DNA of 64,000 bases from a virus, in IMG/VR virus record IMGVR_UViG_3300000976_000009, positions 45,151 through 109,150 of that record. The stretch is one strand, 5' to 3'. The position numbers and the translations under genes were made by a program. The notes beneath the pieces were generated by a model that was not told the origin of the DNA, did no database searches, and saw only the letters and a list, made by a program, of their open reading frames with translations. This document shows, piece by piece, positions 1 through 64,000 of this stretch (within the stretch, counting starts at the first letter, position 1; the number at the start of each line of letters is the position of its first letter).

Positions 1-341
1 CTACCTAGTTCAATATCAATGAAATCTTTTTTCAATTCCCAAGGACCACGAGCTTGTAATCCAACTTGCTTAGAATATGCATATGTATATTGGGTCATAA
101 AATCAAAATTTCTTACGGACATAGCGAATGCCATATCAGTTGTATCAACATTCTGACCTAATAATGATTGCCATTGATGTTCAATTAACCATTCTTGTAC
201 ATATTGGGCATAATCTTCTACGGCTATTTCCAAAAATGTACATAGCTGGTCATCATCCAATTCCACTTGTCTGTGTGGTGCACCCATAGAGTGTCTAAAC
301 TGTCTGAATATTTTTTCTTTTTCGTCTTCACTTACTGCCAT
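1..341 (-). CDS. Neck/head-tail adaptor protein, T4 gp13-like (partial, runs off left edge; not in ORF track)
   Basis: Manual translation from ATG at 341: MAVSEDEKEKIFRQFRHSMGAPHRQVELDDDQLCTFLEIAVEDYAQYVQEW... The GAP-x3-VELDDDQ start matches gp13-like neck proteins as I recall them. Confidence 0.7.
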   Translation of the reverse strand, partial: MAVSEDEKEKIFRQFRHSMGAPHRQVELDDDQLCTFLEIAVEDYAQYVQEWLIEHQWQSLLGQNVDTTDMAFAMSVRNFDFMTQYTYAYSKQVGLQARGPWELKKDFIDIELG

Positions 342-358
342 AGTTCTTTTCGTTTATT

Positions 359-370
359 ATAAATATTTAT
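359..370. promoter_or_regulatory. Palindromic bidirectional late-promoter candidate ATAAATATTTAT
   Basis: Perfect 12-bp palindrome giving TATTTAT on both strands between divergent genes (ATG 341 minus; ATG 373/376 plus). Confidence 0.5.
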
Positions 371-372
371 TA

Positions 373-657
373 ATGATGGAAACGAAGAAATTAATAAAAG
401 AAAAGCTTGAACTTCATAAAAGACAAACAGTTACTTATGAGATTATGAACAAGGCTGCGAACAACTTATTCAACGCATATAGAGAAATGGAAATGGCTAT
501 TCAATATTGTGATAACCCAGAAATTAGAGAACGCCTTGAATCAATAAAAGAATTATTAGGTAGGGGTGCAGATACCTCTGGTTCAATGGAAAACACTGAA
601 CCAACAATAATATCTCATTTACAAAAACTAATGGCAGATTACTCTAGTAAAGGATAA
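373..657 (+). CDS. Hypothetical protein with KKLIKE N-terminus (possible head-internal protein)
   Basis: 94-aa helical ORF directly after the TATTTAT motif; its stop abuts the glutaredoxin stop. Confidence 0.6.
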   Translation: MMETKKLIKEKLELHKRQTVTYEIMNKAANNLFNAYREMEMAIQYCDNPEIRERLESIKELLGRGADTSGSMENTEPTIISHLQKLMADYSSKG

Positions 658-927
658 TTACTCATTTTCATTTTTTTCAATATATTGGATTAGCTCAAAA
701 GCTTGTTCAATACTATTGAAGTTAATATCTGGTGCTAATAAGTGTTTACCAACAGTAATCATAGGTACAGAATCACTTCCAGATAATTCCATAAATTTTT
801 CAAATGTTGATTCATGTTCATCATCATAGATATTATGTTCACTGTATGTCATATCAGCATCATCTAATAAGCCCTTCAATTTAATACAGAAAGGGCATTC
901 TGGTATTGTATATATATTAATCTCCAT
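658..927 (-). CDS. Glutaredoxin/NrdH-like redoxin
   Basis: IYTIPECPFC (CxxC) and SVPMITVG (cis-Pro motif), 89 aa. Confidence 0.9.
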   Translation of the reverse strand: MEINIYTIPECPFCIKLKGLLDDADMTYSEHNIYDDEHESTFEKFMELSGSDSVPMITVGKHLLAPDINFNSIEQAFELIQYIEKNENE

Positions 928-2758
928 TTACATCAATTAATTCATCTATTATTCTTCTTTCTATTTCCTCTTCATCAAGGTCTTTTTCACCAATGATTGT
1001 AGAAATAACATCTTTCTTCTTTTTAAGGGTCCACCACATTTTTGTTGATATTGTATCTTTAAATAATTGATATTTAACAGTTACATGATTTTTTTGACCA
1101 ATACGGTATGCCCTATCTTCTGCTTGTTCATTATTACCTGGTACCCAATCAAATGAATTGAAAATAACATACTCAGCCGCAGTAAGGGTAATCCCCACAC
1201 CAGCAGACCTAATGTTACCAATAAATACTTTCACATTATCATTATTTTGGAAAGTATCAACACTATGTTGTTTTGCTACTGGGGACATCTTACCATTGTG
1301 TATTACACATTTATTACCAAAATGGTCAGCTAATTCATTTATTTCATCAGTAAAACTAGTAAAGATAATAACCTTTTGCCCTTGAGCTATAGCATTCTCA
1401 GCTTCTTCTATTGTGTAAGGGATTGCAGCCATAGCAATAAATTGTCTAAGAAGGATAAGTTCAACTAAATCCTTATCTGGTGTCCCCCTTTTTTTCTCTT
1501 TAGCTCGCTTAACCAAATACTCTTCCCAAAGGTCATCATATTGTCTCCATTGTTTTTTAGTTAGTTCTTGATAAACAGACCCAACTAATTTGTCTGGCAT
1601 ATCTAATACATCAACTTTCTTTCGCCTTAAAATAATATTACGGGTCTTAATTGATAATTCACCAAGATTTGATGCCCCATCAGTAAGCCATATTTGTCTT
1701 CTACGACCATTTTTAAGTGTTTTATAGAATCTTCTACCTTCACAGTACCTCTGTGCAAAGAATTTCCAGTTATCAGCTATTGGGGCTTTAATTAGCTTTA
1801 ATAGGTTGTAGAAATCCATAGGTCTATTTGCAATTGGGGTTCCTGTTAGTAGCCAAACTTTATCAATCTTATGTTTAACACAAAGGTCTACCATTATTTC
1901 TCCACGAATTGATTTGTGATTTTTAAGATAATGTGCTTCATCGATAATACATAAATCAAAATTAGAATTAACCATTTCACGATTGAATTCAATTATATGC
2001 CCATCATCATTTTTCTTACCATCACCAATTGTATGGAAATTTTTTAAGATATCATAATTGATTATTGTGAATTTACTTCTAGCCCATTTTCTACCATTGA
2101 CAATTGCAGTATCATCACAGAAATCATTAATTTCTCTTTCCCAGTTAATTTTAACTGCTGACGGACAAACTACTAAAATACGTTCAGCACCACTTTCTAA
2201 TGCAGCAATAATTGATTGATAGGTTTTACCAAGTCCCATATCATCAGCAAGTATACAACCATTCCTAGCTAATAAAAATTTAATACCTTCTTTTTGATGT
2301 TCATAGGGTACCCTACTTTTTTTATCTATTGTAACATATTTATCAAAATCTACATCAATATTTACCTCTTCAAAATATGGGTCATCCATAACTTGTGTTT
2401 TTGGTAACCAGTACATTTTTGATTTTGTTTGGTTTCTTTTTAACTTCCCATATATGTGGAATGTTTTTTCTGTATCGGCTAACATGAACTCAATTAGTAT
2501 CCTTTCTGGTGTGAAGGTTAAATCATGTTGTTTTTTAAGTTCTTCACCAAGATAATCACTAACATTAACAACCTTGTTAATTAGTTGTGGTTCTTTATCA
2601 TGGAAGTCTACAATATATCTTGATTGGTTTTCAGTTAATCTAATATTACTATTTTTCAAGTATTCTTTCTTCATTTTACGTAAATAAGGGTTCTTACCAT
2701 CATACGCTTTTAGAAGAGTAATTGCAGAGCGACTTTTAAGGTCATTCAAATCTATCAC
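917..2758 (-). CDS. SNF2/SWI2-family (HARP-like) helicase
   Basis: LADDMGLGKT, IIDEAH, LLTGTP, AGVGITLT and QAEDRAYRIGQ motifs; GTG start. Confidence 0.92.
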   Translation of the reverse strand: MIDLNDLKSRSAITLLKAYDGKNPYLRKMKKEYLKNSNIRLTENQSRYIVDFHDKEPQLINKVVNVSDYLGEELKKQHDLTFTPERILIEFMLADTEKTFHIYGKLKRNQTKSKMYWLPKTQVMDDPYFEEVNIDVDFDKYVTIDKKSRVPYEHQKEGIKFLLARNGCILADDMGLGKTYQSIIAALESGAERILVVCPSAVKINWEREINDFCDDTAIVNGRKWARSKFTIINYDILKNFHTIGDGKKNDDGHIIEFNREMVNSNFDLCIIDEAHYLKNHKSIRGEIMVDLCVKHKIDKVWLLTGTPIANRPMDFYNLLKLIKAPIADNWKFFAQRYCEGRRFYKTLKNGRRRQIWLTDGASNLGELSIKTRNIILRRKKVDVLDMPDKLVGSVYQELTKKQWRQYDDLWEEYLVKRAKEKKRGTPDKDLVELILLRQFIAMAAIPYTIEEAENAIAQGQKVIIFTSFTDEINELADHFGNKCVIHNGKMSPVAKQHSVDTFQNNDNVKVFIGNIRSAGVGITLTAAEYVIFNSFDWVPGNNEQAEDRAYRIGQKNHVTVKYQLFKDTISTKMWWTLKKKKDVISTIIGEKDLDEEEIERRIIDELIDVNGD

Positions 2759-2794
2759 AATTTGTTGGTTTTTCTTCTTTTTATTATTTAATTA

Positions 2795-2823
2795 ATTATA
2801 ATCATTTTTGTTGAAAAAATCAA
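2795..2823 (-). promoter_or_regulatory. Early promoter candidate TTGATT-N17-TATAAT for the helicase-glutaredoxin operon
   Basis: Minus strand reads TTGATT (2823-2818), 17 nt, TATAAT (2800-2795). Confidence 0.55.
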
Positions 2824-2871
2824 TAGTTACGCACTATTTATCTTATAGTAAATATTTATCTAAAAAAACAT

Positions 2872-3396
2872 ATGTCAGAACAAAGAAAAATACCAATCAC
2901 TAGAATTAACAAATTTTTTGGTCATGAAGATTTCAGACTTGAAGTCGAAATGGGTCGAGAAGCAATTGAAGGCGATGGAAATTTTGTAGTAATACTTTAC
3001 AGGGTTGACAGAGAAGCAACTGCGGCTGATGATGTATATAGTGAAGCTGGGAAAGATGATATTAGATATTTCCCACCAATTGAATTAAGGGTGATACCAA
3101 TTATGAGTACACCTGTGAATAAAGCCTATAACCAAAATGCTGGTTCATTAAGGTATCTGGAAGATGGTCAATTAACATTTGGTATCTATGAAGAACAACT
3201 ATCTGAATTGAATACTGATATTGGTTTTGGTGATTACATTGGGTTTCCTGTTACGGAAACTGAGATTAGGTATTTCTCTGTTGTTAATGACGGTAGAAAA
3301 AACTATGATAACGCACACACAATTATGGGTTATAGGGGAGCATTTAGAACGGTTTTATGTGCACCAACAGACCCAAGTGAATTTAGAGGATTATAA
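2872..3396 (+). CDS. Neck/head-closure protein, T4 gp14-like
   Basis: VILYRVD...DDVYSEA...F.PPIE pattern; lies directly upstream of the gp15-like gene. Confidence 0.6.
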   Translation: MSEQRKIPITRINKFFGHEDFRLEVEMGREAIEGDGNFVVILYRVDREATAADDVYSEAGKDDIRYFPPIELRVIPIMSTPVNKAYNQNAGSLRYLEDGQLTFGIYEEQLSELNTDIGFGDYIGFPVTETEIRYFSVVNDGRKNYDNAHTIMGYRGAFRTVLCAPTDPSEFRGL

Positions 3397-3398
3397 TT

Positions 3399-4436
3399 AT
3401 GCCATTACCAAAAGGATTTATAAAAAATATTAAACTTAAAAGACCAAAGATTGGTCCAGAGAGAAGACAAGAAATGTTGGATGAGATTGATAACCAAGGT
3501 ACGTTTCTTCCAAGAGGTGTAGGTTATGAGGATATGGATAAAGCTTTCATTGATTCAATCAATAATGATTTCCATATTACTATAGATGGTGAAAAAGTCC
3601 CAGTTATATTCCTTACAATTCAAAGGTGGGCTGAGTTCTCTAAAACTTGGCAACATTCGGATGAGTTTAAAGATATTAAATTACCATTCATAACTATAGT
3701 AAGGAGACCAGATGTACAAGTTGGTACTAATCAAGCTGGAAATTGGAATATACCACAAGGTCATAGGTCATATACATATGTGAAAGTACCAACATGGGAA
3801 AATGGTAGAAAAGGTGTTGATTTATATAAAATACCGCAACCAACTTCTGTTGATGTAACATATGAGGTTAGATTATTCTGTAATAGAATGAGAGACCTAA
3901 ATAAATTACATAAAGTTGTTCAAGAAACATTTAATGCTAGACAACATTATGTTTCACCTAATGGACACCCAATGCCAATTCATTTAGAATCTGTTGGGGA
4001 TGAAAGTCCTATTGATGATTTTGAAAATAGAAGATTTTATGTTCAATTATTTGAAATGAAATTACTTGGTTATTTATTGTGTGAAGATAAATTTGAAGTT
4101 GTACCAACAGTTAATAGAGCATTGGTCGTTACTGAGATTATGGAAAATACACCTAAACCTAGAATTAAACTTACAACTGATAAGGAAGCTAATTTATTAA
4201 ATTATAGTTTTATTTTCAAACCTAGGTCGGAAAGTCATGTTACGTTTAAAGCTGATTATGATATTAAATTCACAGAAATTAATAACCAAATTGATATAAC
4301 AAGTATGATTATTGAAGTAAATGGAACTAGAGTTAATACACCATTTGTAGTTACAGCTGGTGACACTATATTTATTGATATAGGGAAGGACTTTTTTAAA
4401 ACTGGTAGTTTCTTATTAACTGGAAATTTAATATAA
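3399..4436 (+). CDS. Tail terminator/sheath stabiliser, T4 gp15-like
   Basis: QRWAEF...LPFITIVRR and PTSVDVTYEVRLF motifs; synteny with the neck genes. Confidence 0.6.
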   Translation: MPLPKGFIKNIKLKRPKIGPERRQEMLDEIDNQGTFLPRGVGYEDMDKAFIDSINNDFHITIDGEKVPVIFLTIQRWAEFSKTWQHSDEFKDIKLPFITIVRRPDVQVGTNQAGNWNIPQGHRSYTYVKVPTWENGRKGVDLYKIPQPTSVDVTYEVRLFCNRMRDLNKLHKVVQETFNARQHYVSPNGHPMPIHLESVGDESPIDDFENRRFYVQLFEMKLLGYLLCEDKFEVVPTVNRALVVTEIMENTPKPRIKLTTDKEANLLNYSFIFKPRSESHVTFKADYDIKFTEINNQIDITSMIIEVNGTRVNTPFVVTAGDTIFIDIGKDFFKTGSFLLTGNLI

Positions 4437-4437
4437 A

Positions 4438-4836
4438 ATGAGCTGTACTAATAACACATCAAATATTAATAAGACGTTCATAATTGAACCTCAATCTGTA
4501 ACAGGTGATACACCAACGTTAACAGCTTGTACTGCAATATACACTAATGAAGTTGTTAGTTGTAGTGGTGATACTACAATATCATTAACTGATGGGGCTA
4601 CAATATTTAATACTGACATAGTACCACTTGATGACGACAATATATCGCTTGGTCAAATTGGTAAAAGATTTAGAAATATAAATTCAATTAGTGGTTCAAC
4701 GTCAGTTTGGGTAGCAACCACTCGTATTGAAACACCAGAAATACGATTAGGTATTGATTCATCTGGTAATACACGAACAATAACCGCAAATAATTCAATT
4801 ATTCAAGATGATTGCTTATTTGGTGGAACTTATTAA
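4438..4836 (+). CDS. Small virion/fibre-associated protein
   Basis: S/T/G-rich 132 aa ending LFGGTY, the same terminus type as the next ORF. Confidence 0.55.
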   Translation: MSCTNNTSNINKTFIIEPQSVTGDTPTLTACTAIYTNEVVSCSGDTTISLTDGATIFNTDIVPLDDDNISLGQIGKRFRNINSISGSTSVWVATTRIETPEIRLGIDSSGNTRTITANNSIIQDDCLFGGTY

Positions 4837-4870
4837 TATTAAATAATATTTATATAAAAAGAATTTAAAA

Positions 4871-6337
4871 ATGGCAATAAGAAAAACACAATTTATAACT
4901 AAGAATAGTGATATTGTAAATAGACCGTTACCCTCATCATTAAAAGCTGGTGAAGCAATTGTAAACACAGCTGATGGTATTGTATGGTATTCTGGTGTTA
5001 CATCATCTACAAATGAATGGACACCAGCTGGAACTGGAGCTACAGCAAATTATTTTGAAGTTGGTTCAAATCTTTATGATTTACAATTAAGAAATCAAAT
5101 AACATCATATCAAGATATTAATGGTGCTGGTTTAGTTGGTAAATTTCTATCTGGTACAACTAGTGGATTTGTATTAGCTGATATCACTGATATTGCTGAT
5201 TCTACTGATTCATTTGTTACTGGTGGTACTTATAATCCATCAACTGATGAAATTACTTTAGACCTTAGTTTGGGTAGACCATCGGTTACAATTACTGGAA
5301 TCACAGATACGTTTGTAACAGGGGTTACTTGGAGTCCTAATACTTTAACTATAAATAGTGATGATGGTTCTAGTGTGACAACTACAATTGACACATTTGA
5401 TGATTTAACCGTTACTAATGGTTTAAATGCACTAGGTGGAATTACTGCAACAACAATTGATTCAACTAGTATTAACTCAAGTAGTATTTTAAGTGGTGGT
5501 ACCGATTTAATCACAATAATTGATGATAGGGATAATTATACTACTGGTGCGACATTATTTGGTTCTACATTATATTTTAACACTATTGATTCATTAAGTG
5601 CTTATACCGCAGATTTATCATCATTAGATATTAATGATACATTTGTTACTGGTGTAACATATTCTAATAGTTTATTAACAGTTAGTAGAAATGAGGGTCA
5701 ACCAGATATAACAACAGTAATTGATACAGTTAGTGGTTTAACAATTAGTAATTTAACAGCTGGTAGAGTTGTTTATGTAGGTGCTGGTGGTGAATTAGTT
5801 GATGAAGCTGGATTTGAATATAATGATACCACAGATACTTTACTAGCTGGAAACATTAATACATCTGCGGCTGGAACAGCATTTGTTGGTACAGGTGGTT
5901 TAACTGTTGGTTCTGGTGGGTCTGTTAATACTTCTGGTACAGGTGATGTTGTTATTCATGGTAATTTAACGGTATTTGGTGATGCAATTACTGCATCAAC
6001 AAGTGAGCTTTATATTGAAGATAACAATATTATTCTTAATTTTAATCCAACTACAGATACATCACCTAGTTCAGTTGGTGCTGGTTTAACTATACAGGAT
6101 GGTAATGGTATTGCATCTGGTAATGTAACATTAGATGTTAGGGCTATGAATGGTTTTACTGGTTTAACTGCAACTGATATTCCAGATATAACTGAATATA
6201 CTGGACCAACAGGTTATGAAAATAGAGCGTGGGTTACACAATTAAATGATATCGTTATCAGAAGTTCAGATACTAACACACCAAATGGGGTTAGAGTTCT
6301 AGCTGAATTTGATTGTTTAGATGGTGGTACCTATTAA
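4871..6337 (+). CDS. Fibre/whisker-like protein with Mtd-N/hyaluronidase-like N-terminus
   Basis: N-terminal P.SL..GE..VNTADG; four D-x-[FY]-[VT]-TG-x-T repeats; T/S/G-rich; ends LDGGTY. Confidence 0.55.
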   Translation: MAIRKTQFITKNSDIVNRPLPSSLKAGEAIVNTADGIVWYSGVTSSTNEWTPAGTGATANYFEVGSNLYDLQLRNQITSYQDINGAGLVGKFLSGTTSGFVLADITDIADSTDSFVTGGTYNPSTDEITLDLSLGRPSVTITGITDTFVTGVTWSPNTLTINSDDGSSVTTTIDTFDDLTVTNGLNALGGITATTIDSTSINSSSILSGGTDLITIIDDRDNYTTGATLFGSTLYFNTIDSLSAYTADLSSLDINDTFVTGVTYSNSLLTVSRNEGQPDITTVIDTVSGLTISNLTAGRVVYVGAGGELVDEAGFEYNDTTDTLLAGNINTSAAGTAFVGTGGLTVGSGGSVNTSGTGDVVIHGNLTVFGDAITASTSELYIEDNNIILNFNPTTDTSPSSVGAGLTIQDGNGIASGNVTLDVRAMNGFTGLTATDIPDITEYTGPTGYENRAWVTQLNDIVIRSSDTNTPNGVRVLAEFDCLDGGTY

Positions 6338-6360
6338 ATTAAAAATATTTTTAAATAAAA

Positions 6361-6400
6361 ATAAATATCCCCAATCTTTAATTAGGCTGGGGATATTTAT
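6361..6400 (+). terminator. Hairpin ATAAATATCCCCA...TGGGGATATTTAT; 3' arm contains the TATTTAT motif
   Basis: 13-bp perfect outer stem followed by TTT. Confidence 0.6.
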
Positions 6401-6467
6401 TTTAAAATGGTTATATAACCATATACAATAAGTTCTATATAGAATAAAAATTAAAATAGTCATAAAT

Positions 6468-7292
6468 ATGGCAGAAAGACAAATTAAACAACTTTTTAAG
6501 CGTTCTAATGTTGCTGGTAAAGTACCAAGTAGTGGTGATTTACTTTTGGGAGAAATAGCTTTAAATACCGCAGATGTTATTATGTATGCATCTGGAACAA
6601 CAACAAATGAGATATTACCAATTGGTTGGGATAGAATTAGTAGAACTGGTGATACAATGACTGGTTTATTAGTTTCACCATCTTTTTCAGCAACAACATA
6701 TTCTGGTGGAACATACTTTGGTGATGGTTCTAACTTAACTGGAATTAACGATTTTTATGTTACAGGTGGAACATACGTACAATCAGCGAGTACAATTACT
6801 TTAACTAGAAATGATAATGTTGATATTCAAATTACTGGTATTACTAGTAATATAGATAGACAAATTTTAGATATTTATCAAGTAGGTACAACCACCACCA
6901 CTGGTGCGGCATATTCAGATATTACTTGGGATACTGTCGTAATCAATGATTCTGATTATACACAAACTGGTGCTGAAATAACTTTTAATAGTACTGGATA
7001 TTATGAAGTGACTTATAGTATTTCAGCTGATGTTAATAGTGGTGGTAGAAAAACTAGTAGGGCTAGATTAGTATTAGATACTGGTGGTGGTTTTAATGAA
7101 ATAATTAGGAGTGGTTCACACGGATACCATAGAAGTGGTGCCCAAGGGGATGGTTCATTAAATAAAACTATTAGACAATTATTTAATACAGGTGATATTA
7201 TTAAAACACAATTATCTAGATTAACTGGTGGTGGTACATTAGTAACTATTAGTAATGATTCTAATATAACAATAAATAAAATTTCATCATAA
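6468..7292 (+). CDS. Short fibre protein: Mtd-N-like N-terminus plus C1q/BclA-like C-terminal head
   Basis: KRSNVAGKVP...GEIALNTAD start; C-terminal ITWDT...ITFNSTGYYEVTYSI...LFNTGDII beta-sandwich pattern. Confidence 0.55.
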   Translation: MAERQIKQLFKRSNVAGKVPSSGDLLLGEIALNTADVIMYASGTTTNEILPIGWDRISRTGDTMTGLLVSPSFSATTYSGGTYFGDGSNLTGINDFYVTGGTYVQSASTITLTRNDNVDIQITGITSNIDRQILDIYQVGTTTTTGAAYSDITWDTVVINDSDYTQTGAEITFNSTGYYEVTYSISADVNSGGRKTSRARLVLDTGGGFNEIIRSGSHGYHRSGAQGDGSLNKTIRQLFNTGDIIKTQLSRLTGGGTLVTISNDSNITINKISS

Positions 7293-8908
7293 TGGGTATT
7301 ATATTAAGTGCAAATACAAATCAATTTATTAATGATTTAATATTACCAAGTGGTACAACATTTAGTGCTGGTACTACAGAATTAATCGCCCCAGATGGTC
7401 CATTCACAATTGAAGATATAAGGGCATCAGTTGAATTACAAAATAAGATAGATAGTGGTGATATTGTTTTATCAGTAAATGGGGAAATAATTTTAAATAA
7501 TTCAACAATTGGTATAAATAGTATACCGACATTTGGTACCACAATTAGTGGTGGGACACCTAGTTCAATAATTAATAATCAAAATTTTTATAGAACAACA
7601 AATAATTTACAAACAAATATTAATTCTTCAACAGCTTGGAACCCTGTTAATTTTAAAACAATACCAACAATTAATAGTGACACGAATATTTTTGAGGGGG
7701 TGACTAATGGTGTTTTACTAAAAAAGGATTTAACATATAAAATTAGTTCTAATGTGTTTTATACCGCAACATCAGCTAGGGTTAATAACCCAATAAGTAT
7801 TGCATTAGATGGTGTAGTTCAAGATATTGAAGGAGCCAGTGGATATGTTAGAAATGCTAGTGGACATAATACGGCATCAGTACATGTGTCAGATATTTTT
7901 GAATTAAGTGCTGGTACTGTTGTAACTATTGTTAGTAGACGAGAAGGGGCTGCTGGTACATCAACACATACACTAGATAAAAGTAATTTAGTTATTGAAT
8001 GTTTTGATAGTACAAGTGGTGAAACTGCTTTCTTTCCTAAACCAATAATTACCGAAGTTAGAGGTGGTACAATTAGTTCTGGAACGACACAAACAATTAC
8101 CCTAAATGGTGGTTATATAACAGAAACAACAACAATTTCAGTACCATCAACAACTGTTGGTAATGTAGTGGTTATTGATGATGACTCATTAACTTTCGAC
8201 ATAAGTGGAACAACATTAGGTTTTTTCGATATAATAGTAACATCAGAAGGTGGTACAACCACAATTACTAATGGTATTGAAGTGGTGAATAATACATGGA
8301 TTGATTTATCAAGTTCGGGACCATCATTTACCAATGGTAATGGTGCTGGGAATGATATTAGGTACCAATCAAGTATGGGGATTGTTAGAGATGCAAATGG
8401 TATGAATTTTACTGGTGCCAACCCTTGGACTTCGTGGGTTAAATTTGAAATATATCCTTGGACTAGGGGTGATAACAGAACATTAGAATGGATTTTAACC
8501 CCCCCGACTGCTGCAATGATGATTGGGATAGGTTCTGATGCAACTAATGAAACATCAACAGCACAGTATGCACAAGCTGAATGTGAAGCATATATTAATA
8601 GTACCACTAATTTTTGGGGATTGTATGGTAATAATGGTACTATTGGTAGTGCTGGTAATCAAAATGTTAATACCAGTATTGCTGGGTGGGCTGCAATAAA
8701 GGTTAAATTCGAAGGTGATGGCTCACAAGGTGAGTTATTCACATTATATGGTTTAAATACCACTGGTTTAGGTGATTGGAACGATGAAAGTAATGTATTA
8801 GCCACTTTTACTGTTGGTGGGACTTTAAATCCAGATGAAAGTAATTTATTTCCATTTATCATACCTAGAGATAGTACACAAAGAATAATAGCAATGAGAT
8901 TAATTTAA
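7292..8908 (+). CDS. Putative adhesin/fibre-tip protein (C1q-like plus IPT/TIG-like Ig domain plus beta-rich C-terminus)
   Basis: PIITEV...TITLNG...FDIIVTSEGG Ig-like segment; start overlaps the upstream stop (TAATG). Confidence 0.45.
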   Translation: MGIILSANTNQFINDLILPSGTTFSAGTTELIAPDGPFTIEDIRASVELQNKIDSGDIVLSVNGEIILNNSTIGINSIPTFGTTISGGTPSSIINNQNFYRTTNNLQTNINSSTAWNPVNFKTIPTINSDTNIFEGVTNGVLLKKDLTYKISSNVFYTATSARVNNPISIALDGVVQDIEGASGYVRNASGHNTASVHVSDIFELSAGTVVTIVSRREGAAGTSTHTLDKSNLVIECFDSTSGETAFFPKPIITEVRGGTISSGTTQTITLNGGYITETTTISVPSTTVGNVVVIDDDSLTFDISGTTLGFFDIIVTSEGGTTTITNGIEVVNNTWIDLSSSGPSFTNGNGAGNDIRYQSSMGIVRDANGMNFTGANPWTSWVKFEIYPWTRGDNRTLEWILTPPTAAMMIGIGSDATNETSTAQYAQAECEAYINSTTNFWGLYGNNGTIGSAGNQNVNTSIAGWAAIKVKFEGDGSQGELFTLYGLNTTGLGDWNDESNVLATFTVGGTLNPDESNLFPFIIPRDSTQRIIAMRLI

Positions 8909-8912
8909 AAAA

Positions 8913-9632
8913 ATGGAACTAAAAAAAGAAACTTATAATGATATCACCACAAATAGTGAATTGAGAATATATGATTATTTATTAACCCATGTAAATTCTG
9001 ATGATATTGTAATTGAACATATGGATTACACGACAATGGGGATTAAATCATTATCACCTAAATACAAAAATGGTGGTGTTAAATGGTATTGTGATTATGT
9101 TATGGATGACTCAGATGATAATATTGTTATTAGAAAAGAATTTGAATATGTGGATAATGGTGCTTGGATAAAGCATACATGGTTTAAACACGATGGTACT
9201 ATTGGTATATATAAAACTGAATTTAAGCCATTAAACCCAATTGAAATAGGTAAGATAAAGAAAAATAATCGAGAACGTGCAATCAATTTTCTAATGGTTA
9301 ATGGTGACCAAATGAGGGCAACAGCTGATTCATTAATTTTAGATATGTTTTCATCTGAGGCTGAATTGAATTTTTTCAAAAATGTTTACATTGATATCGC
9401 TGATAGTATTGACATTCTTTTAAATTTTTTCAAATATGAAATTGATGTTTTTATTTTAAGGGGTTCAACAATATTTTATGATAAAATAAATGATATTATT
9501 GATGGTACAATTGTTAATTCTGATATACAAACTAGATTATTAAAATATGTTGAATCAGCACCATCAGCAGAGTACCCAACAGTTAAAAGGGTTAAAGACT
9601 CTATCTTTGAACAAATAACAGATAATTATTAA
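8913..9632 (+). CDS. Hypothetical protein
   Basis: 239-aa ORF tightly packed in the operon; no recognised motif. Confidence 0.7.
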   Translation: MELKKETYNDITTNSELRIYDYLLTHVNSDDIVIEHMDYTTMGIKSLSPKYKNGGVKWYCDYVMDDSDDNIVIRKEFEYVDNGAWIKHTWFKHDGTIGIYKTEFKPLNPIEIGKIKKNNRERAINFLMVNGDQMRATADSLILDMFSSEAELNFFKNVYIDIADSIDILLNFFKYEIDVFILRGSTIFYDKINDIIDGTIVNSDIQTRLLKYVESAPSAEYPTVKRVKDSIFEQITDNY

Positions 9633-9658
9633 TATAACATCTAACTAACTATTATACT

Positions 9659-10150
9659 ATGAAAGAATTGATTACAGGAATTGTAACATTAATAGGTTCA
9701 TTACTAACATTTACATTGGTGATTATAATTGGCTTATTATATGCGCTATTCCACTCAATAATATTACCGATACAAACTAAAAATTATAAAGATTTTTTTA
9801 GAGTGTGGTGGAAATTAATTGATGGTACACTAGCAACGATTGGTAATATGTTCAAAGACATTGCAATATCTTATGATGAATTAGGTAATGTTTATGGTGA
9901 GTGGGTTGAGGATTCAATTACAATGGAAGATGATACACCATTAGGTGATAAGAACACAACAATATCCGCATCTATTGGTTATTTGGAACATGAGAATAAA
10001 CATATGTTCAATAGGGGTAAAAAATTAAGTAAAATTTTAAATATTGTGTTCAGACAAAAAAAACATGCTCTTGGGTCTTGGTTGACTAAAATAGCCAAAG
10101 AAGCCATAGATGCTGAGAATTATTACGAATCAATTAATAAGAAGAAATAA
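9659..10150 (+). CDS. Membrane protein (N-terminal TM helix)
   Basis: Hydrophobic residues ~5-36; DELGNV...TISASIG segment; translationally coupled to the patatin. Confidence 0.65.
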   Translation: MKELITGIVTLIGSLLTFTLVIIIGLLYALFHSIILPIQTKNYKDFFRVWWKLIDGTLATIGNMFKDIAISYDELGNVYGEWVEDSITMEDDTPLGDKNTTISASIGYLEHENKHMFNRGKKLSKILNIVFRQKKHALGSWLTKIAKEAIDAENYYESINKKK

Positions 10151-11148
10151 TGAAAAAAGCAATAGTAATTAGTGGCGGTGGGTCCAAGGGTGCATTTGCT
10201 GGTGGTATAGTTGATTACCTTATCACTAAGGAAAAGAAAGACTATGATATGTATGTTTCTTCTTCTACTGGTACATTAGTACAATTACTAGCTTCTACTG
10301 GTAATATCCCAAAACTTAAAGAAGCCTATACAACCGTCAATAATGAAGATATATGGAAGGTAAACCCATTTAAAGTAGTGACAAATAATAATGGTAAAAT
10401 TAAAACTGAATTAAATTGGTTTAATGTCCTTAAAAATTTGGCACCATCATTTAAACTTGTTAGGAAAGATAAATTCCCTTGGATTAAATTAGAAAAAAAA
10501 GATGGAGCAATTTCTTTCGGTGATTCAAGTAATTTAATTAATCTTATTAAAAAATTCATGGGTCAGAAAGAATACCTTAGAGTTAAAGAAGAACTAGAAA
10601 AAGAATTAATTGTTTGTGTAGTTAACGCAACATTAAAACAAGTTGAATATAAATCATCATTAAATTGGGGGTATGATGATTTCTGTGAGTGGACACAAGC
10701 TTCTTGTAGTGCATATCCATTTATGAGTCCTGTTTTAAAAAATGATTACCAATATATTGATGGTGGTATATTAGAAACCACACCTATTCAAGAAGCTGTA
10801 AATAGGGGTGCAACTGAAATTGATATTATTATATTAAAAGAAGAGAATCCTAAATTTGAGGTTGAATATATGAGAAATTTATTTCACGGTATTTTAACTG
10901 AAATTGATATGATGCATAACGAACTTGGTAAAGATGATGTATTAATTGGGAAATTAAAAGGTAGGGAAGAAGAGGTAATACTTAACTTTTATTACACACC
11001 TAGGAAACTAACAAATAATAGTCTAATATTTGATAAGAAAATTATGGAAGATTGGTGGGAAGAAGGTTATAAATATGCGAAAGAAAAGAGTTTCAAATCG
11101 TATAAAGTAGTTAAGGGTAGGAAGGCTAGATTAATCAAAAAAGATTAA
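10150..11148 (+). CDS. Patatin-like phospholipase
   Basis: ISGGGSKG oxyanion motif, SSSTG nucleophile elbow (GxSxG variant) and DGG catalytic Asp. Confidence 0.88.
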   Translation: MKKAIVISGGGSKGAFAGGIVDYLITKEKKDYDMYVSSSTGTLVQLLASTGNIPKLKEAYTTVNNEDIWKVNPFKVVTNNNGKIKTELNWFNVLKNLAPSFKLVRKDKFPWIKLEKKDGAISFGDSSNLINLIKKFMGQKEYLRVKEELEKELIVCVVNATLKQVEYKSSLNWGYDDFCEWTQASCSAYPFMSPVLKNDYQYIDGGILETTPIQEAVNRGATEIDIIILKEENPKFEVEYMRNLFHGILTEIDMMHNELGKDDVLIGKLKGREEEVILNFYYTPRKLTNNSLIFDKKIMEDWWEEGYKYAKEKSFKSYKVVKGRKARLIKKD

Positions 11149-11303
11149 TCATCACCATAAATATCTTTAGGTTTAACACACTTCTCTTTAATTAGTTTTT
11201 CAACAAAAGCGAACATCTTTAGACCATTATCTTCACAATAATCTTTTAATATTTTGTGAGTTGCTGGTGTTATTTTCAAGTTTTTACTACGTTTTACAGA
11301 CAT
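11145..11303 (-). CDS. Small ribbon-helix-helix-like DNA-binding protein (52 aa, missed by ORF track)
   Basis: Manual translation MSVKRSKNLKITPATHKILKDYCEDNGLKMFAFVEKLIKEKCVKPKDIYGDD: a beta-strand plus two helices, RHH-like. Confidence 0.7.
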   Translation of the reverse strand: MSVKRSKNLKITPATHKILKDYCEDNGLKMFAFVEKLIKEKCVKPKDIYGDD

Positions 11304-11323
11304 TATATAATAGTTTTATATAT

Positions 11324-11380
11324 AAGTATGACGAAAGTATGAAAAAAATCATACTAATTATGGAGTATTCTACTCCATAA
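11324..11380. promoter_or_regulatory. Operator-like repeats between the RHH and sheath genes
   Basis: AAGTATGA x2 (11324, 11335); AGTATGA-N6-TCATACT (11336-11355); TTATGGAGTA-TTC-TACTCCATAA (11358-11380). Confidence 0.45.
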
Positions 11381-11453
11381 AATTTCTTTTGCAAATTTTG
11401 AATATATTTATTGTTAAGAACAGAAAATAATACATTAAAAAAAACAAAAGTAA

Positions 11454-14306
11454 ATGGCTTCTTCAAATAGAGTATTCGTCTCACCAGGTGTTTACACATC
11501 CGAAAGGGATTTATCATTCGTAACACGTAACGTTGGTGTGACAACTTTAGGTTTAGTTGGGGAGACTGTAAAAGGTCCAGCATTCCAACCAATCTTCGTT
11601 AGTAACTACGATGAATTTAAATCTTTCTTCGGTGGATTAAATCCAGCAAAAGTAAAAGATACTGGTGCAGCAAAGTATGAATTACCATACATAGCAAAAT
11701 CATATTTATCTCAATCTAACCAATTGTTTGTATCAAGAATTTTAGGATTCTCTGGATATGATGCTGGTATGGCTTGGGGGATAACATTAGATGCGGCATT
11801 GGACATCGATACTGTGGTGCCAACAACTGCTGAGGTTGATTACAACCCATTGATTACATATACTGCTTCAACAGCTGGAACATTAACAACTGTTGTAATC
11901 GCAAATCCAGAATTACAACAACTTTACGATGATGGTTTGGTAAGTTTAACTTTCCTACCAACAGCTATAATTGGTGATTCGGCTTCTTATGAACCAACAT
12001 ATAATAAAATTTCAGAAACTGGGTGTGACTTCTACGGGGTATCATTCGATACTGAGATTATTGCAACTAGTACTGATGTTAGTGGTAACACAATTGGTGT
12101 TGCTAGTGGTGCAACCATTAATTACTCTGGTGCATGTCATACTGGTGTTGAGAATAAGGTTGTTGCATTACTTAGGTCTAGAGGTAAGTACGATGGTAAT
12201 GAGTTTTTGACTTTCGATTGTACTGGTGGGACTACAGATATTGGTATTTCAACAACTGGTGGAACAGCACAGACAAACCCATTAGGTACGTTTACAATTA
12301 CTGGTACATCATTTTTCCAAGGTGGATTTAATTATTCATTATCTTTTGATAGAACTAAAAAGAATTATATTACAAGAGTACTTGGTAGAGGTGCACAAGA
12401 TAATACTACCGCATTATTCGTTGAAGAAATTTACGAAAATATGTTAGAAGATTTAATTGCTGATAATAAAGTTAGAGGAATTAATATGTCATTAATTGAT
12501 TACGGTAGAGAATTTGATGATAATCTTGAAGAATTTCAACCAGCAGTTACACCACACGTTGTGTCTGAGGTTAGGGGTAATAAAGTATTAAGATTATTTA
12601 GATTCTGGACAATTTCAGATGGTAACGCAGCAAATAAAGAATTTAAAATTTCAATCACTAACATTAGACCAGATGATAGATTGTTTGATGTTGAAATTAG
12701 AAGCTATGCGGATACTGATGCTAATAAATTAGTGTTGGAGAAATTTGTTAAGTGTAATATGGACCCAACATCTGATAGGTTTATTGGTAGAAGAATTGGG
12801 ACATTGGATGGTGAGTTTGTATCTAGGTCTAACTATGTTTTAGTTGATGTAGAAGAAGATTCAGATGGTAGTGATGCATTCCCAGCTGGTTTCGTTGGTT
12901 ATCCAGTAAGAGATTACAATACTAATGGAAACACTGGTGTACAAAACCCAAGTATTTCATATAAGAAAACATATAATACATTTGAGAAGAAAAGGAAATT
13001 TTACTTAGGTCTTTCTGATACAGTTGGTATCGACCAAGACTTCTTTGATTATAAAGGAAAACCAGATAGTTCAACACTAAATATGTGGACTGGTCTTACA
13101 AAAGGTTTCCACATGGATATTGAAGCTTCTGCGGTAACAATTGATAATGTTGAGGTTGTAATTAATACAACTGGAGGTACTTACTCACCAACATTTGAAT
13201 TTGAAACTGGTAATGCTGAATTCAAAAATGATTTTGATATCGTTGGAACGGATTACGAAAAAACTTATGCACGTAAGTTCACATTTGCACCATATGGTGG
13301 ATTTGATGGTTGGGATATCTATAGAACTAGAAGAACAAATCAAGATACTTACCAAATTAATGGGGCTAAGGGTTCTGTAGCACTTACTTCTGGTGTGTTC
13401 TCAAATAGAGCATTAACTAATGGTGAGAACGGAATTAACTCTGATTATTACGCATATTTTGAAGGTATGAGAACATTTGCTAACCCAGAGGCAATTAACA
13501 TTAATGTGTTTGCCACACCAGGTATCGATATGATTGACCACCCTTCATTAATTGATGAAACAATCGAAATGATTGAAACTGAAAGAGCTGATTCAATCTA
13601 TATTACAACTCTTCCAGATACTGATGGTAGTGGTGGTGCTATGACTGCTGAGGATGCTGTTGATAACATTGATGATGCATATGATAGTAATTATACTGCT
13701 ACATACTGGCCTTGGATTCAAGTTCAAGATTCTGAAAATAGTCAACTTATTTGGTTACCACCAACAAGAGATGTTGTTAGGAATATTGCTTTGACTGATA
13801 ATATTGCTTTCCCTTGGTTCGCAGCAGCGGGTGTACAGAGAGGTGATGTTAATGCTATCAAAGCTAGAAAGAAGTTAACTCTAGAAGAAAGAGATATACT
13901 TTACGAAGGTAGGATTAATCCTATCGCAACATTTGCAAGTGAAGGTATTAAAATCTGGGGTAACAAGACACTTCAAGTTAAAGAATCTGCATTAGATAGA
14001 ATTAACGTTAGAAGATTATTGTTACAAGCTAGAAAACTTATTTCTGCTGTATCGATTAGATTATTATTCGAACAAAACGATGATATCGTAAGAAACCAAT
14101 TCTTAGGATTAGTTAACCCAATCTTAGACAACATTAGAACTGAGAGGGGATTAACTGACTTTAGAGTACAGTTGGATAATGACCCAGAAGCGATTGATAG
14201 AAATGAGCTTTGCGGTAGAATATTCATTAAACCTACAAGGGCTTTAGAGTTTATCTGCGTAGAATTCAACATCATGAATACTGGTGCATCATTTGATGAT
14301 ATCTAA
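11454..14306 (+). CDS. Contractile tail sheath protein (gp18-like)
   Basis: VSPGVYTSERDLS start; C-terminal WFAAAG...RG, INPI, WGNKTL and RINVRRL motifs. Confidence 0.95.
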   Translation: MASSNRVFVSPGVYTSERDLSFVTRNVGVTTLGLVGETVKGPAFQPIFVSNYDEFKSFFGGLNPAKVKDTGAAKYELPYIAKSYLSQSNQLFVSRILGFSGYDAGMAWGITLDAALDIDTVVPTTAEVDYNPLITYTASTAGTLTTVVIANPELQQLYDDGLVSLTFLPTAIIGDSASYEPTYNKISETGCDFYGVSFDTEIIATSTDVSGNTIGVASGATINYSGACHTGVENKVVALLRSRGKYDGNEFLTFDCTGGTTDIGISTTGGTAQTNPLGTFTITGTSFFQGGFNYSLSFDRTKKNYITRVLGRGAQDNTTALFVEEIYENMLEDLIADNKVRGINMSLIDYGREFDDNLEEFQPAVTPHVVSEVRGNKVLRLFRFWTISDGNAANKEFKISITNIRPDDRLFDVEIRSYADTDANKLVLEKFVKCNMDPTSDRFIGRRIGTLDGEFVSRSNYVLVDVEEDSDGSDAFPAGFVGYPVRDYNTNGNTGVQNPSISYKKTYNTFEKKRKFYLGLSDTVGIDQDFFDYKGKPDSSTLNMWTGLTKGFHMDIEASAVTIDNVEVVINTTGGTYSPTFEFETGNAEFKNDFDIVGTDYEKTYARKFTFAPYGGFDGWDIYRTRRTNQDTYQINGAKGSVALTSGVFSNRALTNGENGINSDYYAYFEGMRTFANPEAININVFATPGIDMIDHPSLIDETIEMIETERADSIYITTLPDTDGSGGAMTAEDAVDNIDDAYDSNYTATYWPWIQVQDSENSQLIWLPPTRDVVRNIALTDNIAFPWFAAAGVQRGDVNAIKARKKLTLEERDILYEGRINPIATFASEGIKIWGNKTLQVKESALDRINVRRLLLQARKLISAVSIRLLFEQNDDIVRNQFLGLVNPILDNIRTERGLTDFRVQLDNDPEAIDRNELCGRIFIKPTRALEFICVEFNIMNTGASFDDI

Positions 14307-14322
14307 GATTATATAACTATAA

Positions 14323-14352
14323 GCAAAAAGGACCTAATAGGTCCTTTTTTGC
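14323..14352. terminator. Rho-independent terminator after the sheath gene (probably bidirectional)
   Basis: AAAAAGGACCT-AAT-AGGTCCTTTTTT. Confidence 0.85.
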
Positions 14353-14383
14353 GTTTATAGAATATTTATTATAAAACAAAGTT

Positions 14384-15508
14384 ATGACTAAGAAACTTAT
14401 TGTGACCGAAAAACAACTACAAATTATCACACAACATATTAATGAAAGTAATGATACTCTAAATAAATTATTATCAGAAGGTATAATTGAAGAAGGGTTC
14501 AAAGATATTGCACTTGGTTTATTAATGTTAGCTGGTGCAACTTTAACTGGTCAAAATAAAGCCATAGCACAAAAGGCTTTAGAAAACCAAGAGATTGTCC
14601 AAAAGATTGATGCGACACTTTCTGATACTAGTGAACTAAATAAAGTTATTAATAGAATTGATTCAAAAATGCCAAATGCTGGTCAAATGATTCAACAAAA
14701 TGCAGATAAAATTAAATCAACGATTAGTTATATTAATGATAAAAATGCTAAAAAACCAAAAGTTGGTCAAAGTGTTGTTTATTCAAAAACATCTAGCCCA
14801 TCTGTATTAAGGACTAGGTTAAAACAAGGTTATGCACTTTCTGATGTTAAAATAACTAGAGATACCATATTACCACCTAAAACTATTGTAACAGTACAGG
14901 ATACGATAGATTTTAAATGGTCATCAGATAATTTTTTTGAATCGGGAACATTCCAAATGAATCAAAACTCATCTGATTCTATTTCCACAGTAGTAAATGA
15001 AATAAATGCACAAGGTGGTCGAATTATTGGTGTTTATATCGAATCATCAACTGATAAAGAACCAATTAGAATGGGTAATACAAAATTAGCCCAACTAAGA
15101 GCAAATAGTGTTGAACAATTTATGCAAACATTAAATATTGGTGAAGCTAAATTTGAGGTTACTACAAGTCCAGATAGTGGTCCAGAAATATATGTTGCTG
15201 GTATGTCTAAAGAAGATAGATTAGATGCCCGTATTAAAACCGCCCCATATAGATTCGTGAATATAAGATTAATCGTTGTATTTGATGAAGAAGTCAAAAA
15301 AGGTGAAACTGCTCCACAAGTAATTGAAAGACATAGATACGAGTTAGTTAAAGTAAACACACTCATTTATAAAAAAGTAAAAATTAGGTATAAGAAAGGT
15401 AAAAATAAAACATCTTGTAAAAAAATTAAGACTAAAAATAAAAAACGTGGGGTAAGTACTACTTCATGTGAAATGTTTGGTGGGTCTGGTCTTAGTTGGG
15501 CACAATAA
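14384..15508 (+). CDS. OmpA-like peptidoglycan-binding domain protein with ITE/LSE leader and hydrophobic helix
   Basis: VYIESSTD...GNTKLAQLRANSV...RFVNIRL OmpA_C-like pattern; LIVTEKQL and IALGLLMLAGATL near the N-terminus. Confidence 0.55.
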   Translation: MTKKLIVTEKQLQIITQHINESNDTLNKLLSEGIIEEGFKDIALGLLMLAGATLTGQNKAIAQKALENQEIVQKIDATLSDTSELNKVINRIDSKMPNAGQMIQQNADKIKSTISYINDKNAKKPKVGQSVVYSKTSSPSVLRTRLKQGYALSDVKITRDTILPPKTIVTVQDTIDFKWSSDNFFESGTFQMNQNSSDSISTVVNEINAQGGRIIGVYIESSTDKEPIRMGNTKLAQLRANSVEQFMQTLNIGEAKFEVTTSPDSGPEIYVAGMSKEDRLDARIKTAPYRFVNIRLIVVFDEEVKKGETAPQVIERHRYELVKVNTLIYKKVKIRYKKGKNKTSCKKIKTKNKKRGVSTTSCEMFGGSGLSWAQ

Positions 15509-15539
15509 TTTGTTAATCCAAAAATTTTTCGTATATTTG
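15509..15539 (+). promoter_or_regulatory. Bacteroidota-type housekeeping promoter TTTG-N19-TATATTTG
   Basis: Exact match to the -33 TTTG / -7 TAnnTTTG consensus, 18 nt upstream of ATG 15558. Confidence 0.65.
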
Positions 15540-15557
15540 CTAGATAATCTAGTTCTT

Positions 15558-16316
15558 ATGAAGAAAAATAAAAGAATTTATGTATTTGATTGGGATGATA
15601 ATATTATCCACATGCCCACCACAATTAGATTAGAACGAAATGTTGGTGGTGTGTGGATTACGGAAGAAGTATCAACCATGAAATATGCGATAATTAGAGA
15701 TAGTGATGAATATCGATATCCACTAGGTGTAGCTGACCCTTATCTAAATTTTTCGAATAATCCACAATTTATTTCAGATTTATCAATTGCCCTTGAAGAC
15801 AAAAGATTTGGACCATCATTTTCTAAATTTAAAGAATGTTTAATGTATGGTAATGATTTCGCAATAATAACCGCTAGAGGTCAATCAAAACATGTAATAT
15901 TAGCTGGTATCATTATGATTATTGGTAAAACATTTTTTAATGATGAAATGAACATAATGTTAAATAATGTTGGTGATTTAAATGAATATTTATCTAGACA
16001 AGTAATTTGTCCAGTAACCTCTGATGAAATGGATTTTACTGAATTAAAGGAAAGTAATGCCGAAGATAAAGATGAAGAGAATATCCAATTACGTAAAGTA
16101 ATTGCACTTGATAGGTATATTGAAAACAAAATAAATACCACTGATTTCATTGAATTTGATGGTAAATTTAGTGTTGGTTTTAGTGATGATGATGAAAAGA
16201 ACGTAAAAACTATAAAAGATTTTATAGATTCAGCATTAAAACCAAGATATCCTAATTTACATTTCGTTGTTTATGATACATCTAACCCCGAAAATGTGGT
16301 GAAAAACCAGATTTAA
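15558..16316 (+). CDS. HAD-superfamily hydrolase (likely start 15558)
   Basis: YVFDWDDNI (motif I), IITARG (II), GFSDDD (IV). Confidence 0.75.
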   Translation: MKKNKRIYVFDWDDNIIHMPTTIRLERNVGGVWITEEVSTMKYAIIRDSDEYRYPLGVADPYLNFSNNPQFISDLSIALEDKRFGPSFSKFKECLMYGNDFAIITARGQSKHVILAGIIMIIGKTFFNDEMNIMLNNVGDLNEYLSRQVICPVTSDEMDFTELKESNAEDKDEENIQLRKVIALDRYIENKINTTDFIEFDGKFSVGFSDDDEKNVKTIKDFIDSALKPRYPNLHFVVYDTSNPENVVKNQI

Positions 16317-16411
16317 CACCTCACTATTAATTAAGTTTAAAAAAAGTTTGTCAAAAAGCAAATCTCTATATATTTATTATTAAATAAAGAGAACTTTAAA
16401 ACTTAATTAAA

Positions 16412-16900
16412 ATGGCTGATTTGTTAATGAAAATGCCCGTACCGTACGAACCAAAGAAAAAAAATCGTTGGTTAATTAGATTCCCATCTGATTTGGGGAT
16501 TCAAGAATGGTGGCTACAAAGTGCTTCAAGACCTTCTATTACTCAAAATGAAGTTGAGATTCCATTTCTTAACACGTCAACTTGGGTAATCGGTAGATTT
16601 ACTTGGGAGCCAATAACTGTTACATTTAGAGACCCTATTGGTCCATCTGCTTCACAAGCAATTATGGAGTGGGTTAGATTACACTCTGAATCTATCACAG
16701 GTAGACAAGGTTATGCTGCTGGATACAAAAAAGATGTTGAAGTAGAAATGCTTGACCCAACTGGTGTTGTGATTGAAAAGTGGGTACTACAAGGTACGAT
16801 GACCACGAATGTTAGTTTCGGTGACTTAGCGATGGACGATGACTCTATTGCAGATATCACGGTTGACTTAAGATTTGATAGGGCAATCCTAGTATTCTAA
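16412..16900 (+). CDS. Tail tube protein (gp19-like)
   Basis: SASRPSITQNEVEIPFLN, GRFTWEPITVTFRD, YKKDVEVEMLDPTG motifs; 162 aa. Confidence 0.92.
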   Translation: MADLLMKMPVPYEPKKKNRWLIRFPSDLGIQEWWLQSASRPSITQNEVEIPFLNTSTWVIGRFTWEPITVTFRDPIGPSASQAIMEWVRLHSESITGRQGYAAGYKKDVEVEMLDPTGVVIEKWVLQGTMTTNVSFGDLAMDDDSIADITVDLRFDRAILVF

Positions 16901-16920
16901 TAGATACAGATAAAAAATTA

Positions 16921-16952
16921 AAAGACTATCCAAACGGATGGTCTTTTTTTTT
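16921..16952 (+). terminator. Rho-independent terminator after the tube gene
   Basis: AAAAGACTATCC-AAAC-GGATGGTCTTTTTTTT. Confidence 0.8.
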
Positions 16953-17026
16953 GTTTATAGAAAACTTTACTCTTAGTATTTATATAATAGATTAGAATAA
17001 TAATATACTTAAAAAGTTTTAACATT

Positions 17027-18202
17027 ATGCCAGAGAACAAACCAAGCGTAATACCAACACAAGACCAAATCCTTAAGATGAATGAGGAAATGGCTGATAA
17101 ACCAGATATGAGTATGATTGAGCAAGCTAATGCTACAGGTACTGAAATTGCTAATCAATTCGAAAAGGAACAAGAAATTAAATTCAATAGTGAAGTACCT
17201 TTGGGTGAACAAGCCGCTGCGGAAGCTATGCGTTTAAAAACCCAAGAACAAATTGCTGAAAGAGAAAGATTACTTCAACAACAAAAAGATAGGGCTGCGT
17301 TACTAGACCAAGAGAGGGCTAAGATGATGAATCAAAAACCACCTCAAAGACCACCAGTACAACCACCAGTTCCTCCTACCCCACCAGTTCCACCATCAAA
17401 TCCGTCTGGATACGATATGCCAGAAAGGGCACCAGAACCTGTGGATAAATATTATGCTATTAGTCAACCTCAAATGAATGCTTCATTTGATGTTATTCCA
17501 CTACCTTCTGAGGGTAGACTATACAAAAATGGTAAAAAGTCTATTAAAGTGGCTTATTTGACCGCTGCTGATGAAAATATACTTACTAACCCAAACCTTA
17601 TGGAAAGTGGTGAGTTTTTGGAGATTTTATTGAATAGAAAAATTTTAGAACCAGAATTAAGATATAAGGACCTACATGTGGGTGATAGAAATGCTATTAT
17701 GATTTGGCTTAGAGCAACAGGTTATGGGCATGAGTACCCAATTACTGTTTATGACCCAGAAACAGCAGAACCATTTGAACATATTGTAGATTTATCTGAA
17801 TTGAAAACAATTAATTTAAATGTTGAAACTGATAAAGAGGGGTTAATTGATTTTGAATTACCATTAACTAAAGCTAAATTAAAAATAAAGTTATTAACAG
17901 TTGGTGATGTTGCTGATATTGAAGAGCATGTGGGTGAGAAAATGGGTCTTAATGATGGTTCGGTTGACACAGTAACTTACACATTAGAAAAACAAATTGT
18001 TGACATTAACGGAAACAGAGATAAAGCGTATATAAAGGATTTTATTCAATCTATGAGGGTTGGAGATTCCAACGCTGTTAGAAAGTATATTGACCAAATT
18101 GATAGTGGAATTGACATGAAGCTAGAAATCGGGACTCCTGGGGGTGGGTCCCTCGACACGTTTCTTCCCATTAACTTCAAGTTTTTTTGGCCTAACTTAT
18201 AA
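17027..18202 (+). CDS. Baseplate hub/tail assembly chaperone, T4 gp26-like, with Q/P-rich N-terminal extension
   Basis: IPLPSEGRLY...LTAADENIL, GDRNAIMIWLRATGYG and C-terminal FFWP patterns. Confidence 0.75.
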   Translation: MPENKPSVIPTQDQILKMNEEMADKPDMSMIEQANATGTEIANQFEKEQEIKFNSEVPLGEQAAAEAMRLKTQEQIAERERLLQQQKDRAALLDQERAKMMNQKPPQRPPVQPPVPPTPPVPPSNPSGYDMPERAPEPVDKYYAISQPQMNASFDVIPLPSEGRLYKNGKKSIKVAYLTAADENILTNPNLMESGEFLEILLNRKILEPELRYKDLHVGDRNAIMIWLRATGYGHEYPITVYDPETAEPFEHIVDLSELKTINLNVETDKEGLIDFELPLTKAKLKIKLLTVGDVADIEEHVGEKMGLNDGSVDTVTYTLEKQIVDINGNRDKAYIKDFIQSMRVGDSNAVRKYIDQIDSGIDMKLEIGTPGGGSLDTFLPINFKFFWPNL

Positions 18203-18461
18203 CTATAAAAAGCCGTTTCTACAAGAGGTCTATATTTGTATGAAACACCTAGGTTTCCAATATAGTGAAGTAATGTCAATGCCAGTTTATGAAAGGAGAT
18301 TCTACATTGAAATGTTTAAAGATGAAATGGAAATGCAGAAAGAAAGAATGGATGATGCACGAAAAAATGCAACATCTGGTGGAAAAGGAACCCGTAGTAA
18401 AACAGTATCTGGTGAGGCTTTAAAATCACAAATGAGAAATAATCAAATCCCTAACCAATAA
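18126..18461 (+). CDS. Tail/baseplate chaperone, gp51-like; probably reached by frameshift (first in-frame ATG 18240)
   Basis: MKHLGFQYSEVMSMPVYERRFY motif; this frame (+1 to the upstream gene) is open from 18126. Confidence 0.65.
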   Translation, partial: KSGLLGVGPSTRFFPLTSSFFGLTYNYKKPFLQEVYICMKHLGFQYSEVMSMPVYERRFYIEMFKDEMEMQKERMDDARKNATSGGKGTRSKTVSGEALKSQMRNNQIPNQ

Positions 18462-18476
18462 AAGTTAGGGATTTTT
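18445..18476 (+). terminator. Terminator overlapping the gp51-like stop
   Basis: AAATCCCTAAC-N8-GTTAGGGATTTTT. Confidence 0.7.
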
Positions 18477-18509
18477 GGTATATAATGATATTTATTACTA
18501 AACAACAAT

Positions 18510-19742
18510 ATGAAATTGAGAGTAGAACATACAAGATTAAGGTCACTTATTACTGAGGCGACATATCAAGATGCGTTCGCCCAAATTAAAAGGGGAGACA
18601 CATTAGTTGTTAAAAGTGGTAAACAAGTATATAAATCAGAGATTATCAGTAAGTTCAGTAATCAAGTTACTTTTGAATGGGAAGGGGAATATTACATTAT
18701 AACTGATAATTCGTACAATGGTAAAAACCTTGATACTATGAGGATGGTTATTGGAGATGATGGTAAGAAAAAAAGAACTGTTAAAGGACCAACAATTAAA
18801 GGTGTTTATAATATTATAATTAAAAGGGGTGATAAAATTGTTACTGGTGTAACACCAGATAATGGTAGACCAAAAGATAAAGAACAAGACCAAGAAAAAG
18901 CAAAATCACAATTTGAAAGAAGACGTGAGGATATATTTTCAGAATTTAATAATTTAGATACTGGTGATGTGATTGAAATTACAACTGGTAAAGTAATAAC
19001 TAAAGGTGCTGATAAAGGTTCATTAGCGAAAAATTCAATTACAACAATTAAATTAAAGTCAGAAGGTGAAATGGGTAAATGGATTAAAATGTCACCAGTT
19101 GATTTTACTGGTGCTGAGGCTTCTAAATATTCAGAATATGATAACACATATTTCTTTTTTGATATCGGTTCAATTAAAACAACAAAAGAAGGTATAATTT
19201 TAATCCCAACAACTAAAAATTTAACGACTGGTGATACTGGTAAATTACAAATAAAAAATGTATTTGGAGTTGAGAATATTGGGTCACACGTAAAAGAACC
19301 AGAATATACTGTTGCTGATATTATGAAATCACCAGCAATGAGAAATATGATGCAAAAATCACCAAGTTTACTTAATAAAATTTTAGGTAGAACTAAATCA
19401 ACTGGTATTGTACCATTAGAAAAAAAATTATCTTCTATAGGGTTAAATAGTAAACCAAAAAAAGGTAAAAGAGTTAAATATGAATTTACTGGTGCTGATA
19501 TTAGACCAGACAAGGCATTTAATTTTAAAAATGGTAAAACATATATTGGTAAATTTACTAAGCAAAATGTTATTAGAAGGACAGGTGATAACAGAAGAGA
19601 GTCGATGTATTTAACAATGGGTAATAAAAATGATGATGGAACCTATAATGTAACCGTAGATTACGTTAAAACTGTTAACAATGAGCCACAACGTGAGCAA
19701 ATTGGTAAGGGTAAAATAAAAATTATTGAATTAACAAACTAA
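18510..19742 (+). CDS. Basic hypothetical protein with LITE leader (possible head-internal protein)
   Basis: 410 aa, Lys-rich, with its own TATTTAT motif at 18489-18495. Confidence 0.6.
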   Translation: MKLRVEHTRLRSLITEATYQDAFAQIKRGDTLVVKSGKQVYKSEIISKFSNQVTFEWEGEYYIITDNSYNGKNLDTMRMVIGDDGKKKRTVKGPTIKGVYNIIIKRGDKIVTGVTPDNGRPKDKEQDQEKAKSQFERRREDIFSEFNNLDTGDVIEITTGKVITKGADKGSLAKNSITTIKLKSEGEMGKWIKMSPVDFTGAEASKYSEYDNTYFFFDIGSIKTTKEGIILIPTTKNLTTGDTGKLQIKNVFGVENIGSHVKEPEYTVADIMKSPAMRNMMQKSPSLLNKILGRTKSTGIVPLEKKLSSIGLNSKPKKGKRVKYEFTGADIRPDKAFNFKNGKTYIGKFTKQNVIRRTGDNRRESMYLTMGNKNDDGTYNVTVDYVKTVNNEPQREQIGKGKIKIIELTN

Positions 19743-19745
19743 TAA

Positions 19746-22328
19746 ATGGCAAACGAAGGTTTTAATCCAGACGACTTTAGAGAGTATGAAGAGAGGTTAG
19801 CTAAGATTTTGGAGTTACAGAATCGTGCAACTGATGGTCTTAAAGGTTATAATTCCATATTGAAAGATATTAAGGAAGTAGCTAGAAATTTGAAAACCAT
19901 CAAAGAGCAAGAAGCTAGGTTATTAAATGAAATTGAAAGTAGGGAAAAGAAAAGGCAAAGGTTAATAGCTAAAGCTGGAACTTTACAAGGTAAAAATAAG
20001 AAACTTGTTGAAGCCGAAGTAAAAGAACTTGAAAAAGAAATAGCTGCAAGAAAAGAAGGTTTAAAGTATGCCAAACAAAAGACTGCTACTTTAAAAGAAA
20101 ATGCAGCCATATTAGCTGATTCAGCTAATTCTGGTAATTTATTATCAGCATCATTCGTATCAATTGGTAGAGGTGCTGTCGGTGCACTTAAAACACTTAA
20201 AGGTATGTCAAAAGAAATGCTAAAAGAAATGAAAGCAGTTCAAATGACAGAACAAAGTATGGGTATTCTAAATAAAAATGCCGATGCATTTAGAATGAAC
20301 ATGTATAAAGCTGCTGGAACGACAAATCAATTGGGTGTTAATGCTGGTGATTTAGCAAAAATGCAAGGTGCTTATTCGGAACAAATAGGTAAAAGTGTTG
20401 TTTTAAGTGAACAAGGTTTAATTGCTATGGCTGAAATGGCTAAAGGGACTATGTTGGGAGTTGAAGGAACTGCTGAAATGGTCGCTAATTTAGAGAATTT
20501 CGGTATATCCGCAATGGGTTCACATAAAATAATGGAAGAAATGATGAATACATCTACTAAAATGGGTGTTAATTCAGTTAAAGTCACCGCTAATTTAAAG
20601 AAAAATTTACAATTAGCAAATAAATTTCACTTTAAAGATGGTGTTAAAGGTATGATGAGACTTGCCGCTAGTGCTGCTAAAGTTAGAATTAATATGGATG
20701 GTATTGCAAGTATGGCTGATAAGGTATTTAGACCAGAAGGTGCAGTAGAAATGGCTTCAAGACTTCAAACTATGGGTGGTGAATTTGCTAAATTAGCTGA
20801 CCCATTCACACTTATGTTTAAAGCTAGAAATGATTTTGAAGGTTTTACTAATGATATAATTGATGCATCAAAAGAATTTGCTAAGTTTAATAATGAAACT
20901 GGTGAATTTGAAATTTCTGGTCTTGGGTATGATAGGATTAAAGAAATTGCTGATATTACAGGTATGGCAGCATCAGATGTCGCACAAATGTCAAAAGATG
21001 CTGCTAAATTAGACCAAATTGAAATGAATATTGGTGGTGGTGTAACTGATGAACAAAATAAAGAATTCATTTCATCAATAGCTAGTTTTAATCAAGCAAC
21101 TAAAGAATATGAGGTTACTATTGGTAATCAACAAATTGGTATAAATAAATTAACTGATTCACAAGTTAGTGCTATGAGAGATGAGAAAGAATCATTAAAA
21201 GAGAGGGCTAAACAAGCACAAACATTTGATGAAACTTGGAAAAACTTACAAAATACATTTAAAACATTATTATTCCCAATACTAAATGGTTTATCAGAAG
21301 GACTTAAAGAACCATTAGCCCAATTTATGGAATGGGCTCAAGAGAGTGGTGGATTTGATAGGTTATTTGAAGCATCAAAAAAAGTTGGAAAACAAATTGG
21401 TTCTTTTTTAAAAGGTGCGACTGAATTAGCTACATCAATTTTAGAGTTTGTTGGTGATAATCCAATAACGAGTGGAATCATGGCATTAATTGGTAGTGCA
21501 GCCCTTTGGGTTGCAAGAGGTATGTCTCTTGGAATGGGCTTCAATATGACCGCATCACCTGGTGGAATGATGAGTGGAATGATGGGTGGTCGTGGTGGTG
21601 GTAGACGTGGTGGTCTAGGTGGAATGATGGGTATGGGTAACCCATTTAAATCGGCTAAAGCTGGTTATCGTGGTGCTGGAATGAAAGGAAAAGGTTTCGG
21701 TGGTAAGATGATGGGTGGAATGAAAGGTTTCGGAAAAGGTATGGGCGGAATGGGTATGGGATTACTCGGAATGGGTACTAGTATGGGGTTGGATTACCTT
21801 AGAAGTGGTATGGATGACCCAAATAGTACTGGTGGTAAAGCAATGGGTGTTGGTAGCTCAGCATTAATGGGTGCTGGTACTGGAGCAATGTTTGGACCTT
21901 GGGGGGCACTAATTGGTGGACTAATTGGTGGACTAATTGGGGCTGGTTATGGTACATTTAATGAATTCTTTACCGAAGGTGGTAAAGGCGGACCAATTGG
22001 GAGGCAGAGTGCCACACAGAGCTTTGATGATGTTATTATGCGTAGTGGACAAGCTCCGATTGGGATTAATCCAGCTGATGATATTATGTCAGTTAAAAAA
22101 GATGGACCAGTTGATAAAGCATTGGATAAGGGTAATGCATCTGGTGATATTAGGGTTTCATTTGGGAACACTATGAAGATTGAAGGTAATTTAACTTTAA
22201 ATAATGGTGATGGTTCAGCAGATATTACATTGGATGACCCAGTATTATTAAGAGATTTAAGTAGCCTTATACAACAAGAGTTAAGCAAAGCAATTAATGG
22301 AGGTAAAATGTCTCCAAATCCAGCATAA
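19746..22328 (+). CDS. Tape measure protein
   Basis: Long helical/coiled-coil, A/G/M-rich, C-terminal hydrophobic GLIG repeats; lies after the chaperones and before the baseplate genes. Confidence 0.85.
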   Translation: MANEGFNPDDFREYEERLAKILELQNRATDGLKGYNSILKDIKEVARNLKTIKEQEARLLNEIESREKKRQRLIAKAGTLQGKNKKLVEAEVKELEKEIAARKEGLKYAKQKTATLKENAAILADSANSGNLLSASFVSIGRGAVGALKTLKGMSKEMLKEMKAVQMTEQSMGILNKNADAFRMNMYKAAGTTNQLGVNAGDLAKMQGAYSEQIGKSVVLSEQGLIAMAEMAKGTMLGVEGTAEMVANLENFGISAMGSHKIMEEMMNTSTKMGVNSVKVTANLKKNLQLANKFHFKDGVKGMMRLAASAAKVRINMDGIASMADKVFRPEGAVEMASRLQTMGGEFAKLADPFTLMFKARNDFEGFTNDIIDASKEFAKFNNETGEFEISGLGYDRIKEIADITGMAASDVAQMSKDAAKLDQIEMNIGGGVTDEQNKEFISSIASFNQATKEYEVTIGNQQIGINKLTDSQVSAMRDEKESLKERAKQAQTFDETWKNLQNTFKTLLFPILNGLSEGLKEPLAQFMEWAQESGGFDRLFEASKKVGKQIGSFLKGATELATSILEFVGDNPITSGIMALIGSAALWVARGMSLGMGFNMTASPGGMMSGMMGGRGGGRRGGLGGMMGMGNPFKSAKAGYRGAGMKGKGFGGKMMGGMKGFGKGMGGMGMGLLGMGTSMGLDYLRSGMDDPNSTGGKAMGVGSSALMGAGTGAMFGPWGALIGGLIGGLIGAGYGTFNEFFTEGGKGGPIGRQSATQSFDDVIMRSGQAPIGINPADDIMSVKKDGPVDKALDKGNASGDIRVSFGNTMKIEGNLTLNNGDGSADITLDDPVLLRDLSSLIQQELSKAINGGKMSPNPA

Positions 22329-22557
22329 ACATTGGGTAATATAAAATAAATTAAAAATAAATGGGAAAAAGCTTGCATATTTAAAGTTTATTCCCTTTTT
22401 TATATATAGTTAATATGTAATATTAACCCATATATATTATTTATATTAATATACATATGGCCTATATAGTATATTATATATATTGAAATTCCCCAAACGG
22501 CTATTTATTTTCTTAGAAAACCCATTAGATTGGTATTTATATAGAAACGAAGTTATT

Positions 22558-25500
22558 ATGCCAAATGGAATCAACGATATTTCACCAGACTTAAGAGACT
22601 GGTTATTAAACAAGAACCTTATTTTAGCTGACTCAATCACTGATGGTGGTTTAGCTGGGTTAGCTGTGGGATTAGGACAAGTAGCCCAAGTGGAAACATT
22701 ACCAAATGCGGTGCAACCATCAACTAGTATTGTTGATAATGGTCAATTCTATAGAGATTTAAACCTTTTATCAAACCCATATAAATCATTAAATGGTAAT
22801 GAAGAAATTGATATTAATACAAATACAATCATTAATATTGGTAATTTACCACCAGGTTCTTTACCTCTAGGTTATCAACAAAATATAGGGTCAGATAATC
22901 CAACATCACCTTTTAATATTGAAGCTGATGAAGCTAGAGAACAAATGTTGAAAAATAAGTACTTTGATGCTGAATTTCTATATAAGGTTAATCTTAACAC
23001 AGTATTTGTTTCACCAGAATCTGATGGTGTTTATAAAATTAAGGAATCAATAATAGCTAGGACTATTGATACAGCATTAAATGCAGTTAATTTAGGTGGT
23101 GTGGCACAACAAGTTGGTGTTATCGGTGATGATACACCGTTAGGTACTATTGGTGACCAAGAACTTGTTAAACATTTCGGATATAACGCAGCATTTGGTT
23201 TAGCACAAGAAACATTAGGTCATATAAATGCAAACCCACTTAGTCTTTTACAAGGTAATGATATTTTTGTACCTAATTTTGCAATTACTGTTGCTAAGGG
23301 TGATACTGCTGGTGTTGGTGATTTCGCTTCTAGGGTATTAGGTTTTGAATTACCAGTTAGTTTATTAGACACATCTTCATCACCATTTTCTTCTGAAAAT
23401 CCAGTAGATAATATTAGAAGGGCTCAAGCTATGGTTGAGAATACTGGTAAAGGTCAAGTTTTGGCTATGATTGATAATTTAAACCAAAATAAATATAGAC
23501 CAACTATAACTGATAATAGAAAAAGAGAAAATATTACTAAGGGTGATACTGGAACTAATGGTGATTTATATGCCTTTGAAGCTGCCGAAAAAGGTCGAAT
23601 TACCGAATTATTAAATATGCCCCCACGAGATGAAAATTCAACTGAAACAGTTTCTAATGAAGAATTTGAAACAACATACGGTAAAATTACATCCGAATTA
23701 GATGGTGGTTTTAATAGTGAATTTGATGATTTAACTAATAAAGCAACGAGTTTCAATGATGTCGATGATAGGGGTAATGGTGAATGGGCAACAACTAAAT
23801 TTACTTGGACTGATGATAAAAATAAAAAAGGTGAGGAATTAGGTGTTTTCAGTAGAACTGATATGAAAAACCCTAAAAGTTTATTATATAAAACCCAAGC
23901 TCTTTTTAATTCCAATAAAACCAGAAATTTAATTACAGCACAAGGTGATATACAAATTTCACCTAGTGAAATAGAAACGGCTGTATCAGTAGGGTCTAAT
24001 ACTTTTATTTCTAAAGGTTCTGGAGTTAAATCATTATCAGCCATTGAGGGTACTGCTATAGAACCAGATGATGTGTTTTGTAGAGTATGGACAACATTTG
24101 ATAGGTACAATCAAGTTCATGATTTACAAAAGAATGATGGTTTAAATAATCAATCTGGTTTAAGACTTAAAAATAGAACTGAATCTTCATTATTAGATAG
24201 TGGTTCAAATGGATTTGTTAAGGTTGCACCATATGCTAGTGAACCAAATGTTAAAAAATTCATGTTATCATTAGAAAATTTAGCTTGGGATGGTCCATTA
24301 TTTTCTGACTTACCAGAGTGTGAGCAAGGACTTGGTGACCCAGTTACTGGAACTCGTGGTAGGTTAATGTGGTTTCCACCATATGATTTACAATTTACAG
24401 ATACCACATCAGTTAATTGGGATTCTACCAACTTTATTGGTAGAGGTGAACCAATTTACACATATAACAATACTGAAAGAACAGGTACTTTAGGATTTAA
24501 GGTTATTGTTGATTATGCCACATACATGAATGATATGAGAGTATTGAATTCTGATAATGATTTGTATAATAGTATTGCTGCTGGTTGTATTGATTTTGAT
24601 AGAGAAGTTGTTAAACAATTATCTAAGAGTGAAAAAGATAAAATTGATGTAGAAAATGCTGAAAAACCGCAAATTATTGAAGCTGAGATAACTGGTGAAG
24701 CACCAGAACCATTTAAAGTCTATTTCCCAAATGATGCAACAGCTGTACCAACAACATATGAGGATGGTATCGTAGTTGAAAATGCGGTAACGTATAGTGA
24801 TGGTATAACATTCACTGGTTGTAAACCATTTACACCAGGTAAAAGTACTGCTGGTTGTAATTGTGCACAAAAGAATAGTACTGATTTTGGATTAAATGTA
24901 CAACCACTTAAATTACCATCTGATGCAGAAATTACAGATTTCCCAACAGGTTGGCAAGGTGGTGCATATTTGATTGCTTTAGCTGAATATATCGTAAATA
25001 AAGCCCCATCAGTTAGGATATACATTGATGGTTGGGCTAGTTCGGATGGTACAGCTAGTGCAAATGCAACATTATCCCAAAGTAGGGCGAATAATGTTAA
25101 ACAAAGATTAGAATCACAATTAATTGCTGCTGGTGACCCATTGGGGGGTAGGAGATTTGGTCAACAACCAAAAGGTAAGGGTGTTGCAAATGCAACTAGT
25201 TGTAAACCAAAAACAATTAAAAGTTGTGACCCACAACCAGGTGTTCCAGATGTAGATGCTAAGTGTAAGAAGGAATCTAGGGTAACAACGATATCATTCA
25301 AAAAAGACCCAGCACTTCAACAACAAATTGATGATGCAATTAAAGTCAAAGAGAAGAGTGAAAGATTAAATGAATTATCAAGGGAAATTAAATCTAGATT
25401 TATTGATGAATGTAGTTATTTTGAAAAGATGGAGCAAGATTCACCATTTATATATGATAGGATAAGTGAAAAAATCGCCTTCTTCCACCCAGCATTTCAC

Positions 25501-26388
25501 TCTACAACACCAGAAGGATTTAACTCTAGGTTGAACTTTTTAATGCAATGTACTAGACAGGGACCAACACCTAATTCAAGTAATGACCCATCTAATTTAG
25601 CATTTGGTAAGGCACCAGTTTGTATTTTAAGATTGGGAGATTTTTATAATACTAAGATTGTTATAGATAATGTTGATTTGTCGTTTGACCCACTTGTTTG
25701 GGATTTAAACCCAGAGGGTGTTGGTGTTCAACCAATGATTGCTAACGTAATGTTATCATTTAAATTTATTGGTGGTTCTAGTCTTAGTGGTCCGATTAAT
25801 AGATTACAGAATGCTGTTTCATTTAATTATTTTGCTAATACTGAAATTTATGAAACTAGGTCTGATTATATTGAAGATGGTGAGTATAGGAATGGATTTG
25901 CCCCAACTGATGATGATGCCCTTAGAGAATTTTTAAATGAATCGGAACAAGAAGGTTTAGGCACAAATAATAATGTTCCAGTTAATAATCAATTGTCTGA
26001 GGCTGAAAGAGCAAATTCTAATGAAGAAAATCAACCAGAAGACCTTGGTAGTAAGAATTTTACTTTTGTAAATTATGAAATTGGTATTGGATTACCACCA
26101 AATAGTGAATTGGATGGAACAACTCCAGTACCAGTTAGTGTTAGATTTACTATTTCATCAGATGAAGAATTAAATAAAGATGAATACCCTTTCGATATAA
26201 TTTTAGTTGATTCAAATACTGGTGACCCAGTTAGTGGACCATTTAAGTACATTTATTCAAAAGATAATGAAACTAGTACGGCTAATTGGGTTTTACCATT
26301 AAAGGGTAACATTAATGATATAAAAAGAAATTATGGTTTAAAGGGAATTGGAATAGATGGATACCCTATGACAATAATAAGTGGATAA
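22558..26388 (+). CDS. Baseplate/tube-initiator-like protein (gp48/gp54, CIS tube-like) with inserted OmpA-like domain (likely start 22558)
   Basis: WFPPYDLQF...IGRGEPIYTYNNTERTG and PVCILRLGDFY...NVMLSFKFIG halves flank IDGWASSDG...NATLSQSRANNV. Confidence 0.65.
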   Translation: MPNGINDISPDLRDWLLNKNLILADSITDGGLAGLAVGLGQVAQVETLPNAVQPSTSIVDNGQFYRDLNLLSNPYKSLNGNEEIDINTNTIINIGNLPPGSLPLGYQQNIGSDNPTSPFNIEADEAREQMLKNKYFDAEFLYKVNLNTVFVSPESDGVYKIKESIIARTIDTALNAVNLGGVAQQVGVIGDDTPLGTIGDQELVKHFGYNAAFGLAQETLGHINANPLSLLQGNDIFVPNFAITVAKGDTAGVGDFASRVLGFELPVSLLDTSSSPFSSENPVDNIRRAQAMVENTGKGQVLAMIDNLNQNKYRPTITDNRKRENITKGDTGTNGDLYAFEAAEKGRITELLNMPPRDENSTETVSNEEFETTYGKITSELDGGFNSEFDDLTNKATSFNDVDDRGNGEWATTKFTWTDDKNKKGEELGVFSRTDMKNPKSLLYKTQALFNSNKTRNLITAQGDIQISPSEIETAVSVGSNTFISKGSGVKSLSAIEGTAIEPDDVFCRVWTTFDRYNQVHDLQKNDGLNNQSGLRLKNRTESSLLDSGSNGFVKVAPYASEPNVKKFMLSLENLAWDGPLFSDLPECEQGLGDPVTGTRGRLMWFPPYDLQFTDTTSVNWDSTNFIGRGEPIYTYNNTERTGTLGFKVIVDYATYMNDMRVLNSDNDLYNSIAAGCIDFDREVVKQLSKSEKDKIDVENAEKPQIIEAEITGEAPEPFKVYFPNDATAVPTTYEDGIVVENAVTYSDGITFTGCKPFTPGKSTAGCNCAQKNSTDFGLNVQPLKLPSDAEITDFPTGWQGGAYLIALAEYIVNKAPSVRIYIDGWASSDGTASANATLSQSRANNVKQRLESQLIAAGDPLGGRRFGQQPKGKGVANATSCKPKTIKSCDPQPGVPDVDAKCKKESRVTTISFKKDPALQQQIDDAIKVKEKSERLNELSREIKSRFIDECSYFEKMEQDSPFIYDRISEKIAFFHPAFHSTTPEGFNSRLNFLMQCTRQGPTPNSSNDPSNLAFGKAPVCILRLGDFYNTKIVIDNVDLSFDPLVWDLNPEGVGVQPMIANVMLSFKFIGGSSLSGPINRLQNAVSFNYFANTEIYETRSDYIEDGEYRNGFAPTDDDALREFLNESEQEGLGTNNNVPVNNQLSEAERANSNEENQPEDLGSKNFTFVNYEIGIGLPPNSELDGTTPVPVSVRFTISSDEELNKDEYPFDIILVDSNTGDPVSGPFKYIYSKDNETSTANWVLPLKGNINDIKRNYGLKGIGIDGYPMTIISG

Positions 26389-26399
26389 AATATTAAATA

Positions 26400-26720
26400 A
26401 TGTCAGAATATTACGATAGATACGAAAGATTTAAAGCAGATGGAACAGTAAAGCCAATACCAGGTCTTTTTGTTGATAATAAGCCATCAGATAAGAAAAT
26501 AGTTTATAAAATGGGTAGCTCAAGACTTGACAAATTGTCTCAAGAGTATTATGGTAACCCATATCATGGTTGGTTAATATTATCAGCTAATCCACAATTT
26601 GGTGGGTTAGAATTTAATATACCAGACCAAGAAGTTATAAGAGTACCATTTCCTTTCGACTCAGCATTGGAAAGGTATTTAGAGCAAGTTAATAGACACA
26701 TAGCATTATATGGGGAATAG
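26400..26720 (+). CDS. LysM-like baseplate wedge protein (gp53/tail X-like)
   Basis: RLDKLSQEYYGNPYHGWLILSANP motif. Confidence 0.8.
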   Translation: MSEYYDRYERFKADGTVKPIPGLFVDNKPSDKKIVYKMGSSRLDKLSQEYYGNPYHGWLILSANPQFGGLEFNIPDQEVIRVPFPFDSALERYLEQVNRHIALYGE

Positions 26721-29700
26721 AAAATCAAATATTAATCCAGCTAGTTACGAAGGTGGTAAAGTGATATTAGTAGACCCAAACCCAGAAAATAGGGAAATAG
26801 TTACACCAGAGGATTTAAGTATCTCTGTTAAATTGAGAACAATAAAAAGGGAGAGGTCATCAATAGTTGTAGATTCATCTACTGATGCGAGTATTGCTAC
26901 AGTTAAAACTGGTGATAATGGTGGTGTAATTAATTTTATTGGTGGTAGTAAAACTGGTGATGATAGGTCATTGACCACACACTATACTGAATTAAATACT
27001 GATTTCAATAAGACCAATGGTGATTTAGAGACCCTTGGAATTACTGGAATTAAAATCGATTTTAATTCCTCATATGCACCATTAATCACAATTAACTTTA
27101 CTGATATTAGGGGTAAATTATTTGAGATGGGTAATGATTCACCTTATAGTGTATTTTTCAATCTTCCATACCCAATATTTGAATTAACAATTAAAGGTTA
27201 TTATGGTAAGGCAGTGACATATTGCTTACATTTAACTAAATTTAATGGTAAATTAAATGATAAGACTGGTAACTATGAAATATCTACACAATTTGTTGGT
27301 TATACTTTCGCATTCTTAGCGGATATGTTAATGGGTTATCTTAGGGCCGTACCATATACACCATGTGGTTTAGACCAAATTGAAAAGAAGAATCTTGAAA
27401 CGGTAACAACCGCTAATGGTGTATATACTAATACATTTTTTACTTTTGATGAATTACAAGATGGGATTCTAAATTTGAATATTGAATTACTTAAATTAAA
27501 ACACGATGACCCAAAAATAGCTGCATTAGCTTTGGCTGAAAATACTATAGTTTCTCTAGAAACATTAAAAGAAACAATTCGTGATTTATTAAATAATGTA
27601 ACTAAAGATACTAAAATAATTAGGACATATGGTAATTTTGTCATTTCAGCTAAGAAACCAAGTGGTACAACAACACAAAAAGTCACTAATGCTGAAAATG
27701 CGTTTAATAGAACTATTAAACTTAGAATTAGTGAAATTAATGATACACTAACTACAAAATACCAATTAAACGAAAACACTTATAAAATTATTAATAATCA
27801 AACTAAGTTTAATAGGGTGAAGCAAAGTGATTTTGGTAGTAATGAATATGATGCCTATATCTTACTAATGGAGGAAGCACAAAATGTTGAAAGACAGATT
27901 CCAAAATTAATGGATGAAAAAGAGGAAGGTGCTGATGAATATGACAAATTTAAAGATTTTGTTAAGGCAACACCCGAAACTAATGATGAATTTGTTATCT
28001 ATGATATGTCTAGAGCACTTGATGATTTAACAGAAAAAATCACCTCATTAAAAAACGATACATCTGCAACTAAGGAAGAAGTAGCGGATGAATTTGGTGA
28101 AGTAATAGCAGACACATTAGGTAAAACAGACGAATATGGGGACCCAATACTACCATTTGAACCAACTGTTTTAAATTTCTTTAAAATATTATCTGACCAT
28201 GTTGATATTTTTATGACATGTCTTAGAGATTTAGCTAGTAGTATTGAACTGGACCCGAATAAGAGAAAAAAAGATTTAGAAAAAGTTGTTGGTGGATTAG
28301 ATATTGTTAAAGGTGATACTAATATTGAAAACCTAAAGCCGTGGCCAGATTATAAAGAAAAGGATGATAAAGTTAATGGATATGTAGATAAGTGGATTGG
28401 CAATAAAGCACCAACAATGCCAGAGGTGCAATTTGTTGAAGATATGTTATCTGGTTTACTTAAGGCTAAGCAACGAGATAATGAATTTTTAAATAAATTA
28501 GATTTAGGATTCCCAAATTGGTATCCAGTAAATCCCTTTGATACCTCATTATTTACATCATTTGAGAATCCTTGGAAATCGGTTGAGGATAAGGATGATG
28601 CTGAGGTTATTAGACTTATGTTACTTAGAGGTATCACATTTATTGGTTTCTCACATAGGGGTGGATTAACTGATAAAGAGATTAGGGCTATGGCTAGAAT
28701 TGAAGCTAATAATGCCTATACAAGTATTAAGAATCAAGAAATTAAAGATTCCATTAGATATTATAATGAAAAAAATGATGTTCGTGATATTGTTGATGAA
28801 GTTGTTAACGAAGCATTGTTTGGTAAAACTGAGTGGAAAAATTATGCTAAGGCATTAAATGGTAATTCAATTTTAAATAAGGAGTACACTACGTATACCC
28901 CACAAGTTGCTGGTTTTAATGTCGATATATCTTTATTTGGTTACCAAATAGCTGGTGGTACACAAACAATTAGATTCCATGAATATATTTATGTACCATC
29001 ATTTGAATCTTATACGACAGTTGATGCCGCAGTACAAGCACAAGAAGATGCTAAGATATTTGAACCAATATGGGATAAAGATGAAATTGCACAATTTATC
29101 CCATTATATAACCCAAATAATGATAATAGATTATATGGGGGTGGTTATCTTGCGGTTAAAAGTTCTGAGGATGCATATTGGGGTGACCAATCTGATAATA
29201 ATACATTGGTAACTAACGCTGAACGTATAAAGCTTAGGGATGATGAAGGTGCAATATTTTTCAGTAATTACCTAGGTGGTAATGGTGGTGGTACTGATGG
29301 TAGAGAGGATGATGGTTCAACTTGGTTCGAAATATTAGATGGATTTGGTAATGATAGTGATTACTATCGTCAACCAGATTTAAATTTCCCAAGCTATGGT
29401 GATAGGATATTAGAAGAAGAAGGGTTATCAAGGTCACCAGTAGCAACACTTGAAAACTCATATGGTTTTTTATGGAATTCTGATAATGTATCGGAAAATA
29501 CATCTGTTTTTGGTGGTTTACATAAAACTCACGAATTTATTAATGCAAAAGTTGATGGTGAATATATGGTTGCTGGTCAAACTGATATACCAGCAGCATT
29601 GATGTTTTATACAAACACCACTTCTGGTAGACCAATATTTACTGGTTCAAGAACATTAGGTGTTGGTGGTGTTAAAGTTGCATATAGTCAATATGATATA

Positions 29701-32700
29701 CAATTCGATAGTGAGATTGTTAATGGTGAAAAGGTCATAACAAAAATTTATCCAGACACTAGGTCTACACTAAGTTTTGGTAAAATTCAAGCTTGTAATA
29801 GGTTTGATGAACAAGATAGTATATTAACAAAAAGGGTTAGTTCGAATGAAGATTCAGAATTAGGTGCTAATAAATCAGCTATTTACCAATCATTAACTGA
29901 TAGAGTGAATGTTAGTACACCATTCCTTGGATTTAAAGTATATGAACAAGTTCCATTAACTGATGAAGAAGATGCATTTAGTTCATTTGGGGCTTTCGAA
30001 CATTTCTCAACGTTTGGTAGTGACTTATACTATTCTCAAGATAATGAATACGCAAAGGCATACTTATTCTTACATAGTATACCATTTGATGGTATGGCAT
30101 TTAATCTTGAAGGTACTTTTGGGACATTAGGTAACTTATTTGATAGTAGTAATAGAGCCAATGGTTTATTTAGTAAATCAGTTCAATCATTCTTTAACCA
30201 GAGGGCTGGCTTTATTGAAATACCACATTCTTGGTTATTATTTTTAGGTGCAGTTATAAAAAGACAATGGAATTCTGGCATTGGTGGTGGTGAGTACGTT
30301 AAATTCCTTGATGATACTGATGGTTATTCATTAATACCATATATACCATCTGATGGACCTATACCAGCTAATAATGAATATTGTTTACCAGATTTAGCAA
30401 CAAATGAGGTATTCGGTTTTCAAAACAAACAAGGTGGTGTTGGTATTATTGGTGGAACAACTAGTGATTTTACTGAGGTTGAAAGAACAATTAGATTTTT
30501 ACCTTGGAACATTAAAAGAACTTTGGTTGATTATTTTGAAGATTGGGTTGAAGATGAAAGTACATCACTAGGTTGGGGTGCCATAAGAAATGAATTACAG
30601 TTATTTAATAATAGTACAACAAAATTAGATAGAATTGATTATTGGCAAACTTTCAGAACTAGATTAAGTAATGACCCTTTAGATTTATACACAGACCCAA
30701 TAGTAAATCCTAAAGCGGTATTTAATTATATTGTAATATCAAAAGATGAAAAACACCAAGATAGGTCATATTTACCAGGTGATGGTGGACAATTGATTAC
30801 TGATGTTAATTTAGCAAGTACTTCAACAATTGCTAGTACAGTAACAAAAAATGCAAATATGGGTACACCATTTAATTTTTTCTTAGAAATGAGAGATGAG
30901 AGTGATGCTGTTAATAAAATGTTTGATTTTTTAACAGCAACTAGAATTTGTGCAAATGCAAGTTGGAGACCTTGGGCGATGGATGCTGAGGTTCCAGTAC
31001 CAGGGATTAGACACCCATTTAGATTTGATAGGGATAAATTAGGAACATATGTTACTGGCTTCATAAAGGAGTTCATTGATTTACATACTGAGGATGATTC
31101 AGTCGATAAAGACTTGAAGTTAAAACAAGAGTTATTCCAATCAATTAATAATGATGATATTAAATTAAATATTTATAAAAACCTAAAATCAATTCACGAT
31201 AAATGGATTGCTGGTGGTATTAGTAGTTGTGGTGTAACTAGATTAATTGACCATTTTAAATTTATTGATAGGTCATATAGGGATATTAGTGATGAATTCA
31301 AAGTAAACCCATCTAATATGATGGAATATATGGTTAGAGATTATAACCAAAGTTTTTATGAATACACTGCTAGGGTTCTTACAGATAATAATTTTGATTT
31401 CATACCACTACCTAGTTGGGTTGATTATAATAGTAAGAAAGAGATTGAGAATGTATTTAATACTTATTCTTATGTTGACACACCTAAAAGTAGTGGTCCA
31501 CAATTTATTTGTATGTATATTGGTGAAAGGTCTAATAAGTTAGATTTAGGTAACCAAAGTCAATATGATAATGATGGTTTTGATTTCAAAATAAAAGATG
31601 GTGGTGTTGATGTATCAATTTTACCAGAAGACTTAACTTCACCAAAATCTGGTGATAGAAGTAAGGTACCAGTATTTTTAGTTAAATACAGTGACCCAAA
31701 TCAAAGTGTTTTTAAAGGGTTCAAATTAGACCAAAGTGAATTTACTGAGACAGATGAATCATTACAAGTTATTGATGATATAGCTAATAAAGGTGGTCCT
31801 AATCAAGCTTCTGGTGTTGGTCAAAATTTATTTGATATTTACAATACTAGGTCTTATTCAGCTGAAATAGAAATGATGGGTAACGCACAAATTCAACCAT
31901 TGATGTATTTCCAATTGAGTAGTGTACCTATGTTCCACGGAGCATATACAATTATTAAGGTTTCACACGTTATTAAACCAAATACGATGTCTACAACATT
32001 TAAGGGTGTTAGAATACGTCACGTAAAGACTAAGATGGTTGATGACACTACAATATTTATGAATTTAATTGGTTCATTAACAGATGTTCAATTTAGTTCA
32101 GCCGATTTAGATGATTTAAGTAAATCAGTTGATGAGGATGCTGGAAAAGGTGGTGTATCAAATACTCAAGGTGGTGTTAGATTATCTGAGCATAGAAATT
32201 TAACTGGCACAGGTGGTCCAGGTCAGCCAGATTGGTCTGGTTGTATAACTTATCCATTAAAACAAGGAAATGGTGTTAAAGTACAAGATAAATTTAAATT
32301 AAATCGTGCATTAAACGGTAAAAAAAGTGGTATAATTTCACCATATTGTCTTGAAGAAGTTGGTAAATATATTGAGAAAGTTGGTTCAATGTGGAATAGT
32401 CGTAGTAAAAACAAAACACATGGTGATACAATTTGGTTTAATGATTTATCATTATATGGTGGTGGCGATATTGTTGGGCATTCAACACATGAAACAGGTT
32501 TAAGTATTGATATAAGACAAGTTAGGGTTGATAAAGAAAATAAAGGTGTTTATGTTTTTAGTAAATATACTAGTGGAAGTTGCCCAAAACCAACTACCAC
32601 AACATTACACCCAAAATATGATAGAGCTGCAACAATAGAATTTATTGAATTATTATTAGATGAAGCTTTGGTCACCAATGGTTTTAGAGACCCAAATAAA

Positions 32701-33471
32701 CAAATTGTTAGGATAATTTATTTTAATGACCCAGAGGTTATAAATCATTTCAAGAACTATAAAGGTTATAATAGAAATATGGTTAAAGAAAGTTGTGGTC
32801 ACCACCACCACTTACATGTTGAATTTAATTTACCAGATAGGATAGCTGATGATGAAGTAAATGATTATATTATTTGTAAAGAACAATTACCTGTATCACC
32901 AAGTACTGCTGATGATGGTATGGTTGGTCATTTGAATGATATGCCAGATATATTAACAAGTTTGGGTTATCAAAAAGGTGGAATTGTGCATGAGATGGCT
33001 ATGATTATTGCTAGAAAAGAAGGTTATGGTTCAAAAAATGAAGGTAATAGACCAAGAAGGAATAATAATCCAGGTAATCTAGTTGGAACTAACTTCAAAG
33101 ACATCGACCCAAATGTAAGTATAGAGGTAGCATCTAAACCAATATTTGCTAAATTTAGTAAGAAAGAATTAGGTGTTCAAGCATTAACTGATAAGAAAAT
33201 TATACAATGGGCAAATGGTGGATATCCATCAACCAAAACAAATGGTAGTAGTTCTAATGCTAAAGCATTCCAAAACAAATATAATGTCCCACAAGGTGTT
33301 AGAGGTATTGGTGGCTCTGGTAAACCAATGACTATTGAGCAGTTTATGTACACATACGCTCCACCAAACGAAAATAATACTGAAAGATATGTTAAGAGTG
33401 TTGTAGATGCATTAAATGCAAATGGTTTAGGGGTAAATAGGACATCAGTAATAAAAGATTATATCACATAA
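26710..33471 (+). CDS. Baseplate hub (gp27-like) fused to MepA-like endopeptidase and lysozyme-like domains
   Basis: N-terminal GITGIKIDFNSSYAPLITINFTD; SAEIEMMGNAQIQP...YTIIKVSHVI; GHSTHETGLSID/HHHLHV; RNNNPGN...YAPPNENNT. Confidence 0.7.
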   Translation: MGNRKSNINPASYEGGKVILVDPNPENREIVTPEDLSISVKLRTIKRERSSIVVDSSTDASIATVKTGDNGGVINFIGGSKTGDDRSLTTHYTELNTDFNKTNGDLETLGITGIKIDFNSSYAPLITINFTDIRGKLFEMGNDSPYSVFFNLPYPIFELTIKGYYGKAVTYCLHLTKFNGKLNDKTGNYEISTQFVGYTFAFLADMLMGYLRAVPYTPCGLDQIEKKNLETVTTANGVYTNTFFTFDELQDGILNLNIELLKLKHDDPKIAALALAENTIVSLETLKETIRDLLNNVTKDTKIIRTYGNFVISAKKPSGTTTQKVTNAENAFNRTIKLRISEINDTLTTKYQLNENTYKIINNQTKFNRVKQSDFGSNEYDAYILLMEEAQNVERQIPKLMDEKEEGADEYDKFKDFVKATPETNDEFVIYDMSRALDDLTEKITSLKNDTSATKEEVADEFGEVIADTLGKTDEYGDPILPFEPTVLNFFKILSDHVDIFMTCLRDLASSIELDPNKRKKDLEKVVGGLDIVKGDTNIENLKPWPDYKEKDDKVNGYVDKWIGNKAPTMPEVQFVEDMLSGLLKAKQRDNEFLNKLDLGFPNWYPVNPFDTSLFTSFENPWKSVEDKDDAEVIRLMLLRGITFIGFSHRGGLTDKEIRAMARIEANNAYTSIKNQEIKDSIRYYNEKNDVRDIVDEVVNEALFGKTEWKNYAKALNGNSILNKEYTTYTPQVAGFNVDISLFGYQIAGGTQTIRFHEYIYVPSFESYTTVDAAVQAQEDAKIFEPIWDKDEIAQFIPLYNPNNDNRLYGGGYLAVKSSEDAYWGDQSDNNTLVTNAERIKLRDDEGAIFFSNYLGGNGGGTDGREDDGSTWFEILDGFGNDSDYYRQPDLNFPSYGDRILEEEGLSRSPVATLENSYGFLWNSDNVSENTSVFGGLHKTHEFINAKVDGEYMVAGQTDIPAALMFYTNTTSGRPIFTGSRTLGVGGVKVAYSQYDIQFDSEIVNGEKVITKIYPDTRSTLSFGKIQACNRFDEQDSILTKRVSSNEDSELGANKSAIYQSLTDRVNVSTPFLGFKVYEQVPLTDEEDAFSSFGAFEHFSTFGSDLYYSQDNEYAKAYLFLHSIPFDGMAFNLEGTFGTLGNLFDSSNRANGLFSKSVQSFFNQRAGFIEIPHSWLLFLGAVIKRQWNSGIGGGEYVKFLDDTDGYSLIPYIPSDGPIPANNEYCLPDLATNEVFGFQNKQGGVGIIGGTTSDFTEVERTIRFLPWNIKRTLVDYFEDWVEDESTSLGWGAIRNELQLFNNSTTKLDRIDYWQTFRTRLSNDPLDLYTDPIVNPKAVFNYIVISKDEKHQDRSYLPGDGGQLITDVNLASTSTIASTVTKNANMGTPFNFFLEMRDESDAVNKMFDFLTATRICANASWRPWAMDAEVPVPGIRHPFRFDRDKLGTYVTGFIKEFIDLHTEDDSVDKDLKLKQELFQSINNDDIKLNIYKNLKSIHDKWIAGGISSCGVTRLIDHFKFIDRSYRDISDEFKVNPSNMMEYMVRDYNQSFYEYTARVLTDNNFDFIPLPSWVDYNSKKEIENVFNTYSYVDTPKSSGPQFICMYIGERSNKLDLGNQSQYDNDGFDFKIKDGGVDVSILPEDLTSPKSGDRSKVPVFLVKYSDPNQSVFKGFKLDQSEFTETDESLQVIDDIANKGGPNQASGVGQNLFDIYNTRSYSAEIEMMGNAQIQPLMYFQLSSVPMFHGAYTIIKVSHVIKPNTMSTTFKGVRIRHVKTKMVDDTTIFMNLIGSLTDVQFSSADLDDLSKSVDEDAGKGGVSNTQGGVRLSEHRNLTGTGGPGQPDWSGCITYPLKQGNGVKVQDKFKLNRALNGKKSGIISPYCLEEVGKYIEKVGSMWNSRSKNKTHGDTIWFNDLSLYGGGDIVGHSTHETGLSIDIRQVRVDKENKGVYVFSKYTSGSCPKPTTTTLHPKYDRAATIEFIELLLDEALVTNGFRDPNKQIVRIIYFNDPEVINHFKNYKGYNRNMVKESCGHHHHLHVEFNLPDRIADDEVNDYIICKEQLPVSPSTADDGMVGHLNDMPDILTSLGYQKGGIVHEMAMIIARKEGYGSKNEGNRPRRNNNPGNLVGTNFKDIDPNVSIEVASKPIFAKFSKKELGVQALTDKKIIQWANGGYPSTKTNGSSSNAKAFQNKYNVPQGVRGIGGSGKPMTIEQFMYTYAPPNENNTERYVKSVVDALNANGLGVNRTSVIKDYIT

Positions 33472-33473
33472 TT

Positions 33474-33505
33474 TTTGTATAAAATTTTAATTTTTAGTAT
33501 CTTTG
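33474..33505 (+). promoter_or_regulatory. Bacteroidota-type promoter TTTG-N20-TATCTTTG
   Basis: Exact consensus ending 5 nt before ATG 33511. Confidence 0.65.
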
Positions 33506-33510
33506 TAGAT

Positions 33511-34113
33511 ATGAAGATTGGAAATATAGTTTCAAACACCCCTTTAAAGGTGGGTGAAGAGTTTAATTTAGTGAATTCCCTTGATGAAGTAATCAAGGGA
33601 ATTCCGACTCTTATTGTTGGTTATTCAATAGTTAAAGAAAATTTTGGTGATGATTTAGATTTTATAGAAAGGGAAGTTAATGGTATCCATTGGACATTTA
33701 CAAAAGAAGAACAAAAGAAATATCATATCCCAGATTTAAATAGGTTTATTGATTATTGTTTCTATAGATGTGTAGAAGATGTAACATACATTTTTGTTGA
33801 CCCAATTCAATACTCTCGTAATAAAATGAAAAAAATAATCAACAAGATTAATTCAATTAAAAATCCTATAACATATGTGACTGAAAAGAATATGTTATAT
33901 GTTTTTGGTGAAAATTTAATATTTGGTATTGACTTAAAACTGATTAACTACATCGGAATCGATGATGTTAAAATTAAATCTCGTTTAAAGTTAACATCTA
34001 AAGCGTTTTTGCAAGGAAATGAAATACTTATAGAATATAAAGAATATTTGGAAAGGTTAAAAAACCAACACAAGTATATCCCCCTTTTATACTCTATAAG
34101 CAAAGATGAATAA
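33511..34113 (+). CDS. Hypothetical protein (likely start 33511, MKIGNIV)
   Basis: The upstream TTG start in the ORF track overlaps the promoter; the ATG follows it. Confidence 0.65.
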   Translation: MKIGNIVSNTPLKVGEEFNLVNSLDEVIKGIPTLIVGYSIVKENFGDDLDFIEREVNGIHWTFTKEEQKKYHIPDLNRFIDYCFYRCVEDVTYIFVDPIQYSRNKMKKIINKINSIKNPITYVTEKNMLYVFGENLIFGIDLKLINYIGIDDVKIKSRLKLTSKAFLQGNEILIEYKEYLERLKNQHKYIPLLYSISKDE

Positions 34114-34510
34114 AACAATACTATTAGCAACATTTATTTTCCCAGAGAGGTTAGAATGGTTTCTAGATTATCTGGAAAATAAATTTAATATTCCTAAAGA
34201 AAAAGTGTTTATATTTCAAAATCTGGATGATGAGTCTAAAGTTATTGTTACATTCAAGTTAGTTCTGATTAATGGAAAGAGAATCAACCTAAAGAAATAC
34301 TTCCCAAATGCTATCCCTATCCATAAGAAGGGTACAGCTATTTATACAATTAATGCACTTAATAAGTTAATTGAGAAAGAGACTGGACTAGAAGCTGGTA
34401 ATATTGATTATAAAAATCATAGAATAGAATGGGATAAATATCAAGATAGTTTAATACTGAACAATAACAACAAACTTACTATTTATAGGATTAAGCGTGT
34501 TTTTCTGTAA
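34106..34510 (+). CDS. Hypothetical protein
   Basis: 134 aa, overlaps the upstream stop. Confidence 0.7.
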   Translation: MNKTILLATFIFPERLEWFLDYLENKFNIPKEKVFIFQNLDDESKVIVTFKLVLINGKRINLKKYFPNAIPIHKKGTAIYTINALNKLIEKETGLEAGNIDYKNHRIEWDKYQDSLILNNNNKLTIYRIKRVFL

Positions 34511-34556
34511 TTTCTTAATATTTATTAGTATAACAACTACTAGTAAAACAAATGTT

Positions 34557-34736
34557 ATGAATGACGATAAAAAGAAAAAAGACCTTGATAAAAAATTAGA
34601 TTCATTTTTACAAGGGCAACCAGATGTGGATTGCACAGGTGACGAGTGTGTTATTAAAACAGATAAAAGCTTAGTCGAAAGAATCAATAAGAAAATAATC
34701 ACCGATGATGGTACGGGTAGAGAATTATTAATGTAA
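34557..34736 (+). CDS. Small hypothetical protein (likely start 34557, MNDDKKK)
   Basis: TATTTAT at 34519-34525 precedes this ATG; 59 aa. Confidence 0.6.
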   Translation: MNDDKKKKDLDKKLDSFLQGQPDVDCTGDECVIKTDKSLVERINKKIITDDGTGRELLM

Positions 34737-34740
34737 TCAA

Positions 34741-35556
34741 ATGAAGAAGAAATTTAATAAAGAACTTCTAAATGAGGAATTGAAAAGATTCAATCAAATC
34801 AATGAGTATGATTTTTATATTGGGGAAGATGAAGAAGAGTACAATGATTCAGATAATTTAATCCTAGGTGAAGAAGGTGATGAAGAAGAATTACCAGATG
34901 ACCTACCAGCAGATGATTCACAAACAGCAGATGCTGGTGGTGATGATATTTCAGATTTAGAGGGTAACGATGAAATGAGTGACCTAGATACTGGTGAAGA
35001 ATTACCAGCAGATGATATGAGTGGTGAGGAAATTCCAGCAGATGGAATGGAACCAGCAGATGGAATGGAACCAGCAGATGGATTTGGCGATGAAGAACTA
35101 CCAGATGAACCAGTAGAAGATGAGGTTGAATTAGATGTAACCGAATTAGTAAGTGGTACAGAAGAGGCAAAACAAAGTGCTGACATGGCAAACCAAAAGT
35201 TAGACCAACTTATGGGTGCATTAGACCAATTAGACCAAAAAATGGCATCAATGGATGGTATCACACATAAAATTGATAATTTAGAAAATGAATTAGAAAA
35301 GAGAGCCCCAACTCCAGATGAAAAATTAGAGATGAGGTCATTAGATTCATACCCATACAATCTTAAGCTTACAGATTTTTGGTCTGAAAAAGAAGGTCAA
35401 TACGATGTTATGGGTGTTAATGATGAAAGTCAAGAAGAAGCTGAACCTAAAGAATATACGCTAACCCAAGATGATGTTAATAGCGATTATAATGAATCAT
35501 CTATTAAATCAACTTTTAATGATGATTCCGAATATGAGGAAGAAGACATTATGTAA
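34741..35556 (+). CDS. Highly acidic protein with LLNE leader (possible prohead core/scaffold-like)
   Basis: D/E-rich, coiled-coil segment, ELLNEELKRF N-terminus. Confidence 0.55.
   Translation: MKKKFNKELLNEELKRFNQINEYDFYIGEDEEEYNDSDNLILGEEGDEEELPDDLPADDSQTADAGGDDISDLEGNDEMSDLDTGEELPADDMSGEEIPADGMEPADGMEPADGFGDEELPDEPVEDEVELDVTELVSGTEEAKQSADMANQKLDQLMGALDQLDQKMASMDGITHKIDNLENELEKRAPTPDEKLEMRSLDSYPYNLKLTDFWSEKEGQYDVMGVNDESQEEAEPKEYTLTQDDVNSDYNESSIKSTFNDDSEYEEEDIM
35035..35082 (+). repeat. 18-bp tandem repeat CCAGCAGATGGAATGGAA (about 2.7 copies; PADGME)
   Basis: Read directly at 35035, 35053 and 35071. Confidence 0.9.
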
Positions 35557-35576
35557 TTAATAATATAAAATAATTT

Positions 35577-35612
35577 AAAAGACACAATTAGAGATGATTG
35601 TGTCTTTTTTTT
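35577..35612 (+). terminator. Rho-independent terminator
   Basis: AAAAGACACAAT-N8-ATTGTGTCTTTTTTTT. Confidence 0.8.
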
Positions 35613-35733
35613 GTTATAAAAATAAATTTTTTAATTAAAAACCTTGTGTAATAGAAAAAAACCCAGTTATTTTGCAGTAAATCAATTGGGATAAAAAGAA
35701 CTAAATTTTTATTTAAAAAAGTTCTAAAATCAC

Positions 35734-35763
35734 TTGACATTTTACCGTTTTTTATTATAATTG
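35734..35763 (+). promoter_or_regulatory. Early/middle promoter for the replication block: TTGACA-N16-TATAAT(TG)
   Basis: TTGACA 35734-35739 and TATAAT 35756-35761; also fits TTG-N19-TAnnTTTG with one mismatch. Confidence 0.65.
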
Positions 35764-35782
35764 AGATATAACAAGTTATACT

Positions 35783-35841
35783 TAAAAACAAACCAAAAAG
35801 TAAAACAAATAATAAGATAGTTAAACTAAAAACAAACCAAA
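35783..35841 (+). repeat. 15-nt direct repeat TAAAAACAAACCAAA x2 in the SSB leader
   Basis: Copies at 35783-35797 and 35827-35841. Confidence 0.85.
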
Positions 35842-35843
35842 CT

Positions 35844-36770
35844 ATGAGTAATTTAGATGCGATATTGAAACAATATCAAAATAACACAAGCAATGCTTCA
35901 AAAAGAATGACGAATGAGGAAAGACTTAAACAGTACTTCACAACTTTCCTACCAGATGGTGTCAATAGCTTAGTGAAAAAAGTTAGAATCCTACCAGTTG
36001 GAGAAAATGAATCTCCTTTTGTGGAAATCATGGGTCATAAAGCTCAAGTTAATGGGCAATGGAGAACATTCATTTGTCCTAAACACGAGAAAGATGAAGA
36101 TTGTCCATTTTGTGAAGCACGTAGTGCATTATTAGCAACAGGGGATGATGCGGACAAACAACTAGCTAAGAATTATTCGGCTAGAAAAATGTACGTAGTT
36201 AAAGTAATTGATAGAGCACATGAGGATGAAGGTCCAAAGTTCTGGAGATTCAACCACGATTACAGAAAGACTGGAATATTTGATAAAATTTTCGGTGTAT
36301 TACAAGCAATTTCTGATTCGACAGCTCCAAATATTATGGATGCTCAGAACGGTAGAGACTTGGTAATTACAATCGCTAGAGACCAAAACGGAAGACCAAC
36401 TGTTAACTCTATTGTACAAGGGGACCCATCACCATTACATTCAGATGCTGAAACTGCAACTAACTGGATTAATAATGATAAATCTTGGGAAGATGTGTAC
36501 AGTGTTAAACCTTATTCTTACTTAGAAATCATCGTTAAAGGTGGTGAACCAACATGGAAGAAGAATGCTAACGGTGAAGGTGGAGAATGGGTTGATAAGA
36601 ATGCCACACCAGAGGATGTTGTTGATGATTCAGCGGATGAATTAACAATTGGTGCTGATGTTGCTAAAGAAGATTCCCCTTCTGCTGAAACAACTACAGA
36701 AGAACCAGCTACAACAGGTAGTGGTGAAGCATCAACTTCTACGGAAGAAGATGATGATTTACCATTTTAA
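35844..36770 (+). CDS. Single-stranded DNA-binding protein, T4 gp32-like
   Basis: VRILP, Zn-like H...C...CPFC, GRDLVITI and an acidic tail ending DDDLPF. Confidence 0.88.
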   Translation: MSNLDAILKQYQNNTSNASKRMTNEERLKQYFTTFLPDGVNSLVKKVRILPVGENESPFVEIMGHKAQVNGQWRTFICPKHEKDEDCPFCEARSALLATGDDADKQLAKNYSARKMYVVKVIDRAHEDEGPKFWRFNHDYRKTGIFDKIFGVLQAISDSTAPNIMDAQNGRDLVITIARDQNGRPTVNSIVQGDPSPLHSDAETATNWINNDKSWEDVYSVKPYSYLEIIVKGGEPTWKKNANGEGGEWVDKNATPEDVVDDSADELTIGADVAKEDSPSAETTTEEPATTGSGEASTSTEEDDDLPF

Positions 36771-36785
36771 TTAAAGAGAAAATAT

Positions 36786-36821
36786 GGGTGGGTCTTTTAG
36801 ATACCACCCTTATTTTTTTTT
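36786..36821 (+). terminator. Terminator/attenuator after the SSB gene
   Basis: GGGTGG...CCACCC stem followed by a T-tract. Confidence 0.6.
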
Positions 36822-36853
36822 GTCTGAAAAATAATATATAATAATAACCAATA

Positions 36854-37960
36854 ATGATGGCGAAAAAAGGACCAAAAAAAACAATTAAAAAAGATGACTT
36901 CGATTTAGATGCATTTTTAACTGGTGAGGGTTTAGATTCTGAACCAAATGATAAACCACTTTCATGGATACCACTAAAAAAGCCGTGGTTTGATGCACTA
37001 AACATACCTGGTTTTCCTAGAGGTTTTGTTAGTTTGGTTAGAGGGTATTCTAATACTGGAAAATCAACTGCATTTTATGAAACAATTGCTGGGGCACAAA
37101 AGATAGGGGATTTTCCAATTGTTATAGAAACAGAAGGTAACTGGAACTGGAAACATGCACAGCAATGTGGTGTTAAATTTAAAGAAGTTGTTGATGAAAC
37201 AACGGGTGAAGTAACAGTTAAACCAGATGGTTTCATGTTAATGAGGAATCATGATTTATACCAAAGATATAAGAATTATGACCACAAGGATTGTAAAATG
37301 ACTTCAAAGGCAACTAGAGGTGAACCAGTTATTGAAGATGTGTCATTATTCATTAGTGAGATGATTCAAAAACAAGAAGATGGACAATTCCCAAGAAATT
37401 TAGTTTTCGTATGGGATTCAATCGGAACACTAAATTGTTATAAATCTGCGGTTTCCAACGCAAGTAATAATATGTGGAATGCTGGGGCAATGGGTGCCTT
37501 CCAAGCAATTGTTAACTTTAAAATACCATCAAGTAGGAGTGTAGATAATGAATTTACTAATTCATTTATTTGTGTACAAAAGGTTTGGTTAGATAGTATG
37601 AATGGTACTGTAATTAAACACAAAGGTGGGGAATTTATGTACTTCAACTCTAGAATTATTGTACACTTAGGTGGTATATTAACACATGGGACTAAGAATT
37701 TGAAAGCAACATCATTAGGGCAAAATTTCCAATACGGAATTGAAACTAAAGCGAAATGTGTTAAGAACCATATTAATGGTATTGAAAAAGAGGGTAAATT
37801 AGCCTCAACCCCATTTGGATTTGCTAATCCAGATGAATTAGGTGAGTGGAAAAAAGAACATCGTGACTTTATCCATCAATCTTTAAGCGTACCTTACGAT
37901 GCTGTAATTGATTATACAGAAGAAGAAGGTAAAATGGGTGATGAGGATATCAAAGAATAA
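36854..37960 (+). CDS. recA: RecA/UvsX-like recombinase
   Basis: Walker A GYSNTGKST, IETEG, Walker B VWDSIG, KGGEFMYFNSRII. Confidence 0.85.
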   Translation: MMAKKGPKKTIKKDDFDLDAFLTGEGLDSEPNDKPLSWIPLKKPWFDALNIPGFPRGFVSLVRGYSNTGKSTAFYETIAGAQKIGDFPIVIETEGNWNWKHAQQCGVKFKEVVDETTGEVTVKPDGFMLMRNHDLYQRYKNYDHKDCKMTSKATRGEPVIEDVSLFISEMIQKQEDGQFPRNLVFVWDSIGTLNCYKSAVSNASNNMWNAGAMGAFQAIVNFKIPSSRSVDNEFTNSFICVQKVWLDSMNGTVIKHKGGEFMYFNSRIIVHLGGILTHGTKNLKATSLGQNFQYGIETKAKCVKNHINGIEKEGKLASTPFGFANPDELGEWKKEHRDFIHQSLSVPYDAVIDYTEEEGKMGDEDIKE

Positions 37961-38008
37961 TTCACCACAGTAAGTAAAATTTAGTATTAACCCTTTAAAT
38001 GGGATAGA

Positions 38009-39091
38009 ATGAATAGGAGACCACCAAAAAGTGGAACAAAGACAAAGGAGATAAATACATTAGTAGTTGACGGAAATGCACTATTTAAGACTGGTTTCCA
38101 CGGTGCTAATAACGAATTCAATCGTAATGGACAACATATCGGTGGTATTTATCAATTCATAACAATTATCAGAAAGCTATTAAATGAGAATTTATATCAG
38201 AAAGTTTTCGTCTTTTGGGACGGGACCTTTTCTGGTAAGCTTCGTTATGATATTTATCCAGATTACAAAAGTGCTCGTGGGAAAGATTACATTAATGGTA
38301 CCAAACCAGATGACCCAAATCAAATAATAGAGAGAGCGAAGGTTCAACAATATCTTGAGGATTTATTTATCAGACAAATTAGAAATGAGAATATAGTTGA
38401 GGGTGATGATTTTATCGCTTATTACTGTAAACATAAACAACCAAATGAGAAGATAACCATCACAACAAATGATATGGATATTTGTCAATTGGTTTCGAAA
38501 GATGTACAAGTTTATTTATTAGGAAAAGGTAAGAAATTTTATGTTACTGATTACAATTATACACAAATATTTGACCACCACCAAGAGAATTTGGTATTAA
38601 TTAAAACAATTTGTGGTGATGTAAGTGACTCAATTAAAGGGGTTAAAGGTTTAGGGGAAAAAAGTTTATTGAAATATTTCCCAATTATTAAGGAAAGACC
38701 TGTAACTTTGTATGAAATACTTAAGCTAGCTCAAATAATTCAAGATGAAAGGAAAGAAGCTAAAAAGAAGCCTTTACAAGCCTTAACTAACCTTTTAGAA
38801 GGTATCACCACAGATAAGACGGGTAAAGAGACTATAGTGTTAGGGGAACAGCTTTATACGAGGAATAAATCATTGGTTGATTTAAGCACCCCTCTTATGA
38901 CAAAAGAAAGTGTGCGGAAAATAACAGACCTAATGGAGTGTGATATAGACCCAGAAGGTAGAGGAATAAAAGAAGCATATATTAAAATGAAACGTGATGG
39001 AATAGATGAAAAGGTTGGGAACACAGGGATTGAGTACCTAATGCCTTTTAAAAAATTAATTGAACGTGAAAAGAGAACCATAATAAATTAA
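38009..39091 (+). CDS. 5'-3' exonuclease/flap endonuclease (T4 RNase H / PolI N-terminal-like)
   Basis: LVVDGN, YPDYKSAR, EGDDFIA, TTNDMD, GDVSDSIKGVKGLG motifs. Confidence 0.9.
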   Translation: MNRRPPKSGTKTKEINTLVVDGNALFKTGFHGANNEFNRNGQHIGGIYQFITIIRKLLNENLYQKVFVFWDGTFSGKLRYDIYPDYKSARGKDYINGTKPDDPNQIIERAKVQQYLEDLFIRQIRNENIVEGDDFIAYYCKHKQPNEKITITTNDMDICQLVSKDVQVYLLGKGKKFYVTDYNYTQIFDHHQENLVLIKTICGDVSDSIKGVKGLGEKSLLKYFPIIKERPVTLYEILKLAQIIQDERKEAKKKPLQALTNLLEGITTDKTGKETIVLGEQLYTRNKSLVDLSTPLMTKESVRKITDLMECDIDPEGRGIKEAYIKMKRDGIDEKVGNTGIEYLMPFKKLIEREKRTIIN

Positions 39092-39104
39092 AACAATTAA
39101 GGAA

Positions 39105-39620
39105 ATGAAGAAGATTGAAAAACAAAGATTTGAATTTTTACTGTTAATCAACGGTAATATAATTTGTCAGAGATATTTTGACATACGTAACTATAATGAA
39201 GATTCTAAAAACTCAATGGAGATGAAAGAATTGGTCGATAATATTGCTGGGACTAACAACACTGGATATGGTTTGTTAGGAATGATTCCAAAATTTTTAC
39301 AAGATAAATCTAGAGAGTATCTTTGGGGTTATTATAGACCACATACACCACAAAAAACTGAGGATATCAATAGAAGAAATATCTATGATAAAATAGACAC
39401 ATTTGGTTTCCAAATCAAAATTGATGGTGAAGTTGTTGGTGAGACATCATTCAGTGGTAATGTGTTCCCACCAAAAGTTAGATATCAAGTTAATATTAAG
39501 GATATTATTCCAGATATTATTTATGAAATTAGACAATCTTTAAGTAAAAAGAGCTATACTGATACGTATGGGGATGTTTCACTAAAATTTCATTCAATTC
39601 ATCAAGAGTTTAGTGCATAA
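39105..39620 (+). CDS. Hypothetical protein in the replication operon
   Basis: 171-aa ORF between the exonuclease and helicase. Confidence 0.7.
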   Translation: MKKIEKQRFEFLLLINGNIICQRYFDIRNYNEDSKNSMEMKELVDNIAGTNNTGYGLLGMIPKFLQDKSREYLWGYYRPHTPQKTEDINRRNIYDKIDTFGFQIKIDGEVVGETSFSGNVFPPKVRYQVNIKDIIPDIIYEIRQSLSKKSYTDTYGDVSLKFHSIHQEFSA

Positions 39621-39654
39621 ATTGATATTTATTTAAAACAAGGGTTTTAGTATA

Positions 39655-41073
39655 ATGAGCAAAATTGACAAAGGAAATTTCGGATATTTAGGATTGGAGT
39701 ATCAAACAAGATTGATAGCCCAATTCCTAACGGACGACAGATTTGCAAACAATATCATGGATATTGTTAATCCAAATTATTTTGAAGACGAAACATTAAG
39801 GTTAATCGTTAATGAAATAAAGGAAGCTTATGAAACCGATGAGGTTATCCCAGATGCATCAAGTTTAGAATTTAGGTTAGTAGATAAAATCGGCAATGAA
39901 TTCACTGCTGGTTTTATCAAAACCCAGATTAAAAAAATAAAAAATGCACCTCTAAAGGATAGTCCACAGGTTCAAAAGATTGCAATGAACTTCTGTAAAC
40001 AACAGGAGTTGAAAAAATCTATGCGACAAATTCAAAAAATAATTGACAAGGGTAACCTTGATGATTATGACCAATGTGAAGAGATTCTTAAGAAAGCATT
40101 AGAAATCGGTGACAACAAAGATGATGCTATTGACGTGTTTGAAAATCTTAAGGATGTATTAGCAGTTGATTTCAGAAAACCAATACCAACGGGTATTAAT
40201 GGTTTAGATGAGGTTATGGATGGTGGTTTATCCAAAACAGAGTTAGCAATCGTATTAGCACCATTAGGTGTTGGTAAGACAACTATTATGACAAAAATGG
40301 CTAATTCAGCACACAGATGTGGGTATAATGTGCTACAAATATTTTTCGAGGATAACCCCAAGGTTATCCAAAGAAAGCACCTTACGTGCTGGATGGACGG
40401 TAAATACACACTTAATGAGTTAGCTGAAAATGAAGAAGAGATTCTACATAATGCTGAGGAAATGAAGAAGAGCGGTGGTAGAATTCAATTAAAAAAATTC
40501 ACCAGTCATGATACAACGATTTCGATGATTAAGCAATATATTAGAAAGGAGATAGCTAGAGGCTTTAAACCAGATATTGTTTTTTTAGATTATATTGATT
40601 GTGTAATTCCGTCAAAAAGGGTTGATGATGTTAATGTTGGTGAAGGTGTTGTGATGCGTGAGTTTGAGGCTATGTTATTTGAATTAAACATAGCTGGTTG
40701 GACTGCTGTACAATCAAATCGTTCTGGTTTAAATGCAGATACTGTTGATGCGACAATGATGGGTGGGTCTATTAAAAAGGCACAAATTGGTCATTTTGTA
40801 TTATCTATTGCGAAGGGTTTAGAACAAAAAGATAATGATGTTGCTACAATGGCGATATTGAAATCTAGGTTTGGTAATGATGGTAAGGTATTCGAGGATA
40901 TCTTATTTAAGAATAGTACGGTACAAATCGATATTACAAAACAGAACATTGGTAGAACAATTTTGGAGACCAAAGATTTGAAAAAAGATAAAGACCAAAA
41001 TAGAGTCAATTTTATGCTTGAAGCAATACAAAACCTTAAAAATGAGGATAAAGAAACAGAACCTCAAAAATAA
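39655..41073 (+). CDS. dnaB: Replicative helicase (DnaB/T4 gp41-like)
   Basis: APLGVGKT, FFED, FLDYID, TAVQSNR, KSRFG motifs; no intein. Confidence 0.9.
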   Translation: MSKIDKGNFGYLGLEYQTRLIAQFLTDDRFANNIMDIVNPNYFEDETLRLIVNEIKEAYETDEVIPDASSLEFRLVDKIGNEFTAGFIKTQIKKIKNAPLKDSPQVQKIAMNFCKQQELKKSMRQIQKIIDKGNLDDYDQCEEILKKALEIGDNKDDAIDVFENLKDVLAVDFRKPIPTGINGLDEVMDGGLSKTELAIVLAPLGVGKTTIMTKMANSAHRCGYNVLQIFFEDNPKVIQRKHLTCWMDGKYTLNELAENEEEILHNAEEMKKSGGRIQLKKFTSHDTTISMIKQYIRKEIARGFKPDIVFLDYIDCVIPSKRVDDVNVGEGVVMREFEAMLFELNIAGWTAVQSNRSGLNADTVDATMMGGSIKKAQIGHFVLSIAKGLEQKDNDVATMAILKSRFGNDGKVFEDILFKNSTVQIDITKQNIGRTILETKDLKKDKDQNRVNFMLEAIQNLKNEDKETEPQK

Positions 41074-41098
41074 TAATTTAAAGTATAAAACAAGAACT

Positions 41099-43105
41099 AT
41101 GGATATTTCATCAGAAATACTATCAGACATTACTGTCTACATGAAGTACGCTAAGTACTTACCAGAATTACAAAGAAGAGAAACTTGGATTGAACTTGTT
41201 ACGAGGAACAAGGAAATGCACCAAAGACAATACCCAGCTATTAAAGACGAAATTGAAGAAGTCTATAAAATGGTATATAGTAAGAAAGTACTACCTTCTA
41301 TGAGAAGTCTACAATTCGGTGGTAAACCAATTGAGATTTCACCCAACAGAGTTTATAACTGTGCATATTTACCAATTGACCATTGGAAATCATTTGGTGA
41401 GATTATGTTCTTACTATTAGGTGGAACTGGTGTGGGTTATTCAGTACAAAGACATCACGTTGAAGCATTACCAGATATTAGACAACCAAAAGCTAATAAG
41501 ACAAGAAGGTATGTGGTTAGTGATAATATCGAAGGGTGGGCAGATGCTATAAAGATTTTAATGAAATCTTATTTGGATATCGCTAACAAGAATACATCAA
41601 CACCATTATTTGATTATTCAGATATTAGAGCTAAGGGTGCCTTATTAGTTACATCTGGTGGAAAAGCACCAGGTCCTCAACCACTTAAAGATTGTATTCA
41701 CAACATAACTAAAATTCTATCTAATAAAGAAGATGGTACTAAGTTAACAACTGTTGAAGTACATGATATCGTTTGTTATATTGCTGATGCTGTATTGGCT
41801 GGTGGTATTAGGAGAGCAGCATTGATTTCATTATTCTCAATGGATGATGCTGAAATGAGAACATCTAAGTTCGGTGCATGGTGGGAGTTGAACCCACAAA
41901 GAGGTAGAGCAAATAATTCAGCAGTTATGCTTAGACATAAAATTACAGAAGAAACATTCTTTGACCTTTGGAAAAAAGTTGAGGAAAGTGGTTCTGGTGA
42001 ACCAGGCGTTTACTTTTCTAATGATAAAGATTGGGGGACTAATCCATGTTGTGAAATTGCGCTTAGACCTTACCAATTCTGTAACTTAACTGAAATTAAT
42101 GCCTCCAACATTGAATCACAAGATGACTTAAATAAAAGAGTTAGAGCTGCGGCATTCATTGGGACATTACAAGCTGGATATACTGATTTTCATTATTTAA
42201 GAGATGTTTGGAAAAAAACAACCGAGAAAGATGCCTTAGTTGGTGTTGGTATGACTGGAATTGGTTCTGGTGTAGTGCTTGATTATGATTTAGAGGAAGC
42301 AGCAAAAGAAGTTTTAGCTGAAAACGCTAGGGTTGCAGCATTGATTAATATTAATAAAGCAGCAAGAACAACAACGGTTAAACCATCTGGAACATCATCA
42401 TTAGTGTTAGGTACTTCATCTGGAGTTCATGCATGGCATAATGATTATTATATTAGAAGGATTAGAGTTGGTAAGAATGAAGCAATTTATACTTATTTAT
42501 CTATCCATCACCCAGAATTAATTGAGGATGAATTCTTTAGACCTAATGAGCAAGCGGTTATTCAAATACCACAGAAAGCACCAGAGGGGGCAATCTATAG
42601 AGATGAATCCCCAATGGACTTATTAGAGCGTGTAAAACTATTTAATACCAAATGGGTTAGGGGTGGTCACTTAGACGGACAAAACACTCACAATGTGTCT
42701 GTAACCGTTTCTGTTAAGAAAGAGGCTGACAAGGTATCTAAAAAGGATGTTAATGGGGTTTCTATTAAAGATGAAGTAGGTAAAGTTATTTTAGAAGATA
42801 GAAAGGATGCTGATGGTAATGTAGTTTACAGAACCAACCAATGGGGACCAGTAGGAGAATGGATGTGGCATAATAGGGACACATTTAATGGTATTTCAGT
42901 ATTACCATATGATGGTGGTACTTATATTCAAGCACCATTTGAAGATTGTACAAAGGAAAAATATGATGAAATGATGAAATCATTAAAAAATGTTGACCTA
43001 AGTAAAATAATTGAAATTGAGGATAATACCGACTTAAGTGGAGAAATCGCTTGTGGTGGTGGAGCCTGTGAGGTTGACGTAGACATGAATTCGTTGAAAG
43101 CGTAA
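41099..43105 (+). CDS. nrdJ: Class II (adenosylcobalamin-dependent) ribonucleotide reductase (likely start 41099)
   Basis: VYNCAY, TNPCCEI, CNLTEIN, TVKPSGT and C-terminal CGGGAC motifs. Confidence 0.92.
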   Translation: MDISSEILSDITVYMKYAKYLPELQRRETWIELVTRNKEMHQRQYPAIKDEIEEVYKMVYSKKVLPSMRSLQFGGKPIEISPNRVYNCAYLPIDHWKSFGEIMFLLLGGTGVGYSVQRHHVEALPDIRQPKANKTRRYVVSDNIEGWADAIKILMKSYLDIANKNTSTPLFDYSDIRAKGALLVTSGGKAPGPQPLKDCIHNITKILSNKEDGTKLTTVEVHDIVCYIADAVLAGGIRRAALISLFSMDDAEMRTSKFGAWWELNPQRGRANNSAVMLRHKITEETFFDLWKKVEESGSGEPGVYFSNDKDWGTNPCCEIALRPYQFCNLTEINASNIESQDDLNKRVRAAAFIGTLQAGYTDFHYLRDVWKKTTEKDALVGVGMTGIGSGVVLDYDLEEAAKEVLAENARVAALININKAARTTTVKPSGTSSLVLGTSSGVHAWHNDYYIRRIRVGKNEAIYTYLSIHHPELIEDEFFRPNEQAVIQIPQKAPEGAIYRDESPMDLLERVKLFNTKWVRGGHLDGQNTHNVSVTVSVKKEADKVSKKDVNGVSIKDEVGKVILEDRKDADGNVVYRTNQWGPVGEWMWHNRDTFNGISVLPYDGGTYIQAPFEDCTKEKYDEMMKSLKNVDLSKIIEIEDNTDLSGEIACGGGACEVDVDMNSLKA

Positions 43106-43127
43106 TACCAAATAATATACATTAATT

Positions 43128-43157
43128 AAAGCCCATTCGAAAGGATGGGCTTTTTTT
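43128..43157 (+). terminator. Rho-independent terminator after nrdJ
   Basis: AAAGCCCATTC-GAAA-GGATGGGCTTTTTTT. Confidence 0.85.
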
Positions 43158-43218
43158 ATTTTCACTATTTAATTTCTAAAATACTTTATTACAATATTTA
43201 TGATAAAAGCACAGTGTT

Positions 43219-43602
43219 ATGCCAGAAAAATTCATAAATATTAATTTTCCATTCAAGGATAGCCCAAAAGGTTTCTTTGTTGATTTAACGAAAACCGACT
43301 CTCAAGCAGTTAAAGCTGATTTAATGCACCTTATATTAACTAATAAAGGTGAAAGATTATACTTGCCAGATTTTGGTACAAACTTAAGGAGATTTATATT
43401 TAATCCAAACGATAGTCAGACACATTCTGACATTAGACAAGAAATAAATGATGTCGTTGCAAAATATTTACCAAATTTACAAATAAATGAGGTATTAATT
43501 GAGCGTTCAACACAATCAGAATATGCTGCAACCGTTAGAATTGACTATACAATAACAGAGGATGTTTTTGAAACTAAAGACTTCTTATTAATACAATTAT
43601 AA
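43219..43602 (+). CDS. Baseplate wedge subunit, gp25-like
   Basis: LILTNKGERLYLPDFGTNL motif. Confidence 0.92.
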   Translation: MPEKFININFPFKDSPKGFFVDLTKTDSQAVKADLMHLILTNKGERLYLPDFGTNLRRFIFNPNDSQTHSDIRQEINDVVAKYLPNLQINEVLIERSTQSEYAATVRIDYTITEDVFETKDFLLIQL

Positions 43603-43605
43603 ATT

Positions 43606-45426
43606 ATGGCACGTAAAATAAATTATTACGCAAGAAATTTCGCAGACGTTAGAACAGAATTAATTAACTTTGTGAGACAATACTACCCAGACATACTTAA
43701 TGACTTTAATGATGCATCTGTGGGTATGATGCTTATCGAATTGAATGCTGCGGTAGGTGATATGTTATCACACCATACTGACCGTATGTTCCAAGAAACA
43801 CAAATTGATTATGCACAAGAGAGGAAATCAATTATGTCAATGGCAAGAACTTTTGGTTTAAAAGTACCAGGTAAAAGACCATCAGTATCAATAGTTGATT
43901 TTTCAGTTATTGTACCCGTTAATGGTGATACTTTCGACCTAGCTTATGCACCAATTATTAGAAGGGGTGCACAAGTATCTGGTGGTGGTAAAGTATTTGA
44001 AACAGTTGATGATATTGATTTTTCTTCACCATTCACAACTGGCGGTTTACCAAATAGGTTAATTATACCAAACCAAAACTCAAACAATATTATCACTAGT
44101 TATACACTAACAAAAAGAGAATTAGTACTAAATGGTACAACAAAAATATATAAGAGAGTACTAACTGAGGCTGATGTAAAACCATTTTTAGAATTAATAT
44201 TACCAGATGATGATATATTATCTATTGAATCTATGATAACACTTGAGGGAACTAATTTTTCTAAAAACCCATCATTAGACGAATTCTATGATTTTGATAA
44301 TAGATGGTTTGAGGTTCCAGCATTAGCTGAAAATAAAGTATTTATTCCAGATACAAATGGAGCTGCTGGGTCAGAGGCTGGAATTCAACCAGGTACTTGG
44401 CAAAAAATTGAAAGAAAATTTTTGAGTGAATATACCGATAGGGGATTTACAAGATTAATTCTTGGTGGTGGTAATCAAGATATTAGTTCATTATGTGATT
44501 TTGATGAGGACCCAGCAATTATTAATAGAATTGGTGATTTTATAAATAATAACGCATTAGGAGTCACCCCAAGCGCAAATCAAACTATGTTTGTTAGATA
44601 TAGAGTTGGTGGTGGCGCAACAAGTAATGTTGGTAGTAATACAATTAATACAGTTAGTGCGGTATCAATGTTTGTGAATGGACCAGATAGTGCATTAAAT
44701 ACGAGTGTTCGTAAATCATTAGAGGTAAATAATCCAGTTCCAGCATTAGGTGGTAAAGACGAACCTTCGGTTGAAGAAATTAGGAATTTAGTTAGGTATA
44801 ATTTCTCATCACAAAACAGAGCGGTAACAATTAAAGATTACCAAGCTAGAATAGCATTAATGCCAGGTGAATTTGGCGTACCTTTTAGGTGTGGTGTATT
44901 TGAGGACCAAAACAAAATTTCAGTATCAGTCCTTACCTTAGATAGTAGTGGTAAATTAAGTTCAACGGCAACCAATGTACTTAAAGAAAACATTGCAACA
45001 TATTTAGCTGATTATAGAATGTTAAATGATTATGTTGAAGTCAATAATGGTAGAACTATTAATTTAGGTTTTGAGGTAGATTTATTTATTGATAAACAAT
45101 TTCCACAAACACAAATTATTAGTGAAGTTATTGCACAAATTAGTGATTTTATGGATATTAATAAACATGAAATGGGTGAAAACTTATACTTATCACAACT
45201 ATTAGAGATTGTTAATAATGTTGGTGGTGTGTTAAACGTAATCGATATGAGGGTATATAATAAAGTTGGTGAAGGTAAGTATTCTATGAATGAAATTGCA
45301 CAACCATATATAAATGAAACAACAAGACAAGTTGATTTATTGGGGGAGTTTACAATTTTTGGTGAACCAACTGGAATGTATGAAGTTAGGTTTCCAGAAT
45401 CTGATATAAAGGTTAGGGTTAAGTAA
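43606..45426 (+). CDS. Baseplate wedge subunit, gp6/J-like
   Basis: NFADVRTELINF, GGKDEPSVEEIR, QNRAVTIKDY motifs. Confidence 0.9.
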   Translation: MARKINYYARNFADVRTELINFVRQYYPDILNDFNDASVGMMLIELNAAVGDMLSHHTDRMFQETQIDYAQERKSIMSMARTFGLKVPGKRPSVSIVDFSVIVPVNGDTFDLAYAPIIRRGAQVSGGGKVFETVDDIDFSSPFTTGGLPNRLIIPNQNSNNIITSYTLTKRELVLNGTTKIYKRVLTEADVKPFLELILPDDDILSIESMITLEGTNFSKNPSLDEFYDFDNRWFEVPALAENKVFIPDTNGAAGSEAGIQPGTWQKIERKFLSEYTDRGFTRLILGGGNQDISSLCDFDEDPAIINRIGDFINNNALGVTPSANQTMFVRYRVGGGATSNVGSNTINTVSAVSMFVNGPDSALNTSVRKSLEVNNPVPALGGKDEPSVEEIRNLVRYNFSSQNRAVTIKDYQARIALMPGEFGVPFRCGVFEDQNKISVSVLTLDSSGKLSSTATNVLKENIATYLADYRMLNDYVEVNNGRTINLGFEVDLFIDKQFPQTQIISEVIAQISDFMDINKHEMGENLYLSQLLEIVNNVGGVLNVIDMRVYNKVGEGKYSMNEIAQPYINETTRQVDLLGEFTIFGEPTGMYEVRFPESDIKVRVK

Positions 45427-45470
45427 CCATTTCCTTTTTCGAAAAAATTACTACGTTTAAATAAAAAATT

Positions 45471-45824
45471 ATGAGTGATTGTGGATGTAAAGGTGGTTCT
45501 AAACCAACCAAAAAAAATGAAACAAGTATGGCGGCAAACTTTGGTGGGTCGTTTTTTGTAAGAATAATAATATTCTTATTTGCGGTATTAATAGTTGGAC
45601 TTGCAATGATTCCAATTATTATGCCTTTAATGTTGATTATGTTATTTAATCGTATTGTTCGTCAGAAAGATACTGATGTTACTAAGGGTTTATTGAAATT
45701 AGGTAAATTGTTGAGAACCAGTAAAAAGAGGGTGGACGATGATGAAGATGATGAGGGAGACATTAATGATGAAGATATAAATCCAGATGACTATGAGTTA
45801 GTGGATGTAGATGTTATAAAATAA
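45471..45824 (+). CDS. Small membrane protein (CxC start, TM hairpin, acidic tail)
   Basis: MSDCGCKG; hydrophobic IIIFLFAVLIVGLAMIPIIMPLMLIMLF. Confidence 0.65.
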   Translation: MSDCGCKGGSKPTKKNETSMAANFGGSFFVRIIIFLFAVLIVGLAMIPIIMPLMLIMLFNRIVRQKDTDVTKGLLKLGKLLRTSKKRVDDDEDDEGDINDEDINPDDYELVDVDVIK

Positions 45825-45827
45825 TTT

Positions 45828-48800
45828 ATGTCGAATAAAGCGATAAAAATAAGGTTAAATACAACCCCAAGTGCTTTTAATGGTAATCTATTAAAAGTTA
45901 ATCTAGAACAAGATTTTGATTTTCTTGAAATACTTTCATTAAGTATTTCACAAGAGGAAGTTTATAGACGTTTTTGTTCTGATTATGGGGTGGTTGTGGG
46001 TAGAGCTATAATGAATAATGGTGTTGGTATCCCTAACGCTAAGGTTTCAATTTTTGTCCCTTTATCTGATGAAGATATTGAAAACGATGAAATTAGTGGT
46101 TTATACCCATTTGAATCAATTACAGATAATGATGATGATGGTAAAAGATACAACCTTTTACCAAATTCATCACAATTTGAATGTCATACACCAGTTGGTA
46201 CGTTGGCAACAAAAAGAGAAATATTAGATAATGACCTTAAGTTAGATATTCATTGTAAATATTATAAATATTCAGCGATTACAAATGCTGCTGGTGATTT
46301 TATGATTTTTGGTGTTCCTGTTGGTAGTCATTTTATAAATGTTGATTGTGATTTATCTGACATTGGTGTTTATTCACAAAGACCATATGACTTTATGGCA
46401 ACAGGACAACCAAGAGAAGCATTTGAATCATCAAATAAATTTAAAAGTGGTGATGACCTTGATAAGTTAAATCAAATTAAATCACAACAAAGTACAATTA
46501 ATGTTAACCCATTTTGGGGGGATGATGACCAATGTTCGGTTGGTATTACTAGGTATGATATAGATTTAAAACATGAGCTAAAACCATCCGCAATATTCAT
46601 GGGTGGTATTTTTGGGGATAACGAAAAGAATTCAATTAATAAGGTATGTAGACCTAGAAAAAAATTAGGTAAAATTTGTGAAACAGTTTCTGGACCAGGT
46701 ACTATTGAAATACTTCGTAAAGATTTAAATGGTAATAATCAAACCTTCTTTGTTGAGGGTGGTAGAGTTATTGATGATAATGGTGCTTGGGCGTTCCAAA
46801 TACCAATGAATTTAGATTATATGGTAACCAACGAATATGGTGATTTAGTACCAACGGATGACCCAACTAAAGGAATCCCAACTAGGTGTAGTGTTAGACT
46901 TAGGGCTGGTATGGATATTTCTGGTGGTGAGGGTAGGCTTAGGACTAGGGCACTACATTTAATACCACATAATCCAGATAGTTATGCTGAAAGTGATTAT
47001 TCATTTGGTGAAACAACGGGTAGTGGTTTGAATGGACATAAACATTTTAAAGATATGTATTGGAATAAAATTTATTCCGTAAAACAATTCATCCCTAGAT
47101 TTCAAGCTAGGAAAGGTGTTGATGTGAGAGCAATGATGGGTATTAAAGATGTTGATGATTGTACAGGGACACATAATCCATTTCCATTTAATAGGATGGA
47201 TTCTGATTTAAACCCATTATTTTTAGTACTTTGTGTAATAATACAGATTATTTCATTTTTAGTTTTATTAATTAATAGTGTTATTTTGACTATATTAAAT
47301 TTTATTGTTTGGATATTAAATGCTGTTTTATTAATAATATGTGAAGTGGTTTTCTTTATAGGTAAATTAACTTGTGCTTTAAAATATTTAACAAATGCCG
47401 ACAAACGTAAAGAATGTAGGGTAAAAGCTTGTATAGGAGATTGTAGTGGTGATTGCAAGGATTGTATTTGTAAAGATTTGATACCTTATATCCCATGTAT
47501 TAAAATGAAATGTCAAAATGAAGAATATGCCCCAGGTTGTTTTAAAGGTGATAAACCCCTTCCTTGGGCTGCAACAGACCAGCCATTCCACTACCCAGGT
47601 GATGGACATTCTGGTCATGATGCAAATGAAGGTATCCCACCAGGTGATGCTGGATGGTCATCTTGCGTTACATTAAGTCTTGCTGAGGCATTAGATGTAT
47701 GGGAATTTGATTTTTATAACGACTGGATTAATGGTTCATTATATTCACCGTTATTAAAATACAAGAAAAAAAGAAAAGGTAAAGAGAAGTTTTGTGAGTA
47801 CGATTGTAGAGATTTTGGTGGTGGTGTTGATGGTAATGATGATGGTGTTGGTGATAATAGATGCCGTAATAATTGGCTAGTTGATAGTTGTACTGATGAT
47901 GGTGTGAAAAGTGATGAAGAAGTTCAAATTAGAGATGGTTTAGTTAAATCATTTGATGATGAATTATATTATGCAGCATTTACACATGAAGCTGGGTATA
48001 AATTGTTTAGTACTGATATAATTAGTTTAGGTTCAGTGTTTGACTGTGATTGGCAAGGTAGACCAAAAATCCAACAATACTTAGTTGCGACTTCATATAA
48101 AACCCCAGAATTATTACCAGAATTTGATGATTCAGACCCATCATTAATGTTAACTAGTGGTTATGATTCAGCAAAAATAGGTAAACAATATTCACTATTC
48201 TTTGATGTTAGTTGTTTAGGTTTAAATACGGAAGGTAGAAATTGTATTAATATTAAAAGACAATGTGAAATTGGTGTTGGTTTAAATGAAGATAGACAAG
48301 ATGAACAAGTTAATATTGGGTGTACACCAGTTGGTTCTGGTGGTGGTGCAACAGGTTCTGGACCAGACTTTGAGAACCCAATTATAGATAACTGTGATAT
48401 AGATTTTATGTATGTTAGGGATGCATTTATTGATTTGAATAACCCTAGTTCTGGTGTTGTGTATAATAGCCCATTACCATCCCAACACGCAACATTTGGT
48501 TCGGGTGCAAACATTGATATTAAGAGTACAACCGCATATGAGAATTATAGAGATATTCAATACGGTAAGACAATTAGGCAACCTTGGGGTGGTTCAATGT
48601 ATTTTTATTTTGGGTTACAACCAGGTAAAACAGGTTTAGATAAAATGAATCGTAAGTATTTTGAAGAGTGTATTGTGACAGATATAAACGATTTCTTAAT
48701 ACTATGTGATAATATTATTGATGTATCAACGTTTAATGGTACAGATGGTGGTATTGATATTTCAATTATTGGTGGTACTGGACCATATACTTATTTATGG

Positions 48801-50186
48801 TCCAATGGTGATACAACACAAGATATAAGTGGTGTCCCAGCTGGAACATATACAGTAACAGTTACTGATTCTGAGGGACTACAAGCAACACAATCATGTA
48901 CAGTCGGTCAACCATTTGCAGTAAATTGTTTCGCATCACCAGTTCCAGTAACATCAAATGGAGCATCTGATGGTGCTATTAATGTAGTTGGTATTGGTGG
49001 TGGTACAGGACCATATTCAATTACTGTCACTGGAACTGTACCACCACAAGCTCCAATCACTCATACTGGGGTGATTGGACCTACAGATATTTTTACTGGA
49101 TTAATTGCTGGTGAATATTCAGTTGTTACAACTGATAGTACGTCACAGAGTTCATCTTGTTCAACAACTGGTGTTACAATTACAACACCACCAGCTTTAG
49201 TGGTAACAGCAAACACAATGAATATTGAGTGTCACGGTGGTGGTAATGGTGAAATACAACTTGGGTTTATTAGTGGTGTACCACCATTAACTTGGGCAAC
49301 AACTAGTCCAGCTTTCCCCCCATTAATTTCACAACCAGTAACCACATCAACAATTACTGGGTTATATGCTGGAACATATACTACCGTTACAACGGATAAT
49401 ATTGGACAAACAAGTACAATTGTTAGTGTGATAACTGAACCACCATTAATAACTGCTTCATTAACCTCTACTAATATATCATGTAATGGTGCTGGTAATG
49501 GTTCAATTACAGCAACTGCCGTTGGTGGTACTGGGGCATTATATTATTCTTGGGAAGGACCAACAACAAACCCAATACCAGATACCACACCATTCCTTAC
49601 AGGAATTGGTTCTGGAGATTTATCAGCTGGAACATATACACTTACAGTTACTGATGATAATAATTGTACAAATGATTTTAATATTAGTGTTCTAGAACCA
49701 AACCCATTATTAATATCAGTTACAAATACAACTAATGTTATTTGTAATGGTGATTCAACTGGTACTATTAGTATTGATGTTTCTGGTGGTAATCCAGATA
49801 TCGGATTTGGTGGTTACCAAGTTAGGATTGATGGTGGTTCATGGATTTCAACATTAACTGGTGTTTACACATTTAGCGGTGTTGATGAAGGTAATCACAC
49901 AATTGAAGCTAGGGATACAGAATCTAATTGTCTTGCACCAGTTATCACACAATACGTTGGCGAACCAAGTGTGGTTTCATGTAATTTATCTAGTGCTAGT
50001 TCAAACATAATAGTTGTAAATGGTTCTGGTGGTAATGGTGGACCATTTACATTTAGAATTAATGGTGGAGCGTGGCAAACTAGTGGGACATTCACTGGTT
50101 TAGTGGCTAGTACATCATATAACTTTGAATCTAGAGATACACAAAACTGTATTTCTCCAGTTCAATCATTTAGTACAACAGCATAA
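45828..50186 (+). CDS. Large baseplate/tail protein with hydrophobic Cys-rich core and C-terminal SprB-like repeats
   Basis: Repeated GG(T/N)(G/P)PY.Y.W...G.Y...VTD...C units from about 48715 to the end. Confidence 0.65.
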   Translation: MSNKAIKIRLNTTPSAFNGNLLKVNLEQDFDFLEILSLSISQEEVYRRFCSDYGVVVGRAIMNNGVGIPNAKVSIFVPLSDEDIENDEISGLYPFESITDNDDDGKRYNLLPNSSQFECHTPVGTLATKREILDNDLKLDIHCKYYKYSAITNAAGDFMIFGVPVGSHFINVDCDLSDIGVYSQRPYDFMATGQPREAFESSNKFKSGDDLDKLNQIKSQQSTINVNPFWGDDDQCSVGITRYDIDLKHELKPSAIFMGGIFGDNEKNSINKVCRPRKKLGKICETVSGPGTIEILRKDLNGNNQTFFVEGGRVIDDNGAWAFQIPMNLDYMVTNEYGDLVPTDDPTKGIPTRCSVRLRAGMDISGGEGRLRTRALHLIPHNPDSYAESDYSFGETTGSGLNGHKHFKDMYWNKIYSVKQFIPRFQARKGVDVRAMMGIKDVDDCTGTHNPFPFNRMDSDLNPLFLVLCVIIQIISFLVLLINSVILTILNFIVWILNAVLLIICEVVFFIGKLTCALKYLTNADKRKECRVKACIGDCSGDCKDCICKDLIPYIPCIKMKCQNEEYAPGCFKGDKPLPWAATDQPFHYPGDGHSGHDANEGIPPGDAGWSSCVTLSLAEALDVWEFDFYNDWINGSLYSPLLKYKKKRKGKEKFCEYDCRDFGGGVDGNDDGVGDNRCRNNWLVDSCTDDGVKSDEEVQIRDGLVKSFDDELYYAAFTHEAGYKLFSTDIISLGSVFDCDWQGRPKIQQYLVATSYKTPELLPEFDDSDPSLMLTSGYDSAKIGKQYSLFFDVSCLGLNTEGRNCINIKRQCEIGVGLNEDRQDEQVNIGCTPVGSGGGATGSGPDFENPIIDNCDIDFMYVRDAFIDLNNPSSGVVYNSPLPSQHATFGSGANIDIKSTTAYENYRDIQYGKTIRQPWGGSMYFYFGLQPGKTGLDKMNRKYFEECIVTDINDFLILCDNIIDVSTFNGTDGGIDISIIGGTGPYTYLWSNGDTTQDISGVPAGTYTVTVTDSEGLQATQSCTVGQPFAVNCFASPVPVTSNGASDGAINVVGIGGGTGPYSITVTGTVPPQAPITHTGVIGPTDIFTGLIAGEYSVVTTDSTSQSSSCSTTGVTITTPPALVVTANTMNIECHGGGNGEIQLGFISGVPPLTWATTSPAFPPLISQPVTTSTITGLYAGTYTTVTTDNIGQTSTIVSVITEPPLITASLTSTNISCNGAGNGSITATAVGGTGALYYSWEGPTTNPIPDTTPFLTGIGSGDLSAGTYTLTVTDDNNCTNDFNISVLEPNPLLISVTNTTNVICNGDSTGTISIDVSGGNPDIGFGGYQVRIDGGSWISTLTGVYTFSGVDEGNHTIEARDTESNCLAPVITQYVGEPSVVSCNLSSASSNIIVVNGSGGNGGPFTFRINGGAWQTSGTFTGLVASTSYNFESRDTQNCISPVQSFSTTA

Positions 50187-51913
50187 TGGATAGAAGAATT
50201 AAATATAGATTAAACGAAACTGAATCACAAAGAGCAGTAAATGAAGATGGTGTAACTAAAATAGGTATAGAGCAAAGTAATGCACCATTACCTGTTGGTG
50301 AATTAAATCGTATCATTAATGTTGGTGACCGATTTAATGAGGAAAGAGAGAATAGTACATGTTATAGAATAAATGGTACTGTTAGTACATTATTCTCTAA
50401 TGTATTATTCAATACAACTGGACCTAATAGTTATGGTTATATGTTAACTAACCCTTTATTTAGGGATAGGACATACCCATCAAATGGTGTTGATTTTGAT
50501 GAGGATGAAGATTTGACATATAGGGATGCATTAAAATTTCACCTAAGAGAGATAAATGGTTGGTATGGTTTTTCAGACCCAGATATTTCCAGTCAATCAC
50601 TATGCTTATGGTCAGACATGGAACCAAGAAGGGAATTATTTGAATTTGTCCCACAGAATAAAAAAAAGAATTGGGAGTTAACAATAACATATCCAGCATT
50701 AAGTGGTGACACATTCATGACCCAAGGTGGTCTATTATGTGTTGAGATATTACCAGTTACTATTGCAAATAGAGATATGATTGCAATTGCAACACCAGTT
50801 AAGCATGGATTAACACAAGGTGATACCGTTAGGATAAATGGATTATCATCACCATTATATAATGGTGATTACCCAGTAGTTAGATTAGGGTTAGATAATG
50901 GAGATATGCAAGATTATTATTTTATTATTGATATTGACCCATCAACTGGTGTTTCTTTAGGTCCAAGCAGTAGAATGACAAGGATGGTTGGTTCCGAACC
51001 AACCTCTTATTATTATAGGAAATTCAAAAAAGTTGGTACAGTAACATCACAAGAATTAGAAGATGATGATTATGATATATACCCACTTAATTTTAGTAGG
51101 GGTTTATATAATGATATTAATTCACAATTTGTAATAAATGAGGATATTGATATTGGTGGATTAATAGATAATCTTGGTAGACCTTTGAGTGAATTATATT
51201 TCACCATTATTAAAACAGATAGTAATCAAGATGATGGGTCTGGTCCAATATTTACACCAATTAAATCTGGTATTGAAATACCATTTATTGGTAATGTTAA
51301 TTCATTTGAGTCTAGTGTGCCAGATATTAGAAGAATACAAAATGGAACCTCCCCAACACCACACACACCATTAGATACTAATGTTATGATAACTGATACA
51401 GATTTTTATGGTGATGTTGCCGCATATAATAGATTCGAAGTTAAAGAAGTAATTCTAGGTGAGGTTAGACACACATTTAACACAATAAATAGGGAGTCTG
51501 GTGGGTCAGTTGTTGACCCATCTGGTAATGAACCAACAATTAATATGGGTGAGAGATTTGAGGGTAATTTTTATAAACCACATTGGCAAATCAAACTTAG
51601 AGAATATTCTAATTATATTGAGCAAGGCGATTCAACAACAGCTGGAATACCAAACTATGCTGAGGATTTAGGTGACGGTAGATGGCTTTGGAGAGACCAA
51701 TTAACATTAGGCTTCTCAGATGTTAGTACAACCCCTGTAGATTACCCATTTTTAAATGGATGTCATTATATCCATCAAAACTACTGTGTACCATTAAGGA
51801 GACAAGACCCATTCGCCCAGTATGGACTTTATTATGGGAATTTTCCAAGAGACCAATTTGGTGATAGAATGGTTGATAAATTTGTTGTTAAAAAATCTCA
51901 AGATGCGTGTTAA
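50186..51913 (+). CDS. Putative baseplate/tail structural protein
   Basis: 575 aa, coupled (TAATG) within the baseplate operon; HGLTQGDTVRING beta segment. Confidence 0.5.
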   Translation: MDRRIKYRLNETESQRAVNEDGVTKIGIEQSNAPLPVGELNRIINVGDRFNEERENSTCYRINGTVSTLFSNVLFNTTGPNSYGYMLTNPLFRDRTYPSNGVDFDEDEDLTYRDALKFHLREINGWYGFSDPDISSQSLCLWSDMEPRRELFEFVPQNKKKNWELTITYPALSGDTFMTQGGLLCVEILPVTIANRDMIAIATPVKHGLTQGDTVRINGLSSPLYNGDYPVVRLGLDNGDMQDYYFIIDIDPSTGVSLGPSSRMTRMVGSEPTSYYYRKFKKVGTVTSQELEDDDYDIYPLNFSRGLYNDINSQFVINEDIDIGGLIDNLGRPLSELYFTIIKTDSNQDDGSGPIFTPIKSGIEIPFIGNVNSFESSVPDIRRIQNGTSPTPHTPLDTNVMITDTDFYGDVAAYNRFEVKEVILGEVRHTFNTINRESGGSVVDPSGNEPTINMGERFEGNFYKPHWQIKLREYSNYIEQGDSTTAGIPNYAEDLGDGRWLWRDQLTLGFSDVSTTPVDYPFLNGCHYIHQNYCVPLRRQDPFAQYGLYYGNFPRDQFGDRMVDKFVVKKSQDAC

Positions 51914-52748
51914 TAAATTTAAAATAAATCTTAATGATTTAACAGATAGTGGTTCAACGATTAATATACCAATTAAAATGTCATTTCAACCAGTTGACCA
52001 AGCTGAGATTGTTGAAACTGATTTTGTTGAAAAAGAAATTGAAAAATCTATTAACCCTGTTACTGATTACGAGAAGGCTAGGTTTATACCTGTTGATAGT
52101 AATAATAATCAACTTGATGCAATAACATATAATGTTAATCTATTAACTAGTGGTGGGACATTTCCACCAACAACTATGTATTCTGATGCTGGATTTGTAT
52201 ATGATGATGTTAAGTTTGGTAAAAGCTCATTTAAGAGGTCATTTTTAAGATTGAGTTTTTATGATTCAGATATACCAACCAATCAGAATTTAATGTCATT
52301 TATGACGTTATTTTCTAGAATAACAGTTAATGATATTTTACCATTAACAAGTGGGGGGTTACCAGTTATTGGTGGTGGATTACCCAACCCAATTAATACT
52401 ATACCAATTAGGTTTAGAGTTGAGGACCCAATTCAGTTTCCAGATGGGATTGCTGAGGGCTATAATATTTATCATTTTAAAGATGAAATAACTTCGACAC
52501 AACCAAAAGAATTATTTATGAGGGCTAGTTGGAATAATGCAAAAACTGGTCAATCTATCCCATTAATTACAGATGGTACACCACAAATGATTGATAATTT
52601 AGTTAGTAAATTACATGTTAGGTATTTATTAAAAAGAGATAACACGGGTTGGTGGTATGAAATCGACATGAGTTACTCTTCACCAACTAATATCACATTA
52701 GGCTCTGGTGAACAAACATTACAATTATACCAAATTCAAGCACTTTAA
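51903..52748 (+). CDS. Putative structural protein (likely start 51903, MRVNKF)
   Basis: ATG overlaps the end of the upstream gene. Confidence 0.5.
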   Translation: MRVNKFKINLNDLTDSGSTINIPIKMSFQPVDQAEIVETDFVEKEIEKSINPVTDYEKARFIPVDSNNNQLDAITYNVNLLTSGGTFPPTTMYSDAGFVYDDVKFGKSSFKRSFLRLSFYDSDIPTNQNLMSFMTLFSRITVNDILPLTSGGLPVIGGGLPNPINTIPIRFRVEDPIQFPDGIAEGYNIYHFKDEITSTQPKELFMRASWNNAKTGQSIPLITDGTPQMIDNLVSKLHVRYLLKRDNTGWWYEIDMSYSSPTNITLGSGEQTLQLYQIQAL

Positions 52749-53632
52749 TGGAGTTGATAAAAAGGAAGATATTATTAGAACATGGAATAAGTAGGAAAAG
52801 TGATACCACTTATGGAACTATGACGGCAACAACATTCAATTTCAATATTATGTTAACACAAGATATGGATAATATGGGTTTGTATACTGACTTTCCCTTC
52901 TATAATGAAATTCCAGATTATACAATATTAATTGATAAGTTAAATAGTAATGGTTTTTCATTCCCATTTATGAGTGGTGTTACACCACCATCAATAATAC
53001 TAAGTGGTTTTACCAGATGTATGAGACATGATAACGCAATTGCTGATGATTGGTTTGATGGTGGTACACCAATTTCCGCATATACTAGTTCTAGAATGAA
53101 TACATTACAATCATATGATAAAAATAATAGGTTTATCCCCAATTTTAATATTACTGATGAACCATATATTAATTATTTGGGTAATTCCGTAAATGGTGTT
53201 AGTAGGATAACGAATATTAATACATCATCAACTGGTTCAACACAATACACATTTGATGCAGAAAATGACACTAATATTGGTACTGTAAATCAAACTACAG
53301 GTCTTAGATTTACAGATTTCAACTATAGAACATTATGGCCTAGGATTAGGACTAAAAAAATTGTAGGTGAAAGGGCAGAAGTAACTAGAGTATCAAATAC
53401 TTCGGTATATTATATTGGTGAGGGTTGGAATGATACTAATACCTCTTTATCAGCAATAACCAAAGAAGAATATTTATTTGGTATAATTAATGAGCCAGAA
53501 GTGTTTGATGATGTATTTATAGATAGGGGTGCGACCACAGTTATGGAAAAACATTTGAAATTATCTGAGGTTGAAAGTCTAGAACATTTAAAATGGTTTG
53601 GAAATGGGTTTTACAAAGTGACAAAGGTGTAG
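52748..53632 (+). CDS. Putative structural protein
   Basis: 294 aa, TAATG coupling; C-terminal VFIDRG motif. Confidence 0.5.
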   Translation: MELIKRKILLEHGISRKSDTTYGTMTATTFNFNIMLTQDMDNMGLYTDFPFYNEIPDYTILIDKLNSNGFSFPFMSGVTPPSIILSGFTRCMRHDNAIADDWFDGGTPISAYTSSRMNTLQSYDKNNRFIPNFNITDEPYINYLGNSVNGVSRITNINTSSTGSTQYTFDAENDTNIGTVNQTTGLRFTDFNYRTLWPRIRTKKIVGERAEVTRVSNTSVYYIGEGWNDTNTSLSAITKEEYLFGIINEPEVFDDVFIDRGATTVMEKHLKLSEVESLEHLKWFGNGFYKVTKV

Positions 53633-53636
53633 TATA

Positions 53637-53771
53637 ATGAAAAGAGAACTTTATGAAAATTACCTATTGGCTAAATATATTATGATGTCAATGGAACAAA
53701 TAAATAAATTAGAACCACATGAGAAATCATATTATGTGGGAGAAGTTGAAAAATACTTAAAGAATATATAA
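53637..53771 (+). CDS. Small 44-aa ORF missed by the ORF track
   Basis: MKRELYENYLLAKYIMMSMEQINKLEPHEKSYYVGEVEKYLKNI fills the gap with 4-nt and 3-nt spacers. Confidence 0.55.
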   Translation: MKRELYENYLLAKYIMMSMEQINKLEPHEKSYYVGEVEKYLKNI

Positions 53772-53774
53772 ATT

Positions 53775-54689
53775 ATGGCAACAGGAACTTACGGAACGGT
53801 TAGACCAGCAGATGTTTTATTATCAGATGTTGAAGTCTTTTTACATTACACCCCATCTAGGGGTGAAGCTGGTGATACAGTATTAACACCTCTAGACCCA
53901 AACACGGTATTAGCTACGAACCCACACCCAAACGGCTCAACTAATGAAATTTTTGGGGGGATGTATACACTTAAACTACCAACTAGTATTTTTAATGCTA
54001 AGGGTTATTATACAATTATGATTAAACCTATTGAAATAAGAACAAAAATTGTTGATTGTGGTGTTTTATCTTCATTACCAAATATCAAAGGTTTAGTTTT
54101 TGATATTGCATCATTAGATAATAGATTTTTAAGTAAATTTCAAAATGATAACTTAGTTGGTTATAGGATAGAATATTTGTCAACTGAAAATACCGATAGT
54201 GGTGGTAATACTAAAGTGCCTAATTTTTTTAGAATCATTACATCAAATAATAAAGCAGAACCAGTTAATCAAAACCTAACTAATACAAATCAAAAGGCAA
54301 TTAGGTATCGTTTTAATGATAATTCATCATTAAGTTTTGCAACGGTAACACCTAGTTCAGCATCCAATGTTAAACCAAATGCTTTACCATATATTGGTGA
54401 GCCAAATCAAGAGGTTATAATCACAAATACATTCTTCAATCCAGTAATGATTGAAATTGAAATGGTTGAACATGATATAGAGACATTAGCGTATGGGATA
54501 TTCGGTAATCAATCAAAATCACTTGAAGATGGAATTTATACGATATATAACTTCGATAATGATATTTATAAACAATACAACTTATTTGAAATTAAGGACC
54601 AGTTTACTGGTAAACCGTTATTTGAAGTAAGAGAAAATAGAATTAACATTGATTTCTTAAAAGGATTTGATGATATTGCAAATGTTTAA
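53775..54689 (+). CDS. Putative baseplate structural protein
   Basis: 304 aa, MATGTYGTVRPAD start, within the structural operon. Confidence 0.5.
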   Translation: MATGTYGTVRPADVLLSDVEVFLHYTPSRGEAGDTVLTPLDPNTVLATNPHPNGSTNEIFGGMYTLKLPTSIFNAKGYYTIMIKPIEIRTKIVDCGVLSSLPNIKGLVFDIASLDNRFLSKFQNDNLVGYRIEYLSTENTDSGGNTKVPNFFRIITSNNKAEPVNQNLTNTNQKAIRYRFNDNSSLSFATVTPSSASNVKPNALPYIGEPNQEVIITNTFFNPVMIEIEMVEHDIETLAYGIFGNQSKSLEDGIYTIYNFDNDIYKQYNLFEIKDQFTGKPLFEVRENRINIDFLKGFDDIANV

Positions 54690-54695
54690 TAGATA

Positions 54696-57368
54696 ATGGC
54701 TGATAAGGTAAAAGTAGTAGGTTATGCACAAAGAGTATTCTACGATAATGGTATAGAATATAGGAATTTTTCAGATGATTTAGTTGGTAGACAACTAGTT
54801 AGTGATGGTGGTAGACCAACATTTACATCTGGTAACTTTGTTGTATCCACAAATCTTGATAGAAAGCCTAGTAAAATATTTAACACAAAAAAGTTTTCAG
54901 AATTTGTATGTCTAGAAGACATGAAAAGTGATACCAGTATAATTACAACAATTATACAGAATAGTGTTGAGGTTAAACTTAATTTGAATAAATCTAATTT
55001 ATGCAATTACGCATACTTTGGTTCATTAATGGAATTCGTTAGAGTTTCTTTAGAGAATATTATTATCACATGGCCAGCTTCATTAAAGTTAGAAAATCTC
55101 CACCCAATTGAAGTGGGGGTCACAGGGTATACAATTGAAAATAATATCTATAATTTGATTGAGGATACATCAACTTTTACAGTTCCAACTGATTTATTAC
55201 GTAATAGTTTTAATATAAATTATCTTACAAATGGTAGTGTTGTTGATACATTTAATGAAACTAATGATTTAAGGAATTTGGCGACATCATATGACCAATA
55301 TGTAATTAATATTGATGATAATGAATACCAAGTTATTGGTTTTAGTGGTGCAACAAATCCATCTAATGATAATTTAAAGTTTATTGTTAAGGGGGATATT
55401 TTATCTGGTGCTAGTGAAACAATTAAAGATATACATATAAAACCAAATAGTTTCAAAGTAGAGGAATTCTTTTTAAATTTACCAGATTTTGAGTCAAATT
55501 TATTAAATCGATTCGTATCCCCAAAATATACATCAACATATGAATTTTTTACAGAGGCTGAAAATGGTGCAATTATTAAAACAAATAAGACATTAACTTG
55601 GACAACGACTGATGGGTATAATATTGATTTCGATACCCCAGAATATATTAACTTTGTTACTGAACTACTTGAACTTGCTGAGAGTAATGATTTAACAAAA
55701 ACAGATTTAATGGTTAGACATTTAACTGCTGAATCAATTTCAGATTTTGATACCTTCCCAACCTGTGATGGTAATATTGAAGAGACTGCTGGTCAAAAAA
55801 TGAATAAATCTTTGAAAATTTATGGTAGAGAGTATGATGAAATAAAAAGATTTGTTGATGGTATTGCATTTGCTAATTCTGTTACATATAATAAAGTTGA
55901 AAACACACCAGATGTTTATTTGAAGAACTTAGGTAGAGTTATGGGGTGGGAATTAGTCTCATCAGTATTAGAAAATGATTTACTTAATATGTTCTTAAAC
56001 CCATCTGATAGCACATATGGTGGTCATAGTAGGGGGTTAACCTCAGCTGAGGCAGAAATAGAACTTTGGAGAAGAATTATTCTTAATACACCTTGGATTT
56101 GGAAATCTAAAGGCACTAGAAAGGCTGTTGAATTTTTATTCGACTTTATTGGAACACCTAATGGGTTAGTGGCATTTAACGAATACATTTATAAAGTTAA
56201 AAAACCTTTAGATATAACATTATTTAAAGATATTTTAGATGAAACAGTTGGTGACACTAATATTGATGATTTAAATATTGATTCAGATGGTTATCCGAAG
56301 TTTTTACCAAACACTTCGGACATGTATTTCCAAAAAGCGGGTCTATGGTTTAGAGAAACAGCTGGAAGCGGGTCAACTATTGATATTTTGCGTGGTAATA
56401 ACCCACATATCGGACCATATGATGGTGGACAAGCTTGGATAGACCAGCTTGGATGTTTAATACCAGATTTTAGTGCTGTAACCGTATATAATGAGACAAT
56501 TAGTACTGGTACAACTAATATATTCACTAATTATAATAGTGGTTTAGTTAATAATGCACCAGAAACAGAGGTTTGGGCGGAAATAGTTAATTTAGATAAC
56601 CTTTCATTAAGTGATTGTTATGAATTAACGGCTGAAATAATAGAAGACCCAAAACCATCAACAGAAATGACTGATTGTGGTTGTGAAACAGGTGAAGGTG
56701 ATGAATCTATTAAAATATCTGTTAAAAAATTAGATAGTTCAACTGATTCATCACCTTCACCAATAACTTGTGGTTATACAGGGTTTACGTTAGATGAGGG
56801 TGGATTTGTGGTCTTCCAATTACCAAATGGTAAGGAAACATTTCAAATAACACAAGAATGTTGTGAGGCAATAGGGTTTACATATCAAACTGGTGAGATA
56901 AATTGTTATTGGGGGTCTGATACATCAACACCAAATAGAACATGTAATGGATTTGAGCCAAACGGTGATTACTTACCTAATGGTGTGGTGATTTGGGAAA
57001 ATAGTGAACTACAAATTGGTGCTACTGAGGTTTCATTAGAATGTTGTGAATCATATGGTTTTACCGCAGTTTTAACTGAAAGTGGTAACTATAATTGTTT
57101 TGACAACCAACAAAGGGTGGATTGTGAAAATTATGTTTATACATCGGTTAATTCATCTACAGGTATTATAACTTGGCAAAATCCACCAAATAAATCTTTA
57201 ACAACAATAATACCTTCTGAGTGTTGTGTTGGATTAGGTTATAGGGTCGGTCCAAATAATGATTGTATAGACCCTAATGCATTAACAAGTGGTGATATAG
57301 CAACTAGAAGGGGTGATGAGGTTATTGTTACTGCAACTAAAAGAAGGATTGAGGGTGATAAAATATAA
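54696..57368 (+). CDS. Baseplate wedge protein (gp7/P2 gpI-like core) with Cys-rich C-terminal repeats
   Basis: YLKNLGRVMGW...WKSKGTRKAVEFLF; three ECC-x3-G repeats. Confidence 0.6.
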   Translation: MADKVKVVGYAQRVFYDNGIEYRNFSDDLVGRQLVSDGGRPTFTSGNFVVSTNLDRKPSKIFNTKKFSEFVCLEDMKSDTSIITTIIQNSVEVKLNLNKSNLCNYAYFGSLMEFVRVSLENIIITWPASLKLENLHPIEVGVTGYTIENNIYNLIEDTSTFTVPTDLLRNSFNINYLTNGSVVDTFNETNDLRNLATSYDQYVINIDDNEYQVIGFSGATNPSNDNLKFIVKGDILSGASETIKDIHIKPNSFKVEEFFLNLPDFESNLLNRFVSPKYTSTYEFFTEAENGAIIKTNKTLTWTTTDGYNIDFDTPEYINFVTELLELAESNDLTKTDLMVRHLTAESISDFDTFPTCDGNIEETAGQKMNKSLKIYGREYDEIKRFVDGIAFANSVTYNKVENTPDVYLKNLGRVMGWELVSSVLENDLLNMFLNPSDSTYGGHSRGLTSAEAEIELWRRIILNTPWIWKSKGTRKAVEFLFDFIGTPNGLVAFNEYIYKVKKPLDITLFKDILDETVGDTNIDDLNIDSDGYPKFLPNTSDMYFQKAGLWFRETAGSGSTIDILRGNNPHIGPYDGGQAWIDQLGCLIPDFSAVTVYNETISTGTTNIFTNYNSGLVNNAPETEVWAEIVNLDNLSLSDCYELTAEIIEDPKPSTEMTDCGCETGEGDESIKISVKKLDSSTDSSPSPITCGYTGFTLDEGGFVVFQLPNGKETFQITQECCEAIGFTYQTGEINCYWGSDTSTPNRTCNGFEPNGDYLPNGVVIWENSELQIGATEVSLECCESYGFTAVLTESGNYNCFDNQQRVDCENYVYTSVNSSTGIITWQNPPNKSLTTIIPSECCVGLGYRVGPNNDCIDPNALTSGDIATRRGDEVIVTATKRRIEGDKI

Positions 57369-57387
57369 GATAAGATAATTATAGATA

Positions 57388-59454
57388 ATGGCAGATTTTA
57401 ATTGTGAAGATATTAATGGTTTAAGTGTATCTCAATTCGTATTTAACGAAGATGGGACAGTATCTGGTATTGTATCAACTGGTTCCACAACAAATGACCC
57501 ACAAACAAACCCAACCCAAACAACATACCCACAAACAAGGGGTGCTTTTACAAGGTCTGAGGGCACAACATTATCACCTATTAGTGAGACATGTTGTAAT
57601 GCCCTTAATTTTCTTTGGGATAATTCAACTAATACTTGTTATTGGAGTGAAACTTGCGAGCAAGGACCAGATTTTAAAATAACATTAGGTGCTAAAGGTA
57701 ATGATGGTGCTTGGTTTCAGATTGACGAAAATGAAAGTTGTCACTTAGAAGTTGAGTTCGATTATTTATTTCAATTTGATTGTGATACACTTATGGGTTG
57801 TTTACAAGAAGAAGTTCAAGGTGATACAGGTGTTGGTGATTTAGAAAATATAATTAATGAAAGGCAGAATGATATTAATAGAATAAATGAAACTATTACT
57901 GAATTAAAAGACCAAATAACTAAACAAGAAGAATTTTGTCAAAATTCTGAAATTAATTACAATACACAACTTAATGAAAAGCAAATCGAGTGTGATAAAT
58001 ATCTTAAAAATATTGATAATTTCGATGCTTTAATTAGAAATTCACAAGGTAGGGAAGAAATAGCCTCTTATGAGGCACAAAAACAAGTTTATACAACAAT
58101 GTATGATAGGTGTCGTTCTGAAATTAGGTTATTACAAGAAGAGGTATTTAAATCACAATCTGATTGTGATAATCAACTAAAAATATTAAATAGTTCCATA
58201 TCCAAATATGAAGATACTTTATCATCAACACAAGAAGAATTAGCAATATTTAATGGTAGGTTAGAAGAATTAGCAAGTAGAGCAAATCCAACTAGAGAGG
58301 GTGTAGCAAATTGTTTAAGTATATTCTCTGGATTATCAGTGTGTGTTACCTTAGATAAGATTGGAATGAGAGATAGTGATGAACACACCTCATATGAGAA
58401 CCCAACAACATTAACAACAGTATTCGAAGAACAACTTTACCAAGTGACAGATATTGTTGATTATTTCTCTAATAATTGTAATACTGGTTTATTAGTGACT
58501 GGTGACACAAGGTGTATGGAACAGTTGGAACAATGTATTATCTATAATTTAAGTGGTGATTGTGGTGTTTATAGTGCATGTACCTTAGATTCAGATTGGT
58601 TACACCATAAATTTACAATTACTGATGAAGAAACACTTTCTGGTATAACAAATGAAAAAGTTAAACTTGGTTTTGTTATTAAAAACTGTGAATGTGATTT
58701 TTCAATATTAATTGATAGAATTGAAATAAATAAGGTTTGTACGACAACTGATAGGGAAGATATATACGTATCTAAATGTCCAAGCTTTGAAATTGAAAGG
58801 GTTTGTGATAATAAAAAATCTTGGGTTGCTGAGGAAGAAAAACAAGATAGAGACTTCTTCTTCCCAACAAGGGAAACAGATTATGATATTAATCACCATA
58901 AATTAGCGGTTAACACTAAAGAAGTTGATTTAGATGTTAGTCCAGCTAATGCCATTGAAACCGATATTTGGTGTTATATTACTGATAATGAAACATTATT
59001 AGATTGTTCCACTGGAACCACATCAATCACATGTAGTACAGCATATGATTTTGGTTCAATATTATCAGCACAAACGTTGAGTTGTGATAGTGGATATACT
59101 GATACATGTTCTGTAATTAGTAATTGGGGGATTGAAGTTACTCTAGATTGTAAAACTATTTATAGTAATAATACTTTCTATAGTGGGACAACTATTACTG
59201 ATGCCCCAACTGAGGTAGATTACATATTAGAACTAAGTGGTATTGCAACTACTTTAGGATTAGAATTTACATCTGGTGCAACTGGTGTTATCTTTACGGA
59301 TTATGTTGATTGTACAGGTATAAGATTTATTAATAATAATTTCAAAGTTGATTTAACTTTGGATATAACAACGGATTGTACTGTAAGTACAAAACAGTTC
59401 CAAGATAATGAAATTTTCACATTTCAAAATGGAACTAATTATGACTTTAATTAA
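57388..59454 (+). CDS. Cys-rich coiled-coil tail/fibre-attachment protein
   Basis: About 130-aa coiled coil with periodic Cys; ends KQFQDNEIFTFQNGTNYDFN. Confidence 0.5.
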   Translation: MADFNCEDINGLSVSQFVFNEDGTVSGIVSTGSTTNDPQTNPTQTTYPQTRGAFTRSEGTTLSPISETCCNALNFLWDNSTNTCYWSETCEQGPDFKITLGAKGNDGAWFQIDENESCHLEVEFDYLFQFDCDTLMGCLQEEVQGDTGVGDLENIINERQNDINRINETITELKDQITKQEEFCQNSEINYNTQLNEKQIECDKYLKNIDNFDALIRNSQGREEIASYEAQKQVYTTMYDRCRSEIRLLQEEVFKSQSDCDNQLKILNSSISKYEDTLSSTQEELAIFNGRLEELASRANPTREGVANCLSIFSGLSVCVTLDKIGMRDSDEHTSYENPTTLTTVFEEQLYQVTDIVDYFSNNCNTGLLVTGDTRCMEQLEQCIIYNLSGDCGVYSACTLDSDWLHHKFTITDEETLSGITNEKVKLGFVIKNCECDFSILIDRIEINKVCTTTDREDIYVSKCPSFEIERVCDNKKSWVAEEEKQDRDFFFPTRETDYDINHHKLAVNTKEVDLDVSPANAIETDIWCYITDNETLLDCSTGTTSITCSTAYDFGSILSAQTLSCDSGYTDTCSVISNWGIEVTLDCKTIYSNNTFYSGTTITDAPTEVDYILELSGIATTLGLEFTSGATGVIFTDYVDCTGIRFINNNFKVDLTLDITTDCTVSTKQFQDNEIFTFQNGTNYDFN

Positions 59455-59465
59455 AAAAGAATAAA

Positions 59466-60491
59466 ATGGCAATATTAACAGACCAAAACCTATTTAGTGG
59501 TACACCATCAGATAATGATTTAATTCATATAGTAGATGTTAGTGACCCAACAGATAACCCGCAAGGTTCATCATTTAAAATACCATTAAGTGGTTTAACT
59601 AATTATTTCACACCTAACAATTATTGGGTTTCTGGTTCAACTGGTAATAATTCATTGAAAACATTAAATATCACAGGTACTGATGCAACAGGTCATTATG
59701 GTTTTGCTACTGGGGCTGACACACTAGCTAGTGGTATAGCATCAGTTTCAATGAATGATACAACAGTTGCTAGCGGTTCAGCAGCAACATCATTTGGTAT
59801 AACAACAGTTGCTGGTGGTCAAGCATCTTTAGCTAGTGGTGATGAAACATATGCATTTGGTTATGCAACATTTACAGAAGGTAATAGTACTTATGCTTAT
59901 GGTTCTTATTCACATTCTGGTGGTCAAGGTTCAATAACTAGTGGTGTAACATCATTTGCACATGGTATTAATCTATTAGTGGATGCAGATGCATCTGCCA
60001 TATTAGGTGGTAATGGAAATCGTTTAACTAATTTGGCAATTAATTCTGTAATACTTGGTGGAACAAATATTACTGGTGAAACCGCAAATACGGTCTACAC
60101 ACCCAACATTATTAATAATGGTCACATTATTACTGGTGGTCAACAAGTGGCAACTAAAGTTGATACTGGTGGTGTTATTTATTCAGTAACAAATGATGAT
60201 TATTATCTTAGGTCAACATGTCTTTCAGCAAATAGCACTTATAATTTACCTAGCTCACCACCAGATGGTCAAAAATTAATCATTTACAAAAATGGTGGTA
60301 CTGCTTTTTCAATATTTGTTAATTCACCATCAGCAAGTAGTATTAAAGCGTGTGGTAATAATTCATCTTATAATACATTACAAATATCTGGTACAAATGC
60401 ATTAGTTAATTTAATTTATGATTTAGACTTAGGTGCTTGGGTGGTAATAACATCATGTGGTGGTACACTAACATATGGTACAACAATTTAA
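59466..60491 (+). CDS. Tail fibre/receptor-binding protein with YadA-head-like repeats
   Basis: About 14-residue A-x-G-x2-S-x-A-x-G repeats at about 59640-59990. Confidence 0.65.
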   Translation: MAILTDQNLFSGTPSDNDLIHIVDVSDPTDNPQGSSFKIPLSGLTNYFTPNNYWVSGSTGNNSLKTLNITGTDATGHYGFATGADTLASGIASVSMNDTTVASGSAATSFGITTVAGGQASLASGDETYAFGYATFTEGNSTYAYGSYSHSGGQGSITSGVTSFAHGINLLVDADASAILGGNGNRLTNLAINSVILGGTNITGETANTVYTPNIINNGHIITGGQQVATKVDTGGVIYSVTNDDYYLRSTCLSANSTYNLPSSPPDGQKLIIYKNGGTAFSIFVNSPSASSIKACGNNSSYNTLQISGTNALVNLIYDLDLGAWVVITSCGGTLTYGTTI

Positions 60492-60497
60492 TAAATT

Positions 60498-61478
60498 ATG
60501 ACAAATTGTAAAAGTGTAATAACGTTATGTGATGAGAATTTTAACTCATGTGGTGATTTAGGTGTTAACATGCAAGAAATGTTGACTACTGATGTTAGTG
60601 ATATGACCACAGTTAAAGAGTTTGGTAATACTTTGTGTTCGGAATTAATTGATGTGAAAAGTAGAAAGACAATCTCGTCATACCCAACACTTAGGGCATT
60701 ATATGATAGATATAGGGATGGATTCCAAAGTAACCCAAAAAGTTCAGCTTTCGATTATTATAAAATGGATAATTTTGTTTCATTGGTTGGTGATTATTGG
60801 GTTGACTTGATTGAACAAGTGGTCCCATCAACAACAATATGGGGTTCAACAATTAAATATAGGAATACAATATTTGATAAAGATAAATTTAAATATAAGC
60901 AATACACATTATTCACTTGCCAGAATGTAGATGGAATCCAATACCCAAGCCCGACCAGTGGATATAACCCAACAGTTGAGGTAATAACTAGGGATATTGG
61001 TGTCCCACAATATGTGGGACCAGAATGTTTAGCTCCAACAAGTGAAACAACAATTTGTTCTGGAGTAACAGTACAACAAATTAATTATGGTTCTGAGTTT
61101 ATTGGTACCGTAACAATTATTGGTGATACAACATCCTCAAATCCAACTGGGACAACAGGTGATATACCAATTGAAATAACTGAATGTGATTTAGTTATTA
61201 ATAATCTTACATTTAGTACAAATAAAGGTGATGGTACAATTCTAACACCAAATTTTGTTGGTGGTACGGCACCTTATACATACAGTTGGGTAATACCAGT
61301 ACAACAAGGTCAATTTAGTGATTGGGGATTTGAGAATGGAAATAATACAGGTGCGACAATAACATTAACAGGTACAACCACACCACCAATTAGTGATGAG
61401 GATAGAATTTGTATATCGTTAGGTATGACAGATATTAATGGATGTACATACGGGATGAGTCAATGTTTCCCTCAGTAA
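60498..61478 (+). CDS. Putative structural protein with C-terminal SprB/PKD-like unit
   Basis: GGTAPYTYSW...MTDINGC near the C-terminus. Confidence 0.5.
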   Translation: MTNCKSVITLCDENFNSCGDLGVNMQEMLTTDVSDMTTVKEFGNTLCSELIDVKSRKTISSYPTLRALYDRYRDGFQSNPKSSAFDYYKMDNFVSLVGDYWVDLIEQVVPSTTIWGSTIKYRNTIFDKDKFKYKQYTLFTCQNVDGIQYPSPTSGYNPTVEVITRDIGVPQYVGPECLAPTSETTICSGVTVQQINYGSEFIGTVTIIGDTTSSNPTGTTGDIPIEITECDLVINNLTFSTNKGDGTILTPNFVGGTAPYTYSWVIPVQQGQFSDWGFENGNNTGATITLTGTTTPPISDEDRICISLGMTDINGCTYGMSQCFPQ

Positions 61479-61491
61479 GATATTTATTATT

Positions 61492-61731
61492 ATGCCAGCA
61501 TTATTAAGACAAATAGAAGCAAATATTTTAGATAATTTCACTAGTGAAGTCAATATGATGACTATTAGTGGAACTATTGGTATGGAGGATTATATTAAGA
61601 TAGGTTCATTTGAAGCTATCTTACAAATTTTTTCTAATGCACAAGAATTGGAAATGTACGATACTCCATCAGAATTTGGGTTATTAAGAAATAAAAAAGA
61701 AGAGTTTATTGAACTTCAAATATCATATTAA
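61492..61731 (+). CDS. Small hypothetical protein
   Basis: 79 aa; TATTTAT at 61481-61487 just upstream. Confidence 0.5.
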   Translation: MPALLRQIEANILDNFTSEVNMMTISGTIGMEDYIKIGSFEAILQIFSNAQELEMYDTPSEFGLLRNKKEEFIELQISY

Positions 61732-63167
61732 TGAGACATCAACAGAAAATATATAACCAAAATGGTAATTTCATGAGAAACAAGAATTCACTAAATGTTA
61801 ATATGAGTTCTGATGTATGCATTTTTAGTGCACCAACATTTAATATGGGGGGTGCGACTAAGATTGAGACTGGGACAACATCTGCCTCAACTGGTGTTTA
61901 TATTGTAGAGGATAATTCTGGTGAAATTAGTTTACTATTTAATTTTACTGGTGATACATCATCTTTAGATTCAAAATCTGAGTTTAAATATGAAATTTAT
62001 AAGTATGATTATAATAAACAAGTATTCTTAGAACCAGCATTAATTAAATCTGGAGATATACCATATAGTGCATTTAGTGCAACATTAATATTAGACCAAA
62101 CAATATCAATTAGTGAATTGAATCACGATGGTGAATATTTGGTTAAAGGATATTATAGTCATGGGGTGTGTACCGATATACTTAGTAGGCTTGGTGAGAG
62201 AGATGACACATCATTTTATAAAAAGGGGTCTTTATATGGGTTATATAACCCATCAACAGATTATAGTTTTGCGGTTATAGAAATGGCTAAGACACCAATA
62301 TTCACAACAACCACAGGTGCAAATAGTAGACCATTAGGTTCGCTAGTAGTAAAAACACAATTTCCAGAAGATGGTGAAAGAGAATTTCCAATAACTATTG
62401 ATGTTAATGGGGAATTATTAGTTTACCTAAACGGTATTATGTTAGCTGAGGATTTAGATTACGTATTAACATCTAATGATACTTTACTAAGATTAACTGG
62501 TGAAACATTTAGTGGTGATGTATTAACTTATGTTGCAGTATCAGACTCAGAATCAAATGGGTTAGTGGTTGATACGATTGAGGTACAGGACCCAATACCA
62601 AGTGGTGTAACGGATGCCCAAGGGTTAAGTAAATATTACTACAACACAACCCAAAGGAAATATGAACTTTACACAGTATTAACACCATTAGATAGTAATA
62701 ATGTTGTTGTAACATTAAATGGTGCAACATTGGCACCATTTGTTGACTATTACCAATCAACTAGTAATCCTAATAGGATAATTCTTGAGGGTAATTTATT
62801 AGATGGTGATATAATAAATGTGGTTTACAATGCTTACCCATCATATGTTGGTGAGGTATTTACAAACACCCCATTAATAATTTGGACAATTCCAGCACCA
62901 CAATCTGATAATGGTATATTCACAGTTGAGGTTGGTACTGATTCAACATTTAATAAACTTGTCGCTACAGCACAAACTGAATATGTTGCAAATGAAGTTT
63001 CTTATTCATCTGAAATAACATTAACTGGTTCAGTTGGGACAAACTTAGTTTATAGGGTTTTAAATGAAAAGAATTACGTTACGTTAGATGGTGATATTAT
63101 AACAACTAGTGCATATAGTGAGGTGGTACCAATAACAATTATGTCAAATAGTATAAATTCCTACTAA
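61731..63167 (+). CDS. Putative tail structural protein with two V-x-LNG-x2-L-x4-DY repeats
   Basis: VYLNGIMLAEDLDY and VTLNGATLAPFVDY. Confidence 0.55.
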   Translation: MRHQQKIYNQNGNFMRNKNSLNVNMSSDVCIFSAPTFNMGGATKIETGTTSASTGVYIVEDNSGEISLLFNFTGDTSSLDSKSEFKYEIYKYDYNKQVFLEPALIKSGDIPYSAFSATLILDQTISISELNHDGEYLVKGYYSHGVCTDILSRLGERDDTSFYKKGSLYGLYNPSTDYSFAVIEMAKTPIFTTTTGANSRPLGSLVVKTQFPEDGEREFPITIDVNGELLVYLNGIMLAEDLDYVLTSNDTLLRLTGETFSGDVLTYVAVSDSESNGLVVDTIEVQDPIPSGVTDAQGLSKYYYNTTQRKYELYTVLTPLDSNNVVVTLNGATLAPFVDYYQSTSNPNRIILEGNLLDGDIINVVYNAYPSYVGEVFTNTPLIIWTIPAPQSDNGIFTVEVGTDSTFNKLVATAQTEYVANEVSYSSEITLTGSVGTNLVYRVLNEKNYVTLDGDIITTSAYSEVVPITIMSNSINSY

Positions 63168-63228
63168 TTTTATTGACTTAGTGGTATTTATAATTAAGAT
63201 AAAGGGATTAAAAAGATATTTATAAGAT

Positions 63229-64000
63229 ATGAGTTACATTATTAACAATACAGATGCATACATCAATTCAAAATTGACTGAGCTAGGTAGGCAAAAGCTT
63301 GCACAGGGAACACTTAATTTCTCATTCTGGGCAATTGGTGATTCTGAGATTAATTACGATAGGGAAGCGATTTTAGATGCAAATCCAACAGATATTACAC
63401 TATCAGCCCAAACGAGAATTTTGAGACCTAAAGATAGACAACCAAACATTAAGTCTTGGATACATAGTGGTACAACAACCGATATGGTAAATCCACTACA
63501 ACCAATGACTGGTGCTAATATTAAAACGATGAAAGTTATCGTTAATAATGAAGCAACTGAGAGAGGGTTCTTTAGTGGTGATTCAACAACTGGTTGGACA
63601 ACATTGAGTGACACACCTTACACACTTGGTTCTGGAACAATAAGTGATACAGTTATTAGTGGTGGAACTACGTTGGAAATAGGTACAGCAACAACTAGAA
63701 ACGTTGGTGATAATATTTTAATTAAATTATCTAATAGTACTATTGGTATGGTTGCGACAAATACAAATGTTGAACCAATCCCACATTTGTGGTATAAGAT
63801 ACAATCTACTTCTGGTAGTAGCATCACTGTAGATAGAGAATTACCAAATATGAATGGTTCTGGTGGTACATTAGTCCAATATATTATATATGCTGGTGGT
63901 GAGGTAGCCACAGCGTTTGGTTCTGATAGTTCAACATCATATTGGGATTCTGGAACACTTTCATTTGATAGCGCATGTGATATTTCTTGTTCTGATGTCC
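63229..64000 (+). CDS. Structural protein, partial (runs off right edge; not in ORF track)
   Basis: MSYIINNTDAYINSKLTELGRQKLAQGTLNFSFWAIGDSEINY...; TATTTAT at 63217-63223. Confidence 0.7.
   Translation, partial: MSYIINNTDAYINSKLTELGRQKLAQGTLNFSFWAIGDSEINYDREAILDANPTDITLSAQTRILRPKDRQPNIKSWIHSGTTTDMVNPLQPMTGANIKTMKVIVNNEATERGFFSGDSTTGWTTLSDTPYTLGSGTISDTVISGGTTLEIGTATTRNVGDNILIKLSNSTIGMVATNTNVEPIPHLWYKIQSTSGSSITVDRELPNMNGSGGTLVQYIIYAGGEVATAFGSDSSTSYWDSGTLSFDSACDISCSDV

Follow-up and report, generated by a model that had tools for sequence, protein, structure and literature searches.

Tube initiators are the closest structural relatives of the protein analyzed here, and they have been described both from extracellular injection particles (eCIS) and from phages. 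Pvc7, which is homologous to gp48, makes up the first ring of the tube on the spike (PMC12546770). In phage 812 the initiator hexamer is placed between the hub and the tube, and the proposed role of the hub is wall digestion at the tip of the tube (PMC13433997). The LysM domains of the Pvc7, Afp7, Mu gp43 and pyocin R2 initiators act as protein-protein glue (PMC12546770, PMC11915804), and the authors of the Mu work thought that the initiator stays with the baseplate (PMC11915804). In TagL of the T6SS the beta1-alpha1 loop forms a wall of the binding crevice, and mutation of the N, L or R residue abolishes wall binding (PMC8253398).

Here we analyzed a 1276-aa phage baseplate protein in which the predicted model places an OmpA_C-like domain inside a tube fold. 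A full-text search of the literature found no paper combining an OmpA-like domain with a tube initiator.

Gene, neighbourhood and family

The window is a stretch of 64,000 nucleotides of the IMG/VR record IMGVR_UViG_3300000976_000009 (positions 45,151 to 109,150), whose source phage has a genome of 353 kb with terminal repeats and a T4-like tail module. The gene of the baseplate protein (P0001) lies on the plus strand at 22558-26388 including the stop codon, and all the parts of the protein described below are on this strand. The ATG at 22558 was preferred as start over a TTG at 22483, the consensus N-terminus of the family being MPN.IN... The tape measure protein is encoded directly upstream (19746-22328, plus strand; phrog_167, E 1.1e-13). 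Directly downstream is a 106-aa small baseplate protein of gp53/LysM type (26400-26720, plus strand; phrog_7145 baseplate wedge subunit, E 5.5e-5), whose Pfam Phage_gp53 match is weak. A 2253-aa hub protein (26710-33471, plus strand) has an endolysin-like C-terminal part (phrog_873 endolysin, E 4.4e-11, residues 2076-2235), and a separate hub candidate is present at 17027-18199 (PF12322, phrog_150 baseplate hub). The gene order is sheath, tube, hub-like gene, tape measure, initiator gene, gp53-like gene and giant hub; the order in T4, for comparison, is 29, 48, 54. Around the initiator the tail gene order is unchanged in 8 related loci, and an ORF of ~104-108 aa (166 aa in one locus) follows the initiator gene in all 8 of them. 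In relatives a 1555-2213-aa ORF occupies the position of the giant hub.

The protein has at least 1378 homologues and 1713 representative clusters at 50% identity, and at least 593 IMG/VR contigs, some of them up to 340 kb, carry the initiator gene with its neighbours in unchanged order. Cultured relatives were sought by tblastn in 50,697 phage records, and neither the whole protein nor its conserved C-terminal half matched any of them, even at E 1. The sequence-only reading had taken the insert for a local splice into the tube-initiator protein and had proposed a survey of orthologues. The insert was present in ~238 of the 247 relatives tested, and no form without it was found; a search for insert-less or split forms in proteins shorter than 700 aa gave only gene fragments from short contigs or partial calls. 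The alignments of the relatives thus identify the insert as an old, family-wide feature, and its recent local splicing was ruled out.

The tube-like halves and the insert between them

The N-terminal region (residues 1-558, 22558-24231) is conserved in the family according to the alignment blocks. It gave no lead in Pfam, PHROG or the Atlas, where the ESM Atlas search returned only viral clusters without names, at 0.83, and the AF2 prediction of the N-terminal ~558-570 residues was poor (pLDDT 56, pTM 0.29). The AF2 model used for fold comparison covers residues 555-1110 with a mean pLDDT of 71; the values are mostly 76-96 across the OmpA part and 70-85, a moderate confidence, in the tube-fold parts. 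The C-terminal region (residues 1090-1276, 25825-26385) is variable in the family alignment, and beyond residue 1175 the occupancy is 0.33-0.58 and the identity at most 0.07 across the relatives.

The first half of the predicted tube fold comprises residues 559-651 (24232-24510) with strands at 570-574, 602-606, 612-619 and 639-651, and, with an identity of 0.66-0.83, its residues 601-650 rank among the most conserved stretches in the family. The second half comprises residues 985-1089 (25510-25824) with a helix at 985-997 and strands at 1021-1026, 1030-1043 and 1060-1070; identity across the family is 0.65-0.85 for residues 976-1100. The alignments to tube initiators bridge the insert, starting at model residue 5 and ending at 518-526, and model residues 5 to 519 correspond to residues 559-1073 and to 24232-25776 in the window. 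The flanks matched 6j0n_b (Z 9.5), 9qgl_7A (Z 9.4, 133 aligned, rmsd 4.1) and 6rao_G (Z 9.4), these values of 9.4-9.5 being only moderately over the stated background of the tool (7-8). P1 9ay5_G followed at Z 8.8, and more than 15 further baseplate, tube, Dit and Hcp chains matched, all across model residues 5 to 519. The best tube-type matches are all initiators, namely those of Pvc7, Afp7, Alg7, P1, phi812, A-1(L) and pyocin.

Comparison of the family profile with T4 gp48 and gp54 by hhalign gave a probability below 1%, a profile against a single sequence being a weak test. The Pfam tube families had no match in 42 family members, and the family profile searched by sequence against the PDB found OmpA domains only and no tube proteins, so the case for tube-likeness is made by the predicted fold together with the gene order. 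The sequence-only reading had placed tube-like flanks at about 24360-24530 and 25600-25830, and the initiator matches over 24232-25776, closest to the Pvc7/Afp7 type, agree with it. Its assignment to a tube-initiator baseplate protein is likewise supported by the fold of the flanks and by the T4 gene 48/54 position directly after the tape measure. The product of 22558-26385 would then form the tube-initiator ring of this T4-related jumbo myophage.

The OmpA_C-like domain extends over residues 707-918 (24676-25311) as delimited by fold, Pfam and profile matches. In VIA-align the AF2 model of the insert superimposed on 3td5_A with Z 10.7 and rmsd 2.8 A over 117 of 119 residues, every top match of Foldseek against the PDB was OmpA-like, and dozens of OmpA, Pal, MotB and TagL chains matched at Z 8-10.7, Pal-TolB complexes being present among them. 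Pfam OmpA matched the whole protein at E 4.8e-5 with 24.1 bits and reached 28.2 bits in the six-frame genome search (gathering cut-off 27.2); individually it was matched by 28 of 42 diverse relatives (best 1.1e-11). The family profile matched OmpA domains among the solved structures (best 5wtp_A, E 5.1e-5), and the only PHROG match of the 1276-aa protein was phrog_7897. The OmpA motifs that had been quoted from 24709-25305 were found there, as residues 718-916 of the product; the proposed OmpA_C fold was confirmed in the predicted model, and the extra Cys-rich loops are present as well (C755, C767, C769, C882, C890, C903). An origin of the insert by duplication from the neighbouring 374-aa OmpA protein (14384-15505) was ruled out, BLASTP finding the core motif only (E 0.032).

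Pocket, loops and arms of the insert

The ligand-pocket motif was located by Pal alignment at residues 825-844 (25030-25089) and consists of G825, A827, S828 (in place of Asp), G831, N836, L839, R843 and A844. Three of the four diaminopimelate-contact residues are present (N836, L839, R843), and the spacing of S828/N836/L839/R843 is identical to that of D486/N494/L497/R501 in TagL. In the alignment of 221 relatives only 17 positions of the insert reach a conservation of at least 80%, and the pocket residues are among them: N836 is kept in 208, L839 in 195 and R843 in 217 of the 221. The position equivalent to Asp is occupied by Ser in 208 and by Thr in 6 relatives, and by Asp in none of the 221. 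Of the mDAP-binding Asp and Arg equivalents that the sequence-only reading wished to see checked, the Arg is thus present (R843) and the Asp is replaced by Ser828. Judged from the residue pattern, the crevice appears to be remodelled and not lost, with N836, L839 and R843 kept and a conserved Ser for Asp. Asp is retained in the two other OmpA domains of the phage (GHTD in one, STD in the other), so the Ser variant is specific to the tube-initiator protein.

Five Bacteroidota genomes yielded 19 motif-bearing OmpA proteins. Two of them carry GYASPEG, and both have a signal peptide, a barrel, a coiled coil and OmpA_C. The core profile of the phage family, which matches bacterial OmpA proteins at E 3e-14, places these two proteins 1st and 3rd among the 30 loci compared, and the solved FopA1 (6u83) likewise reads GYAS. 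Classic barrel-OmpA proteins of Bacteroidales genomes share the Ser variant. The hosts of the phage are probably Bacteroidota: SprB repeats are found in a baseplate protein of the phage (E 1.3e-20), and Bacteroidota account for 7 of 16 genome-bin matches, a noisy assignment in which the others are scattered over Gammaproteobacteria, a Prochlorococcus single-cell genome, Methanobacterium and others.

In the insert, two of the three loops around the crevice are enlarged. The beta1-alpha1 loop carries an elaboration of ~75 residues (726-800, 24733-24957) with C755, C767 and C769 and the motifs YENG, conserved at 734-735, and FGLN, conserved at 779-780 (Y734 in 210, E735 in 201, L779 in 199 and N780 in 215 of 221 relatives). 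Between residues 726 and 750 the family alignment has 471 inserted columns, and the relatives concerned, which match WD40 in Pfam, carry a WD40 propeller at the site of this loop. The Cys-rich loop that precedes the last strand was delimited by sequence and Cys frequencies (residues 875-906, 25180-25275; C882, C890, C903) and has lower pLDDT. The Cys pattern of the enlarged loops differs between clades, a CxxC pair being present in 69% of the family and absent here.

The domain is held by two helical linker arms. Arm 1 (residues 652-706, 24511-24675), modelled as helices at the low pLDDT of 43-64, contains a near-invariant pair (G676 in 220 and C677 in 199 of 221 relatives). Arm 2 (residues 919-984, 25312-25509) has the conserved E951-C952-x-Y954-F955, with E951 in 221, F955 in 220 and C952 in 127 of the 221. 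Both C677 and C952 are present in 121 of the 221 relatives.

The proposed wall grip by the tube tip, its rivals and the known systems

The explanation we favour, which falls somewhat short of an even chance, is that the tip of the tube carries six OmpA-like domains which hold peptidoglycan; the sequence-only reading had likewise suggested that the insert could grip the cell wall during injection. We infer a hexamer of the initiator which would sit on the hub and seed the tail tube, each subunit having its tube fold broken between the fourth strand and the helix opening the second half, where two helical arms would carry the OmpA_C-like domain. In the model the tube-fold halves on both sides of the insert are intact, so the domain is likely to extend outwards from the ring's outer face. 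On contraction of the sheath the hub, initiator ring and tube would cross the outer membrane; the six outwardly exposed domains would travel with the tip and may then bind the peptide stems of peptidoglycan without cutting them, and this binding would keep the tube tip in the wall next to the hydrolase of the hub. The constraint on the crevice counts in favour of wall binding, since ligand binding predicts such constraint. The Ser variant occurs natively in envelope anchors (Bacteroidales OmpA, FopA1) and the glue role is already filled by the separate gp53/LysM-type protein, and both points were counted in the same direction. Against the wall grip we counted the absence of the Asp that pairs with the amino group of diaminopimelate, the use of peptidoglycan-binding-type folds as glue in the known tube initiators, and the fact that conserved motif residues double as determinants of the fold.

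The main rival, which is possible and held with rather more doubt, is that the domains are themselves structural glue and stabilise or gate the baseplate by binding wedge, sheath-initiator or hub proteins. Peptidoglycan would then never be met and the conserved crevice would be occupied by a stretch of peptide from a partner protein. The closest structural relatives use a peptidoglycan-binding-type fold in this way (PMC12546770; PMC11915804), the canonical Asp is absent from the pocket, the WD40 propeller of relatives, a protein-binding platform, sits in a crevice loop, and the family-specific conserved motifs YENG and FGLN are candidates for a protein interface. However, the neighbouring gene already encodes a separate gp53/LysM-type protein, which the relatives examined conserve; the N/L/R ligand residues are retained at 88-98%; bona fide outer-membrane OmpA proteins of Bacteroidales share the Ser variant; and the floppy two-arm tether (pLDDT 43-64) fits a reaching domain better than a packed brick. 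It is unlikely that the domain has a ligand other than the diaminopimelate stem peptide, such as some other polymer of the envelope or a periplasmic protein of the host that normally docks on OmpA- or Pal-type domains as TolB does on Pal. The Ser for Asp, the great enlargement of two of the three crevice loops, the clade-variable loop Cys (with the CxxC of 69% of the family missing here) and the Pal-TolB complexes among the fold matches would suit such a ligand, but ordinary bacterial OmpA proteins carry the same Ser variant.

The flanks themselves could belong to a hub- or distal-tail-type trimer with a second tube-like domain in the N-terminal 558 residues, which we consider very improbable. 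Dit, Hcp and tube proteins are among the fold matches at Z 6-7, the N-terminal region gave no confident fold (pLDDT 56) and hhalign against T4 gp48 and gp54 was empty; however, the best tube-type matches are all initiators, separate hub candidates are present at 17027-18199 and 26710-33468, and the gene holds the gene 48/54 position.

The wall-grip explanation can be extended to the whole family, and this wider version is more tentative: a large uncultured lineage, mostly of big phages, would have added a latch step to contractile injection. The hosts would probably be Bacteroidota and perhaps others, and six tethered, remodelled OmpA-type domains would latch the target peptidoglycan via the Ser-type pocket of the host's own anchors. 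Such a latch would be required to keep the tube in position during wall opening by the hub enzymes and delivery of the DNA, and the WD40-bearing relatives may gate or redirect it. If the domain binds peptidoglycan, a wall-anchoring step would take place on the tube itself, which is not described for contractile tails in the literature searched, and the protein would be an example of a phage borrowing the envelope-anchor chemistry of its host. If it is glue, a second peptidoglycan-binding fold would have been recruited to the baseplate architecture. The insert is a compact module and its architecture defines a very large family; LysM-type glue in tube initiators is known, and an OmpA-type anchor nested within the tube fold appears in none of the papers searched.

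Among the known systems, Pvc7, Afp7, Alg7, Cis7 and T4 gp48 have the tube-protein beta-barrel in common with the predicted flanks (matches include 7aeb_M, Z 8.2, and 9gtp_P, Z 8.1). The ring placed first on the hub or spike consists of the eCIS initiators or T4 gp48, whose gene adjoins the tape measure, as here; the eCIS initiators also have an accessory domain of a peptidoglycan-binding-type fold (PMC12546770). However, they are ~224 aa long with a C-terminal LysM-like glue domain, whereas the 1276-aa phage protein has an OmpA_C-like accessory domain that two helical arms hold within the tube fold, the LysM type being a separate gene. Mu gp43, Milano gp25, A-1(L), pyocin R2, phi812 gp113 and P1 combine a tube-like domain with extras reaching the wedge, as is the case here (fold matches of myophage and pyocin initiators: 9ay5_G 8.8, 9euf_M 7.6, 8kea_P 7.3, 6u5b_h 7.2 and 9ki1_0 6.6, all Z), but their extensions are terminal and none is OmpA-like, while that of the phage protein is inserted.

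The insert shares with the OmpA_C, Pal and MotB domains the fold, the N/L/R spacing and a single Arg preceding the last strand, and with the GYAS-class Bacteroidales OmpA proteins and FopA1 6u83 the Ser for Asp. It differs from the OmpA_C, Pal and MotB domains in the ~75-residue beta1-alpha1 elaboration, in the Cys-rich loop and in belonging to a virion protein and not to a periplasmic anchor. Phage OmpA_C-like domains are also known from phrog_7897 and from Cellulophaga phage phi17:2 (R9ZWT8, a BFVD match), but the stand-alone phage OmpA proteins are small, separate and without a tube fold, and the one at 14384-15505 in the window shares the core motif only. In the T6SS the OmpA-like domain of TagL or long-form TssL ties a contractile injection machine to peptidoglycan (PMC8253398), and TagL is among the fold matches of the insert (Z 9.7). 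There the OmpA-like domain is part of the membrane complex and attaches, from inside, to the wall of the attacking cell itself, whereas the phage domain, on the leading ring of the tube, would meet the wall of the target.

Gene order and layout of P0001

The window covers bases 45151-109150 of a viral record that comprises 353,143 bp with direct terminal repeats and a G+C content of about 32%; the encoded sheath is closest to those of T4-type phages and cyanomyophages. The tail genes run from the sheath (11454-14303; phrog_23, 1.2e-56) through a 374-aa OmpA-domain protein (14384-15505, + strand; Pfam OmpA), a gp19-like tube (16412-16897; phrog_4542, 4e-30), a T4_baseplate/hub-like protein (17027-18199; PF12322), a 410-aa protein without confident family match (18510-19739) and the tape measure (19746-22325; phrog_167) to the tube initiator candidate P0001 (22558-26385), which is followed by a 106-aa gp53-type protein (26400-26717; phrog_7145) and a 2253-aa hub with an endolysin-like C-terminus (26710-33468, + strand; phrog_873). 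In T4, genes 48 and 54 for the two tube-initiating rings come after tape measure gene 29, and the P0001 gene holds the equivalent place. The order tube, hub-like protein, tape measure, P0001 homologue, small gene (about 104-108 aa; 166 aa in one locus) and giant hub was kept in 8 related loci. The hub itself has zero Pfam matches and its sole family match, to the endolysin-like PHROG, covers residues 2076-2235, so about 2000 of its residues are without assignment; ORFs of 1555-2213 aa occupy the giant-hub position in the relatives.

The listed ORF of P0001 starts at TTG 22483, and the N-terminus common to its relatives (MPN.IN...) begins at ATG 22558; the start was therefore set there, giving 1276 residues. 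The N-terminal region (residues 1-558; 22558-24231, + strand) is conserved family-wide with several near-invariant motifs and was not folded by AF2 (pLDDT 56); it may fold solely inside the baseplate. Thereafter come strands one to four of the tube fold (residues 559-651), a low-confidence helical arm with near-invariant G676-C677 (652-706), the OmpA-like domain (707-918), another helical arm, in which E951 and F955 are invariant (919-984), the helix and remaining strands of the tube fold (985-1089) and a variable tail (1090-1276). Each linker arm has one Cys adjoining the invariant G676 or E951, namely C677 (24586-24588) and C952 (25411-25413); the two co-occur in 121 of 221 relatives and could act as a staple at the neck of the insert.

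An OmpA-like domain nested in a predicted tube fold

For P0001 singly, the sequence evidence of an OmpA domain is borderline: Pfam OmpA scored 24.1 bits on the whole protein (cut-off 27.2) and 28.2 bits in a six-frame genome search, and phmmer against the PDB reached Pal at no better than about E 0.1. At family level the assignment is solid: the family profile matched solved OmpA domains (top, Capnocytophaga OmpA, 5.1e-5), Pfam OmpA was matched individually by 28 of 42 diverse relatives (best 1.1e-11) with other families never recurrent, and the insert core profile matched bacterial OmpA proteins at 3e-14.

The structure of residues 555-1110 was predicted by AF2 from an alignment of 98 sequences (mean pLDDT 71; insert mostly 76-96). 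Its best Foldseek matches in the PDB were exclusively OmpA, Pal, MotB, PorE and TagL domains. By VIA-align the insert was superposed on 3td5_A, the Acinetobacter OmpA domain with peptidoglycan pentapeptide bound, at Z 10.7 (rmsd 2.8 A, 117/119 residues), and about 40 more OmpA-type entries lay at Z 8-10. In model numbering the domain covers 153-364, corresponding to residues 707-918 (24676-25311).

A second set of structural matches covers model residues 5 to 519, that is, both flanks of the insert together. These include the PVC baseplate chain 6j0n_b (Z 9.5), PlPVC1 chain 7A (Z 9.4, 133 aligned, rmsd 4.1), AFP 6rao_G (Z 9.4), P1 9ay5_G (Z 8.8), AlgoCIS 7aeb_M (Z 8.2) and a Streptomyces CIS (Z 8.1), then phiCD508, phi812, diffocin, the A-1(L) 'baseplate-initiators', pyocin R2 and Mu, and finally Dit, Hcp and tube proteins at Z 6-7. 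The values of 9.4-9.5 only moderately exceed the 7-8 that the aligner gives as its background, and flank pLDDT is 70-85. In PlPVC1 the tube is initiated by Pvc7, a gp48 homologue that forms the ring lying directly on the spike and has a LysM-like domain serving as glue (PMC12546770); the 223-225-residue AFP, PVC and AlgoCIS chains are taken to be its counterparts. The flanks are read as a tube initiator since nearly all non-OmpA matches belong to one structural family and the gene order is concordant; the relationship was not detected by sequence methods (family profile against the PDB, T4 gp48/gp54 comparison, Pfam on 42 relatives). The sequence-only reading, which had an OmpA-like domain at 24709-25305 (residues 718-916, within one long gene) spliced into a tube-like baseplate protein, is thus borne out by the predicted fold on both counts. 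In the model the insertion point lies immediately ahead of the helix with which the tube fold resumes, and as the two halves are intact the insert probably stands out from the ring on its outer side.

Ligand pocket, family and host hints

Three loops, beta1-alpha1, beta2-alpha2 and beta3-alpha3, form the walls of the TagL crevice; diaminopimelate is contacted by D486, N494, L497 and R501, and TagL mutated at N, L or R no longer binds the wall (PMC8253398). S828, N836, L839 and R843 of P0001 have identical spacing. Across the 221 relatives, position 828 is S in 208 and T in 6, N836 is kept in 208, L839 in 195 (I in 17) and R843 in 217; the Arg expected for binding is in place, and the Asp is replaced by Ser, with D in none of the relatives. 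Just 17 positions of the roughly 210 in the insert are conserved at 80% or more; besides the pocket residues they include Y722, F723 and N725 of the first strand, K905 and R908 of the last, and the family-specific loop motifs Y734-E735 and L779-N780. A family elaboration of roughly 75 residues and a Cys-rich loop occupy two of the three crevice loops. From these conserved positions and elaborated loops the pocket looks remodelled and constrained rather than abandoned. The sequence-only reading had noticed Cys-rich loops, and those of P0001 hold six Cys. These are distinct from a CxxC pair at 816/819 (25003-25014) found in about 69% of the family and replaced by Ala/Val in P0001 and its closest relatives, which have their loop Cys elsewhere. 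The pair may be a metal site or form disulfides; relatives having it often carry two further Cys in the loop ahead of the last strand.

Three checks speak against the Ser variant being a dead pocket. The 374-aa protein keeps the Asp (STD), and a third OmpA protein of the phage has a textbook GHTD...NRRVE in a C-terminal OmpA_C domain (80 bits), so the Ser is specific to the initiator. The third gene lies outside the window at about 200232-202046 of the genome and encodes about 560-600 aa, its frame exceeding the fetched locus 5', with a hydrophobic N-terminal segment and a large domain without assignment ahead of OmpA_C. The 374-aa protein, between the sheath and tube genes, scores 33.4 bits with Pfam OmpA (above cut-off; residues 184-260), matches phrog_7897 and has the core motif alone in common with P0001 (BLASTP E 0.032). 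Solved Francisella FopA1 has GYAS. Five Bacteroidota genomes, reached via related loci, were searched with Pfam OmpA, and GYASPEG was found in 2 of 19 motif-bearing proteins, both classic outer-membrane OmpA with signal peptide, barrel, coiled coil and OmpA_C. Among 30 fetched loci this pair ranked about 24th and 26th by Pfam and 1st and 3rd by the phage-family core profile, which modestly supports placing the insert in the GYASPEG class.

There are hints of Bacteroidota as hosts: a 1452-aa baseplate-region protein (45828-50183, + strand) contains three stretches of SprB repeats (PF13573, E 1.3e-20), a repeat type of Bacteroidota gliding adhesins, and Bacteroidota make up 7 of the 16 genome-bin matches, the remainder being scattered. 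Family members occur in bins as disparate as a Prochlorococcus single-cell genome (AG-409-L21) and a Methanobacterium MAG, which may reflect either noise in the binning or a family with a broader range of hosts.

At least 1378 relatives were found by word-indexed search and 1713 clusters at 50% identity by exhaustive search (1217 below 1e-30), and at least 593 IMG/VR contigs encode a relative; none was found in the collection of cultured phages searched. In 245 proteins with both tube halves placeable, the gap of insert and arms was 104-731 residues (median 301). The insert profile matched 235 of 247 relatives, 3 of 8 misses checked matched Pfam OmpA, and the shorter C-half proteins were fragments, none having the halves directly joined. 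The insert is common to the whole family. Some relatives of 1680-1850 aa (P0044, P0045, P0058, P0060, P0063 and others) carry a WD40 propeller at P0001 residues 726-750 (about 24733-24807), in the beta1-alpha1 loop, giving three nested layers of propeller in OmpA in tube fold; the loop in question forms one side of the ligand crevice.

Possible role and comparison with known systems

The initiator ring sits between hub and tube (PMC13433997), so it would reach the wall if the hub does. Quite possibly its OmpA-type domains then hold peptidoglycan: six tethered domains, whose conserved crevice is of the type seen in the host's own anchors, would grasp it and keep it adjacent to the hub's hydrolase. 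A lower but real chance is given to the domains acting as protein glue, as LysM-like domains do in the closest structural relatives (PMC12546770, PMC11915804). The missing pocket Asp and the WD40 insertion, which suggests protein contacts, favour glue. Two points count against it: the adjacent gene, kept in the relatives examined, encodes a gp53/LysM-type protein as a distinct product, and both helical arms look floppy. That the crevice takes a different ligand is improbable, and a non-initiator role of the flanks more improbable still.

T6SS work aside, full-text literature searches gave no paper in which a tube initiator or a phage baseplate is combined with an OmpA-like domain. Known tube initiators have their accessory wall-binding-type module appended, whereas we rate P0001 as a tube initiator in which such a module, of a different fold, is nested.
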